Origin: Selaginella moellendorffii
Taxonomy: Eukaryota; Plantae; Lycopodiophyta
Assembly (NCBI RefSeq): GCF_000143415.4
Contig: NW_003314299.1
Coordinates: 420,229 to 484,228 of the forward strand
Length of the DNA: 64,000 nt
Direction: 5' to 3'
The notes under the pieces are model-generated. The model saw only the letters and a program-made list of their open reading frames with translations, was not told the origin of the DNA and made no database searches. Made by a program: the position numbers and the translations under genes. Below are positions 1 through 64,000 of this stretch, one piece after another (positions within the stretch are counted from its first letter, which is position 1; every line of letters begins with the position of its first letter).

Positions 1-839
1 CCTGACACCCTTAGGATGCCCCAAAAATAGGGAACACCCTTCCCTAATATCCCTACCAAGTCCCACTCTATCCACAGTAGTGTTCGTCAACACAGCCACT
101 AAGTCAAAGCATAAAGGCTCAACCATTAAATCCCACTGACCTTTGGGATCCTTACCACATGACCATGCCCTCGGTCACTACACAAGAGGATTGTTCCTCT
201 TCTTTTCCATAGTCCGAGAACATTTCGAAACACTATGCCCTTAAGTTATTAGGAGAATATTACTGATACTTACTTGAGCAACTTTAGTTCCTAAGTATTA
301 TTGATTAAGACTTATTTTGATTGACTAAAGTAACAATTGGCATGAATTAATGTTTGTTTGCTCTTACAATATTCATTCTAATATATTAATTGTTGCAAAA
401 GCTGGTTCTAATGGATTTGGATATTATTTCTTTTGAGTGATACATTTATGAGCATTTTACTTGTCTAAGTTAATGATGCAAGCCTTATAAATACTCTCCC
501 CATTTTCCGCCTTTAAGTGCCCTAGTCATGTGGCCATACCAATTATCCAAGTAGGTAGTGCCACCTACACTTGGATTGGGAGTATTGATAATTTAATCTC
601 CCAGAGGAGCTAGAGCCGACTCTTGAACACTTCACCAAGTTACCCCATTTGTTTATTCGTGTTCACTTTAGCCTTGGACTCTTCAATAGTTATATCATCA
701 CCCACCATATGAGTATAGCCTTCCTTAGTCACACTAGCATTTCCTAGTCAAACTGGTTCTACTAAAGTCCTCCCCTACTATCCTTTTGGAGCTCACCAAA
801 CCCCCTAGAGTCTAGGAGACAATTGCTTTGGGCTTTTAC

Positions 840-1010
840 TTTCGGACTCGATCTTGGTCTTAGATTCGATCTTGATCTTGGACTTAGCCTTTATTTTGGA
901 TCTGGTCTCGGTTTCTATCTCGGACTCAACCTTGGGCTCCATCTCAGACTCCATCTCAAACTCTATCTCGGGTCCATCTCAGGTTTATCTTAAACTTGAT
1001 ACTAGTCTTC
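840..1010. repeat. Degenerate short-period (about 6/12 bp) tandem repeat, Arg/Ser/Pro-coding-like on the minus strand; possibly a decayed retroelement gag linker
   Basis: Recurring units such as ATCTCGGACTC, ATCTCAGACTCC and GATCTTG. There is no ORF and the flanks look like decayed coding sequence. Confidence 0.45.
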
Positions 1011-2015
1011 TTATGTCCCTTTTCTAGAGTCTCACTTATTGATTACTTCGTACTCGTTCCTCAAGCAATTTGTCAAGAGTTCCACTCTTGCTCTTGACTT
1101 TTCGAGTTAGAGCTTTTAGTCTAAATGTGTTACTCTAATTTAATTTCTATTTCAACATTACCATATAGCACCCTCTTGGGTCTTAGGGATTTATATCTCA
1201 CAGTATAGTGAAATTTTTAGTCATAGGGTAGCTATTGTAAATTGGTCACATAATCCATTTCTTTCTCAATATTCTTAATTCTGACAAAAGGGTGTGACTA
1301 TGTAAACAAATCTAACTTCCTATTTACAAATAATTTATCTAAATCTTACTGACAAGTTTGGTTTGTTTACTAGAGCCTTTATCTTCTCTCTCTCTATTTT
1401 ACCTATACCTAATAGTTAGATCTACAAATGGGCTTAATAATTCCTTGATATATAGTTATGGATGATAGATTAGAAGTTTAAGCTTAAGTTTGACTAGGAG
1501 GTTGGCTCATTGGAAATATGATTTTCTTTCTTATTATACTCCTTCTGTGGGAACAAAGAGAAAATCCAAAGCTTTGCTCTTCAATATATCCAAGGTGATG
1601 ATCATCCAATAATTGCCAAAGACAAACCCACCTCTCATTGCAAGTTCCTTAGATTAAATGGCAACTCAAGTAAATATAATTGTGCTATGGCTTTAATGTT
1701 TTATAATTCAAAGAAACAAGTGGGAAGAGGAGATCTAAATGTAGATGTCCACAAGGGGATAAGCTAAAAAGACATCCTGTTGTATTACAAGTAGACACAC
1801 ATTTCCTTTACTTTTTCTTTTCTAGATATCAATTTTAAACACAGTTTATTTCTAAAATAAGTAGAAAAACTAGTATTAAACACTGATTAAAAACTAATTT
1901 TAAGAGTGTAGAATACCTTACAAATTATAAATACCCATAAATAATACTTGATGAGAAATATTCTTTAGGTGATTTTAATATAATTATTTGTACATTCAAA
2001 CAAGCAGCAAGAGAC

Positions 2016-2447
2016 ATGATTAAGGTGTTGCACCTTGCCATTCTCTCAGCCGCATGCACCTTCTTCTCCAAATTCCAAAACGTTGCCATTTGTTCATGGC
2101 TCCAGCCATTTCTCCTCTTGCATTTCTTCCACAAATCAAGGATTTCATGCAATTCTTGCTTATGGCACTCTATGGCGCTCACAATTCTCCTGGCACTCCT
2201 CCTCCAGACCACCACCATGAGCCTAGCATTCCTGGCATTCTTCCCAGGAAAGGTGACCGGACAGCTCCACGGCCTGCAGCGTGCCAAATGTGGGAATAAT
2301 CTGGGCATTGGCGCTGTGGGTGTTTCTTCTCCTCCCATTTCTTGCAAGCATCAGCTACAGGAAGTGTTTTGATCAAGCAAGAATGTCCCAGCCACTAGTA
2401 TTTACGTCAATCTAGACCATGGTGTGGTTCTTGTGGAATCAATTTGG
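2016..2447 (+). pseudogene. Inverted 5' fragment of the Lnt-like N-acyltransferase gene; its upstream region (about 1560-2015) is duplicated with it
   Basis: MIKVLHLAILSAACTFFSKFQNVAICSWLQPF... matches the N-terminus of 39190-40395(-). It frameshifts after FFPGKV and is cut at about 2447 by Gypsy sequence. Confidence 0.9.
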
Positions 2448-2449
2448 CT

Positions 2450-5095
2450 TATGGCTATTCTCAAGTTCTATACTTTAAAGTGTGTGAATGATATTTAACA
2501 CTTTTTAAGCAAAGTATACTATCTCGGCCATTTTGTTGATCACTGCACTATTACAAACATTGTTGAAGCTATTAACATCATCTTTCCCTTAGTTCGTGGA
2601 TTGTAAGTGGGCATTTACAAATCTCAAAGAGTTGTTGACAACTCCTCTAGTTTTGGCATATCCTAACTACACTTGAGTTTTCATTTTGGATGTGGATGCT
2701 TCTAATATCGATCTTGGAAGTATGCTGATGCAAGAGAGCTTGAGTGTGCTTGGTCAACGATCCCATTGTATACATCAGCCGTACATTACACCAGTGGAGA
2801 TGAACTACTCCACGATAGAGGAGTGTTTAGTAGTACTTTAGGGTTTCGAGAAACTTTATGCCTATTTATATGATTCTCAAACATTATTAAAAAGTGATCA
2901 TACTACAGTTACTTCATTATTGAAGTAAAGATCTTGGTTGGTCATATTTTTCAGTAGGCTTTGAAGTTTCACATAAACTCTTAAGTTTGGACTTCCCAAA
3001 AAATCATCTAACCTAGTACTAAAGACACTTAACCCTAAATATCTCAAAACCCTTAGGGTTCAGACCCTTTTCTTTTATATTTAAAGTTTTATATATTGTT
3101 TTTTGAGTTATTCTTTTTGGTTGCTTACAATCTATTGTGCTTCCTTGCAAATTCACACCCTTATGAACAAAAGTTGAAAGTTGTAGCTCTTTTAAGAGCC
3201 CCACTCTTTTGACATCCTACCCCTTAAGTCAAGCTCAGCCAAAGTTGCTATATGTCAATCTCAACATATGGTATAGTTCCTTTAAGCTAACCAATAGAGT
3301 TAGACTTGAGACCAACTCCTATACCAACTATAAGCTCTTGAGTTTAGACTTCTTAGGAGGTTACCCAGCTCAGTATTGTTCAAAACTAATAATGTTTAAT
3401 CCTAAATATCCCAAGACCCTTAACTAATTGGAAAATGAGGTGCACTCTTATTCATAGGCCATTTCTTTTTATATTTAAATCCTGATAGACCGTCTCTCGA
3501 GTCTCTCAAGTGTACACTTGATATATAAATTTGATGTTGTTCATTGCTTAAAGAGTTTTATAGTTAATGTTGATGCCCTTTCTTGAGCTCTTTCTTTACT
3601 CTCTTCTCATGTTTTTAACAAGCTTATTATTCCAACATTTATGGATTTTTAGAATAAGGATTTTGTGTTGTCAATGATTGCTATACTTGATATTCAGTGT
3701 CCTCAAGGTGTAGAGCAAGAATTACCTTCTCTTGATGAGGTTGGTGAGGTTCAAAAGGTTGAGCCATGGATCCGAAGGCTTCACAATAAATTTGAGAATC
3801 TTGCATCATTTGCTAATAACTTGCCATTTCAGCATTTACATTTTCAATATCATTTGAGGATGACTTTCTTTACTTTATGGGGATGGATTTTAATGATCAT
3901 TTACGGTTAATGGTGTTTTCAATTTTTATTCCACATTTTCTTCATGCCTACCATGATTCTCCTATTCTAAGTGAGCATATGGGACATTATTGTGTGATTA
4001 AAAAGTTAAACAAGTCTATCTATTGGCCGAAAATATGACGTGATATTATCTAATATGTGCATAGCTACATTTGACGCCAAACTTGTAATACTCTCTCTTG
4101 TGTTATGGAAAGATGGTTGAAGTCAATTGCAAATTCCCATCCATTTAACTTAGTGGCATTTGATCTGATGGGGCCTTTTCCATGGTTGACTGTTGGTAAT
4201 GAATATGTTATCATTGCTTATGACTACTTGATTTATTAAGTAGAAGTCAAAGCTTTTGCTAGTGTGTTTACAACTATTATTAGATCCTTCCTCCTCAATC
4301 AAGTGGTGTTCCAACATTCCTATCCAAAAAACATTCTTCTAGATAATGGTCCCACATTTATAGCTAAGGCATTTTATATCTTAATATCTTGATTGGGGAT
4401 ACACCATAATTTTACGAGTGATTATCATCCACAATTAGATGGTTTGATAAAACGGCTTGTTTGGACATTTAAAGAGGTGATCACAAAGTATGTGATATGA
4501 ACTTTTAGCATTCAGATTGGGATAATTATTTGCTGTCCTTTCGGTATGTATATGTCACATGGGTGCAGAGTTCTATTGGTGCTTCACCATATAAACTTCT
4601 ATATAGTCATAATCCAATATTACCAAATTGAGTTTACGTTCATGATTGCCAAGAGTTGCCAATGTTAGGTTTTGGGATCAATATATGACAAGCATTCTTC
4701 CACTAATCCAAGCAAAGTCTATTAAACACTTGAGCTATATACAAGTGGGACAACAATAGCATTATAATTCCCATCATTATTCACCTGTGAAGTATAAAGT
4801 AGATGACTTTGTGTTAGTCTATTTTCCCAATTTTACGGTACATGGTTTGTCTAAAGGGCTTCTTGCTCAATGGAAAGGACTGTATTAGATGTTGCAGGAA
4901 GTTGAACTGCAAGTTTATGAGGTTTGGCATGACGTCTAACAAGCTGATCCTCTAGAAATTGTGCATGTGTAGCAATTAAAACACTTCATATAAAGGGATC
5001 AAGAACAATTGACACCACTTACAAATTCACTAATGTGTTCTTAACTTATCCATTAGAGAACTTTGATTGTCTTCCATCATTCAAAGAGGAGGGGA
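2450..5095 (+). mobile_element. Degenerate Ty3/Gypsy pol relic (RT end, RNase H, integrase) ending in a polypurine tract
   Basis: Manual translation gives YYLGHFV (RT end), KELLTTPLVLAYPN...FILDVDASNIDLG (RNase H) and PFNLVAFDLMGPF...LDNGPTF...YHPQLDGLIKR (integrase core), with many stops. AAAGAGGAGGGG at 5083-5094 is followed by TG. Confidence 0.85.
2980..3480. repeat. AT-rich interspersed repeat inside the Gypsy relic, related in inverted orientation to the cassette intergenic regions (about 31450-31800 and 41020-41330)
   Basis: AATTGGAAAATGAGGTGCACTCTTATT...TTCTTTTTATATTTAA closely resembles the reverse complement of about 31655-31710. Confidence 0.5.
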
Positions 5096-5913
5096 TGCCA
5101 AGTGTATGGTTACAATGTTGTATATTAATATTAACGTAGTGGGATTTTGATAGCCGATAGATTAGTTTCAATCTAGACCACTTGCTCCTATATATAAACT
5201 AAAGTTTTTGGGCTAATTGATATGCATATTTTTGTATTCCATTTCCATATTCCATACATTCACAACTTAAAAAAAAAAGGAAATGTATATATGTAATACA
5301 AGACTCCTTCCAACATTTGCATCTCTTTTCTTTTAGATTTTAAAATATTAGAGATATGGCATAATTATATTTGCTTGAGCTACCACTGATTTAGGGTCTC
5401 TTGGATATTTGATGTGGCTACAAAGATAGGATTATCATGACATTCTAGCTCACTATCACTTAAAGAATTTACACTTTTGTGGTTCCTTTAATTCTTGGAT
5501 TATAAAGCTTTGGATTTTTGCTTTATTCCCACCAAGCTGCTAAACCTATTGGAAGCAATCAAATATATATTCTATAATAGGAGTCTATAACAATCTAACT
5601 AGGTCAATTACATCAAACTTTTAACTTATTTGTAGATTTATTAATTAATCTAACCATTGGGACTGCCATGCCACCTCCACCACTAATACAGTATGTATTT
5701 AATTTTGGAAAGAATCAATCACCAAGATTCCAAGAATGAGGGAAAGAAGCCAATTAGAGTAAAAATGGTGTTAGAGTAAGAGATACACCCATTTCAACAA
5801 CCATGACATGGTCATGTTAATGGCCATATCTCATGAGGAATGTAGAGCTAGAAGACTGAGTAATAGGGTGTAAGATTGATTATAATCAAAATTTGTGGCA
5901 ATAAATTTAGGAA

Positions 5914-6013
5914 NNNNNNNNNNNNNNNNNNNNNNNNNNNNNNNNNNNNNNNNNNNNNNNNNNNNNNNNNNNNNNNNNNNNNNNNNNNNNNNNNNNNNNN
6001 NNNNNNNNNNNNN
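5914..6013. other. Assembly gap (others at 49527-49640, 55159-55258 and 55987-56086)
   Basis: Runs of N. Confidence 1.
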
Positions 6014-6067
6014 TAAAAGGAACCATCCACTTGCTGATGATCCTTCCTTAGCAACAAGCTCATTGAG

Positions 6068-7726
6068 ATGTTTGGCAAATATGGAAGCCCACAAGTGGCA
6101 CGCCAAATCTTTGATACCATCAAACACAAAGACTCCTTTTCGTGGGCTTTCATGTTTCGAGCTTACGCCCAAAACTCCCATCTTAAACATGCAAAAGAGA
6201 TCTTCGACAAAATGCCGCAAAAGGATGTCCTTGCATGGACATCCATGCTCTTGGCATATGCCCGGAGTGGGCATATTCTCAATGCCCAAAAAACATTTGA
6301 TGAGATGCCGCAACACAGCCTTCTCTCGTGGAATGCAATCTTGTCAGTCCACGCACACAGCTGGGATCTAAAAACTGCCGAGAGGACTATCTCTGGGATG
6401 CCCGAGTATGATCTCGTGTCGTGGAATTCCATTCTTGCGGCATATGCCCGGAACGGGCATGTAGAGGGAGCGAAACGTGTTTTCGATTCTATGGAGGCTC
6501 GTGACCTTGTGTCATGGACGACAATCTTGGTTGCCTTGTCGCAGGGCGGAGATTTGCACGGAGCAAAGCTTTTGTTTTATGCAATGCCGCAGCACGATCT
6601 CGTCGCCTGGACCGCGATGCTTGGCGCGTACGCACTGAACGAGGATGTCGATTCAGCACAGAGGATTTTCCGCGAGATGCCTGAGATAGATCTCGTTTCT
6701 TGCAACACCGTGATGCGATGCTGCCGTGATGCTAGACAATCAAAGCTTATATTTGACTCCATGCCGCAGAGAGCTCTCTCGTCGTGGACAACAATGCTCG
6801 CTGTTCTTGCCAAGAACAGCCCCGGGGAGGAAACCAAGAGCTTTTTCTATCAAATGCCGGAGCTTGATCTTACTTCCTGTACGATAATGCTGCTCTCACA
6901 ACCCTCAGACTTGGAGCTTGTGAAGGCCACCTTTGATCAAATGCCGCAGCGAGACCTGTGCTCTTGGAACTCTATTCTTTCGGCGTATGCTCAATCAGGG
7001 CATTGTGACTTTGCTTTAAGACTCTTTAACGAGATGCCCGAAATGGATATGGTTTCGTGGAACACAATGTTAAATGCGTTTGTTCTAACTAGCAAACTAC
7101 GTGAAGCTGCTTTACTCTTTCATAGCATGCTAGAACGCAACGTTGTGACCTGGGATGCTTTGATATCTGCATTTTCCCGAGAAGGCCATATTGTATACGC
7201 AAGGAAACTTTTTGATACAGCCCCTGACAGAGACCAAATCTTGTGGAGCTCCATGATAGCTTCATATGCACAAGTAAGCACCACTGCCAGCAAGGCCTTT
7301 CATCTCTTCAACGAAATGCAGGCCGTCGATTCCCCAAACACATCGTGCTTCGCATCCATCTTGGCCGCAAACAGCCACAAAGGCAGCTTTCAAGCGGGAA
7401 AGAGCTTCTTCGCTTCCATGGTTGTGGATCACGCCATTGAGCCCACAAGGCAGCACTACAGTTGCATGGTAGATCTCTTGAGCCGAGCCGGCCACCTTCA
7501 CGACGCCAAAGATCTAATCTTAAGCATGCCGTTCGTTCCCAGTGCTCTCGAGTGGACGTGCCTTCTTGGAGCATGCAAGAGCCACGAGGATTATAACAAT
7601 CTTAGACTGGGAGACGATGTAGTGAGATCTGTAATGGACGTAACCGACGCAAGCCCCAAGACACCCTATGCTTTACTAGCAAACGTCTACACAAGCTCCC
7701 AAACAAAAAATCCACGCTATATGTGA
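6068..7726 (+). CDS. PLS-class PPR protein with tandem 31-aa S/SS-type motifs and a C-terminal E1/E2 region, no DYW domain (PPR-A copy 1); the true start probably lies in the gap at 5914-6013
   Basis: 552-aa ORF with 31-aa periodicity (FDxMPxxDxxSWxxMLxAY) and HYSCMVDLLSRAG...WTCLLGAC...YALLANVY. Other copies have about 44 more N-terminal codons. A 1-nt difference next to the gap may be a real frameshift or a sequence error. Confidence 0.9.
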   Translation: MFGKYGSPQVARQIFDTIKHKDSFSWAFMFRAYAQNSHLKHAKEIFDKMPQKDVLAWTSMLLAYARSGHILNAQKTFDEMPQHSLLSWNAILSVHAHSWDLKTAERTISGMPEYDLVSWNSILAAYARNGHVEGAKRVFDSMEARDLVSWTTILVALSQGGDLHGAKLLFYAMPQHDLVAWTAMLGAYALNEDVDSAQRIFREMPEIDLVSCNTVMRCCRDARQSKLIFDSMPQRALSSWTTMLAVLAKNSPGEETKSFFYQMPELDLTSCTIMLLSQPSDLELVKATFDQMPQRDLCSWNSILSAYAQSGHCDFALRLFNEMPEMDMVSWNTMLNAFVLTSKLREAALLFHSMLERNVVTWDALISAFSREGHIVYARKLFDTAPDRDQILWSSMIASYAQVSTTASKAFHLFNEMQAVDSPNTSCFASILAANSHKGSFQAGKSFFASMVVDHAIEPTRQHYSCMVDLLSRAGHLHDAKDLILSMPFVPSALEWTCLLGACKSHEDYNNLRLGDDVVRSVMDVTDASPKTPYALLANVYTSSQTKNPRYM

Positions 7727-7766
7727 AATCTAAGGACTTACTCTCTCCTGTACACATGAAGTCATT

Positions 7767-7967
7767 TTAATCACCTCCGCCACAGCCCCCACCGCTACAG
7801 CCTCCGCCACCACCACAGCCTCCTCCACCGTGGCCTCCACCGTGGTCACCCCCAGAGCCTCCACTGTGGCCTCCACCATGGTGGCCACTGCTAAACATTG
7901 CTCCCACGAAATCGGAGCGTCTTCTTGGCTTTCGCCTTTTTGGCGATGCAACGAAACTGAAACACAT
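7767..7967 (-). CDS. Small basic Gly/His/Cys-rich peptide A (66 aa, MCFSF...KRRKPRRRS...GGGHGGGGCGGGGGC)
   Basis: ORF conserved across four copies with in-frame indels. TATA-like TGTATAAG lies about 43 nt upstream, and the start context CAATCCAAA-ATGTGTTTC is shared with peptide B. Confidence 0.7.
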   Translation of the reverse strand: MCFSFVASPKRRKPRRRSDFVGAMFSSGHHGGGHSGGSGGDHGGGHGGGGCGGGGGCSGGGCGGGD

Positions 7968-8334
7968 TTTGGATTGATTGCTTGCATGCAAGGGGGCATA
8001 ATCTTCTGCTTATACACAGGCTAGAAGGCAATTTGAGACTTTGACCCAGAGGAAGCCACGAAGAAAGCAATGATAGCGCGTGGACCTGGAGAAGTTTATG
8101 CAATCAGTGTCACGTCGTGACACTTCATCAGAGTGTTCAAGAAACGCAAGACGTGCATTTGTCTATCGAACCTTTGAGGAATACGTGCATAAAATCTCGT
8201 CAAATTGCGCGTGAAGGAAGTTGCTTTGCTTGCTCCATATGGTCAGGCCTTGTGGCCAATCAGATGTTCTCCTGCCTAGTATATAAGCGCAAGCCTCCCC
8301 CCATCGATCATACCTTTATCTTGCGCAATCCAAG
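7968..8334. promoter_or_regulatory. Putative bidirectional promoter between peptide genes A and B
   Basis: 367-bp spacer with outward-facing TATA-like boxes (8009-8016 on -, 8280-8287 on +), palindrome AGTGTCACG-T-CGTGACACT at 8106-8124, two ACGTGCAT motifs and a CCAAT box. Conserved in all four copies. Confidence 0.6.
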
Positions 8335-8523
8335 ATGTGTTTCGGTTTCTCTCAATCCTCTAACAGGCGAAAGAAGAGGCGAAGGCGCTCGTCTGCAGCA
8401 ACGGGCGCCTTCATGGGGGCTGCAATCGGCAGTGGTGGCGGAGGCGGCACTGGCGGCGGTGGTGGTGGTGGTGGTGGCTGCGGAGGAGGCGGTGGTGGAG
8501 GCGGCGGCGGTGGAGGCTGCTAA
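8335..8523 (+). CDS. Small basic Gly/Cys-rich peptide B (62 aa, MCFGF...RRKKRRRRS...GGGGC-stop)
   Basis: ORF conserved across copies, TATATAAG 48 nt upstream, and homologous to peptide A at the N-terminus. Confidence 0.7.
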   Translation: MCFGFSQSSNRRKKRRRRSSAATGAFMGAAIGSGGGGGTGGGGGGGGGCGGGGGGGGGGGGC

Positions 8524-8838
8524 ATACTCTGTATGAGAAATAATGAATGTTCCTTGGTTTTCCAAAACTTCCTCAAATAATACGTTGTATTGAACTTGTT
8601 TGTTTTTTACAGCCAAGGATTGAGCTGGCCACGATCTTAGCACTGTTTTGGAACTAGTAAGTAGAATCTCGTAGAATCTATTCAGCAATTCTATGTACTT
8701 CAGGTACTATAGTGATTCAGGTAAAATCCAAAAAAAAGGGAAACATCCACTTACAATACAACGTTTTGGGCTCTCTTCTCTTGTCTTCTCTCGAGCAAAA
8801 GCTTTGATTCTTTTAGCTCTCTCTCGCCTCCTGTTTTC

Positions 8839-10295
8839 TTATGATTCGCGTCGGGTTCTCCTTTGGCGGGCGCCCTCGCCTTCCTTCTCAATCTCGTTGC
8901 CAGCCGCGTCGTCCTCCGCCTTGTCCTTGGAATCGTCCGGGCTGGAGATGTCTTCCTTCTTGGACTTTTCTACAGTCACCTGCGCAAGACAAACAACCAT
9001 GAGAATCCAAAACTCGCGCAACGCTATTGGCTAATTGTACCGTTGTCTTCATGGGGGGCGATTTCTTGCCACCTAATAGAATCTTAAACAGCGTGACCAC
9101 CACGACGAGCGGGTTCAAAGCTATGGCGCTCAAAGAAATGGTTGGGAACTTCTCGGCCTTCACCAGAAGATCCTGTCACAAACGAAAAGAAAGTTAGAAT
9201 ACGAGACAAAGTCCATGCTCGTGTGTTTTACTTACAAGAATCTTTTCCTTCTGTGACGCCAAAGCCGGGATGTCGGCAACCTTGCGCAGGTACTCAAACA
9301 TCTTTGCCTGAAAAGATTCGAGGTCGTCACACACACAAAGAAAAAATAAAACGACAAAAGAAGACAAAGGAAAAGTACCTGGATGCCGTCAGGACTCGGA
9401 GTCGCTTCTTCAATCTTTTGCTTCTCCTTCTCAGCCTCGTCCTTGGGCTTCCATTTCGTCTCCCTGTACTCTGCTGCCACAGCCCGGTCGCCACCAGGAT
9501 GTTGTCAAAAAGAATGCCGTCCTGCATCGTCCAGATCTCGATTCCTATCGCCGAGATCGGCTCTAGGTCCGGCCTGTCCAACTCGAAGTACTCCGGGTTC
9601 GGTATTTGCTTCGGAACCCAGATCCCCTTGTAAGCCGGGTTGTCGATCATCGGAGGATACCACTTCCCCTTGTAGTCCGGGTTCCTCTTCATGGGCCTCT
9701 TCCATTCTCCACACCCAGACGCTTCCTCACACTTTGGGTTGCTGATCTTCGGGGGCTCCCACTCGCCATCCTCCTCGTCGTCCCAGTCCGCGGGCTTGCT
9801 AGCTTCGGGATCGTCAACCTCGTCCGGCTCGTTGTCCAGCCAGTCATCGGGCTTGACCGCCTCCGCGTCCTCGATCTCCAGTGGAGCGTCCTCGTCCCAA
9901 TCGGGCTTGGTCGCTTCCGGATCGGGGATCTTCACCCGCTCGTCCCAGTCCTCGGGCTTCTTGTCGTCGGGATTGGGGATGGTCTTGGGCGGGATCACAA
10001 TCGCTCGAGAGGAGGTCGACGCTCTTCTCCTCCTTGCCGTCGACGAGGATCTTGAGCGTGTTGTTTGGGTAGATCACTGTTGTGTAGACGTGAGAGAGCT
10101 TGTCAGCCACTGGCGATGGCGGGTACTTGAGGTGATGCTCGATGTGCTTGTCAGATTTGGGGCCCTTGTGCTTGTAGATGAAGTGGACGTTGTTGGTGGT
10201 GCTGCATTTGTCTGGCCCAAACATGATTGAGTAGGGGGATTCGTTGCTAAAATTGCCAGGCATCCATCCAGCCTCTTGCAGGAGAAGGAACTTGA
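8839..10295 (-). pseudogene. CNX: Calnexin homologue, 5'-truncated and frameshifted (copy 1)
   Basis: PYSIMFGPDKC, P-domain repeats (KPEDWD, GxWxxPxIxNPxY), [18 protein letters not shown], a TM exon and a RRTRRES C-terminus. Short GT-AG introns in the 3' part, small deletions near 9483 and 10000, and no signal-peptide region. Confidence 0.9.
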
Positions 10296-10659
10296 AAAGT
10301 TCAAAAGCTCGGGGTAGTTAGGTGGTGAAGAACCTAAAGAAGAGATTAAATCTTTTATTTTCACACTAACATTAATAATGAAACCCAATTCGATTCTCGT
10401 GGCTAACAGAATTAGTTTGGTAAACCCTAAAAGAAGTAAAGAGTATAATCGCAGATGACCATTCCTTGGCATAAAGAGGATTGTTAAGCACCAAATAGGA
10501 TAGAAAAAGGGCTTATAAACAAAACCCTCTTTTGAAAAGAATGCACACTTCAAGCTTTTACCTGAGTTAAGGAAGTGACAAATAATCTTTGAAACAATCA
10601 CAAAAACTTATTAAATATAAAATAACATTAAATTGCAAATTTGGATGCAAGAATAATTT

Positions 10660-11304
10660 AACAAAATGCCATGTTAGAGTTTAGTATGGTTTCTATATGT
10701 CTATGCAGGATCAAGAGATATGGACTTGACACCACGATTTTTCAATAAAATGCCATACCAGAAACTAGTTTCTTGGAACACTATGCTTGATGCTTATGCC
10801 CAAAATGGGGTTCAATGCAATGGTGGAGAAGGACGTAATTTCTTGGACTATAATGCTTGCTGGCTATGGCCTTAGTGGCCAAAGTTCACTTGCAAGAAAA
10901 ACTTTTGCCCAGATGCCAGGGAAGAACGAAGTTTCTTGGGAGCAATGCTCACTGCATGTACCCAAGCAGGGGATTCGGTTTCTGTGTTTGAGTTGTTTCA
11001 CACTATGCAGATGGCTGGCATTTACAACCAAGTTGGATTTGTCTCTGCTCTCAATGCTCACGGCCAAGTTGGCAGTGTTAAATGTGCTTGAAGTTGCTTT
11101 GTTTCAATGGCTTTTGACTGTGGCATTCAGCCATGTCACCAGCATTACTCCTGCATAATCGATGGCTTGGCAAGAGTTGGTTACACTGACAATGCAAGAG
11201 AACTCATTGGAAACATGCCATTTGTTCCCACTTCTTTGGATTGGCTGTGCCTTTTAGCTGCATGTCAGAGCCTTGAGTGTGGAACCTGCATATTCCAGTC
11301 ATGA
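10660..11304 (+). pseudogene. PPR-B 3' fragment (PPR motifs plus E region), frameshifted
   Basis: Homologous to 22310-23037 (HYSCIIDGLARVG...MPFVPTSLDW). Split over several frames and cut off by the Tat-like relic. Confidence 0.85.
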
Positions 11305-12900
11305 TGTAAATCTCAAAAGGAAGTTATTGTTTTGGTGGCTAGAGAATTGGGGCCATGCATCGAATCAATGGTTTGTTGCTAGCTCTCACCCCATACAAAT
11401 GGAATGTTGTGTTGTACTAGAGCTATTAAAGGCCATAAACATGCAACATAGTTCTGGAGGAAATGGTGAAAAAACTTGTTTGCCTGAGAAAGCCACGAAG
11501 TTGTTTCAATTTGGTTGGTAGGGACTGATCCAAAATCTCACCAACCTTGGCCATTTGGGGCTTGATCCCATCATGTGAGACATCAAATCCTAGCAACTAG
11601 CCTTCAATCACCTTGAACTTACACTTTGCCAGACTCAAAGAAAACTTATATTGTCGGTAGCGAGTGAAAATCTGCTCCAATTGCAAAAGGTGGCCATCAA
11701 AAGAATTGGAGGTCATGCACAAATCATCCATATACACCCTCAAGGCCTCTCCAATCAAGTCGTGAAAGGTATGGGTCATAAAGCATTGAAATAAACCAAA
11801 TGGTAGGACGTTGAAAGTGAAAATGCCCCAAGGTGTCTGAAAGGCTATAAGATCTCGGTGATTGGGATGAATGAAGATCTAATTGTACCCTAAAAAACCA
11901 TCCATGAAAGAATAGTAATAGTGTCCAGCCATCTTATCCACAATCACATCAATAAATGGCATTGGGAAGTGATCTTTTGCAATTGCCTTATTCAAATCTC
12001 AAAAGTCAACATAGAGGCAAAATTTTCCATTTGCCTTGTATGCAATGATGAGATTGGCCACCCACTCTAAGTTCTCCAAAGGTAAATAAAGTTGGCTGCC
12101 AGAAGTCACTCGATCTCCAACTTCATCTTCACATAAGCTGCCGGGTGAAATACTGCATCTTTTGATAGACTAGTTTGTTTGACTCTGAAAGCACAATGCT
12201 GTGAATGATTGTGTCCATAGAGACTCCTAAAAGCTTGTTGTAGTTCCAAGCAAATACATCCTTGAAATAATGAAGGAGATCCAAGAGCTTTGCTAGGTTT
12301 GTTGAAGTAAGCAATGTGGCAATAAAGTCCTTGTCACTATTGAGGAAAATAACACAAGTCCTAGAGCCTAGAGGGACCTTGGGCTCAAGGGGCTTATGTA
12401 TCTCAAACTCCTCCATTGTTTGCCTTTCGCATTGTGGTGATTGCTTCATGTAATAATCTTTTTACCCAAAAGTTTTTTTCACGAAGGACAGTTTGAAAAG
12501 TTATATGAAAGAACTCATCCTTCAAGTTGACTGCATGCTGCCATAGCTCTTTCAGGTTCTCTTTGTAGACATGGTATTCTCCAGTAAGTTGGCATGTGAT
12601 GAGTTGCACATCTCTAATGAAAGTGGCTTGCTTAAATTTGAAATCTGCTACCAACTTCATGGTATCAATAGCTGCCAAGAACTCCACTTCATTAGCTGAT
12701 GTTTTTAGCAAAGTACTAGAGAGGTTGGCTACTTTGTTCTTAGTAGAATCAATCATCCAAACTCTAATGCATTCAAACTCTAATGCATTTACATTTTGTA
12801 CATATGCCTTATTAGCATATTTAAACACTTTCCATAAATAGTTAATAGAACTTAATGAAACTATCATATGAGGTATGATGGTGAGGTGTTTAATGGATAG
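11300..12900 (-). mobile_element. Degenerate non-chromoviral Ty3/Gypsy (Tat-like) relic with an additional RNase H (aRH) upstream of RT
   Basis: Minus-strand DHFPMPFID...SFMDGFLGYN...PFGL...VYMDDL (RT, about 11600-12050). Upstream in the element, ANEVEFLAAI...DVQLITCQLTGEYHV...TFQTVLREKN (aRH-like, 12460-12700). Confidence 0.8.
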
Positions 12901-12972
12901 TATGTTATCATAAAGCAATTTTAAAGGACTAGAATTTAATATGCAAAGGTTTTTCTGAAGTTAGTGTAAGAT

Positions 12973-14120
12973 TGTAGCGCACGTGGTTTTTGACCCTTTA
13001 TCCTATGGTGATTTACCATAGGATAACACCACGAAGCGGAACCTAAACCCTCTTTGTGCCACGTGACAGATGCCACGTGTCACATGCCACGTGTCCATGC
13101 CACGTGTCCATAGGAACCCAAGGTTCAAGGCCTTGGGCCACTGAACAAAGGAACGGTGCCAAACTCCCAAGCATGGAGCCAAGGAGTGACGAAACCGAAC
13201 CATGGAGCAACTCCCGAGCATAAAGCCCAAGGAGCGAAGGGACAGGAGCCCGGAGCGACTTGGAACAGTCCTGGAGCAACCAGCATCCCAATGCCAAGAC
13301 CAGCATGCAAAACGGAGCCAAACGGAGTCTGGCGCTATTTCGGCATACCGGTGGCCTAACGTGAGGACAAGGGTACTCCACCAACTAGCATGGAATGGAA
13401 CTTGGGCTTAGACCCAAGCCGGACGCAGAACAAGGACAGGCACGCAAGCGGGAGCTAGACTATGCCTCAGGTTGGTCGGCCATGCCCGACCTACCCACTA
13501 TCCCTACTATACATTTGGAACCCCCCATAGCCCCCCCCCCTTGAGGAACACACGCTTTGGGCTTTCACCCCAAGCCTCCCTTAGTATCAGGAGTTAGTCT
13601 CTGGGACAAGCTCGAAACTTACTAAATATGGAATGTCCCTAGATTGCGAATTTGGACACGAGACGAACACTATTGTGTTCAGGACAATCTCTACATTCCG
13701 TAGATATGCCAAATGAGCAAATCTGGACACTTTCCACAAATAGCATTTGGGACCGAAATGAGACTAACACAAAGGGCATGATAGCGAGGGTGTTTGGCAG
13801 ACACGGTAAGCTATCATCCAGCGATATTGAGGGACCAATCTCAATACGCGAGGGTTCTTGTCAAGCCAGTGCAAGACAGAGCAAAAGAGAACTAACAAGC
13901 CGGGCCAAGTATGCTCAGCTAAATAGACACTTAGGAATTCCTTCCTTATGCTCATCCGGCCAAGTACAGATGCAAAGTCCAGTTTACTAACACTTGAACA
14001 AGAGGGGCCAATAAAGGGAACCAGCAGTACCGACCTCCTGCCATCGTGGCAGTAAGGTAAGAGTGTCCGTAAGGACTAGTCGACAGGTAACTTTCGATAC
14101 CCGAAGTCACATGCGCGACA
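12973..14120 (-). repeat. 3' LTR of the 12973-20245 element
   Basis: Direct repeat of 19098-20245, with three substitutions found by eye. The adjacent 14121-14133 reads as a purine tract (AGGGGGGGAGAG) on the minus strand. Confidence 0.95.
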
Positions 14121-17100
14121 CTCTCCCCCCCTAGGGAAGATCGACGTCCTCGTCGATGCATACTCGAGTCTAGAATACCGCCAAGGAAGCAACTCCAGAA
14201 AAAGTTCACGGTACTCACACTATGTGAGAAATGCACCAACTTAAATGAGTTAGGGGGCAACCTCTTTGTCTAACGCGGATGCGCTACCAGCTCAGACACC
14301 TTCCAGCCGTCGCCGACAAGGAAATGACCAACGGAGTTAGCCACCCTTGCTGCTCTGGGAGTCACCCAGCTTACAAAAGTGTGATATGCCCTGCCCGCAG
14401 AGACAAAGAGAGAGGAGCCAGGAGCCCCAACCCTCCTGAGCAAAGAAACCAAACCCGTCGGTAAGGTTTAGATAGACTACTGTAAACAGGCAGTTAGAGT
14501 TGTTTACACGGTCACGCCCTTTCAACGGAATAAGGAACATCGACAAAGAGGCGGGTTATGTGACCAGTCGACAGTAGCTACCCCATGACTAGAGATTTCA
14601 CCATGCACACGAAGTGCCGAAGCCAGTCTGCCCATTACTGGCCCAAACTCAAAGATCAAGAGATGGACAATATCAAAGTCATAGACAATGATATCTTAGA
14701 GTCTTAATTATCAGTGAATAAATCTTTGATTAGAACACACATGTATTCCAAGTAAGTTATCATCCGATAAACCAATAGTAAAGCATGGGAACCACCAAGA
14801 TCATCATAATTGGTAAATATAGGAATCATCATCCAACAAAATTCAATAGCAAGTATATCATCAAGAACACTCAATGATGAAACTTCATTATCGAAGATGG
14901 TAGATAGTATGCCAAACAACTTACTAAAGATAACTCAAAGAACACAAAGTATCATTGACTGACAGGCAAGATGCTCGCGAATGTATCACCCGAAGGAAAT
15001 AACATCCCAACCTATCAGAACTAACTCGAGCAATAATCAACAGAACAGAATGAATGCGGTAAGACCAACAAACACCCATTCATGCCAACTATCACACTAG
15101 CCAATCCAAATAGATCCCAGCCAACAACACCAAGGAACTCAAGTTGCCTAAGCAAGTGTTAGCAACATCCTTTTGATGTCTCAAACCCAAGAGACCAATC
15201 CAGAGCAAATCACAAAGAACATGTGATATTGCAAAAAGCCACAAGCCATCAAAGAGAACAACTAACTATCACGAAAGATCATCAATCATCCCATCAATAA
15301 AGAGATGCATAATCATCGTCTAAGAAAGAATCCACTATCTCAAAGAGCAGTGAATCATTCTATATCAACAACAACCAAGCAAAACCCTTGACAAGGATAA
15401 TCAACTATCTTAGATGATAATTAATCATCACCAATGATTGCCAGATGCAAATACTAACTTCATCGAAGCTAACAAGCCAAAATGCCCTCCCCAACAACTT
15501 CTAACAAATGGAACAACGAGCATAAAGCTCAAAGAACCAAAAGCTTGAAGAAGTCTATGGCTAAGTCTTTCCTAACAATGATCACAAGTTTCGCATGAAC
15601 TAACTTCAATGCTAAAGAAGAAATTATAGTTCAACCCACAATATCCTCCTCAACACATCCATAAGCTAAACTTCATAATGCCTAGCTAATGAAGAGCATG
15701 TCTGCATCAATCCAAAAGCTAAGCATAACGAAGCTATGCTGGACAAGTGATCACCAAACGATCCTCCATGAATCCATCCATAGCAAGACGTAACTCACTT
15801 CATAACAAGCACAAAAAGAATCATCAATGATCAGTATATTTCAACTAAAATCCCATAAGGATTCAAATATTCCAATATCGATCACTAACTCTCCCATTTG
15901 TAGAGTTAGCATAGTCCATGACTAAATCACTTTTCAAGGAAAAGCCAAAGCTCAACCCCTACTAAATAATCTCGTCTGGACACAACTAACTCAAACTTGC
16001 CACTTGGTTCGTTTGAACGTCAACATAGTTGCGAACTAGCAAATGTACGAATGCCAATAACACAAAGCCATAGCCAAATCATCAACACTATCTTCATTAA
16101 GACTAATGAAACTCGACATCAATCTTGCGGAGAGACATCTCATTTCACTTAAATCTCAACATCAACAATGTCAACGACAAGGCATCACCTCAGTGCCACC
16201 AACACTAGAACAAAGTTAGAAGAAAGCACGAGTGAATCACCACTCAAAGCCTTCTAGCAACTAAGCTAACCAAAGTCAAAGACACTTAACTCAGTATCCG
16301 AGACCAATCCCTCAACAATACTCTACTACAGATAACACTTCCTCAAAGAGTGAATCACCACGTCCAAGACTCAATGAAATCCAACATTATGAACTAAACG
16401 CAACCAAATGATATTGACAGAGATAGAGTCAACATGCCAACATGGAAAACCCATGTAAGTCTAACGACACGATCCTCCGCAACACCATCCGGCAAAGCAA
16501 GCCCATCACTGCTAAATCATCATCGAGTGAAGCAAGTGTCATAGTCTTTCGACAAAGTTTACAAGCAATCACTAGTCACAAAGCAACTAACAATCACCCC
16601 TCAACTTGCCTTCACAAGACTCAAACACTAAACTCATGCCATCAAGTCATATACTTGTCCAACATGAACGTGATACCCCAGGTCAAGATAAACGTTCATG
16701 GGCAAGCACAAACTAAATGACCACTCAACTCCAACTCAACCGCAATAAGCTCACTAATGCATTTAGCCAACAGCTCTGAGCATGCCTTGAAGAGGCTAGC
16801 TATGCATGATCAACACTCAGCCGAAACTAAAGTGAAGACCATGAGATGGACTCATATCGGTACACAACCTCCTCATAGACAAAGCTATAATACGGGTACC
16901 AACATCTTAAACTCAAACAACTAAGTTGAACATCACCATCCTTAGCCAAGGCGCAGGGCCACCAAGACCAAATCAAGATCAGTGAGAGCTCACTACTCTC
17001 ATAGAGTCTAACGAAATGCAAAGTGCAACCTGCCACCAAGCATAACGCTACAAAAGAAAGGTACAAGGGTCACCTTTCTCAGAAAAGTGCAACAACCACT

Positions 17101-19084
17101 TTTCTACATTAACTCCAGACTCTATCCAACTCAATTGCCTTAGCCCCAAAAGTCAGCATCCCTTTCAGGCCGCATCATACAAACTACATACTAAGGTTTA
17201 AGCCAACTGAAGTCAACTCCAACCCCTTCACTAGTTTGTACTGGCTTACGAAAACGGAATGGTTTTCGGACAAAGTGATAATAGATCAGCTATTGGAAAA
17301 GTCTAAGAAAATTTTGTGGAAAATTTCCATCCCAGAGAAAGAATGACTCTCAGTCCAGGAATACAAACTTTCAAGACTCAACCAACTTCCTCCTACTAAC
17401 AACTTCACATAGGTTCACCTCAACACAAATTCTCATGATCCATAGTACGCTTAAGCCTCGAACATCTCTTTGCCCATTCTTTCAACATCCAACATAGACG
17501 TCCGCAGAATGCAAAATGAACATCTAAAGCTTGATCACGGAGACCATATCTTCGGATATTCAAATTGCACTAACACTCTTCTTCAACCACCTTCAAGATC
17601 CAATGTAAAGCCAAAACATTAACAAGAAAAATGACATGGAAAATCAAGCTCTAAGGAAACTTCCTCATCACTTAAAATAACAATGCCACTTCCACTAACA
17701 CAAGTGCTAGTGATATTAATGTCTTAACTACACACCTTCTCCATCCAACAATCTACTCCAAGTGCTAACGGATCAACTAATGAGCTATAGCAAATGCTAC
17801 AACCCTTTCCAACACCTAATGGGCAAACTCTCAAAGGAATAACGTACCAACTTAAGCTTAGCATAATGGACCACTATCGAGAATCCCGTCAAAACTACTA
17901 CCATGCTACTACTTGCAAGTAGACTAGCTTCTCCATCAACCACTTTGGGGTTGATCATCGTTTAACCAAGCAACTTCGTAAACACATTGCTCATCATCAC
18001 ATGGATATGATATGGAAATCACAATGATTTGATCATCAATTGAGCAATACCACGAGCGATGTCTATGTCATTACTTTAAAGGTTTATGTGAGTATCAAGT
18101 GCAAACTCGATTCGACAAAATGCAACATAGATGCCACACTCCACCGATAGAGACTTACAACACCCAACACCACTAACTTTTGTTCACAACACGGACAAGC
18201 TCATGCCACTCTCTTTCCGACCAAACTCAAAACTAATCCAGCACCAAGCTACTCAAGGAGCAATAGCAAGGTTCCCCGAAAAAGAATTGAGCATTGCAAC
18301 CCAAATCTCCCAATAGCAAGCCTAGACAAAATGGTTTAGCGCTTCACCGCTATCCATCCCATAACTCACCATTTGTAAGACCATCATCTCCAAGATGCAT
18401 CAAGGTAGGGACTCTTGATTGCATGATGTGAACACGAGCAATGAGTTAACACATCGTTGCAAATTATCTCTCCAAGAAGAGAAGATGATTTACGTGTTTG
18501 ATCCTTCGCCCCTGATGACTCTCTTTTCGGTCTCATCTTTGACTAAACCTCAAGCTTGCTTTCGCACTGCCTTCAGTCCAATCCAAGAAAAGTTTACGAG
18601 AGAGCACAGCAACAATTACTTGAATCAATTGACTCATCCCTACAATCTTGATTGATCCACTCGTAACCATGCCTAGGAAGGATCCACTAGTGCTGTGCTA
18701 AACAGCTACGGACCAGCCTATTTGCCACTCATAGCAAACCCAGGGAAAGTTTGCTTTCACCCATGGTACATGGAACAACTCATGGAACCACCGATAGGCT
18801 AACATTAATCCTGCCAACTCAAAGTGTAACCTCAAGTTGCTAATGTGCCTCACTCACGAGCCCAAGCTCAAACTCGTGTAACCGGAACAACTCAAATCCT
18901 TTTTGTGAGCCCAATGCTCAAGCTCACAAAATATGGTACAACAAGGTAACCAAAACCATACCCAAGGAACGAATGTGAACCCTTTGCACCAAACGTGTAC
19001 CCACTCGGATCATCGTTTTCATCTCTGCGTATGCAACGAGACTAGTTGCCCAATCTCATTGAATAGAACTCGCTGAGACTCATC

Positions 19085-19095
19085 CTCTGATACCA
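19085..19095 (-). other. Primer-binding site complementary to the 3' end of initiator tRNA-Met
   Basis: TGGTATCAGAG on the minus strand directly inside the 5' LTR. Confidence 0.9.
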
Positions 19096-19097
19096 AA

Positions 19098-20245
19098 TGT
19101 AGCGCACGTGGTTTTTGACCCTTTATCCTATGGTGATTTACCATAGGATAACACCACGAAGCAGAACCTAAACCCTCTTTGTGCCACGTGACAGATGCCA
19201 CGTGTCACATGCCACGTGTCCATGCCACGTGTCCATAGGAACCCAAGGTTCAAGGCCTTGGGCCACTGAACAAAGGAACGGTGCCAAACTCCCAAGCATG
19301 GAGCCAAGGAGTGACGAAACCGAACCATGGAGCAACTCCCGAGCATAAAGCCCAAGGAGCGAAGGGACAGGAGCCCGGAGCGACTTGGAACAGTCCTGGA
19401 GCAACCAGCATCCCAATGCCAAGACCAGCATGCAAAACGGAGCCAAACGGAGTCTGGCGCTATTTCGGCATACCGGTGGCCTAACGTGAGGACAAGGGTA
19501 CTCCACCAACTAGCATGGAATGGAACTTAGGCTTAGACCCAAGCCGGACGCAGAACAAGGACAGGCACGCAAGCGGGAGCTAGACTATGCCTCAGGTTGG
19601 TCGGCCATGCCCGACCTACCCACTATCCCTACTATACATTTGGAACCCCCCATAGCCCCCCCCCCTTGAGGAACACACGCTTTGGGCTTTCACCCCAAGC
19701 CTCCCTTAGTATCAGGAGTTAGTCTCTGGGACAAGCTCGAAACTTACTAAATATGGAATGTCCCTAGATTGCGAATTTGGACACGAGACGAACACCATTG
19801 TGTTCAGGACAATCTCTACATTCCGTAGATATGCCAAATGAGCAAATCTGGACACTTTCCACAAATAGCATTTGGGACCGAAATGAGACTAACACAAAGG
19901 GCATGATAGCGAGGGTGTTTGGCAGACACGGTAAGCTATCATCCAGCGATATTGAGGGACCAATCTCAATACGCGAGGGTTCTTGTCAAGCCAGTGCAAG
20001 ACAGAGCAAAAGAGAACTAACAAGCCGGGCCAAGTATGCTCAGCTAAATAGACACTTAGGAATTCCTTCCTTATGCTCATCCGGCCAAGTACAGATGCAA
20101 AGTCCAGTTTACTAACACTTGAACAAGAGGGGCCAATAAAGGGAACCAGCAGTACCGACCTCCTGCCATCGTGGCAGTAAGGTAAGAGTGTCCGTAAGGA
20201 CTAGTCGACAGGTAACTTTCGATACCCGAAGTCACATGCGCGACA
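19098..20245 (-). repeat. 5' LTR of the 12973-20245 element
   Basis: TGTCGCGCAT...GTGCGCTACA on the minus strand, followed after 2 nt by the PBS. Confidence 0.95.
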
Positions 20246-20630
20246 AAGATAGAGTAAAAGAGAGTTAAAAACCAGATTAAGTATTTTTAGCAAAAAACAC
20301 ATAAGAGTTCCTAAATATAGATGTTAACCCTAATTTACTAAACAAAAAAAGGGATCTAGCAATATTAATTTTTTGCTATTGTGGCAATAAAAGAAAAAAA
20401 TTCAAAAGGATTCACAAATAACTAATTTTTGATACCCACAGTCACATTTGCAATACTTTTATACTTTTTGTTATGTCAATTTTCCTACAAAAATCTTAAA
20501 CATATTTTTCAATAGTTAATTCATGTGCTCTTTACCTAATTGATTGTGAATGCTTATCACTATTCATGTGCAACTTAGTTTTTTACGTTTTAAAAACTAT
20601 TTGCCAAAACTTGGATGTGAACTTGGGATC

Positions 20631-20918
20631 TTAATCACTCATAATATCATCTAACAAACCAAGTAACCAATATACAAATGTTTGAGCAAATTTCAAAACT
20701 TTAATTTCAAGGAAGAAATGAACCATTTTTGTCAAACAATCCATAACAATTAAGATAGCATCATTTTCTGTCCTTACAAGGGCTGTGAGACCAACAACTT
20801 TCTCATAACTCCAACTAATAATCAACTTCATACCTATCATAAATTTGGTATGTTTAACATACCAATCAAACATGGAATGGATCTTATGAGCTTGGAAATG
20901 CTCAAGAGATTGAGACAT
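20631..20918 (-). mobile_element. Short decayed Ty3/Gypsy integrase fragment
   Basis: DAILIVMDCLTKMVHFF resembles the Gypsy integrase DSIxVVVDRLTKMAHF motif. Confidence 0.55.
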
Positions 20919-20925
20919 TAGTCCC

Positions 20926-21324
20926 CTAAGGATGAGGGAATGAAACCTGTAAGCTTGGGAGAACTAGGCTTTTTAGTTGCCCAAGGGAGGAAGGAATGGA
21001 GCCAAAAAACAAGCTTGCTTTGAGATTCAAGACGAGGAGTTTCTCGAGCTTGGTGAGGAACGACGGAATGCTGCCCGAGCTGTCGGCCCTTTCAAGGATG
21101 AGGTACCCCAAGCTGGTAAGTTTCCCAACTATGGATGGAATCGGTTCCTCAAATCTATAACCTGTCAGATCCAGCATTTGCAGTGTGGATGCAAGTTGAC
21201 CAAGCAGTGGTCTGGAGAAGAAGTTCCCTCCCAACTCGAGAACTTCCAGCTGACGCAGCTTACCAAAGGCAGGAGGTACGGGACCATCCATGGCGTATGA
21301 AGCTTTGAGAAACAACTTCATCAT
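20926..21324 (-). pseudogene. Plant extracellular-type LRR fragment (about 4 repeats, from a receptor-like kinase or protein)
   Basis: GPVPPAFGKLRQLEVLELGGN, PIPSIVGKLTSLGYLIL and GSIPSFLTKLEKLLVLNL match the LxxLxxLxLxxNxLxGxIP consensus. No signal peptide, TM or kinase is present. Confidence 0.8.
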
Positions 21325-21479
21325 TGAACGTTGTGGTTTTAATCGTTACTTTTGGAGGTTTGTTCTTTACATTCTTTGTTTGTTGCATGTCCATTGCAGC
21401 AGTAAAGCCCGCCACAGCATTCAAGGTCGAAATAGCCACTGACACTGCTGCAAGGGTGCGCTTTGCATCAAACGGGAAG

Positions 21480-23037
21480 ATCAAGATGTATGGCAAGCTT
21501 TCAAGAGTCAAGGATGCTCGGCAAGTTTTCGATCGCATGCGTAACAAGGACTCGGTGTCTTGGTTCTTGATGCTAGCTGTGTATGCACAAAATGGTCATA
21601 TGGAAGAGGCCAAGCTGATGTTTTCCCAAATGCCAGAGAGGAGTTTGATTTCTTTCAATATGATGTTATCTTCGTTTGGTCGGTGTGGATGTGTACAAGA
21701 AGCTTACAAAATCTTTAACAACATGCCTCACAGGGATTTAGTGTCTTGGAACGCCGTGACCTTTGCGTATGCCCACAATGGGTATATCAACGAGACGGTT
21801 CAGGTGTTTGATGCCATGCCCGAGAGAGATATGATCTGCATGCGAATAATAGAAATTTGGAAAAAGCTAAGAACATCTTTGAGAAAATGCCAGAAAGAGA
21901 TCTAGCTGCTTGGAACTGTATGCTGAATGCATATTCCCAAAGCGGGTATCCGCAGGAGGCAAGGCGTGTGTTTTATTCTATGCCTCAGAGAAGTCCCATT
22001 TCCTGGACTGTGATGTTAAACCTCTCTGCCGCAAATTCTAGTTTACAAGAAACAAAGAATATATTCGAAGCCATTCCAGAAATTAATCTAGTTTCGTGTA
22101 CGTCAATGATTTCTGCATATGCCCAGTCAGGGTATCTCTTGGAAGCTAAATCATTATTTGATAGAATGCCATGCTGGAACATTGTAACATGGACCGAGAT
22201 GCTGGCAGCATCTTCATGGCCGAGGACATCTTTCAAAAAATGCCATTCACGCATGCAACGCCATGCTAACCGGATATGCCCACGCTGGCAAAGTTGAGCA
22301 GGCAAAGTGTATATTTGACAAAATGCCATGTTGGAGTTTAGTATCGTGGAGTTCACTGCTGTATGCCTTCGCAGGATCAAGAGATATGGACTTGACATGA
22401 CGATTTTTCGATAAAATGCCATACCAGCAGCTAGTTTCCTGGAACACCATGCTTGATGCTTATGCCCAAAACGGGTATATGGCAGAAGCAAGGGTCATGT
22501 TCAATGCAATGGTAGAGAAGGACGTAATTTCTTGGACTATAATGCTTGCTGGCTATGGCCTTAGTGGCCAGAGTTTATTTGCAAGAAAAATATTTGCCCA
22601 GATGCCAGGGAAGAATGAAGCTTCTTGGGATGCAATGCTCACTGCATGTACCCAAGCAGGGGAATCGGTTTCTGTGTCACACTATGCAGATGGCCGGCAT
22701 TTACAACCAAGTTGGATTTGTCTCCGCTCTCAATGCTCACGGCCAAGTTGGTAGTGTTAAATGTGCTAGAAGTTGCTTTGTTTCGATGGCTTTTGACTGT
22801 GGCATTCAGCCATGTCACCAGCATTACTCCTGCATAATCGATGGCTTAGCAAGAGCTGGTTACATTGACAATGCAAGAGAACTCATCGAAAACATGCCAT
22901 TTGTTCCCACTTCTTTGGATTGGCTCAGAGCCTCGAGTGTGGAACCTGTGTATCAAAATGGGTGTCTGGAATTGCGAGCAGCAGAGCTATGTATCCTCTC
23001 TTGGCAAATGTATGGGCTTGGCATTGATAGGATCTAA
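21480..23037 (+). pseudogene. PPR-B, longest copy (PLS/E type), frameshifted
   Basis: IKMYGKLSRVKDARQVFDRM... followed by 31-aa motifs split across ORFs 21324, 21857, 22416 and 22546, ending in an E-like region. Confidence 0.9.
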
Positions 23038-23490
23038 GGAAAAAATAACTGCTGTAAGACTAGAAGTACCAATTGCGTTTCATGCTTGATAAATTCAAAT
23101 ATTGATAAAATGGGAAAAAAAAACAAATCATTTGTCTATATAACACCTAGGATCTGAGCGTGGACCTCCTGGACCAAATCACCAGGGGCTCTGAGAGATC
23201 GCGAGCAACTTCAATCAGACAGATACCTTGCAATACGGTGTGTGGAAAGTGCAGCAGGCGAAAATTGTGTTTGCTGATCCGCTGAGGTGTTTGATTCTAT
23301 GCGAATGTTCTCAAAACTCTTCATCAAAAACTATCAAACGAGCAATGTTTAATGCCTGACGACGACCATGATAGGTACTAACAAAGCAAATATTCCTTTG
23401 CGTCACGATGCTCACACGAAGCTCTTCGGAGCGATGGAGATGGAACGCAATGCCCTCGTCATGGCAGCATGGGGCTACCTTCTTTGCAAT

Positions 23491-24783
23491 CGACAAAACA
23501 TGGGTGATATGCATGGACTTAATCGTCGTTTGGTGCAACGAGACTAGGCCGGATATCGAAGCACCGCACGATTTGGAGGAGTCCAAGGCGTTGATCGAGT
23601 TCCTGACAGATTGGGCTTCACCGGAACCTTAGACAAGCACGTTTGATTCCTCTGACAACAGCACGCAATGCAACTCCGACCTCTCAAGGATCGGTCACCA
23701 GAAATCATTGACGTACACGAAACTAGATTAATTTCTGAAATGGCTTCGAATATATTCTTTGTTTCTTGTAAACTAGAATTTGCGGCAGAGAGGTTTAACA
23801 TCACAGTCCAGGAAATGAGACTTCTCTGAGGCATAGAATAAAACACACGCCTTGTCTCCTGTGGATACCCGCTTTGGGAATATGCATTCAGCATACAGTT
23901 CCAAGCAGCTAGATCTCTTTCTGGCATTTTCTCAAAGATGTCCTTAGCTTCTTCCAAATTTCTATTATTCGCATGCAACGTTAAAACAAAGATCACGGCG
24001 TTCCAAGACACTAAATCCCTGTGAGGCATGTTAAAGATTTTGTAAGCTTCTTGTAGCTTTGTTTCAATGGCTTTTGACTGTGGCATTCAGCCATGCCACC
24101 AGCATTACTCCTGCATAATCGATGGCTTGGCAAGAGCTGGTTACATTGACAATGCAAGAGAACTCATTGGAAACATGCCATTTTTTCCCACTTCTTTGGA
24201 TTGGCCGTGCCTTTTAGCTGCATGTCAGAGCCTTGAGTGTGGAACCTGTATATTGTATACGCAAGGAAACTTTTTGATACAGCCCCTGACAGAGACCAAA
24301 TCTTGTGGAGCTCCATGATAGCTTCATATGCACAACTAAGCACCACTGACAGCAAGGCCTTTCTTCTCTTCAACGAAATGCAGGCCGTAGATTCCCGAAA
24401 CACATCGTGCTTCGTATCCATCCTGGCCTCAAAACAGCCACAAAGGCAGCTTTCAAGTGGGAAAGAGCTTCTTCGCTTCCATGGTTGTGGATCACGCCAT
24501 TGAGCCCACAAGGCAGCACTACAGTTGCATGGTAGATCCCTTCCGAGCCGGCCACCTTCACGACGCCAAAGATCTAATCTTAAGCATGCCGTTCGTTCCC
24601 AGTGCTCTCGAGTGGACGTGCCTTCTCGGAGCATGCAAGAGCCACGAGGATTATAACAATCTTAGACTGGGAGACGATGTAGTGAGATCTGTAATGGACG
24701 TAACCGACGCAAGCCCCAAGACACCCTATGCTTTACTAGCAAACGTCTACACAAGCTCCCAAACAAAAAATCCACACTATATG
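23491..24783. other. Rearranged patchwork: micro-inversion, Lnt-like 3' end, inverted PPR-B piece (23701-24055), then a PPR-B/PPR-A 3' chimera
   Basis: Segments match about 29090-29200 (inverted), 29205-29308, 21700-22113 (inverted), PPR-B 3' and PPR-A 3'. Some junctions show short microhomology. Confidence 0.8.
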
Positions 24784-24967
24784 AGCCCCCACCGCTACAG
24801 CCTCCGCCACCACCACAGCCTCCTCCACCGTGGCCTCCACCATGACCACCACCAGAGCCTCCACTGTGGCCTCCACCATGGTGGCCACCGCTAAACATTG
24901 CTCCCGCGAAATCGGAGCGTCTTCTTGGCTTTCGCCTTTTTGGAGATGCAAAGAAACTGAAACACAT
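24662..24967 (-). CDS. Peptide A copy 2; stop codon deleted, so it reads through into antisense PPR-A sequence
   Basis: MCFSFFASPKRRKPRRRS...GGGGGCSGGG then SYSVDF..., caused by a deletion of about 60 bp at 24783. Confidence 0.5.
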   Translation of the reverse strand: MCFSFFASPKRRKPRRRSDFAGAMFSGGHHGGGHSGGSGGGHGGGHGGGGCGGGGGCSGGGSYSVDFLFGSLCRRLLVKHRVSWGLRRLRPLQISLHRLPV

Positions 24968-25334
24968 TTTGGATTGATTGCTTGCATGCAAGGGGGCATA
25001 ATCTTCTGCTTATACACAGGCTAGAAGGCAATTTGAGACTTTGACCCAGAGGAAGCCACGAAGAAAGCAATGATAGCGCGTGGACCTGGAGAAGTTTATG
25101 CAATGAGTGCCACGTCGTGACACTTCATCAGAGTGTTCAAGAAACGCAAGACGTGCATTTGTCTATCCAACCTTTGAGGAATACGTGCATAAAATCTCGT
25201 CAAATTGTGCATGAAGGAAGTTGCTTTGCTTGCTTCATATGGTCAGGTCTTGTGGCCAATCAGATGTTCTCCTGCCTAGTATATAAGCGCAAGCCTCCTC
25301 GCATCAATCATACCTTTATCTTGCGCAATCCAAG

Positions 25335-25562
25335 ATGTGTTTCGGTTTCTCTCAAGCCTCTAACAGGCGAAAGCAGAGGCGAAGGCGCCCGTCTGCAGCA
25401 ACGGGCGCCTTCATGGGGGCTGCCGGCAGTGGTGGCGGAGCTTGTGCTGGCACTGGCGGCGGAGGAGGCTGTGGTGGCGGTGGTGGTGGTGGTGGCTGCG
25501 GAGGAGGCGGTGGTGGTGGTGGCTGCGGAGGAGGCGGTGGTGGAGGCGGTGGAGGCTGCTAA
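25335..25562 (+). CDS. Peptide B copy 2 (75 aa, four GGC units)
   Basis: Intact ORF MCFGFSQASNRRKQRRRR...GGGGC. Confidence 0.7.
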   Translation: MCFGFSQASNRRKQRRRRPSAATGAFMGAAGSGGGACAGTGGGGGCGGGGGGGGCGGGGGGGGCGGGGGGGGGGC

Positions 25563-25880
25563 ATACTCTGTATGAGAAATAGCCATGCATATGAATGTTT
25601 GTAAATATACATATTCCTGGGTTTTCCAATTGAACTTGTTTGTTTTTCTTACAGCCAAGGATTGAGCTGGCCACGATCTTAGCACTGTTTTGGAACTAGT
25701 AAGTAGAATCTCGTAGCATCTATTCAGTAATTCTATGTACTTCAGGTACTATAGTGATTCAAGTAAAATCCAAAAAAAAGGGAAACATCCACTTACAATA
25801 CAACGTTTTGAGCGCTCTTCTGTTGTCTTCTCTCAAGTAAAAGCTTTGATTCTTCTAGCTCTCTCTCGCCTCCTGTTTTC

Positions 25881-27370
25881 TTACAATTCGCGTCGGGTTC
25901 TCCTTTGGCGGGCGCCCTCGCCTTCCTTCTCAATCTCGTTGCCAGCCGCCTTGTCCTTGGAATCGTCCGGGCTGGAGATGTCTTCCCTCTTGGACTTCTC
26001 TACAGTCACCTGCGCAAGACAAACAACCATGACAGTCCAAAACTCGCGCAGCGTATTGCTAATTGTACCTTCGTCTTCTTGGGGGGCGATTTCTTGCCAC
26101 CAAATAGAATCTTAAACAGCGTGGCCACCACGACGAGCGGGATCAAAGCTATGGCGCTCAAAGAAATGGTTGGGAACTTCTCGGCCTTCTCCAGAAGATC
26201 CTGTCACAAACGAAAAGAAAATTAGAATACGAGACAAAGTCCATGCTCGTGTGTTTTACTTACAAGAATCTTTTCCTTCTGTGACGCCAAAGCCGGGATG
26301 TCGGCAACCTTGCGCAGGTACTCAAACATCTTTGCCTGAAAAGATTCGAGGTCGTCACACACACACACACAAAGAAAAAAAAAAGACAGACAAAAGAAAA
26401 CAAAGGAAAAGTACCTGGATGCCGTCAGGACTAGGAGTCGCTTCTTCAATTTTTTGCTTCTCCTTCTCAGCCTCTTACTTGGGCTTCCATTTCGTCTCCC
26501 TGTACTCTGCTGCCACAGCCTCGTCGGTCGCCACCAGGATGTTGTCAAAAAGAATGCCGTCCTGCATCGTCCAGATCTCGATCCCTATCGCCGAGATCGG
26601 CTCTAGATCCGGCCTGTCCAACTCGAAGTACTCCGGGTTTGGTATTTGCTTCGGAGCCCAGATCCCCTTGTAAGCCGGGTTGTCGATCATCGAAGGATAC
26701 CACTTCCCCTTGTAGTCCGGGTTCCTCTTCATGGGCCTCTTCCATTCTCCACACCCAGACGCTTCCTCACACTTTGGGTTGCTGATCTTCGGGGGCTCCC
26801 ACTCGCCATCCTCCTCGTCGTCCCAGTCCGCGGGTTTGCTAGCTTCCGGATCGTCAACCTCGTCCGGCTCGTTGTCCAGCCAGTCATCGGGCTTGACCGC
26901 CTCCGCGTCCTCGATCTCCAGTGGAGCGTCCGGCTCGTTGTCCAGCCAGTCATCGGGCTTGGTCGCTTCCGGATCGGGGATCTTCGCCGGCTCGTCCCAG
27001 TCCTCGGGCTTCTTGTCGTCGGGATTGGGGATGGTCTTGGGCGGGATCACGGCCGGCTGGAAGTCGCTCGAGAGGAGGTCGACGCTCTTCTCCTCCTTGC
27101 CGTCGACGAGGATCTTGAGCGTGTTGTTCGGGTAGATCACTGCTGTGTAGACGTGAGAGAGCTTGTCAGCCACTGGCGATGGCGGGTACTTGAGGTGATG
27201 CTCGATGTGCTTGTCGGATTTAGGGCCTTTGTGCTTGTAGATGAAGTGCACCTTGTTGGTGGTGCCACATCTGTCCAGCCCAAACATGATTGAGTAGGGG
27301 GATTCGTTGCTGAAATTGACGGGCGTCCATTGCAGGAGAAAGAACTTAAGATACACTCTCCCTTTTGGGA
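25881..27370 (-). pseudogene. CNX: Calnexin homologue copy 2, 5'-truncated, premature stop at 26475
   Basis: 293-aa ORF with lectin and P-domain motifs ending KWKPK-stop, where copies 3 and 4 have TAC. Confidence 0.9.
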
Positions 27371-27834
27371 TTATAGAGATGGGTTTAAACCTTAGTTAAA
27401 CACAGAATCACATAAGTATGGAGTTAAATTATGCTTTAAGTTAGTCAACCGTGTTTAACTTATTATACATTTGGAATTCATCAAAAACTCAAAAGCTCAA
27501 GGGTGGTTAAGTGGTGAAGAACTTTAAGAGAAGATTAAATTTTGTATTTTCACACTAGATTATAACATTGGTATTGAAGCCTAATTTAATTCTCATGGCT
27601 AACAAATATAAAACAAGAACCAAAGTTGGTAAACCTTAAGAGAAGTACCATTGGTGACTGGATAGCCTAAATATGATTGTAGATGATCATTCCTAAAGGA
27701 TTGTTAAGCACCAAATTAATGTAATAGAATAGAAAAAAGGTTTATAAACAAAACCCCCCTTTGTAAAAAAAATGCATGCTCTAGGATTTTACTTTAGTCC
27801 CAAAAATTAGTCTTTAAAACAATCACAAAAACTT

Positions 27835-28571
27835 GTATATTTGACAAAATGCCATGTTAAAGTTTAATATTGTGGAGTTCACTATTGTATGGATACACAG
27901 GATCAAGAGATATGGACTTTGACACGACGATTTTTCGATAAAATGCCATACCAACATCTAGTTTCTTGGAACACCATGCTTGATGCTTATGCCCAAAACG
28001 GGTATATGGTAGAAGCAAGGGTCATGTTCAATGCAATGGTGGAGAAGGACGTAATTTCTTGGACTAGAATGCTTGCTGCCTATGGTCTTAGTGGCCAGAG
28101 TTCACTTGCAAGAAAAACTTTTGCCCAGATGCCAGGGAAGAATGAAGTTTCTTGGGATGCAATGCTCAGTGCATGTACCCAAGCAGGGGATTCGGTTTCT
28201 GTGTTTGAGTTGTTTCACACTATGTAGATGGCCGGCATTTACAACCAAGTTGGATTTGTCTCCGCTCTCAATGCTCATGGCCAAGTTCGCAGTGTTGCTT
28301 TGTTTCGATGGCTTTTGACTGTGGCATTCAGCCATGTCACCAGCATTACTCCTGCATAATCGATGGCTTGGCAAGAGCTGGTTACATTGACAATGCAAGA
28401 GAACTCATCGGAAACATGCCATTTGTTCCCACTTCTTTGAATTGGCTGTGCCTTTTAGCTGCATGTCGGAGCCTCGAGTGTGGAACCTGCATATCAAAAT
28501 GGGTGTCTGGACTTGCGAGCAGCAGAGCTATGTATCCTCTCCTGGCAAATGTATGGGCTTGGCATTGTTAG
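27835..28571 (+). pseudogene. PPR-B 3' fragment copy
   Basis: Homologous to 22310-23037, with a TAG at 28225 and a deletion. Confidence 0.85.
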
Positions 28572-28729
28572 AATCTAAAGAACAAAAACTGCTGCCTAGA
28601 TTATGTTGTCAAATTGCTCGAGAATTTAAGACTAGAAGTACCAATTGCGTTTCATGCTTGATAAATTCAAATATTGACAAAATGGGAAAAAAACAAATCA
28701 TTTGTCTATATAACACCCAACATTCCCAG

Positions 28730-29200
28730 GATCTGAGCGTGGACCTCCTGGACCAAATCACCAGAGGCTCTGAGAGATCGCGAGCAACTTCAATCAGACA
28801 GATACCTTGCAATACCTAGCGATTGAGGTGTGTGGAAAGTGCACCAGGCGAAAATTGTGTTTGATGATCCGCCTGAGGGAATGTGTTTGATTCCATGTGA
28901 ATGTTCTCAAAACTCTTCATGGATAACTAGAAAACGATCAATGTTTGATGCCTGACGACGATACTTGCTGCCATGATAGGTACTAACAAAGCAAATATTC
29001 CTTTGCGCCACGATGCTCACACGAAGCTCTTCGGAGCGATGGAGATGGAACGCGATGCCCTTGTCATGGCAGCGTGGGGCTGCCTCCGACTCGATCCATC
29101 GCCTTGGACTCCTCCAAATCGTGCGGTGCTTCGGTATCCGACCTGCACCAAACGACGATTAAGTCAATGCAAGTGCTACGTCCATATCACCCATGTTTTG
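28730..29200 (+). pseudogene. Highly decayed third PPR relic (also near 23150-23600, 38110-38600 and 49225-49680)
   Basis: Fragments AIEVCGKC, QAKIVFDD and KLFGAMEMERDA resemble the first motifs of PLS-PPR genes. Confidence 0.45.
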
Positions 29201-29227
29201 TATTACAGATTGGGCTTCACAGGAATC

Positions 29228-30825
29228 TTAGACAAGCACGTTTGATTCCTCTGACAACAGCACGCAATGTAGCTCCGACCTCTCAAACTCCTTGAAGGAT
29301 CGGTCACCAGTGATGTAGAACACAAAGGCAGAGCATGGAGACGTATACCGCAGCGAGTGCTGCCACTAGCCAAGCGAAAAGAAAGCCGTAGCCTGGGTAA
29401 AGCGTCCAGGCCTTCCCGAGTACTGGGAGCGCCATGGCGAAGACCGAGTCGGAGATACCTTCCCTGCCAAAGAAACAGAAGAACATTAGAGAGCTTTGAT
29501 TGATCAAAACTGTCACATCTGTAATCGAATGTCTGGAGATATGGATCTACAACCGCTGAAACGCCTCCAACCAACTAAAGCCATTCTCCACGACACGGAA
29601 AGCATCGGCCTCTTTCGCCCGGGGACCGCTTGCTCCCAAGTCGCGGTTGATATCAATCCTAAAAGCATTCACCAGAAACTTAGAGAACACCATCATAACT
29701 GCGCTCTACCTCTTTTTCCCGGCCTGGCGCATCAGGTCTGGGAACTCGAAATCGTAACAAATAGCTCCTCCAATCCGGCCGAGCTCGGTCTTGATGACAG
29801 GAAGAATGGGATCCCCTGGAGTTCCATACCAATGGAACCAAGTGGGATTTCCTGTAGGTAAATCCAATGGAGCCATCGGGAAGAACGAGGTCGAAATAGT
29901 TCCCGACGCTCGCGTCCTTGTACTCGTAAGTGATGCCGACGTAGGCGCCGTGCTGGAAAGCGATCTGTCCGGCTTTGAATTGGAGAGAATCCCTCTCCTG
30001 TTTGAGGTGGAGTTTCACCGCAGCCTCGGACCAGAGCACCAACCGATCGCCGGCTCGGAGGCGCTGGTTCGTCCGGTTGAGCATCACATCCATGTCCTCG
30101 TAGACGAGGAGCTTGCCCAGGACGCAAGAGACCGGCACTGTTTTCTTCATCGTGAGGGCGATGTCCTTCTGGAAGAAATCGCCCGAGAAGACCGAGACCC
30201 TGGCGCTGCCGTAGAACAAGGTCGAGAGGGCAATGGCTCCAAACGCCAGGGAGTGGCCGCGATGCAGCTGCGTAGCACGCTTCTTGTCGGATTTGTCCAT
30301 CTTGGGAAGAGACTCGTCGAGAACGGTCCTGTCGTGGAGAATCGCCGAGAACCACGCCATGAGGAATGCGATCCCATCCATCCCCCACACGCCGGCGCTC
30401 ATCACCAGGGGCAAGATTGTCACCTGCGACACGGCGGGATGGAGGAGGGCGCCGACGCCGCCGAATCGATTCCACAGGAACCACGCCGTGGTCCAGACCG
30501 ACGCAAATACCAGCGGCTGGGACGTTCTTGCTCGATCAAAACGCTTCCTGTAGCCGATGCTTGCAAGAAATGGGAGGAGAAGAAACACCCACAGCGCCAG
30601 TGCCCAGATTATTCCCACAATTGGCACGCTGCTGGCGGTGGAGTTGTCCGGGCTCACCTTTCCCAGGAAGAATGCCAGGAGAGCAAGAATTGTGCGTAAT
30701 CCCTGATTTGTGGAAGAAATGCAGGAGGAAAAATGGTTGGAGCCAAGAACAAATTGCAACAGATTGGAAACCAGAGAAGAAAGTGCATGCCACCAAGAGA
30801 ATGGCCAGCATTTCACTTTCGTCAT
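29228..30825 (-). pseudogene. Lnt-like N-acyltransferase copy with deletions and frameshifts
   Basis: Closely matches 38640-40395 but frameshifts after HLVP, has a shifted N-terminus, and its second intron donor is mutated from GT to AT. Confidence 0.9.
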
Positions 30826-32276
30826 GTCTCTTGGTGCTTGTTTGAATGTAGGTGGTAATTTATATTTTTATTAAAATGAAAAGAATATATTATAAATATT
30901 CAGGTATATTTTAAAATATACCTTCATCTAGCAGTTTTAATTTTTTCACTCATAAAATTATCAGTGTTTAATACTATATCTTAAACATAGACAAAACCTC
31001 TAAAGTTAACTGAAATCTAGAGAAAAAAAAAATATATATATACTACTTGATGTAATACAAAACTCCTATCCTCTTGTCTATATCTACATCTTCTTTTCCC
31101 ATTTGTTTCTTTTGCATTATAAAATATTAAAACCATGATATAATTATATTTGTTTAAGATGTTACTTAAAGGTCATTAGTGTTTAATACAGTCATAAAGA
31201 TAACTTACTACTACTTAAAGAAGCTTTTGGTTCTTTTGATTCTTGGGCTACAAATTTTTGGATTTTCACTTTGTTTCTACCAAGTGACAAAAGCTATTGA
31301 AAGTAATCTAAAAAAATATTATATTCAAACAAGTCTATAGTTTTTAGAACAATCTAACCATGCTAGTTGCATAAATTTTTTAACTTATTTGTACATTGTA
31401 AACAACTAAAGAGAACGAATTGCATATAGGTTCAAAAATAAAGGGAAAGAACTTATTACACCCTATTTTTCAATTAGTTAAGAGGGATATTTAGGGTTAA
31501 ATATTTTTGGGTTTGAATAATAGTGGGCTAAATGAACTTTTAAGAAGTCTAAATTTTATTGGTTGGCTAAGGGAATTATATTATATATTTGATTAACATC
31601 TAATAAGAGAGTGAGGCTCTCAAAAAAGTCTTGAAGAGTTACTTGAGAGATAATTAAATATAAAAAGAAAATAGTTATAAGTAAAAGTGCACCACCTTTT
31701 TCCAATTTGTTAAAAGTCTTGGAATACTCTAGGCTTGAGAAACAATAAAGTATATATGGAAAAAGCCCATGAATAAAACACTCATTTTTTAATCAGTTAA
31801 AATTGGTTAAAGGTTTTAGGATTGCATTTAATTTTGGAAAGAATTGATCACCAAGATCTCCAAGAATGAGGGAAAGAAGCCAATTACAATAAAGAGGGTG
31901 TTAGAGTAAAAGACACATCACCCTCTACCTCTAGTTGCTTTGTACCCCATTTCCCAATTTCAATATATCCCATGACCTACTTGTGTTAATGGTTTAAGGT
32001 AACTATGATATTTTAAGATATTCTACCATTTAGCAAATAGATTAATTTTGTATTTAAACACTTTTTAGTATATTCTAGATTATTCTACTTTTAATTCGGA
32101 TTGATCAATTAGGTTAATAAATATTACTAAACAAAAATAAAACCATTATTAACAAACTACACATTGTTACAAACAAATTATTCTTCTCATAATGAATTTT
32201 TAATATTATCATTAAATATTATTTAATCTAAGTATGTTCTTACAACAATCTTGAGTTCAATGTTTTGGGTTAGATT

Positions 32277-34049
32277 ATGAACAGAAACTCAAGCATTCAT
32301 TTTATTCAATCCTGCAAAAGCCTTTATGAAGCAAGAGAGATTTACCTGAATCTTAAAAGGAATCATCCACTTGCTAATGATTCCTTCCTCAGCAACAAGC
32401 TCATTGAGATGTTTGGCAAATATGAAAGCCCGCAAGAGGCACGCCAAATCTTTGATACCATCAAACACAAAGACTCCTTTTCGTGGGCTTTCATGTTTCA
32501 AGCTTATGCCCAAAACTCCCATCTTAAACATGCAAGAGAGATCTTCGACAAAATGCCGCAAAAGGATGTCCTTGCATGGACATCCATGCTCTTGGCATAT
32601 GCCCGGAGTGGGCATATTCTCAATGCCCAAAAAACATTTGATGAGATGCCGCAACACAGCCTTCTCTCATGGAATGCATCTTGTCAGTCCACGCACACAG
32701 CTGGGATCTACAATATGCCGAAAGGATTATCTCCGGGATGCCCGAGTATGATCTCGTGTCGTGGAATTCCATTCTTGCGCCCGGAACGGGCATGTAGAGG
32801 GAGCGAAACGTGTTTTCGATTCTATGGAGGCTCGTGACCTTGTATCATGGACGACAATCTTGGTTGCCTTGTCGCAGGGCGGAGATTTGCACGGAGCAAA
32901 ACTTTTGTTTGATGTAATGCCGCAGCACGATCTCGTCGCCTGGACCGCGATGCTTAGCGCGTACGCACTGAACGAGGATGTCGATTCGGCACAGAGGATT
33001 TTCCGCGAGTAGATCTCGTTTCGTGCAACACCGTGATGCGATGCTGCCGTGATGCTAGACAATCAAAGCTTATATTTGACTCCATGTCGCAGAGAGCTCT
33101 CTCGTCGTGGACAACAATGCTCGCTGTTCTTGCCAAGAACAGCCCCGGGGAGGAAACCAAGAGCTTTTTCTATCAAATGCCGGAGCTTGATCTTACTTCC
33201 TGTACGATAATGCTGCTCTCACAACCCTCAGACTTGGATCTTGTGAAGGCCACCTTTGATCAAATGCCGCAGCGAGACCTGTGCTCTTGGAACTCTGTTC
33301 TTTTGGCGTATGCCCAATCAGGGCATTGTGACTTTGCTTTAAGACTCTTTAACGAGATGCCCGAAATGGATATGGTTTCGTGGAACACAATGTTAAATGC
33401 GTTTGTTCTAACTAGCAAACTACGTGAAGCTGCTTTACTCTTTCATAGCATGCTAGAACGCAACGTTGTGACCTGGGATGCTTTGATATCTGCATTTCCC
33501 GAGAAGGCCATATTGTATACGCAAGGAAACTTTTTGATACAGCCCCTGACAGAGACCTAATCTTGTGGAGGCTCCATGATAGCTTCATATGCACAAGTAA
33601 GCACCACTGCCAGCAAGGCCTTTCATCTCTTCAACGAAATGCAGGCCGTCGATTCCCCAAACACATCGTGCTTCGTATCCATCCTGGCCGCAAACAGCCA
33701 CAAAGGCAGCTTCCAAGCGGGAAAGAGCTTCTTCGCTTCCATGGTTGTGGATCACGCCATTGAGCCCACAAGGCAGCACTACAGTTGCATGGTAGATCTC
33801 TTGAGCCGAGCCGGCCACCTTCACGACGCCAAAGATCTAATCTTAAGCATGCCGTTCGTTCCCAGTGCTCTCGACTGGACGTGTCTTCTCGGAGCATGCA
33901 AGAGCCACGAGGATTATAACAATCTTAGACTGGGAGACGATGTAGTGAGATCTGTAATGGACGTAACCGACGCAACTCCCAAGACACCCTATGCTTTACT
34001 GGCAAACGTCTACACAAGCTCCCAAACACAAAATCCACACTATATGTAA
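32277..34049 (+). pseudogene. PPR-A copy 3 with multiple frameshifts and stops
   Basis: Fragments at 32277, 32761, 33033 and 33576 together reproduce the 6068-7726 protein. Confidence 0.9.
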
Positions 34050-34089
34050 AATCTAAGGACTTACTCTCTCCTGTACGCATGAAGTCATT

Positions 34090-34308
34090 TTAATCACCTC
34101 CGCCACCGCCACCTCCTCCGCCACAGCCCCCACCGCCACAGCCTCCGCCACCACCACAGCCTCCTCCACCGTGGCCTCCACCGTGGTCACCACCAGAGCC
34201 TCCACTGTGGCCTCCACCATGGTGGCCACCGTTAAACATTGCTCCCACGAAATCGGAGCGCCTTCTTGGCTTTCGCCTTTTTGGAGATGCAAAGAAACTG
34301 AAACACAT
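34090..34308 (-). CDS. Peptide A copy 3 (72 aa)
   Basis: Intact MCFSFFASPKRRKPRRRSDFVGAMF...GGGGD. Confidence 0.7.
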   Translation of the reverse strand: MCFSFFASPKRRKPRRRSDFVGAMFNGGHHGGGHSGGSGGDHGGGHGGGGCGGGGGCGGGGCGGGGGGGGGD

Positions 34309-34664
34309 TTTGGATTGATTGCTTGCAAGGGGGCATAATCTTCTGCTTGTATTCAAGGCTAGGACGCAATTTAAGACTTTGACCCAGAGGAATCCACGAA
34401 GAAAGCAATGATAGCGCGTGGACCTGGACAAGTTTATGCAATCAGTGCCACTTCGTGACACTTCATCAGAGTGTTCAAGAAACGCAAGACGTCTATCCAA
34501 CCTTTGAGGAATACGTGCATACGATCTCGTCAAATTGCGCGTGAAGGAAGTTGCTTTGCTTGCTCCATATGGTCAGGCCTTGTGGCCCATCAGATGTTCT
34601 CCTGCCTAGTATATAAACGCAAGCCTCATCGCATTGATCATACCTCTATCTTGCGCAATCCAAG

Positions 34665-34856
34665 ATGTGTTTCGGTTTCTCTCAATCCTCTAACAGGCGA
34701 AAGTAGAGGCGAAGGCGCCCGTCTGTAGCAACGGGCGCCTTCGTGAGTGGTGGCGGAGCTTGTGCTGGCACTGGCGGCGGAGGCTGTGGTGGCGGTGGTG
34801 GCGGTGGTGGTGGTGGTGGCTGCGGAGGAGGAGGCGGCGGCGGCGGAGGCTGCTAA
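34665..34856 (+). pseudogene. Peptide B copy 3 with a nonsense codon (CAG to TAG) at codon 14
   Basis: ATGTGTTTCGGT...AGGCGAAAGTAG; the rest matches copy 4. Confidence 0.7.
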
Positions 34857-35197
34857 ATACTCTGTATGAGAAATAGCCATGCATATGAATGTTTGTAAAT
34901 ATGCATATTCCAAAACTTGCTCAAATAATACGTACAGTTTGTTTGTATTGAACTTGTTTGTTTTTTTCCAGCCAAGGATTGAGCTGGCCACGATCTTAGC
35001 ACTGTTTTGGAACTAGTAAGTAGAATCTCGTAGAATCTATTCAGCAATTCTATGTACTTCAGGTACTATAGTGATTCAAGTAAAATCCAAAAAAAAGGGA
35101 AACATCCACTTACAATACAACGTTTTGAGCTCTCTTCTCTTGTCTTCTCTCGAGCAAAAGCTTTGATTCTTCTAGCTCTCTCTCGCCTCCTGTTTTC

Positions 35198-36693
35198 TTA
35201 CGATTCGCGTCGGGTTCTCCTTTGGCGGGCGCCCTCGCCTTCCTTCTCAATCTCGTTGCCAGCCGCGTCGTCCTCCGCCTTGTCCTTGGAATCGTCCGGG
35301 CAGGAGATGTCTTCCTTCTTGGGCTTCTCTACGGTCACCTGCGCAAGACAAACAACCATGAGAATCCAAAACTCGCGCAACGGTATTGCTAATTGTACCT
35401 TTGTCTTCTTGGGGGGCGATTTCTTGCCACCAAAAAGAATCTTAAACAGCGTGACCACCAACACGAGCGGATCAAAACTATGGCGCTCAAAGAAATGGTT
35501 GGGAACTTCTCGGCCTTCTCGAGAAGATCCTGTGTGTCACAAACGAAAAGAAAGTTAGAATACGAGACAAAGTCCATGCTCATGTGTTTTACTTACAAGA
35601 ATCTTTTCCTTCTGTGGGGATGTCGGCAACCTTGCGCAGGTACTCAAACATCTTTGCCTGAAAAGATTCAAGGTCGTCACACACACACACAAGAAAAAAA
35701 CAAAAGACAGACAAAAGAAGACAAAGGAAAAGTACCTGGATGCCGTCAGGACTCGGAGTCGCTTCTTCAATTTTTTGCTTCTCCTTCTCAGCCTTGTACT
35801 TGGGCTTCCATTTCGTCTCCCTGTACTCTGCTGCCACAGCCTCGTCGGTCGCCACCAGGATGTTGTCAAAAAGAATGCCGTCCTGCATCGTCCAGATCTC
35901 GATCCCTATCGCCGAGATCGGCTCTAGATCCGGCCTGTCCAACTCGAAGTACTCCGGGTTCGGTATTTGCTTCGGAGCCCAGATCCCCTTGTAAGCCAGG
36001 TTGTCGATCATCGGAGGATACCACTTCCCCTTGTAGTCCGGGTTCCTCTTCATGGGCCTCTTCCATTCTCCACACCCAGACGCTTCCTCACACTTTGGGT
36101 TGCTGATCTTCGGGGGCTCCCACTCGCCATCCTCCTCGTCGTCCCAGTCCGCGGGCTTGCTAGCTTCCGGATCGTCAACCTCGTCCGTGTCCAGCCAGTC
36201 ATCGGGCTTGACCGCCTCCGCGTCCTCGATCTCCAGTGGAGCGTCCTCGTCCCAATCGTCGGGCTTGGTCGCTTCCGGATCGGGGATCTTCGCCCGCTCG
36301 TCCCAGTCCTGGGGCTTCTTGTCGTCGGGATCGGGGATGGTCTTGGGCGGGATCACGGCCGGCTCGAAGTCGCTCGAGAGGAGGTCGACGCTCTTCTCCT
36401 CCTTGCCGTCGACGAGGATCTTGAGCGTGTTGTTCGGGTAGATCACTGCTGCTGTGTAGAGGTGAGAGAGCTTGTCAGCCACTGGCGATGGCGGGTACTT
36501 GAGGTGATGCTCGATGTGCTTGTCGGATTTGGGGCCCTTGTGCTTGTAGATGAAGTGCACCTTGTTGATGGTGCTACATTTGTCCAGCCCAAACATGATT
36601 GAGTAGGGGGATTCGTTGCTAAAATTGCCGGGCGTCCATTGCAGGAGAAGGAACTTGAGATAGGCGATGCCACACTCTAATCCCTTCTGGAAT
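35198..36693 (-). pseudogene. CNX: Calnexin homologue copy 3, 5'-truncated with 3' frameshifts
   Basis: Homology begins at FQKGLECGIAYLKF. The 335-aa ORF carries the P-domain, and there is an 11-bp deletion near 35616. Confidence 0.9.
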
Positions 36694-37218
36694 TATAGAG
36701 ATTGGGTTTAAACCTTAGTTAAATACAGAATAAGTGGGAGTTAAATTATGCTTTAAGTTAGTTAACCATGCTTAACTTACCCATTATTTTTATTATACAT
36801 TTGGAATTCATCAAAAACTCAAAAGCTCAAGGGTGGTTATGTGGTGAAGAACCTTAAGAGAATATTAGATTTTGTATTTTCACACTAGATTATAACATTG
36901 GTATTAGAGCCTAATTTAATTCTCATGGCTAACAAATATAAAAGGGAAACGAAGCTTAGTAAACCTTAAGAAAAGTACCATAATGACCAGAGGATAGTTT
37001 AAATATGATTGTAGATAATAATTCCTGAAGGATTGTTAAGCACCAAATTAAGGTAATAAAATAGAAAAAAGGCTTATAAACAAAACCCCCCTTTGTAAAA
37101 GAATGCATGCTTTAGGATTTTACTTTAGTCCCAAATATTAGACTTTAAGAAAATCACAAAAACTTATTAAATATAAAATGACACTAGATTGCAAATTTAG
37201 ATGCAAGAATAACAAAAC

Positions 37219-37956
37219 GTATATTTGACAAAATGATATGTTAAAGTTTAGTATTGTGGAGTTCACTATTGTATGTCAGACAGGATCAAGAGACACGACG
37301 ATTTTTCGATAAAATGCCATACCAACAGCTAGTTTCTTGGAACACCATGCTTGATGCTTATGCCCAAAACGGGTATATGGTAGAAGCAAGGGTCATGTTC
37401 AATGCAATGGTGGAGAAGGACGTAATTTCTTGGACTAGAATGCTTGCTGCCTATGGCCTTAGTGGCCAGAGTTCACTTGCAAGAAAAACTTTTGCCCAGA
37501 TGCCAGGGAAGAATGAAGTTTCTTGGGATGCAATGCTCAGTGCATGTACCCAAGCAGGGGATTCGGTTTCTGTGTTTAAGTTGTTTCACACTATGCAGAT
37601 GGCCCGGCATTTACAACCAAGTTGGATTTGTCTCCGCTCTCAATGCTCACGGCCAAGTTGGCAGTGTTAAATGTGCTAGAAGTTGCTTTGTTTCGATGGC
37701 TTTTGACTGTGGCATTCAGCCATGTCACCAGCATTACTCCTGCATAATCGATGGCTTGGCAAGAGCTGGTTACATTGACAATGCAAGAGAACTCATCGGA
37801 AACATGCCATTTGTTCCCACTTCTTTGGATTGGCTGTGCCTTTTAGCTGCATGTCGGAGCCTCGAGTGTGGAACCTGCGTATCAAAATGTGTGTCTGGAA
37901 TTGTGAGCAGCAGAGCTATGTATCCTCTCCTGGCAAATGTATGGGCTTGGCATTGA
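37219..37956 (+). pseudogene. PPR-B 3' fragment copy, frameshifted
   Basis: ORFs 37254 and 37444 are joined by a 1-nt insertion near 37604. Confidence 0.85.
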
Positions 37957-38639
37957 TAGAATCTAAGGAAGAAATAAACTGCTGCCTGGATTATGTTGTC
38001 AAATTGCTCGAGAATTTGAGACTAGAAGTACCAATTGCGTTTCATGCTTAATAATGACAAAATGGGAAAAATACAAATCATTTGTCTATATAACACCCAT
38101 CATTCCCAGGATGTGAGCGTGGACCTCCTGGACCAAATCACCAGAGGCTCTGAGAGATCGTGAGCAACTTCAATCAGACAGATACCTTGCAATACCTAGC
38201 GATTGAGGTGTGTGGAAAGTGCAGCAGGCGAAAATTGTGTTTGATGATCCGCCTGAGGGAATGTGTTTGATTCTATGCGAATGTTCTCAAAACTCTTCAT
38301 GGAAAACTAGAAAACGATCAATGTTTAATGCCTGAGGGCGATACTTGCTGCCATGATAGGTACTAACAAAGCAAATATTCCATTGCCCCACGATGCTCAA
38401 ACGTCGGAGCGATGGAGATGGAACGCGATGCCTTCGTCATGGCAGCGTGGGGCTGCCTTCTTTGCAATCGATACTCCAGCTGACTCGATCCAACGCCTTA
38501 GAATCCTCCAAATCATGCGGTGCTTCGGTATCCGGCCTAGTGTCGCTGCACCAAACGACGATTAAGTCAATGCAAATGCTACATCCATATCACCCATGTT
38601 TTGTATACACTTCCTTACAGATTGGGCTTCACAGGAATC

Positions 38640-40395
38640 TTAGACAAGCACGCTTGATTCCTCTGGCAACAGCACGCAACGTAGCTCCGACCTCTCAAAC
38701 TCCTTGAAGGATCGGTCACCAGTGATGTAGAACACAAAGGCGGGAGGGGACTTGTCAAGGATGTATGTCACTGCTCCAAGAGGGAGGCAGAGCATGGAGA
38801 CGTGTACCGCAGCGAGTGCTGCCACTAGCCAAGCGAAAAGAAAGCCATAGCTTGGGTAAAGCGTCCAGGCCTTCCCGAGTACTGGGAGCGCCATGGCGAA
38901 GACCGAGTCGGAGATACCTTCCCTGCCAAAGAAACAGAAGAATATTAGAGAGCTTTGATTGATCAAAACTGTCACACCTGTAATCGAATGTCTGGAGATA
39001 TGGATCTACAACCGCTGAAACGCCTCCCGTGGAGCATCGAAACCAACTAAAGCCATTCTCCACGACACGGAAAGCATCGGCCTCTTTCGTCCAGGGACCA
39101 GTTGGTCCCCAAGTCGCGGCTGGTTGGAGCATGATATCAATCCTAAACACATTCACCAGAAACTTAGAGAAGACCATCATAACTGCGCTCTACCTCTTTT
39201 TCCCGGCCTGGCGCATCAGGTCTGGAAACTCGAAATCGTAACAAATAGCTCCTCCAATCCGGCCGAGCTCGGTCTTGATGACAGGAAGAATGGGATCCCC
39301 TGGAGTTCCATACCACTCCACGAATGGAACCAAGTGGGCTTTCCTGTAGCTAAATCCAATGGAGCCATCGGGAAGAACGAGGTCGAAATAGTTCCCGACT
39401 CTTCCAGTGCTCGCGTCCTTGTACTCGTAAGTGATGCCAACGTAGGCGCCGTGCTGGAAAGCGATCTGTCCGGCTTTGAATTGGAGAGAATCCCTCTCCT
39501 GTTTGAGGTCGAGTTTCACCGCAGCCTCGGACCAGAGCACCAATCGATCGCCGGCTCGGAGGCGCTGGCTCGTCCTGTTGAGCATCACATCCATGTCCTC
39601 GTAGAAGAGGAGCTTGCCCAGGACGCAAGAGTCCGGCACTGTTTTCTTCATCGTGAGGGCGATGTCCTTCTGGAAGAAATTCCCCGAGAAAATGGAGACC
39701 CTGGCGCTTCCGTAGAACAAGATCGAGAGAGCAATGGCTCCAAACACCAGGGAGTGGCCGCGATGCAGCTGCATAGCACGCTTCTTGTCGGATTTCTCCA
39801 TCTTGGAAAGATTCTCGTTGAGAACGGCCCTGTCGTGGAGAATCGCCGAGAACCACGCCATGAGGAATGCGATCCCATCGATCCCCCACACTCCGGCGCT
39901 CATCACCAGCGGCAAGATTGTAACCTGGGAAACGGCGGGATGGAGGAAGGAGCCGACGCCGCCGAATCGATTCCACAACAACCACGCCGTGCTCCAGATC
40001 GACGCGAATACCAGCGGCTGGGACGTTCTTGCTCGATCAAAACGCTTCCTGTAGCCGATGCTTGCAAGAAATGGGAGGAGAAGAAACATCCACAGCACCA
40101 GTGCCCAGATTATTCCCACAATTGGCACGCTGCTGGCCTTGGAGTTGTCCGGGCTCACCTTTCCCGGGAAGAATGCCAAGAATGCCAGGCTCGCGGCGGT
40201 GGTCTGGAGGAGGAGCGCCAGGAGGATTGTGAGCGCCGCGGAGCGCCATGAGCAAGAATTGTGCGTAATCCCTGATTTGTGGAAGAAATGCAGGAGGAAA
40301 AATGGTTGGAGCCAAGAACAAATTGCAACAGATTGGAAACCAGAGAAGAAAGTGCACGCCACCGAGAGAATGGCCAACACTGCCACCTTCTTCAT
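38640..40395 (-). CDS. Apolipoprotein N-acyltransferase (Lnt)-like membrane carbon-nitrogen hydrolase; three exons (40395-39194, 39142-38978, 38922-38640), 549 aa
   Basis: About six N-terminal hydrophobic helices, then LVLWSEAA (Glu), YRKAHLVPFVE (Lys), GAICYDFEFP (Cys), FRVVENG...STGGVSAVVDP, TLYPSYG and a C-terminal TM. Removing GT-AG introns of 51 and 55 nt gives a 1650-nt open frame. Confidence 0.85.
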
Positions 40396-41626
40396 GTCTC
40401 TTGGTGCTTGTTTGAATGTAGGTGGTAATTTATATTCTTATTATATTCATAAAAAATTAAAATATTTATAAGGTGAAACGAAAATACTATAAATATTTAG
40501 GGAATATACCTTAATCTAGCCGTTTAAATTTTTTCACTCAAATCAGTGTTTAATACTATATCTTAAATAGAACAACCGTCTAAAGTTAACTAAAATCTCT
40601 CAAAGGAAAACAAATTGTACTATTTGACTTTTTTGTAATACAAGACTCCTATCCACTTGCCTATATTTACATCTTCTTTTCCACTTGTATTTTTTGGATT
40701 ACAAAATGTTAAAACCATAAAATAATTATATTTGTTTAAGCTGCCACTTAGAGGTCATTAATGTTTGATATAGCCATAGAGATAACTCACTATCATTTAA
40801 AGAACTTTTTTTGATTCTTGGACTACAAATCTTTGAATTTTTGTTTTGTTCCCATTAAATTGCAAAAGTTATTGGAAGCAATCTAAAAAAATATGATATT
40901 CAAACAGGGTATTATTCCTAGAATAATCTAACCACACTAGTTGCATAATTGTTTTAACTTATTTGTAGATTGTAAGTAATAAAAAAATGATTTACATAAA
41001 ATTTAAAATATATAAAAAAAGAATCAATTATACTCTATTTTTTAATCAGTTAAGAATTTTGGGATATTTGGGATTAAATATTCTCATGTTTGAATAATAA
41101 TGGGTTAGATAACTTCCTAGAAATTTAAACTATATTGGTTGGTTAGGAGAATCATATTATATGTTTAATTAACATCTAGTAAAAGAGTGGCATTCTCAGG
41201 AGAGTGCTATTTAAAAAAATAATTAAATATAAAAGGAAAAAGTTTATAAATAAAAATGCACATCTTTTTCCAATTAGTTAAAGATTTCGAGATATTATAG
41301 TGAAATATAGAAAGAAAGAGCATATGAATAAAACATAATTGATTAAGGGTATTAGGATATTGAGTGTTAGGATAACCACCTTTACCACTAACTTTGATAT
41401 TTTAAAATATTCTACCATTTAATAATTAAATTTGTTTTGTATTTAAACACTATTTTGGTATATTCTGGTTTATTCTACGATTGATCAATTAGGTTAATAA
41501 ATAATACTAAACAGTGTTACAAACTAATTATTCTTCTCATATAAAGTTTTTATTATTATCATTAAATATTCTTTAATCTAGGCACGTTCTTACAACAATC
41601 TTGAGTCCAATATTTTGGGTTGGACT

Positions 41627-43417
41627 ATGAAGAGGAACTCTAACATTCATTTTATTCAATCCTGCAAAAGCCTTTATGAAGCAAGAGAGATTTACTTGAA
41701 TCTTCAAAGGAATCATCCACTTGCTGATGATTCCTTCCTCAGCAACAAGCTCATTGAGATGTTTGGCAAATATGGAAGCCCACAAGAGGCACGCCAAATC
41801 TTTGATACCATCAAACACAAAGATTCCTTTTCGTGGGCTTTCATGTTTCAAGCTTATGCCCAAAACTCCCATCTTAAACATGCAAAAGAGATCTTCGACA
41901 AAATGCCGCAAAAGGATGTCTTTGCATGGACATCCATGCTCTTGGCATATGCCCGAACTGGGCATGTTCTCAATGCCCAAAAAACATTTGATGAGATGCC
42001 GCAACACAGCCTTCTCTCATGGAACGCAATCCTGTGAGTCCACGCACATGGCTGGGATCTAAAAAATGCCCAGAGGATTATCTCCGGGATGCCCGAGTAT
42101 GATCTCGTGTCTTGGAATTCCATTCCTGCGGCATATGCCTGGAACGGGCATGTAGAGGGATCGAAACGTGTTTTCTATTCAATGGAGGCTCGTGACCTTG
42201 TGTCATGGACGACAATCTTGGTTGCCTTGTCGCAGGGCGGAGATTTGCACGGAGCAAAGCTTTTGTTTGATGTAATGCCGCAGCACGATCTCGTCGCCTG
42301 GACCGCGATGCTTAGCGCGTACGCACTGAACGAGGATGTCGATTCGGCACAAAGGATTTTCCGCGAGATGCCTGAGATAGATCTCGTTTCGTGCAACACC
42401 GTGATGCGATGCTGCCGTGATGCTAGACAATCAAATCTTATATTTGACTCCATGCCGCAGAGAGCTCTCTCGTCGTGGACAACAATGCTCGCTGTTCTTG
42501 CCAAGAACAGCCCCGGGGAGGAAACCAAGAGCTTTTTCTATCAAATGCCGGAGCTTGATCTTACTTCCTGTACGATAATGCTGCTCTCACAACCCTCAGA
42601 CTTGGAGCCTGTGAAGGCCACCTTTGATCAAAAGCCGCAGCGAGACCTGTGCTCTTGGAACTCTGTTCTGTCGGTGTATGCCCAATCAGGGCATTGTGAC
42701 TTTGCTCTTAGACTCTTTAACAAGATGCCCGAAATGGATATGGTTTCGTGGAACACAATGTTAAATGCGTTTGTTCTAACTAGCAAACTACGTGAAGCTG
42801 CTTTACTCTTTCATAGCATGCTAGAACGCAACCTTGTGACCTGGGATGCTTTGATATCTGCATTTTCCCGAGAAGGCCATATTGTATACGCAAGGAAACT
42901 TTTTGATACAGCCCCTGACAGAGACCAAATCTTGTGGAGCTCCATGATAGCTTCATATGCACAAGTAAGCACCACTGCCAGCAAGGCCTTTCATCTCTTC
43001 AACGAAATGCAGGCCGTCGATTCCCCAAACACATCGTGCTTCGCATCCATCCTGGCCGCAAACAGCCACAAAGGCAGCTTTCAAGCGGGAAAGAGCTTCT
43101 TCGCTTCCATGGTTGTGGATCACGCCATTGAGCCCACAAGGCAGCACTACAGTTGCATGGTAGATCTCTTGAGCCGAGCCGGCCACCTTCACGACGCCAA
43201 AGATCTAATCTTAAGCATGCCGTTCGTTCCCAGTGCTCTCGAGTGGACGTGCCTTCTCGGAGCATGCAAGAGCCACGAGGATTATAACAGTCTTAGACTG
43301 GGAGACGATGTAGTGAGATCTGTAATGAACGTAACCGACGCAACTCCCAAGACACCCTATGCTTTACTAGCAAACGTCTACACAAGCTCCCAAACAAAAA
43401 ATCCACACTATATGTAA
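41627..43417 (+). pseudogene. PPR-A copy 4, full length with one in-frame nonsense codon (TCA to TGA at 42035)
   Basis: ORFs 41615-42037 and 42089-43417 are in the same frame and match copy 1. Confidence 0.85.
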
Positions 43418-43457
43418 AATCTAAGGACTTACTCTCTCCTGTACACATGAAGTCATT

Positions 43458-43667
43458 TTAATCACCTCCGCCACCGCCACCTCCTCCGCCACAGCCCCCA
43501 CCGCCACAGCCTCCGCCACCACCACAGCCTCCTCCACCGTGGCCTCCACCGTGGTCACCACCAGAGCCTCCACTGTGGTGGTGGCCACCGCTAAACATTG
43601 CTCCCACGAAATCGGATCGCCTTCTTGGCTTTCGCCTTTTTGGAGATGGAAAGAAACTGAAACACAT
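43458..43667 (-). CDS. Peptide A copy 4 (69 aa)
   Basis: Intact MCFSFFPSPKRRKPRRRS...GGGGD. Confidence 0.7.
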   Translation of the reverse strand: MCFSFFPSPKRRKPRRRSDFVGAMFSGGHHHSGGSGGDHGGGHGGGGCGGGGGCGGGGCGGGGGGGGGD

Positions 43668-44034
43668 TTTGGATTGATTGCTTGCAAGGGGGCATAATCT
43701 TCTGCTTGTATACAAGGCTAGAAGGCAATGTGAGACTTTGACTCAGAGGAAGCCACGAAGAAAGCAATGATAGCGCGTGGACCTGGAGAAGTTTATGCAA
43801 TCAGTGCCACGTCGTGACACTTCATCAGAGTGTTCAAGAAACGCAAGACGTAACACTACAAACGTGCATTTGTCTATCCAATCTTTGAAGAATACGTGCA
43901 TAAAATCTCGTCAAATTGCGCGTGAAGGAAGTTGCTTTGCTTGCTCCATATGGGGCCAATCAGATGTTCTCCTGCCTACTATATAAGCGCAAGCCTCCTC
44001 GCATCAATCATACCTTTATCTTGCGCAATCCAAG

Positions 44035-44223
44035 ATGTGTTTCGGTTTCTCTCAATCCTCTAACAGGCGAAAGCAGAGGCGAAGGCGCCCGTCTGCAGCA
44101 ACGGGCGCCTTCGTGAGTGGTGGCGGAGCTTGTGCTGGCACTGGCGGCGGAGGCTGTGGTGGCGGTGGCGGCGGTGGTGGTGGTGGTGGCTGCGGAGGAG
44201 GCGGCGGCGGCGGAGGCTGCTAA
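44035..44223 (+). CDS. Peptide B copy 4 (62 aa)
   Basis: Intact MCFGFSQSSNRRKQRRRR...GGGGC. Confidence 0.7.
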   Translation: MCFGFSQSSNRRKQRRRRPSAATGAFVSGGGACAGTGGGGCGGGGGGGGGGGCGGGGGGGGC

Positions 44224-45351
44224 ATACTCTGTATGAGAAATAGATATGAATGTTTGTAAATATGCATAATCTCAAACTTCCTCAAATAATACGTACAATT
44301 TGTTTGTTTTTTTTACAGTCAAGGATTGAGCTGGCCACGATCTTAGCACTGTTTTGGAACTAGTAAGTAGAATCTCGTAGAATCTATTCAGCAATTCTAT
44401 GTACTTCAGGTACTATAGTGATTCATGTAAAATCCAAAAAAAAGGGAAACATCTACAATACAACGTTTTGAGCGCTCTTCTCTTGTCTTCTCTCGAGTAA
44501 AAGCTTTGATTCTTCTAGCTCTCTCTTGCCTCCTGTTTTCTTACGATTCGCGTCGGGTTCTCCTTTGACGGGCGCCCTCGCCTTCCTTCTCAATCTCGTT
44601 GCCACCCGCGTCGTCCTCCGCCTTGTCCTTGGAATCGTCCGGGTTGGAGATGTCTTCCTTCTTGGACTTCTCTACAGTCACCTGAACCATGAGAATCCAA
44701 AACTAGCGCAACTCTATTGCTAATTGTACCTTCGTCTTGTTGGGGGGCGATTTCTTGCCACCAAAAAGAATCTTAAACAGCGTGACCACCAAGATGAGCG
44801 GGATCAAAGCTATGGCGCTCAAAGAAATGGTTGGGAACTTCTCGGCCTTCTCCAGAAGATCCTGTGTGTCACAAACGAAAAGAAAGTAAGAATACGAGAC
44901 AAAGTCCATGCTCATGTGTTTTACTTACAAGAATCTTTTCCTTCTGTGACGCCAAAGTCGGGATGTCGGCAACCTTGCGCAGGTACTCAAACATCTTTGC
45001 CTGAAAAGATTCAAGGTCGTCACACACACACACAAGAAAGAAAACAAAAGACAGACAAAAGAAGACAAAGGAAAAGTACCTGGATGCCGTCAGGATTCGG
45101 AGTCGCTTCTTCAATTTTTTGCTTCTCCCTCTCAGCCTCGTACTTGGGCTTCCATTTCGTCTCCCTGTACTCTGCTGCCACAGCCTCGTCGGTCGCCACC
45201 AGGATGTTGTCAAAAAGAATGCCGTCCTGCATCGTCCAGATCTCGATCCCTATCGCCGAGATCGGCTCTAGATCCGGCCTGTCCAACTCGAAGTACTCCG
45301 GGTTCGGTATTTGCTTCGGAGCCCAGATCCCCTTGTAAGCCGGGTTGTCGA

Positions 45352-46818
45352 TCACTTCGGAGGATACCACTTCCCCTTGTAGTCCGGGTTCCTCTTCATG
45401 GGCCTCTTCCATTCTCCACACCCAGACGCTTCCTCACACTTTGGGTTGCTGATCTTCGGGGGCTCCCACTCGCCATCCTCTTCGTCGTCCCAGTTCGCGG
45501 GCTTGCTAGCTTCCGGATCGTCAACCTCGTCCGGCTCGTTGTCGTTTCCTAGCACACAAGCCTCACAAAATTCAAGCTTGCCTGTAAACTCGAATTCTTG
45601 TGCATGTGCTTGATCTCTGGACACTGCTTTGAGGGCGTCTTCATGCACATGGCCTAGACGCTCATGCCACAACTGGAGATTACTCGCTCGAGTTGAGAGC
45701 GCTCGATCTGGCTGCTTATCTGGAACAACCATGGTGGCGTCAAGTTTATAAAGTCCAGAATAGCGTTGTCCATAAGCCACTGCTTGATCTGTCTTCTCGT
45801 CTCGCATAATAGCCTGCTTGGCATTAAAAATAAAATAGAAACCGTTGTCAGAAGCTGCACCGATTGAGAAAAGATGATACGCCAAGCCTGGAACAAAATA
45901 CATGTTCCTGATATCTCGTAGCTCTCCTGAGGCCAGCTTTACTTGAACTGTGCCCACTGCTACAACTGAAAGAAGACTCTTGTCTCCTAAACCAACCTGC
46001 CTGCCTGTAGAAATTTTCCTGAGGTTCAGAAAAGCTTCTTGCCTGCCTGTCATGTGCATATTTGCTGCTGTGTCCAGCCAGATCACGTCTTGATCCTGCT
46101 GCTGAACAAACACAGGTTCTGGAATAGCTCTTACCATAAGAGCTCTTGACTGGTTTGTATAGCCAGTCCTGGCGTTCTTTCTCCCCAAACCTCGAGGACG
46201 CCCTGCTAACCTGTCTCGGCATTCTCTGGCGTAGTGTCCAACCCGCTTACAATAATTGCACTCACCTTTACGCTCGCGTGAGTTGCTGTCTCCAACATTG
46301 CTAGCCCTGAAACTGCTCGCAGTGTTGCTCGCACCAGCCTTGAAACTGCTAGCGCTGCCTCCTTTACCTGGAGAATTCTTTGTTTGCTTTGAGTTGACAA
46401 ACAAAGCTGTGGTTGTGGTTGTATCTGCGGGTGTCTGGTCTTCGGCTGGTTCTTCTTCATTGATAAGAGCTGCTTGCATTTCAATGAAGGTTTTCGTTGA
46501 GTTCTTGAGCATAGTCTTCAATGATTTGAATTCTGGGCGAACCAAAGCATTGAGAAGAACTGCTCGCTTATCATTCTCGGTGACTGCTTCACCTAGACTT
46601 GACAGTTGGGAGAGCACCGACTTCAGCCTTCCTAGAAAAGCTGCTGGAGTCTCGTCCGCTGCCATTTTTAAGCCAAAAAGTTTAGACTTTAACTCAACCT
46701 TTGAAATCTCTGCGCTCGCTTGGTTCCCAAATACGTTCTTCAAGGCTGTCCAGTTCTCTTCTGCGGTCTTCGTGATATCCAGGTGGTGGTGGTGCAATTT
46801 GCCCAGGCCAATCCCCAT
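45352..46818 (-). CDS. Chimeric ORF: Copia Gag, protease and integrase N-terminus fused in frame to about 60 aa of calnexin P-domain
   Basis: 488-aa ORF ...CEACVLGN|[26 protein letters not shown].... The frame stays open upstream to about 46995, but the likely native ATG is out of frame. Confidence 0.55.
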
Positions 46819-47318
46819 GGTGGAGACTGCCTTATCGTTTCTGACCTGCCATTCGTCTTCATCGCTTGCCGCTGACTTCGGCTCTGTTCCTTGGACAATT
46901 CTGAGACAGTTGTCCCGGAGAAAGAGGAACGAAATTTCTTTCGCCCAATTCTCAAAATCTGTGCCCGTGAATAGAGGGATCGGTATTAGTTGTGGTCATT
47001 TCTTCTACAATTTCCAGCACGCTCCACTTTTCTACAGCACGGATTTTTCCCTTCCTCTTCTTCTGCTGCAGTCGAGCAGTCACGCGATCTAGAGTCGCGT
47101 AGCCTTGCTGCTCGTTGCGTGGTCTTGTTTTGCCCATGAGATCATCGTTTGCTCCGATACCATGATAGTTTTCTAGTTAAACGACATACTCTGTTTCCCC
47201 TAACCTACTACCTTTTCATTTTCTCCATGTAAATATATACAAGTCTTGTGTCCGCTCATTTCAGCGTCCACATAAATCTCTTGCCACCTTGGATTAGACT
47301 CCAGGCTGGCTATCTACA
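45544..47318 (-). mobile_element. 3'-truncated Ty1/Copia element: 156-bp 5' LTR, tRNA-iMet PBS, gag, protease and start of integrase
   Basis: LTR TGTAGATA...AACTATCA (47318-47163), PBS TGGTATCGGAGC (47162-47151), zinc knuckle [14 protein letters not shown], protease [10 protein letters not shown], and LWHERLGH...CEACVLG (pre-integrase and integrase zinc finger). Confidence 0.95.
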
Positions 47319-48310
47319 CAGCCAGTCATCGGGCTTGACCGCCTCCGCGTCCTCGATCTCCAGTGGAGCGTCCTCGTCCCAATTCTCGGGCTTGGTCGCT
47401 TCCGGATCGGGGATCTTCGCCCGATCGTCCCAGTCCTGGGGCTTCTTGTCGTCGGGATCGGAGATGGTCTTGGGCGGATCACGGCCGGCTCAAAGTCGCT
47501 CGAGAGGAGGTCGACGCTCTTCTCCTCCTTGCCGTCGACGAGGATCTTGAGCGTGTTGTTCGGGTAGATCACTGCCGTGTAGACGTGAGAGAGCTTGTCA
47601 GCCACTGGCGGTACTTGAGGTGATGCTTGATGTGCTTGTCGGATTTGGGGCCCTTGTGCTTGTAGATGAATTGCACCTTGTTGGTGTTTCCACATTTGTC
47701 TGGCCCAAACATGATTGAGTAGGGGGATTCATTACTGAAATTGCCGGGCGTCCATTGCAAGAGAAGGAACTTGAGATAGGCGATGCCACACTCTAATCCC
47801 TTCTGGAATTATAAAGATTAGGTTTAAACCTTAGTCAAACACAGAATAAGGGAGTTAAATTATGCTTTAAGTTAGTCATCCATGTTTAGCTTACCCAATA
47901 TCTTTATTATATTTTTGGAATTCATCAAAAACTAAAAAACTCAAAAGTAGTTTTATGGTGAAAAACCTTAAGAGAATATTAGATTTTGTATTTTCACATC
48001 AGATTATAACATTGGTATTGGAGCCTAATTTAATTCTCATGGCTGACAAATATGGAAGGAAAACCAAGGTTATGGTGACTAGAGGATAACTTAAATATGA
48101 TTGTAGATGATCATTCCTAAAGGATTGTTAAGCACCAAATTAAGGTAATAGAATAGAAAAAAGGCTTGTAATCAAAACCCTCCTTTGTAAAAAAAATGCA
48201 TCCTTTAGGATTTTACTTTAGTCCCAAAAATTAATTTTTAAAACAATCACAAAAACTTACTAAATATAAAATGACACTAGATTGCAAATTTAGATGCAAG
48301 AATAACAAAG

Positions 48311-49064
48311 TGTATATTTGACAAAATGATATGTTAAAGTTTAGTACTGTGGAGTCCACTATTGTATGTCTACACAGGATCAAGAGATATGGACTTTGAC
48401 ACGACGATTTTTCGATAAAATGCCATACCAACAGCTAGTTTCTTGGAACACCATGCTTGATGCTTATGCCCAAAACGGGTATATGGTAGAAGCAAGGGTC
48501 ATGTTCAATGCAATGGTGGAGAAGGACGTAATTTCTTGGACTAGAATGCTTGCTGCCTATGGCCTTAGTGGCCAGAGTTCACTTGCAAGAAAAACTTTTG
48601 CCCAGATGCCAGGGAAGAATGAAGTTTCTTGGGATGCAATGCTCAGTGCATGTACCCAAGCAGAGGATTCGGTTTCTGTGTTTAAGATGTTTCACACTAT
48701 GCAGATGGCCGGCATTTACAACCAAGTTGGATTTGTCTCCGCCCTCAATGCTCACGGCCAAGTTGGCAGTGTTAAATGTGCTAGAAGTTGCTTTGTTTCG
48801 ATGGCTTTTGACTGTGGCATTCAGCCATGTCACCAGCATTACTCCAGCATAATCGATGGCTTGGCAAGAGCTGGTTACATTGACAATGCAAGAGAACTCA
48901 TCGGAAACATGACATTTGTTCCCACTTCTTTGAATTGGCTGTGCCTTTTAGCTGCATGTCAGAGCCTCGAGTGTGGAACCTGCATATCAAAATGGGTGTC
49001 TGGACTTGCGAGCAGCAGAGCTATGTATCCTCTCCTGGCAAATGTATGGGCTTGGCATTGTTAG
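48311..49064 (+). pseudogene. PPR-B 3' fragment copy (open 232-aa frame, 5'-truncated)
   Basis: ORF 48366-49064 has PPR and E motifs and starts at the same breakpoint as the other truncated copies. Confidence 0.8.
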
Positions 49065-49702
49065 AATCTAAGGGGAAAAAAACTGCTGCCTAGATTATGT
49101 TGTCAAATTGCTCAAGAATTTAAGACTAGAAGTACCAATTGCGTTTCATGCTTGATAATTTCAAATATTGACAAAATGGGAAAAAAACTAAAAATCATTT
49201 GTCTATATAACACCCAACATTCCCAGGATCTGAGGGTGGACCTCCTGGACCAAAGAGGCTCTGAGAGATCGCGAGCAACTTCAATCAGACAGATACCTTG
49301 CAATACCTAGCGATTGAGGTGTGTGGAAAGTGCAGCAGGCGAAAATTGTGTTTGATGATCCGCCTGAGGGAATGTGTTTGATTCTATGTGAATGTTCTCA
49401 AAACTCTTCATGGAAAACTAGAAAAGGATCAATGTTTGATGCCTGACGACGATACTTGCTGCCATGATAGGTACTAACAAAGCAAATATTCCTTTGTGCC
49501 ATGATGCTCACACGAAGCTCTTCAGANNNNNNNNNNNNNNNNNNNNNNNNNNNNNNNNNNNNNNNNNNNNNNNNNNNNNNNNNNNNNNNNNNNNNNNNNN
49601 NNNNNNNNNNNNNNNNNNNNNNNNNNNNNNNNNNNNNNNNCCTTCGGGTGCTATGTCCATATCACCCATGTTTTGTATTACAGATTGGGCTTTACAGGAA
49701 TC

Positions 49703-50351
49703 TTAGACAAGCACTCTTGATTCCTCTGGCAACAGCACGCAATGTAGCTCCGACCTCTCAAACTCCTTGAAGGATTGGTCACCAGTGATGTACAAAGGCG
49801 GGAGGGGACTTGTCAAGGATGTATGTCACTGCTCCAAGAGGGAGGCAGAGCATGGAGACGTGTACTGCAGCAAGTGCTGCCACTAGCCAAGCGAAAAGAA
49901 AGCCATAGCCTGGGTAAAGCGTCCAGGCTTTCCTGAGTACTGGGAGGACCATGGTGAAGACCGAGTCGGAGATACCTTCCCTGCCAAAGAAACAGAAGAA
50001 TATTAGAGAGCTTTGATTGATCAAAACTGTCACACCTGTAATCGAATGTCTGGAGATATGGATCTACAACCGCTGAAATGCCTCCCGTGGAGCATTGAAA
50101 CCAACTAAAGCCATTCTCCACGACACGGAAAGCATCAGCATCCTTTGCCCGGGGACCGCTTGCTCCCCAAGTCGCGGTTGGTTGGAGCATGATACCAATC
50201 CTAAAAGCATTCACCAGAAACTTAGAGAACACCATCATAACTGTGCTCTACCTCTTTTTCCCAGCCTGGCGCATCAGGTCTGGGAACTCGAAATCGTAAC
50301 AATTAGCTCCTCCAATCCAGCCGAGCTCGGTTTTGATGATAGGAAGAATGG
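49703..50351 (-). pseudogene. Lnt-like copy 4, 3' part, split by the LTR nest
   Basis: Matches 38640-39295 and is interrupted at TSD AATGG. Confidence 0.9.
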
Positions 50352-53300
50352 TGTAGCGTATGTGGTTTTTACATTTTATCCTTTGGTGATTTACCATAGG
50401 ATAACACCATAAAGTGGAACTTAAACCCTCTATGTGCCACATGTCACATGCCATGTGTCCATAGGATAGTGGTGTGAAACCCAAGGTTCAGGGCGTTGGG
50501 CCACTGAACGAAGTATTAGTGCTAAACTCCCAAGCATGGAACTAAAGAGTGATGGGACTATGGAGCAACTCTTGAGCATACAGCCTAAAAAGTGAAGGGA
50601 CAGAAACCAGGAGCAATTTGGAACAATCCTAGAGTATCTAACATCCCAATGCTAAGACTAATACGCAAAACAGAGTTAAATGGAGTCTGGCACTATTTTG
50701 GTATACCAGTGGCCTAATGCAAGGACATGGGTACTCTACCAGCTAGCATGGAATGGAAGTTGGGCTTATACCCAAACCAAAATAAGGACAAGCATGCAAG
50801 CGAGAGCTAAACTATGCCTCAGGTTGGTCGGCCATGCCCTACCTACCCACTATCCTTACTATACATTTGAAACCCTTCACAGCCGGAGCAAAGAAACCAA
50901 ACCCATCGGTAAGGTTTAGATAGATTACTGTAAACAGGCAAATAGAGTTGTTTACACAGTCATGCTCGACAGAGAGGTGGGTTATGTGACTAGTCGACAA
51001 TAACTACCTCATGACTAGAGATTTCACCATGCACACGAAGTGCCGAAGCCAGTCTGCTGATACTGGCCCAAATTCAAAGATCAATAGATAGACCATATCA
51101 AAGTCAGAGACAATGATATCTTAGAGACTTAAGTATCAGTGATTAAATCTTAGATTAAAACACAAAAGTATTCCAAGTAAGTTATCATCCGATAAACCAG
51201 TATTATAGTATAGAAACCACCAAGATCATCATGATTGGAAAATATAAGATTCACTATCCAACAAAATTCAATAGTCAATGTATCATCAAGAAAACTCAAT
51301 GATAAAACTTAACGATCAAATACTGTAGATAGAATGCCAAATAACTTACGAAAGATAACTCAAAGAACATAAGGTAACATTGACTGGTAAGCAAAATGCT
51401 CGCGAATGTATCAGTCAAAGGAGAGAACTTCCTAATCTATCATAACTAACTCGAGCAACAATCAACAGAATAAAATGAATGCTGCAGAACCAACAAACAT
51501 TTGTTTATGTCAACTATCGCACTAGCCAATGGAAATAAATCCCAGCCAACAACACCAAGGAACTTAAGTTGCCTAAGCAAGTGTCAGCAACATCTTATTG
51601 ATATCTCAACCCAAGAGATCAATCCAGAGCAAACCACAAAGAACATGTGATATTGTGAAAAGCCATAAGCCATCAAGGAGAACAATTAACCATCACGAAA
51701 GATCATCAATCATTCTATAATAAAGAGAGATGTATAATCATTGTCGAAGAAAGAATCTACCATCCCGAAGAATAACAAATCATTCTTGATCAACAATAAT
51801 CAAGCAAAACTTTTTGATAAAGATAATCAACTATCCTAGATGATAATCAATTATCACCAATGATTGCTAGATGCAAAAGCCAACTTCAGCATTGAAGTTA
51901 ATGAGCCAAAAATGTTTTCCCCAATAACTTCTAATAAATGGAACAATGAGCATAAAAACTCAAAGAACCAAAAGTTTGAAGAAGTCTATAGCCAAGTCTT
52001 GCCTAAAATGATCACAAGTCTTACATGAATTCATTTCAATACCAAAGAAGAAATCATGGTATAACCCACAATATCCCCCTCAACACATCCATAAGTTAAA
52101 CTTCAAAATGTAAAGCTAATGAAAAGCATAATTGCATCAATCCAAAATTCAAGCACAATGAAGCTATGCTCAACAAGTGATCACTAAACGATCCTTCATG
52201 AATTCATCTATAGCAAGACGTAACTCACTTCATAACAAACACAAGAAAAATCATCAATGATCAATATATTTTAACTCAAATTTAACAAAGATTCAAACAT
52301 TCCAATATCAATCATTAACTCTTCATCTCGTAAAGCTAGCATAGTTCACGACTAAATCACTTTTCAAGGAAAAGCCAAAGCTCAACCCCTACTAAATAAT
52401 CTCGTCTAGAACACAACTAACTCAAACTTGCCACTCAGTTTATTTGAATATCAACATAGTTGCTAACTAGCAAATGCACAAATGCCAATAATATAAAGCC
52501 ATAGCCAAATCATCAACACTATTTTCATCGAGACTAATGAAATTCAACATCAATCTTTCGGAGAGATATCTTATTTCACTCAAATCTCAACATTAACAAT
52601 GTCAACGACAAGGCATTACTTCAATTTCATCAACACCATAACAAAGCTAGAAGAAAGCACGAGTGAAAACACTTCCTCAAGGAGTAAATCACCACATCCA
52701 AGACTCAATGAAATCTAACACCACAGACTAGACGTAACTAAATGATATCAACAGAGATAGAGTCGACATGCTAACATGGAAAACCCATGTAAGTCTAACA
52801 ACACAATTCTTCGCAACACCATTCAGTAAAGCAAGCCCATCACCGCTAAATCATCATCGAGCAAAATAAGTATCAAAGGTTCTCAATGAAGTCTACAAGC
52901 AATTATTAGTCGCAAAGCAACTAACAATCACTCTTTCAACGGAGCAAGTTGCCGATCAATCGGCATTACCATCTCAAATGTAACATCATAGCGTTGGAGC
53001 TTCGCTCAATTTCCATCTAGTTTTCATCAGAGAACTTGTTAGTAGGAAGAAGTTGATTGAGTCTTGAAAGTTTGCACTTCTAGACTGAGAATCATTCTTT
53101 CTCTAGGATGGAAAATTTCCACAAATTTTCTTAGATTTTTCCAATTGCTGATCTATTGATCACTTTGCTTGAAAACCATTTCATTTTCGTAAGTCAACAC
53201 AAACTAGTGAAAGGGTTGGAGTTGACTTTGGTTAACTTAGACTTTAGTATGTAGTTTTTATGATGCGGCCTGAAAGGGATGTTAACTTTTAAAGCTAAGG

Positions 53301-55079
53301 CAATTAAGTTGGATAAAGTCTGGAGTTGGTGTAGAAAAGTGGCTATTACACTTTTCGAAGAAGGGTGACCCTTGTGCCTTTTTTCTATAGCATTATGTTT
53401 AGCAGCAGGTTGCACCTTGCATTTCGTTAAACTCTATAAAAGTAGTGAGCTCTCACTGATCTTGACTTGATCTTGATGGTCCTGCACCTTAGCTAAGGAT
53501 AGTGATGTCCAACTTAGTTATTTGAGTTTAAGATATTAGTACCTGTACTATAGCTTGTCTAAGTGGAGGTTATGTACCAATAAGAGTCCATCTTATGGTC
53601 TTCATTTTTGTTTTGACTGAGTGTTGATCATGCATAGCTAGCTTCTTCAAGGCATGCTTAGAGCTATTGGGTAAACGTGATAATGAGCTTATTACAACTA
53701 AGTTGGATTCGAGGGGTCATTTAGTTTATGCTTGTCCATGAACCTTTATCTCATGCTTGATGATATGAGTTTAGTGTTGGGTCCTTTGAAGGCACATAAG
53801 TTCCCATTAACATAAATTTTCAAGACCCAACAGCATGCTAAACAGTGAATATCTTGCCCATATTTCGAACATCCAACACCGACATCCATAAAATGCAAAA
53901 TGAACATCCAAGACTTGATCACGAAGACTATATCTTCAGATATCCACATTGCATTAACACTTTTCTTCAATCATTTTCAAGATCTAATGTGAAGTCAAAA
54001 CACTAATACGAAAAATGACATGGAAAATCAAGCTCTAAGGAAAATTCCTCATCACTCGAAATAACAATGCCACTTCTGCTAACACAAGTGCTAGTGATGT
54101 CAATGCCTCAACTACACATCTTCATCCAGCAATCTACTCCAAGTGCTAACAGATAAACTAACAAGCCATAACAAATGAATGCTATAACCCTTTCCAACAC
54201 TTTATGGGCAACCTCTCACGGAAACAAAGAACCAACTTAAGCTTAGTATAATGGACCACTATCGAGAACCCAGTCAAAGTTACTAAAATGCTACTTCATG
54301 CAAGTAGACTAGCTTCACCATCAACCACTTTGGGGTTGATCATCATTTAACTAAGCAACTTCGTAAACACATTGATCATAATTATATGGATATGATATAA
54401 GTATCACAATGACTTGATCATCAATTGAGCAACACTTCTCTCATAAACTTTCTTAGATTGGACTGAAGGCAGTGCGAATGCAAGCCTAAGGTTTAGTCAA
54501 AGATGAGACCAAAAAGAAAGTTGTCAAGAACAAAAGATCAAACACGTAAATCATTTTCTCTTCTTGGAGAGATGATTCGCAACGAGATGCTAACTCATTT
54601 TGCTCATGTTCACATCATGCAATCAAGAGTCCCTACCTTGATGCATGTTGGAAATGATAGTCTTGTAAATGGTGAGTTATGGGATGGATAACGATGAAGC
54701 GCTAAACCATTTTGTCTAGGCTTGCTATTGAAAGACTTAGGTTATAATACTTAATTCTTTTCCGGGGAACCTTGCTATTGCTCTTGGAGTAGCTTGGTGT
54801 TGGATTAGTTTTGAGTTTGGTCAGATAAAGAGTGACATGAGTTTGTCTGTTTTGTGAACAAAAAGTTAGTGGTGTTTAGTGTTATAAGTCTCTATTGGTG
54901 GAGTGTGGCATTTATGTTGCATTTTGTCAAATCAAGTTTACATTTGATACTCACATAAACCTTTAAAGTAATGATAATGGCATTGCTTGTACGGCAATGA
55001 CTACTTGAACCAATAGACTAATCTTTATAGTCTTTAATTGATCCACTTATAATCATGCCTTGGAAGGATCCACTAGTGC

Positions 55080-58000
55080 TGTCGTGAATGTGACTTCGGG
55101 TATCGAAAGTTACCTGTCGGCTAGTCCTTACGGACATTCTTTCTTTACTGCCACGATGNNNNNNNNNNNNNNNNNNNNNNNNNNNNNNNNNNNNNNNNNN
55201 NNNNNNNNNNNNNNNNNNNNNNNNNNNNNNNNNNNNNNNNNNNNNNNNNNNNNNNNNNATGCTATTTATGGAAAGTGTCCAGATTTGCTTATTTGGCATA
55301 TCTACGGAATGTAGAGATTGTCCTGAACACAATGGTGTTCGTCCTGTGTCCAAATTCGCAATCTAGCACCATTCCATATTTAGTAAATTTCAAGCTTGTC
55401 CTAGAGACTAACTCTTGATACTAAGTGAAGCTTGGGGGGGGGGGGGGGGGGGGTTGTGGGGTGTTCCAAATATATAGTAGGGATAATGGGTATGTCAGGC
55501 AAGGCTAACCAACCTGAGGCATAGTCTAGCTCCCGCTTGCGTGCCTATCTTTGTTCTGTGTCCAGCTTGGGTCTAAGTCCAAGTTCCATTCTATGTTAGC
55601 TGGTGGAGTACCCATGTCCTTGGGTTAAGCCACCGGTATGCCAAAATAGCGCCAGACTTTGTTTGGCTCCATTTTGCGTGCTGGTCCTGGCATTGGGTTG
55701 CTGGTTGCTCCAGGACTATTCCAGGTCACTCCAGGCTTCTGTCCCTGTGCTCCTTGGGCTGTATGCTTGGGAGTTGCTCCGTGGTCCGGTTCCATCACTC
55801 CTTGGCTCCACGCTTGGGAGTTTGGCACTGTTCCCTTGTTCAATAGCCCAAGGCCTTGAACCTCGGGTTCCGCACCACTATCCTTTGGACACATGGCATG
55901 TGACACGTGGCATCTATCACGTGGCATAAAGAGGGGTTTATGTTCCGCTTTGTGGTGTTATCCTATGGTAAATCACTATAAGATAANNNNNNNNNNNNNN
56001 NNNNNNNNNNNNNNNNNNNNNNNNNNNNNNNNNNNNNNNNNNNNNNNNNNNNNNNNNNNNNNNNNNNNNNNNNNNNNNNNNNNNNNCATACCCAGAGATG
56101 AAAACAATGATCCGAGTGGGTACACGTTTGGGTGCAAAGGCTTTGCAATTGTTCCTTGGATATGGATTTGGTTACCTTTTTGTACCTTATGATGTGAACT
56201 TGCTCTTGGGCTCATAGAATGGATTTGAGGTGTACCGTTTTACATGAGTTTACGCTTGGGCTCGTGAGTGAGGCACATTAGCAACTCGAGGTTACACTTT
56301 GAGTTGGTAGGATTAATGTTAGTTTATCGGTGGTTTCATAAGTTGTTCCATGTACCATGAGTGAAAGTAAACTTTCCTTGGGTTTGCTATGAGTGGCAAA
56401 TAGGCTGGTCCATAGCTATTTAACACGGCACTAGTGGATCCTTCCTAGGCATGATTATAAGTGGATCAATCAAGACTGTAGGGATTAGTCTATTGGTTTA
56501 GGTAGTTATTGCCGTGCTCTCTCATAAACTTTTCTTGGATTGGACTGAAGGCAGTGCGAAAGCAAGCTTGAGGTTTAATCAAAGTAAAGACCAAAAAGAA
56601 GGTTGTCAGGGACGAAGGATCAAACACATAAATCATCTTCCCTTCTTGGAAAGATGATTTGCAATAAGGTGTTAACTCATTGCTCGTGTTCATATTATGC
56701 AATCAAGAGTCCCTACCTTGATGCATCTTGGAAATGATGGTTTTACAAATGGCGAGTTGTGGGATGGATAGTGGTGAAGCACTAATCCATTTTGTCTAGG
56801 CTTGCTATTGAAGATTTGGGTTGCAATGCTCAATTCTTTTCCGAGAAACCTTGCTATTGCTTTTTGAGTAGTTTGGTGTTGGATTAGTTTTGAGTTTGGT
56901 CGGAAAGAGAGTGGCATTACTCGTAGTGTTGCTCAATAGATGATCAAGCCCATTGTGATTATTATATCATATCCATGTGATAGTGAGCAATGTGTTTACT
57001 AAGTTGCTTGGTTAAATGATGATCAACCCCAAAGTGGTTGATGGAAAAGCTAATCTATTTACACATAGTAGCATTGTAGTAGCTTTGACTAGATTCTCAA
57101 TGGTAATCCATTATGCTATGCTTAAGTTAGTACCTTGTTTCCTTGAGGGGTTGCCCATTGAGGTGTTAGAAAAGGGTTATAACATTCATTTGCTATAGCT
57201 TATCAGTTTATCCGTTAGCATTTGGAGTAAATTGTTGGATGGAGAAGGTGTGTAGTTGAGGCATTGACATCACTAGCACTAGTGTTAGTGAAAGTGGCAT
57301 GTTATTTTGAGTGATGAGGGGTTTTTCTTAGAGCTTGATTTTCTATGTTATTTTTCTTGTTAGTGTTTTGGCTTCATATTAGATTTTGAAAGTGGTTAAA
57401 GAAGAGTGTTAATGCAATGTGGATATCCGAAGATGTGGTCTTCGTTAAACAAGGCCTTTTATTTTCCAGCAAAACACCAAAAAACTGGGTGTGGTTTCGT
57501 TAAGCACGAAACCAGCAAAGAGCCTTTATCTAGAAGAGCCTACAATGAAAGTACCTACGGAAAGGGGGGTTGTTCGTGAACTAGAGCCCAAAGGTCTTCT
57601 GAGATGTGGTCTTTGTGATCAAGCCTTGGATGTTCATTTTGCCTTTTATAGATGTCGGTGTTGGAAGTCGGAAATATGGGCAAAGATGTTCAATGCTTAA
57701 GTATACTATGGGTTATGAGAATTTGTGTTGAGGTGAACCTATGTGAAGTTGTAGGTAGGAGGAAGTTGGTTGAGTCTTGAAAGTTTGCATTCCTAGACTA
57801 AAAGTCATTTTTTCTCTAGGATGGAAAATTTTCCACAAATTTTTTAGACTTTTCCAATGGCTGATCTATTGATCACTTTGCCCGAAAACCATTCCATTTT
57901 CGTAAGCCAATACAAATTAGTGAAAGGGTTGGAGTTGAATTTGGTTAGTTTAAACCTTAATAAGTAATTTGTATGATGCGACCCGAAAGGGATGCTGACT

Positions 58001-61000
58001 TTTAGGGATAAGGCAATTGAGTTGGATAGAGTCTAGAGTTGGTGTAGAAAAGTGGCCGTTACACTTTTCTAGAAAGGTGACCATTGTGGCTTTCTTTTAT
58101 AGCATTATATTTGGTGGCAGGTTTCACCTTGCATTTTGTTAAACTTTATGAGAGTAGTGAGCTCTCATTGATCTTGACTTAGTCTTGGTAGCCCTGCGCC
58201 TTGGTTGAGGATAGTGATGTTCAACTTAGTTGTTTAAGGTTAAGATGTTGGTACCCATACTATAGCTTTGTCTATGAGGAGGTTGTGTACCGATATGAAT
58301 TCATCTCATGGTCTTCACTTTAGTTTTGACTAAATGTTGGTCATGCATAGCTAGCCTCTTTAAGGCATGCTTAGAGCTGTTAGCTAAACGTATCAGTGAG
58401 TTTATTGCAATTGAGTTGGATTTGAGTGGTCATTTAGTTTGTGCTTGTCCATGAACATTTATCTAGTATCTGGGGTATTACATTCATGTTAGATGAGTAT
58501 ATAACTTGATGGCACAAATTTAGTGTTTGGGTCTTGTGAAGGCAAGTTGAAAGAGTGATTGTTAGTTGCTTTGCAACTAGTGATTGCTTGTAGACTTCAT
58601 CGAGGACTATTTGACACTTGCTTCGCTCGATGATGATTTAGCAATAATAGGTTTGCTTTACCAGATGGTGTTGCAAAGGATCGTGTTGTTAGATTTGCAT
58701 GGTTTTTCCATATTGACATAATGACTTTACCTTTATCGATATCATTTGGTTGCGTTTAGTTCATAATGTTGAATTTCATAAAGTCTTGGATGTGGTGATT
58801 CACTCTTTGATAAAGTGTTATTTATAGCTGAGTATTGTTGAAGAACTAATCTCGGATACTTGGTTAGCTTGGTTGTTAGAGAGCTTTGTGTGGTGATTCA
58901 CTTTTGCTTTCTTTTAGCTTTGTTTTGGTGCTGATGGCATTGAAGTGATGCCTTGTCGTTGACATAGTTAATATTAAGATTTGAGTAAAATGAGATATCT
59001 CTCATAAAGATTGATGTCGAGTTTCATTAGTCTTAATAAAGATAGTGTTGATGATTTGGCTTTGGCTTTATGTTATTGGCATTGGTGCATTTGCTAGTTA
59101 ACAACTGTATAGATGTTCAAATGAGCTGAGTGGCAAGTTTGAGTTAGCTGTGTTCTAGATGAGATTGTTTATTAAGGGTTAAACTTTGAGCTTTTCCTTG
59201 AAAAGTGATTTAGTCGTGAACTATGCTAACTCTACAAGCGGAAGAGTTCATGATCGATATTGGAATGTTTGAATCCTTGTTGGGTTCAAGTTGGGATATA
59301 TCGATCATTGATAGTTCTTTTTGTGCTTGTTATGAAGTGAGTTACGTCTTGCTATAAATGGATTCATGGAGGATTGTTTCGTGATCACTTGTTGAGCATA
59401 GTTTCATTATGTTTGGTTTTTGGATTGATGCAAATCTGTTTTTCATTAGCTTTGCATTATGAAGTTTAGCTTATGGATATGTTGAAGAGGATATTATAGG
59501 TTGTACCATGATTTCTTCTTTAGCATTGAAATTAGTTCATGTGAGACTTGTAATCATTGCTAAGCAAAGACTTGGCTATAGGCTTCTTTGAACTTTTAGA
59601 GTTTTCATGCTCATTATTCCATTTGTTAGGAGTTGTTAGGGAAAACATTTTTGGTTAGTTAGCTTTGATGTTAAAGTTAGTATTTTGTGTTTGGTGATTA
59701 TTAGTGATAATTGACTATCATCTAAGATAGTTGATTATCCTTATCAAAAAGTTTTGCTTGATTGTTGTTGATATAGAATGATTCATTATTCTTTGGGATG
59801 GTAGATTCTTTCTTTGACGATAATTATGCATATCTCTTTTTGATGGGATGATTGATGATCTTTCATGATGGTTAGTTATTCTCTTTGATAGCTTTTGGCT
59901 TTTCGCAATACCACATGTTTTTTGTGGTTTGGTCTTTTGGGTTTGAGACATTGGTAGGATGTTACTGACACTTGCTTAGACAACTTTGATTCCTTAGTAT
60001 TATTGACTGGGATCTATTCAAATTAGCTGATGCAATAATTGGCATGAATGAGTGTTTGTTAGTCTTGCCATATTCATTTTGTTCTATTGATTATTGCTCA
60101 AGTTCGCTTTGATAGATTCAAATGTTATTTCTTTTGGATGATACATTTGCGAGCATTTTGCTTGCCAGTCAATGATACTTTGAGTAAGTTGTTTGGCATA
60201 CTATTTGCCATCTTCGATAGTTAAGTTTCATCATTGAGTTTCCTTGATGATATACTTGCTCTTGAATTTTGTTGGATGGTGATTCCTATGTTTACCAATT
60301 ATGATGATCATGGTGGTTCCTATATTATAATACTAGTTTATCGAATGATAACTTACTTGGAATACTTTTGTGTTCTAATCTAAAATATATTCACTAATAA
60401 TTAAGTCTCTAAGATATCATTGTCTATGACTTTGATATTGTCCATCTATTGATCTTTGCGTTTGCGCCAGTATAGGCAGACTGGCTTCGGCACTTTGTAT
60501 GCATGGTGAAATCTCTAGTCATGGGGTAGCTATTGTCGATTGGTCACATAACCTGCCTCTCTGTCGATATTCCTTATTCCGTTAAAAGGGCGTGACTGTG
60601 TAAACAACTCTAACTACCTGTTTACAGTAGTTTATCTAAACCTTACCAACGGATTTGGTTTCTTTGCTCAGGAGGGTTGGGGCCTCTGGCTTCTCTTTCT
60701 ATGTCCCTACGGGCAGGGGCATATCACACTTTTGTAAGCTGGGTGACACCCAGAGTAGCAAGGGTGGCTGACTTTGTTGGTCATTTCCTTGTCAGCGACG
60801 GCCGGAAGGTGTCTGAATTAGTAGCGCATTTGTGTTAAACAAAGAGGTTGCCTTGTAACTCATTTAAGTTGGTGTATTTCTCACATAGTGTGAATACCGT
60901 GAACTTTTTCTAGAGTTGTTTCCTTGGCGGTATTCTAGACTAGAGTATACATCGATGAAGACGTCAATCTTCCCTAGGGGGGGGGGAGAGTGTCGCAAAT

Positions 61001-61985
61001 GTGACTTCGGGTATCGAAAGTTACCTGTCGGCTAGTCCTTTTGGACACTCTTTTCTTACTGCCACGATGGCAGAAGGTCGGTATTGCTGGTTCCCTTTAT
61101 CAGCCCCTCTTGTTCAAGTGTTAATAAACTGGGCTTAGCACCTGTACTTAGCCAGATACACATAAGGTAGAAACTCCTATGTGTTTTTAGCTGAGCATAC
61201 TCGGCCTGACTCTTAGTTCTCTTTTGCTTTGTCTTGCACTGGCTTGACAAGAACCTTTGCGTATTGAGATTGGTCCCTCAATATCGCTGGATGATAATTT
61301 ACCGTGTTTGCCAAACACCCTCGCTATCATGCCCTTTGTGTTAGTCTCATTTCAATCCCAAATGCTATTTATGGAAAGTGTCCAGATTTGCTTGGGGTGA
61401 GGCTTGGGGTGAAAGCCCAAAACGTGTGTTTCTAGGTGCCGAGCTGTGGGGGTTTCCAAATGCATAGTAAGGATAGTGGGTAGGTCAAGCATGGTCGACC
61501 AACCTGACGTATAGTTTAGCTCCCACTTGCATGCTTGTCCTTATTCTGCATCCGGCTTGGGTCTAAGTTTAAGTTCCATTCCATGCTAGCTAGTGGAGTA
61601 CCCATATCCTTGTGTTAGGCCACTAGTATGCCGAAATAGCACCAGACTCTGTTTGGCTCCGTTTTGTGTGCTGGTCCTGGCATTGGGATGCTGGTTGCTC
61701 TAGGACTATTCCAGGTCGCTTCGGGCTCCTGTCTCTTCGCTCCTTGGGCTGTATGTTTGGGAGTTGCTCCGTGGTCCGGTTCCACCACTCTTTGGCTCCA
61801 CGCTTGGGAGTTTGGCACCGTTCCTTCGTTTAGTGGCCCAAGGCCCTGAACCTCGGGTTCCACACCATTGTCCTTTAGACACGTGGCATCTGTCACGTGG
61901 CACAAAGAGGGTTTAAGTTCCACTTCGTGATGTTATCCTATAGTAAATCACCATAGGATAAAAGGTAGAAACCATATGCGCTACA
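55080..61985 (+). mobile_element. Nested copy of the same LTR family in opposite orientation, TSD AGTGC
   Basis: TSD at 55075-55079 and 61986-61990. 5' LTR 55080 to about 55990 (with gaps), PPT at 60976-60990, and 3' LTR 60991-61985. Confidence 0.9.
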
Positions 61986-62163
61986 AGTGCCATGCTAAAC
62001 AGCTACATACCAGACTATTTGCCACTTATAGCAAACCTAGGGAAGGTTTACTTTCACCTATGGTACAAGGAACAACTCATGGAACCACCAATAAGCTAAC
62101 ATTAATCCTACTAACTCAAAGTGTAACCTTGAGTTGCTAATGTACTTCACTCACGAGCCCAAG

Positions 62164-62580
62164 TGCAAACTCGTGCGAACGGAACAACTCAATCCCTCTT
62201 ATGAGCCCATAAGCAAGCTCACATCATATGGTACAAAAAGGTAACCAAACTCTATACCCAAGGAATGAATGTGAAGTCTTAGCACCCAAACGTGTACCCA
62301 CTCGGATCATCGTTTTCATCTCTACGTATATAACGAGACTAATTGTTCAATCTCATTGGATAGCACTCATTAAGACTTGCAAACTCATGTGAATGGAACA
62401 ACTCAATCCCTCTTATGAGCCCATGAGCAAGCTCACATCATATGGTACAAAAAGGTAACCAAATTCCATACCCAAGGAACGAATGCCAAACGTGTACCCA
62501 CTTGGATCATCATTTTCATTTCTACATATACAATGAGACTAGTTGCCCAATCTCGTTCGATAGTACTCGCTGAGACTCAT
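62164..62580. repeat. Tandem duplication of about 210 bp in the leader of the outer LTR element
   Basis: TGCAAACTC...GGAACAACTCAATCCCTCTTATGAGCCC... occurs at 62164 and again at 62378. Confidence 0.85.
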
Positions 62581-63735
62581 TCTTTGATACCAAATGTAGC
62601 ACACGTGGTTTTTACCTTTTATCTTATGCTGATTTACTATAAGATAACACCACAAATCAGAACCTAAACCCTCCATATGCCACGTGTCATATGCCATGTG
62701 TCACATGCCACATGTCCATAAGACAGTGGTGTGGAACCCAAGGTTCAAGGCCTTGGGCCATTGAACAAAGGAACGGTGCCAAACTCCTAAGCATGGAGTT
62801 AAGGAGTGATGGAACTGGACCATGGAGCAACTCCTGAGCATACAGCCCAAGAAGCGAAAGGACAGGAGCCTGAAGCAACTTGGAACAGTCCTAGAGTATA
62901 TAACATCCCAATGCCAGACTCCATTTGGCTCCGTTTTGTATGCTAGTCTTGGCACTATTTTGGCATACCGGTGGCCTAACACAAGGACATAGCTAGCATG
63001 GAATGAAACTTGGGCTTAGACCCAGGCCGGACGCAGAACAAAGACACGCACGTAAGCAGGAGCTAAACTATGCCTCAGGTTGGTTGGCCATGCCCAATGT
63101 ACCCACTATCTCTATTATACATTTGGAACCCCCCCCCCCCCCCCCCCTTGCCCCCTTGGAGGAACATATGCTTTGGGCTTTCACCCCAAGCCTCCTTTAG
63201 TATCAGGAGTTAATCTCTAGGACAAACTCAAAACTTACTAAATATGAAATATCCTTAGATTGCGAATTTGGACACGGGACAAACACTATTGTGTTTAACA
63301 CAATCTCTACATTCTGTAAATATGCCAAATGAGCAAATCTAGACACTTTCATAAATAACATTTGGGACCGAAATGAGATTAACACAAAAAACATGATAGT
63401 GAGGGTGTTTGAGAGACACGGTAAGCTATCATCCAGCGATATAGAGGAACTAATTTCAATACGCAAGGGTTCTTGTCAAGCGAGTGCAAGATAGAGCAAA
63501 AGAGAATTAACAAGCCAAGCCAAGTATGTTTGGCTAAATAGACATTTAGGAATTCCTTTCTTACATTCATCTGGCCAAGTATAGATGCAAAGTCCAGTTT
63601 ACTAACACTTGAACAAAAGGGACTAATAAAGGGGTCTAGTAATACTAATTTCCTGCCATCGTGGCAGTAAGGAAAGAGTGTCCATAAAGACTGGCCAACA
63701 GATAACTTTCGATACCCGAAGTCACATTCGCGACA

Positions 63736-63945
63736 AATGGGATCCCTTAGATTTCCATACCACTCCATAAATGGAACCAAGTGGGCTTTCCTGTAGCTAG
63801 CCATCAGGAAGAACGAGGTCAAAATAGTTCCCGACTCTTCTAGTGCTCGCGTCCTTGTACTTGTAAGTGACGCCAACATAAGTGCCATGCTAGGAAGCGA
63901 TCTATCCGGCTTTGAATTGGAGAGAATCCCAATGTAGGCGCCATG
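63736..63945 (-). pseudogene. Lnt-like copy 4, resumed segment; most of exon 1 is deleted and joins directly to upstream sequence
   Basis: SYRKAHLVPFMEWYG continues the gene broken at 50351. At about 63945 the sequence jumps to TGCTTGTTTGAATGTAGGTGG, as at 40405. Confidence 0.85.
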
Positions 63946-64000
63946 CTTGTTTGAATGTAGGTGGTAATTTATATTCTTATTATATTCATCAAAAATTAAA

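Follow-up and report, generated by a model that had tools for sequence, protein, structure and literature searches.

An intron-containing Lnt-like gene of the nitrilase superfamily in Selaginella moellendorffii and its relatives across eukaryotes

Gene model, expression and local copies

The window, the whole 64,000-nucleotide stretch of Selaginella moellendorffii DNA analyzed here, contains one intact gene resembling bacterial lipoprotein N-acyltransferase (Lnt), together with one decayed copy and three fragments (Table 1). The first-pass annotation had proposed coordinates under which removal of two GT-AG introns yields a 549-aa protein, and this is borne out: the spliced coding sequence is 1650 nt long (549 codons and a stop), and its product matches, with 100% identity across all 549 aa, XP_024539573.1, the protein of S. 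moellendorffii LOC112349408, which is annotated as "uncharacterized". The identity means that the same splice junctions were arrived at in an independent annotation. All of the motifs that had been listed for the protein are present, namely WSE (288–290), YRKAHLVPFVE (350–360), ICYD (384–387), RVVENG (426–431), GVSAVVDP (441–448), and TLYPSYG (476–482), followed by the last TM helix.

Table 1. Positions of the Lnt-like gene, its parts and its local copies in the window
Feature	Position	Strand	Content
Exon 1	39194–40395	−	Codons 1–400 + 2 nt; TM1–TM7 and first two thirds of nitrilase-fold domain
TM1–TM7	about 40395–39688	−	aa 1–236, within exon 1
Catalytic-residue codons, exon 1	Glu290 39528–39526; Lys352 39342–39340; Glu360 39317–39315; Cys385 39243–39241	−	
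Intron 1	39143–39193	−	51 nt, GT..AG, phase 2
Exon 2	38978–39142	−	aa 401–455; QP..TWG and RVVENG...GVSAVVDP section of nitrilase-fold domain
Intron 2	38923–38977	−	55 nt, GT..AG, phase 2
Exon 3	38640–38922	−	aa 456–549 + stop; end of catalytic domain, TM8 (aa 484–501), C-terminal tail
Decayed full-length paralogue	29204–30850	−	Deletions relative to intact copy: 1, 68, 9, 8, 11, 1, 13, 47 nt
Paralogue 3′ fragment	49706–50349	−	aa 369–549; cut at about 50351, where repeat starts
Paralogue 5′ fragment	2016–2448	+	aa 1–145; inverted orientation
Internal fragment	63736–63948	−	About aa 302–369; adjoins repeat
Three tandem units of ∼9.4 kb	22300–50350		About 22.3–31.7, 32.1–41.3, and 41.5–50.35 kb

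Splicing was also followed in RNA-seq. One Logan contig from run X1 has a joint between exons 1 and 2 at which precisely the 51 nt of intron 1 are missing, and loose contig ends at 39193 and 38977 run on into the following exon, the latter into the start of exon 3. Taken together, the joint and the continuing ends show both exon junctions in assembled contigs. The depth of raw reads is low: when about 12% of each of two runs was sampled, only 11 and 29 reads matched at 98% likeness or better, and expression is low in both runs. The matching reads carry fixed differences and may therefore stem from an allele or a near paralogue. The coding GC of the gene is 55%, against a window mean of 43%. 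An antisense ORF of 375 aa (39124–40251, + strand) lies opposite the gene; we interpret it as arising incidentally from the GC-rich coding strand.

The surrounding DNA is built of tandem units that are 90–94% identical, with an extra partial unit at 6.0–11.3 kb. Each unit comprises a PPR gene, a calreticulin-family gene, a PPR remnant, an Lnt-like gene, and a head-to-head pair of peptide ORFs of an MCF/polybasic/Gly-Cys type. In the decayed copy, a 373-aa ORF (LOC112349345, P0003) has scrambled TM1–2 and stops ahead of the catalytic Cys. The local amplification noted in the first-pass annotation stands, in that other copies exist, but the supposed short 3′ remnant (63736–63948) is an internal piece, whose 5′ side may extend past the window end. 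Across the genome we count at least 11 paralogous Lnt-like models on four scaffolds. The Selaginella family has grown by tandem and dispersed duplication, several copies are decaying, and this locus illustrates how tandem copies have recently arisen and decayed.

Decay of several neighboring copies to pseudogenes, taken with the low expression, might suggest that this gene too is dead, or that the model is an annotation artefact or a contaminant. We consider this extremely unlikely. The ORF is intact, spliced contigs exist, and dN/dS between three intact Selaginella paralogues is 0.27–0.38, a value of about 0.3 that indicates constraint, if only moderate constraint. Contamination, which had been doubted from the outset, is contradicted by the spliceosomal introns, the flanking plant genes (PPR and calreticulin-family), and the number of paralogous models on several scaffolds.

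The composition of the repeat also raises the idea of a peptide-lipidation module, in which the nearby peptides would be substrates of the enzyme, each receiving an N-acyl group on its N-terminal Cys. Seven such ORFs share the tandem units with Lnt-like copies. Removal of an initiator Met exposes the following residue as the N-terminus, and in these peptides its loss would leave an N-terminal Cys, the type of residue that Lnt acylates. However, the PPR and calreticulin genes are duplicated along with the whole unit, so the co-amplification is not independent evidence for such a module. Two other Selaginella paralogues and the Sphagnum gene have no ORF of this type inside a distance of 10 kb, and the homology of these loci to the window unit takes in either the enzyme gene alone or that gene together with the PPR remnant. 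The peptides also carry no signal peptide, whereas the catalytic domain of the enzyme is predicted to be exoplasmic. We regard the module as highly improbable.

Family assignment, fold and active site

Profile scores were measured on exon 1, which takes in the TM domain plus two thirds of the catalytic one. With this query, the best NCBIfam match is TIGR00546 (lnt; 1.4e-16), which extends across the TM and catalytic parts but reaches 60.7 bits against a cut-off of 132.9. LNT_N (PF20154) likewise stays below its cut-off (10.4 vs 27.1 bits), whereas CN_hydrolase (PF00795) exceeds its gathering threshold (36.8 vs 23.2 bits) on exon 1 alone. A single-sequence phmmer search of the PDB recovered soluble nitrilases only and did not match Lnt chains, so profiles or structure are needed to reach Lnt. 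Family profiles searched against the PDB give Lnt as the top match (2e-30); with a eukaryote-only profile the value is 2.7e-13, and soluble nitrilases/amidases nearly equal Lnt in score.

The AlphaFold (AF2) model of the 549-aa protein (pLDDT 89.9, pTM 0.90) has eight TM helices, and its nitrilase-fold domain comes between TM7 and TM8. The best 24 Foldseek matches in the PDB are all Lnt, over the full length. In VIA-align, residues 1–503 of the model superpose on residues 9–508 of E. coli Lnt with Z 28.7 and an rmsd of 3.3 Å over 458 residues, and the full-length fit extends to P. aeruginosa Lnt; amidases score Z 23–24 on the catalytic domain alone (residues 250–490). The model also matches a bacterial LNT_N+CN_hydrolase cluster in the Atlas (TM 0.80/0.86). 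The full Lnt architecture and catalytic residues claimed from the letters are therefore corroborated by the model, its full-length superposition, and the residue alignment. Soluble plant nitrilases such as N-carbamoylputrescine amidohydrolase (PDB 5H8I) and Nit2/omega-amidase share the alpha-beta-beta-alpha fold, the triad, and a C-[WFY]-D motif, but they lack a membrane domain, and their match is confined to residues of about 250–490. The CN_hydrolase score above threshold, the fold, and the Glu-Lys-Cys triad place the protein in the nitrilase superfamily.

The active site is close to that of Lnt without being identical to it. E290, K352, and C385 align with the Glu267-Lys335-Cys387 triad of E. 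coli Lnt. Among 75 aligned sequences E290 and K352 do not vary and C385 hardly does; D387 is invariant too. The Tyr corresponding to E. coli Y388 is kept; the counterpart of E389 is Asp, invariant across the whole Lnt-like group, and no aligned counterpart of W237 was found in the Selaginella protein in the MAFFT alignment. Mutagenesis of the E. coli enzyme has reportedly shown both the Cys-Tyr-Glu motif (Y388, E389) and W237 to be essential for Lnt. E360 follows K352 at +8, the same spacing that separates E343 from K335 in E. coli Lnt. An HMM alignment matches E360 to the Glu of PFGE in the P. aeruginosa enzyme, and E360 is invariant in alignment A2, although its column is gapped in the MAFFT alignment. 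Glu343 is an invariant active-site residue beside the catalytic Lys of E. coli Lnt (PMC5500888, the source of the Lnt features used for comparison here). Compared with P. aeruginosa Lnt, the protein has a much shorter loop following the ..PF.E motif, which may mean a different substrate portal.

The predicted topology also follows Lnt. On the membrane side away from the catalytic domain are two K+R-rich loops, 114–125 (+5) and 194–212 (+6). The positive-inside rule, taken with the Lnt structures, suggests an N-in/C-in arrangement with cytosolic termini and the catalytic domain on the lumenal or extracellular face. The C-terminal tail after TM8, modeled with low confidence, would lie on the cytosolic side. 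All embryophyte members retain an N-x-T sequon at N273, which is present in 14 of 35 eukaryotes and 3 of 40 prokaryotes. Neither the sequence nor the AF2 model contains an extension before TM1 that could be used as a transit peptide.

In summary of the comparison with the E. coli and P. aeruginosa enzymes (PDB 5N6H, 5N6M, 8B0K; TIGR00546), the eight-helix membrane domain with its inserted nitrilase fold, the triad, the +8 Glu, the Tyr after Cys, and the predicted topology are alike (PMC5500888). The differences are an identity of only 15–17%, a 45-residue C-terminal tail, a eukaryotic gene with introns, Cys-Tyr-Asp in place of Cys-Tyr-Glu, the unmatched W237, and the shorter loop. The scores below cut-off, the Cys-Tyr-Asp motif, and the tree placement described below establish that the Selaginella protein is not a canonical Lnt, and the earlier wording "bacterial-type Lnt" was too strong.

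Phylogeny and intron positions

Trees were built with IQ-TREE (LG+C20, 75 rows) and FastTree (187 rows). Names of homologues come from 30 labeled proteins, and many clade members carry no label. In the IQ-TREE analysis all labeled eukaryotic homologues fall in one clade (support 99/94). Streptophytes form a subclade within it (100/99), which groups with a clade of Volvox and an alga contig at 95/83. Branching among streptophytes broadly matches expectations for the organisms, with embryophyte nodes only moderately supported. The closest relatives of the Selaginella protein are from Sphagnum, Calypogeia, Klebsormidium, Spirogloea, and Closterium, followed by Volvox and other eukaryotes; these last include Mortierella, Basidiobolus, Dichotomocladium, Ambispora, Balamuthia, and Paulinella. 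Identity to the Selaginella protein is 36–38% for Sphagnum (BLASTP) and 25–42% for other eukaryotes (alignment). These "CN hydrolase domain-containing" membrane proteins belong to the same family and clade; Selaginella differs in its many paralogues and very short introns, and Sphagnum has a long TM6–TM7 insert that is absent in Selaginella. Among the labeled matches there is no seed-plant or animal homologue.

The eukaryotic clade has a prokaryotic Lnt-like group as its sister (96/77) and does not descend from it, and none of 80 prokaryote loci was placed among the eukaryotes. Members of the prokaryotic group, annotated as "apolipoprotein N-acyltransferase" or "nitrilase-related CN hydrolase family" (LNT_N+CN_hydrolase), come from Chloroflexota, Actinomycetota, Acidobacteriota, Bacteroidota, Verrucomicrobiota, Spirochaetota, and Asgard and Methanosarcinales archaea. 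They are 24–31% identical to the Selaginella protein over the full length and share the motifs D[IVL][ML]L[QL]P[SA][WA][TD]W and C[FY]Dx[DE]F[PN], with an invariant Asp after Cys-Tyr/Phe; their genes, unlike that of Selaginella, have no introns. We rejected an Asgard source for the eukaryotic clade, since in the tree Loki and Heimdall sequences are found within the prokaryote clade, alongside Spirochaetota and Chloroflexota and not adjacent to the eukaryotes.

The introns provide a second line of evidence. Those at codons 400 and 455 (both phase 2) occur at the same codon and in the same phase in the charophyte alga Klebsormidium, the moss Sphagnum, and the liverwort Calypogeia. Volvox introns seem not to coincide with the Selaginella positions, their exact sites being blurred by 706 N within the gene region. 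A recent horizontal transfer from bacteria to Selaginella could be read from the otherwise bacterial architecture, the lack of seed-plant homologues among the labeled matches, and the coding GC above the window mean. The opposing evidence, from the order of relatives, the supports for the eukaryote and streptophyte clades, and the two intron positions and phases common to streptophytes, leaves this reading with practically no weight. The eukaryotic Lnt-like family is ancient and has passed vertically through streptophyte algae, bryophytes, and lycophytes, and the Selaginella gene is very probably real and vertically inherited. The first-pass annotation had offered "horizontally acquired or patchily retained"; patchy retention is the alternative that holds, and acquisition by this plant lineage is not supported. 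It had also named vertical inheritance across green plants within an already characterized nitrilase subfamily as the contrary outcome. Such inheritance is what we find, but the subfamily is not an already characterized one, and a search of open-access texts found no paper on eukaryotic Lnt-like proteins. A bacterial-looking gene in a plant need not mean horizontal transfer.

The same trees bear on whether the protein is a true Lnt orthologue engaged in triacylating bacterial-type lipoproteins, for instance at the envelope of an organelle, as its full-length structural match and conserved catalytic residues might indicate. Canonical Lnt, sampled here with three sequences, is separated by a 100/99 branch that excludes the Selaginella protein, and the equivalog cut-off is not reached. 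Nothing precedes TM1 to serve as a transit peptide, and the family also occurs in fungi and amoebae, organisms without a plastid. Related prokaryotic members are found in archaea, which are not known to use Lnt. We therefore judge orthology to be very unlikely.

Candidate chemistry and wider context

The best explanation overall is probably that this is a functional gene of an ancient eukaryotic family of Lnt-like membrane carbon-nitrogen hydrolases, with Lnt-like acyl transfer as its activity. In this scheme, Cys385 would take a fatty acyl chain from a membrane lipid to form a thioester acyl-enzyme, and a second acceptor, also bound to the membrane, would then receive the chain on an amine. 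This would be ping-pong N-acyl transfer of the Lnt kind, taking place at the lumenal or extracellular membrane face. The acceptor is probably not a bacterial-type diacylglyceryl-Cys lipoprotein. Thioester acyl-enzyme chemistry on a lipid is somewhat probable, and N-acyl transfer as the net outcome, rather than hydrolysis, may be expected with a little less than even confidence.

The protein could instead be a hydrolase, a membrane-bound lipid amidase or phospholipase in which water would accept the acyl group from the thioester or an N-acyl lipid would be cleaved, and we hold this to be rather unlikely. The C-[FY]-D motif and short loops resemble those of soluble amidases of the superfamily, which also come close to Lnt in score with the eukaryote-only profile and superpose well on the catalytic domain alone, and W237 is absent while E389 is replaced by Asp. 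On the other hand, the entire Lnt membrane domain and its geometry are retained, and in Lnt this domain delivers two lipidated substrates to the site. The Lnt-like Glu at +8 from Lys is conserved as well.

Returning to N-acyl transfer, we tentatively raise the possibility of an old, perhaps LECA-age, eukaryotic exoplasmic acyl-transfer system homologous to Lnt, which would N-acylate a membrane-anchored eukaryotic substrate, be it a protein N-terminus or an amino-lipid head group. Such a system would, just as tentatively, survive in green algae, bryophytes, lycophytes, early-diverging fungi, amoebae, and some protists. Lnt is commonly viewed as a purely bacterial enzyme and an antibiotic target, and here an intron-bearing relative with an intact site extends from charophyte algae to lycophytes and also to fungi and amoebae. 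A conserved eukaryotic relative would imply unrecognized lipid or protein acylation on the lumenal or extracellular membrane face. The family offers an experimental handle in its mutable catalytic Cys and in culturable relatives such as Volvox and Mortierella.

Gene neighborhoods were viewed at 10 prokaryotic loci, including those of Asgard archaea. No recurring gene partner was seen among them, and the neighbors are regulators, hydrolases, an MFS transporter, and methyltransferases.

Gene model and predicted fold

Removal of the two GT..AG introns joins the three minus-strand ORF pieces cleanly into a coding sequence of 1650 nt, 549 codons plus a stop, as the first-pass annotation had proposed. 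At 100% identity from end to end, the 549-aa product matches P0012 (XP_024539573.1, "uncharacterized protein LOC112349408", Selaginella moellendorffii), so the same junctions are used in the NCBI annotation, where the gene is described solely as "uncharacterized". Introns this short are typical of the Selaginella genome. Reads and Logan contigs were mapped to the gene at ≥98% likeness. One contig of run X1 contains a joint that omits exactly the 51 nt of intron 1, with CT..AC ends on the plus strand, and loose contig ends at 39193 and 38977 run directly into the start of the following exon, indicating that both junctions exist as spliced nucleic acid. Raw RNA-seq reads from two runs number only 11 and 29 (from ∼12% of each run), which argues for low expression; they carry fixed differences at 6 sites, and their source may be an allele or a close paralogue. 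A 375-aa ORF antisense to exon 1 most likely arises as a side effect of the high GC content of the coding strand.

In profile searches with exon 1 alone, Pfam CN_hydrolase scores 36.8 bits (cut-off 23.2) and the best NCBIfam match is TIGR00546 "lnt" (1.4e-16, model positions 22-278), but the TIGR00546 score of 60.7 lies far under the equivalog cut-off of 132.9, and Pfam LNT_N is sub-threshold (10.4 vs 27.1). A PDB search with the single sequence returned soluble nitrilases only; a 55-sequence family profile, which took in 4 bacterial sequences, ranked Lnt first and at full length (P. aeruginosa, 2e-30; E. coli, ∼1e-23), and a eukaryote-only profile placed Lnt first by a small margin (2.7e-13 vs 5e-13 for a soluble enzyme). 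The AlphaFold2 model (pLDDT 89.9, pTM 0.90) has eight TM helices, with the nitrilase-fold domain between TM7 and TM8. Its best 24 Foldseek matches are all full-length Lnt structures, and VIA-align superposes residues 1-503 on E. coli Lnt 9-508 (Z 28.7, rmsd 3.3 Å, 458 residues), as against Z 23-24 for the best soluble amidases, over residues ∼250-490 only. In the ESM Atlas, a bacterial LNT_N+CN_hydrolase cluster matches at TM 0.80/0.86. The predicted structure is decisive for the Lnt-like identity and upholds the full Lnt architecture originally read from the sequence; the protein is best filed in a Lnt-fold enzyme family of eukaryotes that lacks several defining features of canonical Lnt.

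Active site and candidate chemistry

Lnt is distinguished by an eight-helix membrane domain, cytoplasmic termini and a periplasmic nitrilase-like domain, with an active site formed by the triad Glu267/Lys335/Cys387 and the invariant Glu343 (PMC5500888). In Selaginella the E. coli triad aligns with E290 and K352, both invariant in 75 sequences, and C385, kept in 74/75. E343 corresponds to E360, which is likewise +8 from the Lys and, in the HMM alignment, falls opposite the Glu of PFGE in P. aeruginosa Lnt (MAFFT left the column gapped); the loop behind the PF.E motif is much longer in P. aeruginosa Lnt than in the Selaginella protein. Y388 aligns with Y386 (Tyr or Phe throughout the family) and E389 with D387, an Asp invariant in the entire Lnt-like group; W237 has no aligned counterpart.

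By loop charge, the K+R-rich loops 114-125 and 194-212 sit opposite the catalytic-domain side. No N-terminal extension precedes TM1, and an N-x-T sequon at N273 is found in all embryophyte members (14/35 eukaryotes vs 3/40 prokaryotes). We infer that the protein has an N-in/C-in topology and resides in the plasma membrane or secretory pathway, where its active site would be lumenal or extracellular. Retention of the full triad, the additional Glu and the membrane domain points to Lnt-like chemistry, in which Cys385 would take a fatty acyl chain from a membrane lipid as a thioester and the chain would then be handed to an amine on a second membrane-bound acceptor. The main rival is a hydrolase, which would pass the chain to water rather than to an amine; prokaryotic gene neighbourhoods of Lnt-like genes yielded no clue to an acceptor.

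Relatives and vertical origin

No account of Lnt-like membrane proteins of eukaryotes turned up in the open-access literature searched. With paralogue P0001 (95% identity to the window protein) as query, exhaustive phmmer at E≤1e-3 yielded 3393 relatives; a subset of the top matches is labelled, and all of these are eukaryotic. They include mosses and liverworts (Sphagnum, four species; Calypogeia), streptophyte algae (Klebsormidium, Spirogloea, two strains of Closterium), the chlorophyte Volvox, fungi (Mortierella, Dichotomocladium, Basidiobolus, Ambispora), Balamuthia, Paulinella and MMETSP protist transcripts. On a metagenome contig, one family member has eukaryotic and green-lineage neighbours (UQ_con, ELP6, CCB1). 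No seed-plant homologue occurs among the labelled matches and, since these are only a subset, loss in seed plants is probable rather than certain. In the Spirogloea model P0206, additional ornithine/aspartate carbamoyltransferase domains are probably due to gene-model fusion, and Klebsormidium P0207, a Lnt-like CN hydrolase, bears the name "Fibrillarin and related nucleolar RNA-binding proteins".

Among bacterial and archaeal genomes, a scan recovered 161 relatives (24-31% identity) spread over many phyla, Asgard and Methanosarcinales archaea among them. Lnt-like genes with the same set of motifs are present in Lokiarchaeum ossiferum, three Heimdallarchaeota bins and ANME-2/Methanosarcinales (loci L032, L066, L073, L080, L068, L069), archaea in which Lnt-type triacylated lipoproteins are not known.

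In an IQ-TREE phylogeny of 75 rows (LG+C20 PMSF; ultrafast bootstrap/SH-aLRT; rooted on E. coli Lnt), 3 canonical Lnt sequences stand apart from all others (100/99), the sampled prokaryotic Lnt-like sequences form one clade (96/77), and the eukaryotic sequences, Selaginella among them, form another (99/94). Streptophytes are a clade (100/99) that joins a Volvox-containing clade (95/83); within the streptophytes Zygnematophyceae branch first, then Klebsormidium, then embryophytes (Klebsormidium + embryophytes, 76/87; embryophytes, 76/87). FastTree with 187 rows agrees, placing 0/80 prokaryote loci within the eukaryote clade. Asgard sequences group with Spirochaetota and Chloroflexota sequences rather than as sister to the eukaryotes.

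The intron evidence on origin is independent of the tree and stronger. Both Selaginella introns, after codons 400 and 455 and both in phase 2, occupy exactly homologous sites, in the same phase, in three further lineages: they are among the 4 introns of Sphagnum jensenii and the 3 of Klebsormidium nitens, and are precisely the two, with no others, of Calypogeia fissa. Gene and introns were thus already in an early streptophyte and were inherited vertically. Horizontal acquisition, the one of the two first-pass readings that had lent the finding its most striking aspect, is refuted by these clades and by two introns common to four lineages, leaving a solid, testable eukaryotic Lnt-like family.

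Local amplification and neighbouring ORFs

Self-comparison reveals three tandem units of ∼9.4 kb each (22.3-50.35 kb) and a partial unit (6.0-11.3 kb), 90-94% identical, each unit with a PPR gene, a head-to-head small-ORF pair, a calreticulin-family gene, a PPR remnant and a Lnt-like gene; the PPR genes confirm the plant context. The amplification noted earlier holds, with one intact copy in the window, one decayed and three fragments.

Features of the window and their coordinates
Feature	Coordinates	Strand	Remark
Intact Lnt-like gene	38640-40395	-	sole intact copy
ORF pieces of intact gene	40395-39190, 39180-38755, 38975-38640	-	
Intron 1	39193-39143	-	51 nt, GT..AG
Intron 2	38977-38923	-	55 nt, GT..AG
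Antisense ORF	39124-40251	+	375 aa
Decayed Lnt-like paralogue	29204-30850	-	eight deletions vs intact copy, seven inside coding region
ORF of decayed paralogue	29710-30825	-	373 aa
Small MCF ORFs	7767-7967, 24662-24967, 34090-34308, 43458-43667	-	
Small MCF ORFs	8335-8523, 25335-25562, 44035-44223	+	
Calreticulin-family copies	26475-27356, 35589-36596, 45352-46818	-	one per tandem unit
PPR genes and PPR remnant	6068-7726, 42089-43417, 37444-37956	+	
Repeat blocks	12970-20250, 50350-63740		direct and inverted
N runs	5914-6013, 49527-49640, 55159-55258, 55987-56086		

The ORF of the decayed paralogue stops short of the catalytic Cys and its N-terminus is frame-shifted; RefSeq annotates this paralogue as protein-coding (LOC112349345). 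Across the genome, paralogous gene models number at least 11, distributed over four scaffolds, and dN/dS of 0.27-0.38 for three intact paralogues indicates moderate purifying selection.

Seven small ORFs, six in head-to-head pairs, each have a Met-Cys-Phe (MCF) start, a polybasic run and then a Gly-rich, Cys-studded tail, one type with His too. That the Lnt-like enzyme lipidates these adjacent peptides is highly improbable: the ORFs are real, with seven occurrences, but they recur along with the 9.4 kb unit, duplicated jointly with everything else in it. Two other Lnt-like paralogues and the Sphagnum gene have no MCF-type ORF within 10 kb, and at these loci homology to the window unit covers the enzyme gene, with or without the PPR remnant, and extends no further. 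The peptides have no signal peptide, whereas the enzyme active site is predicted to be exoplasmic.

Fusion of the third calreticulin-family ORF to copia-type gag/pre-integrase domains marks the insertion of a retrotransposon there. The repeat blocks, 77-99.7% identical to one another, cut off two Lnt-like copies; they are probably what is left of retrotransposons.
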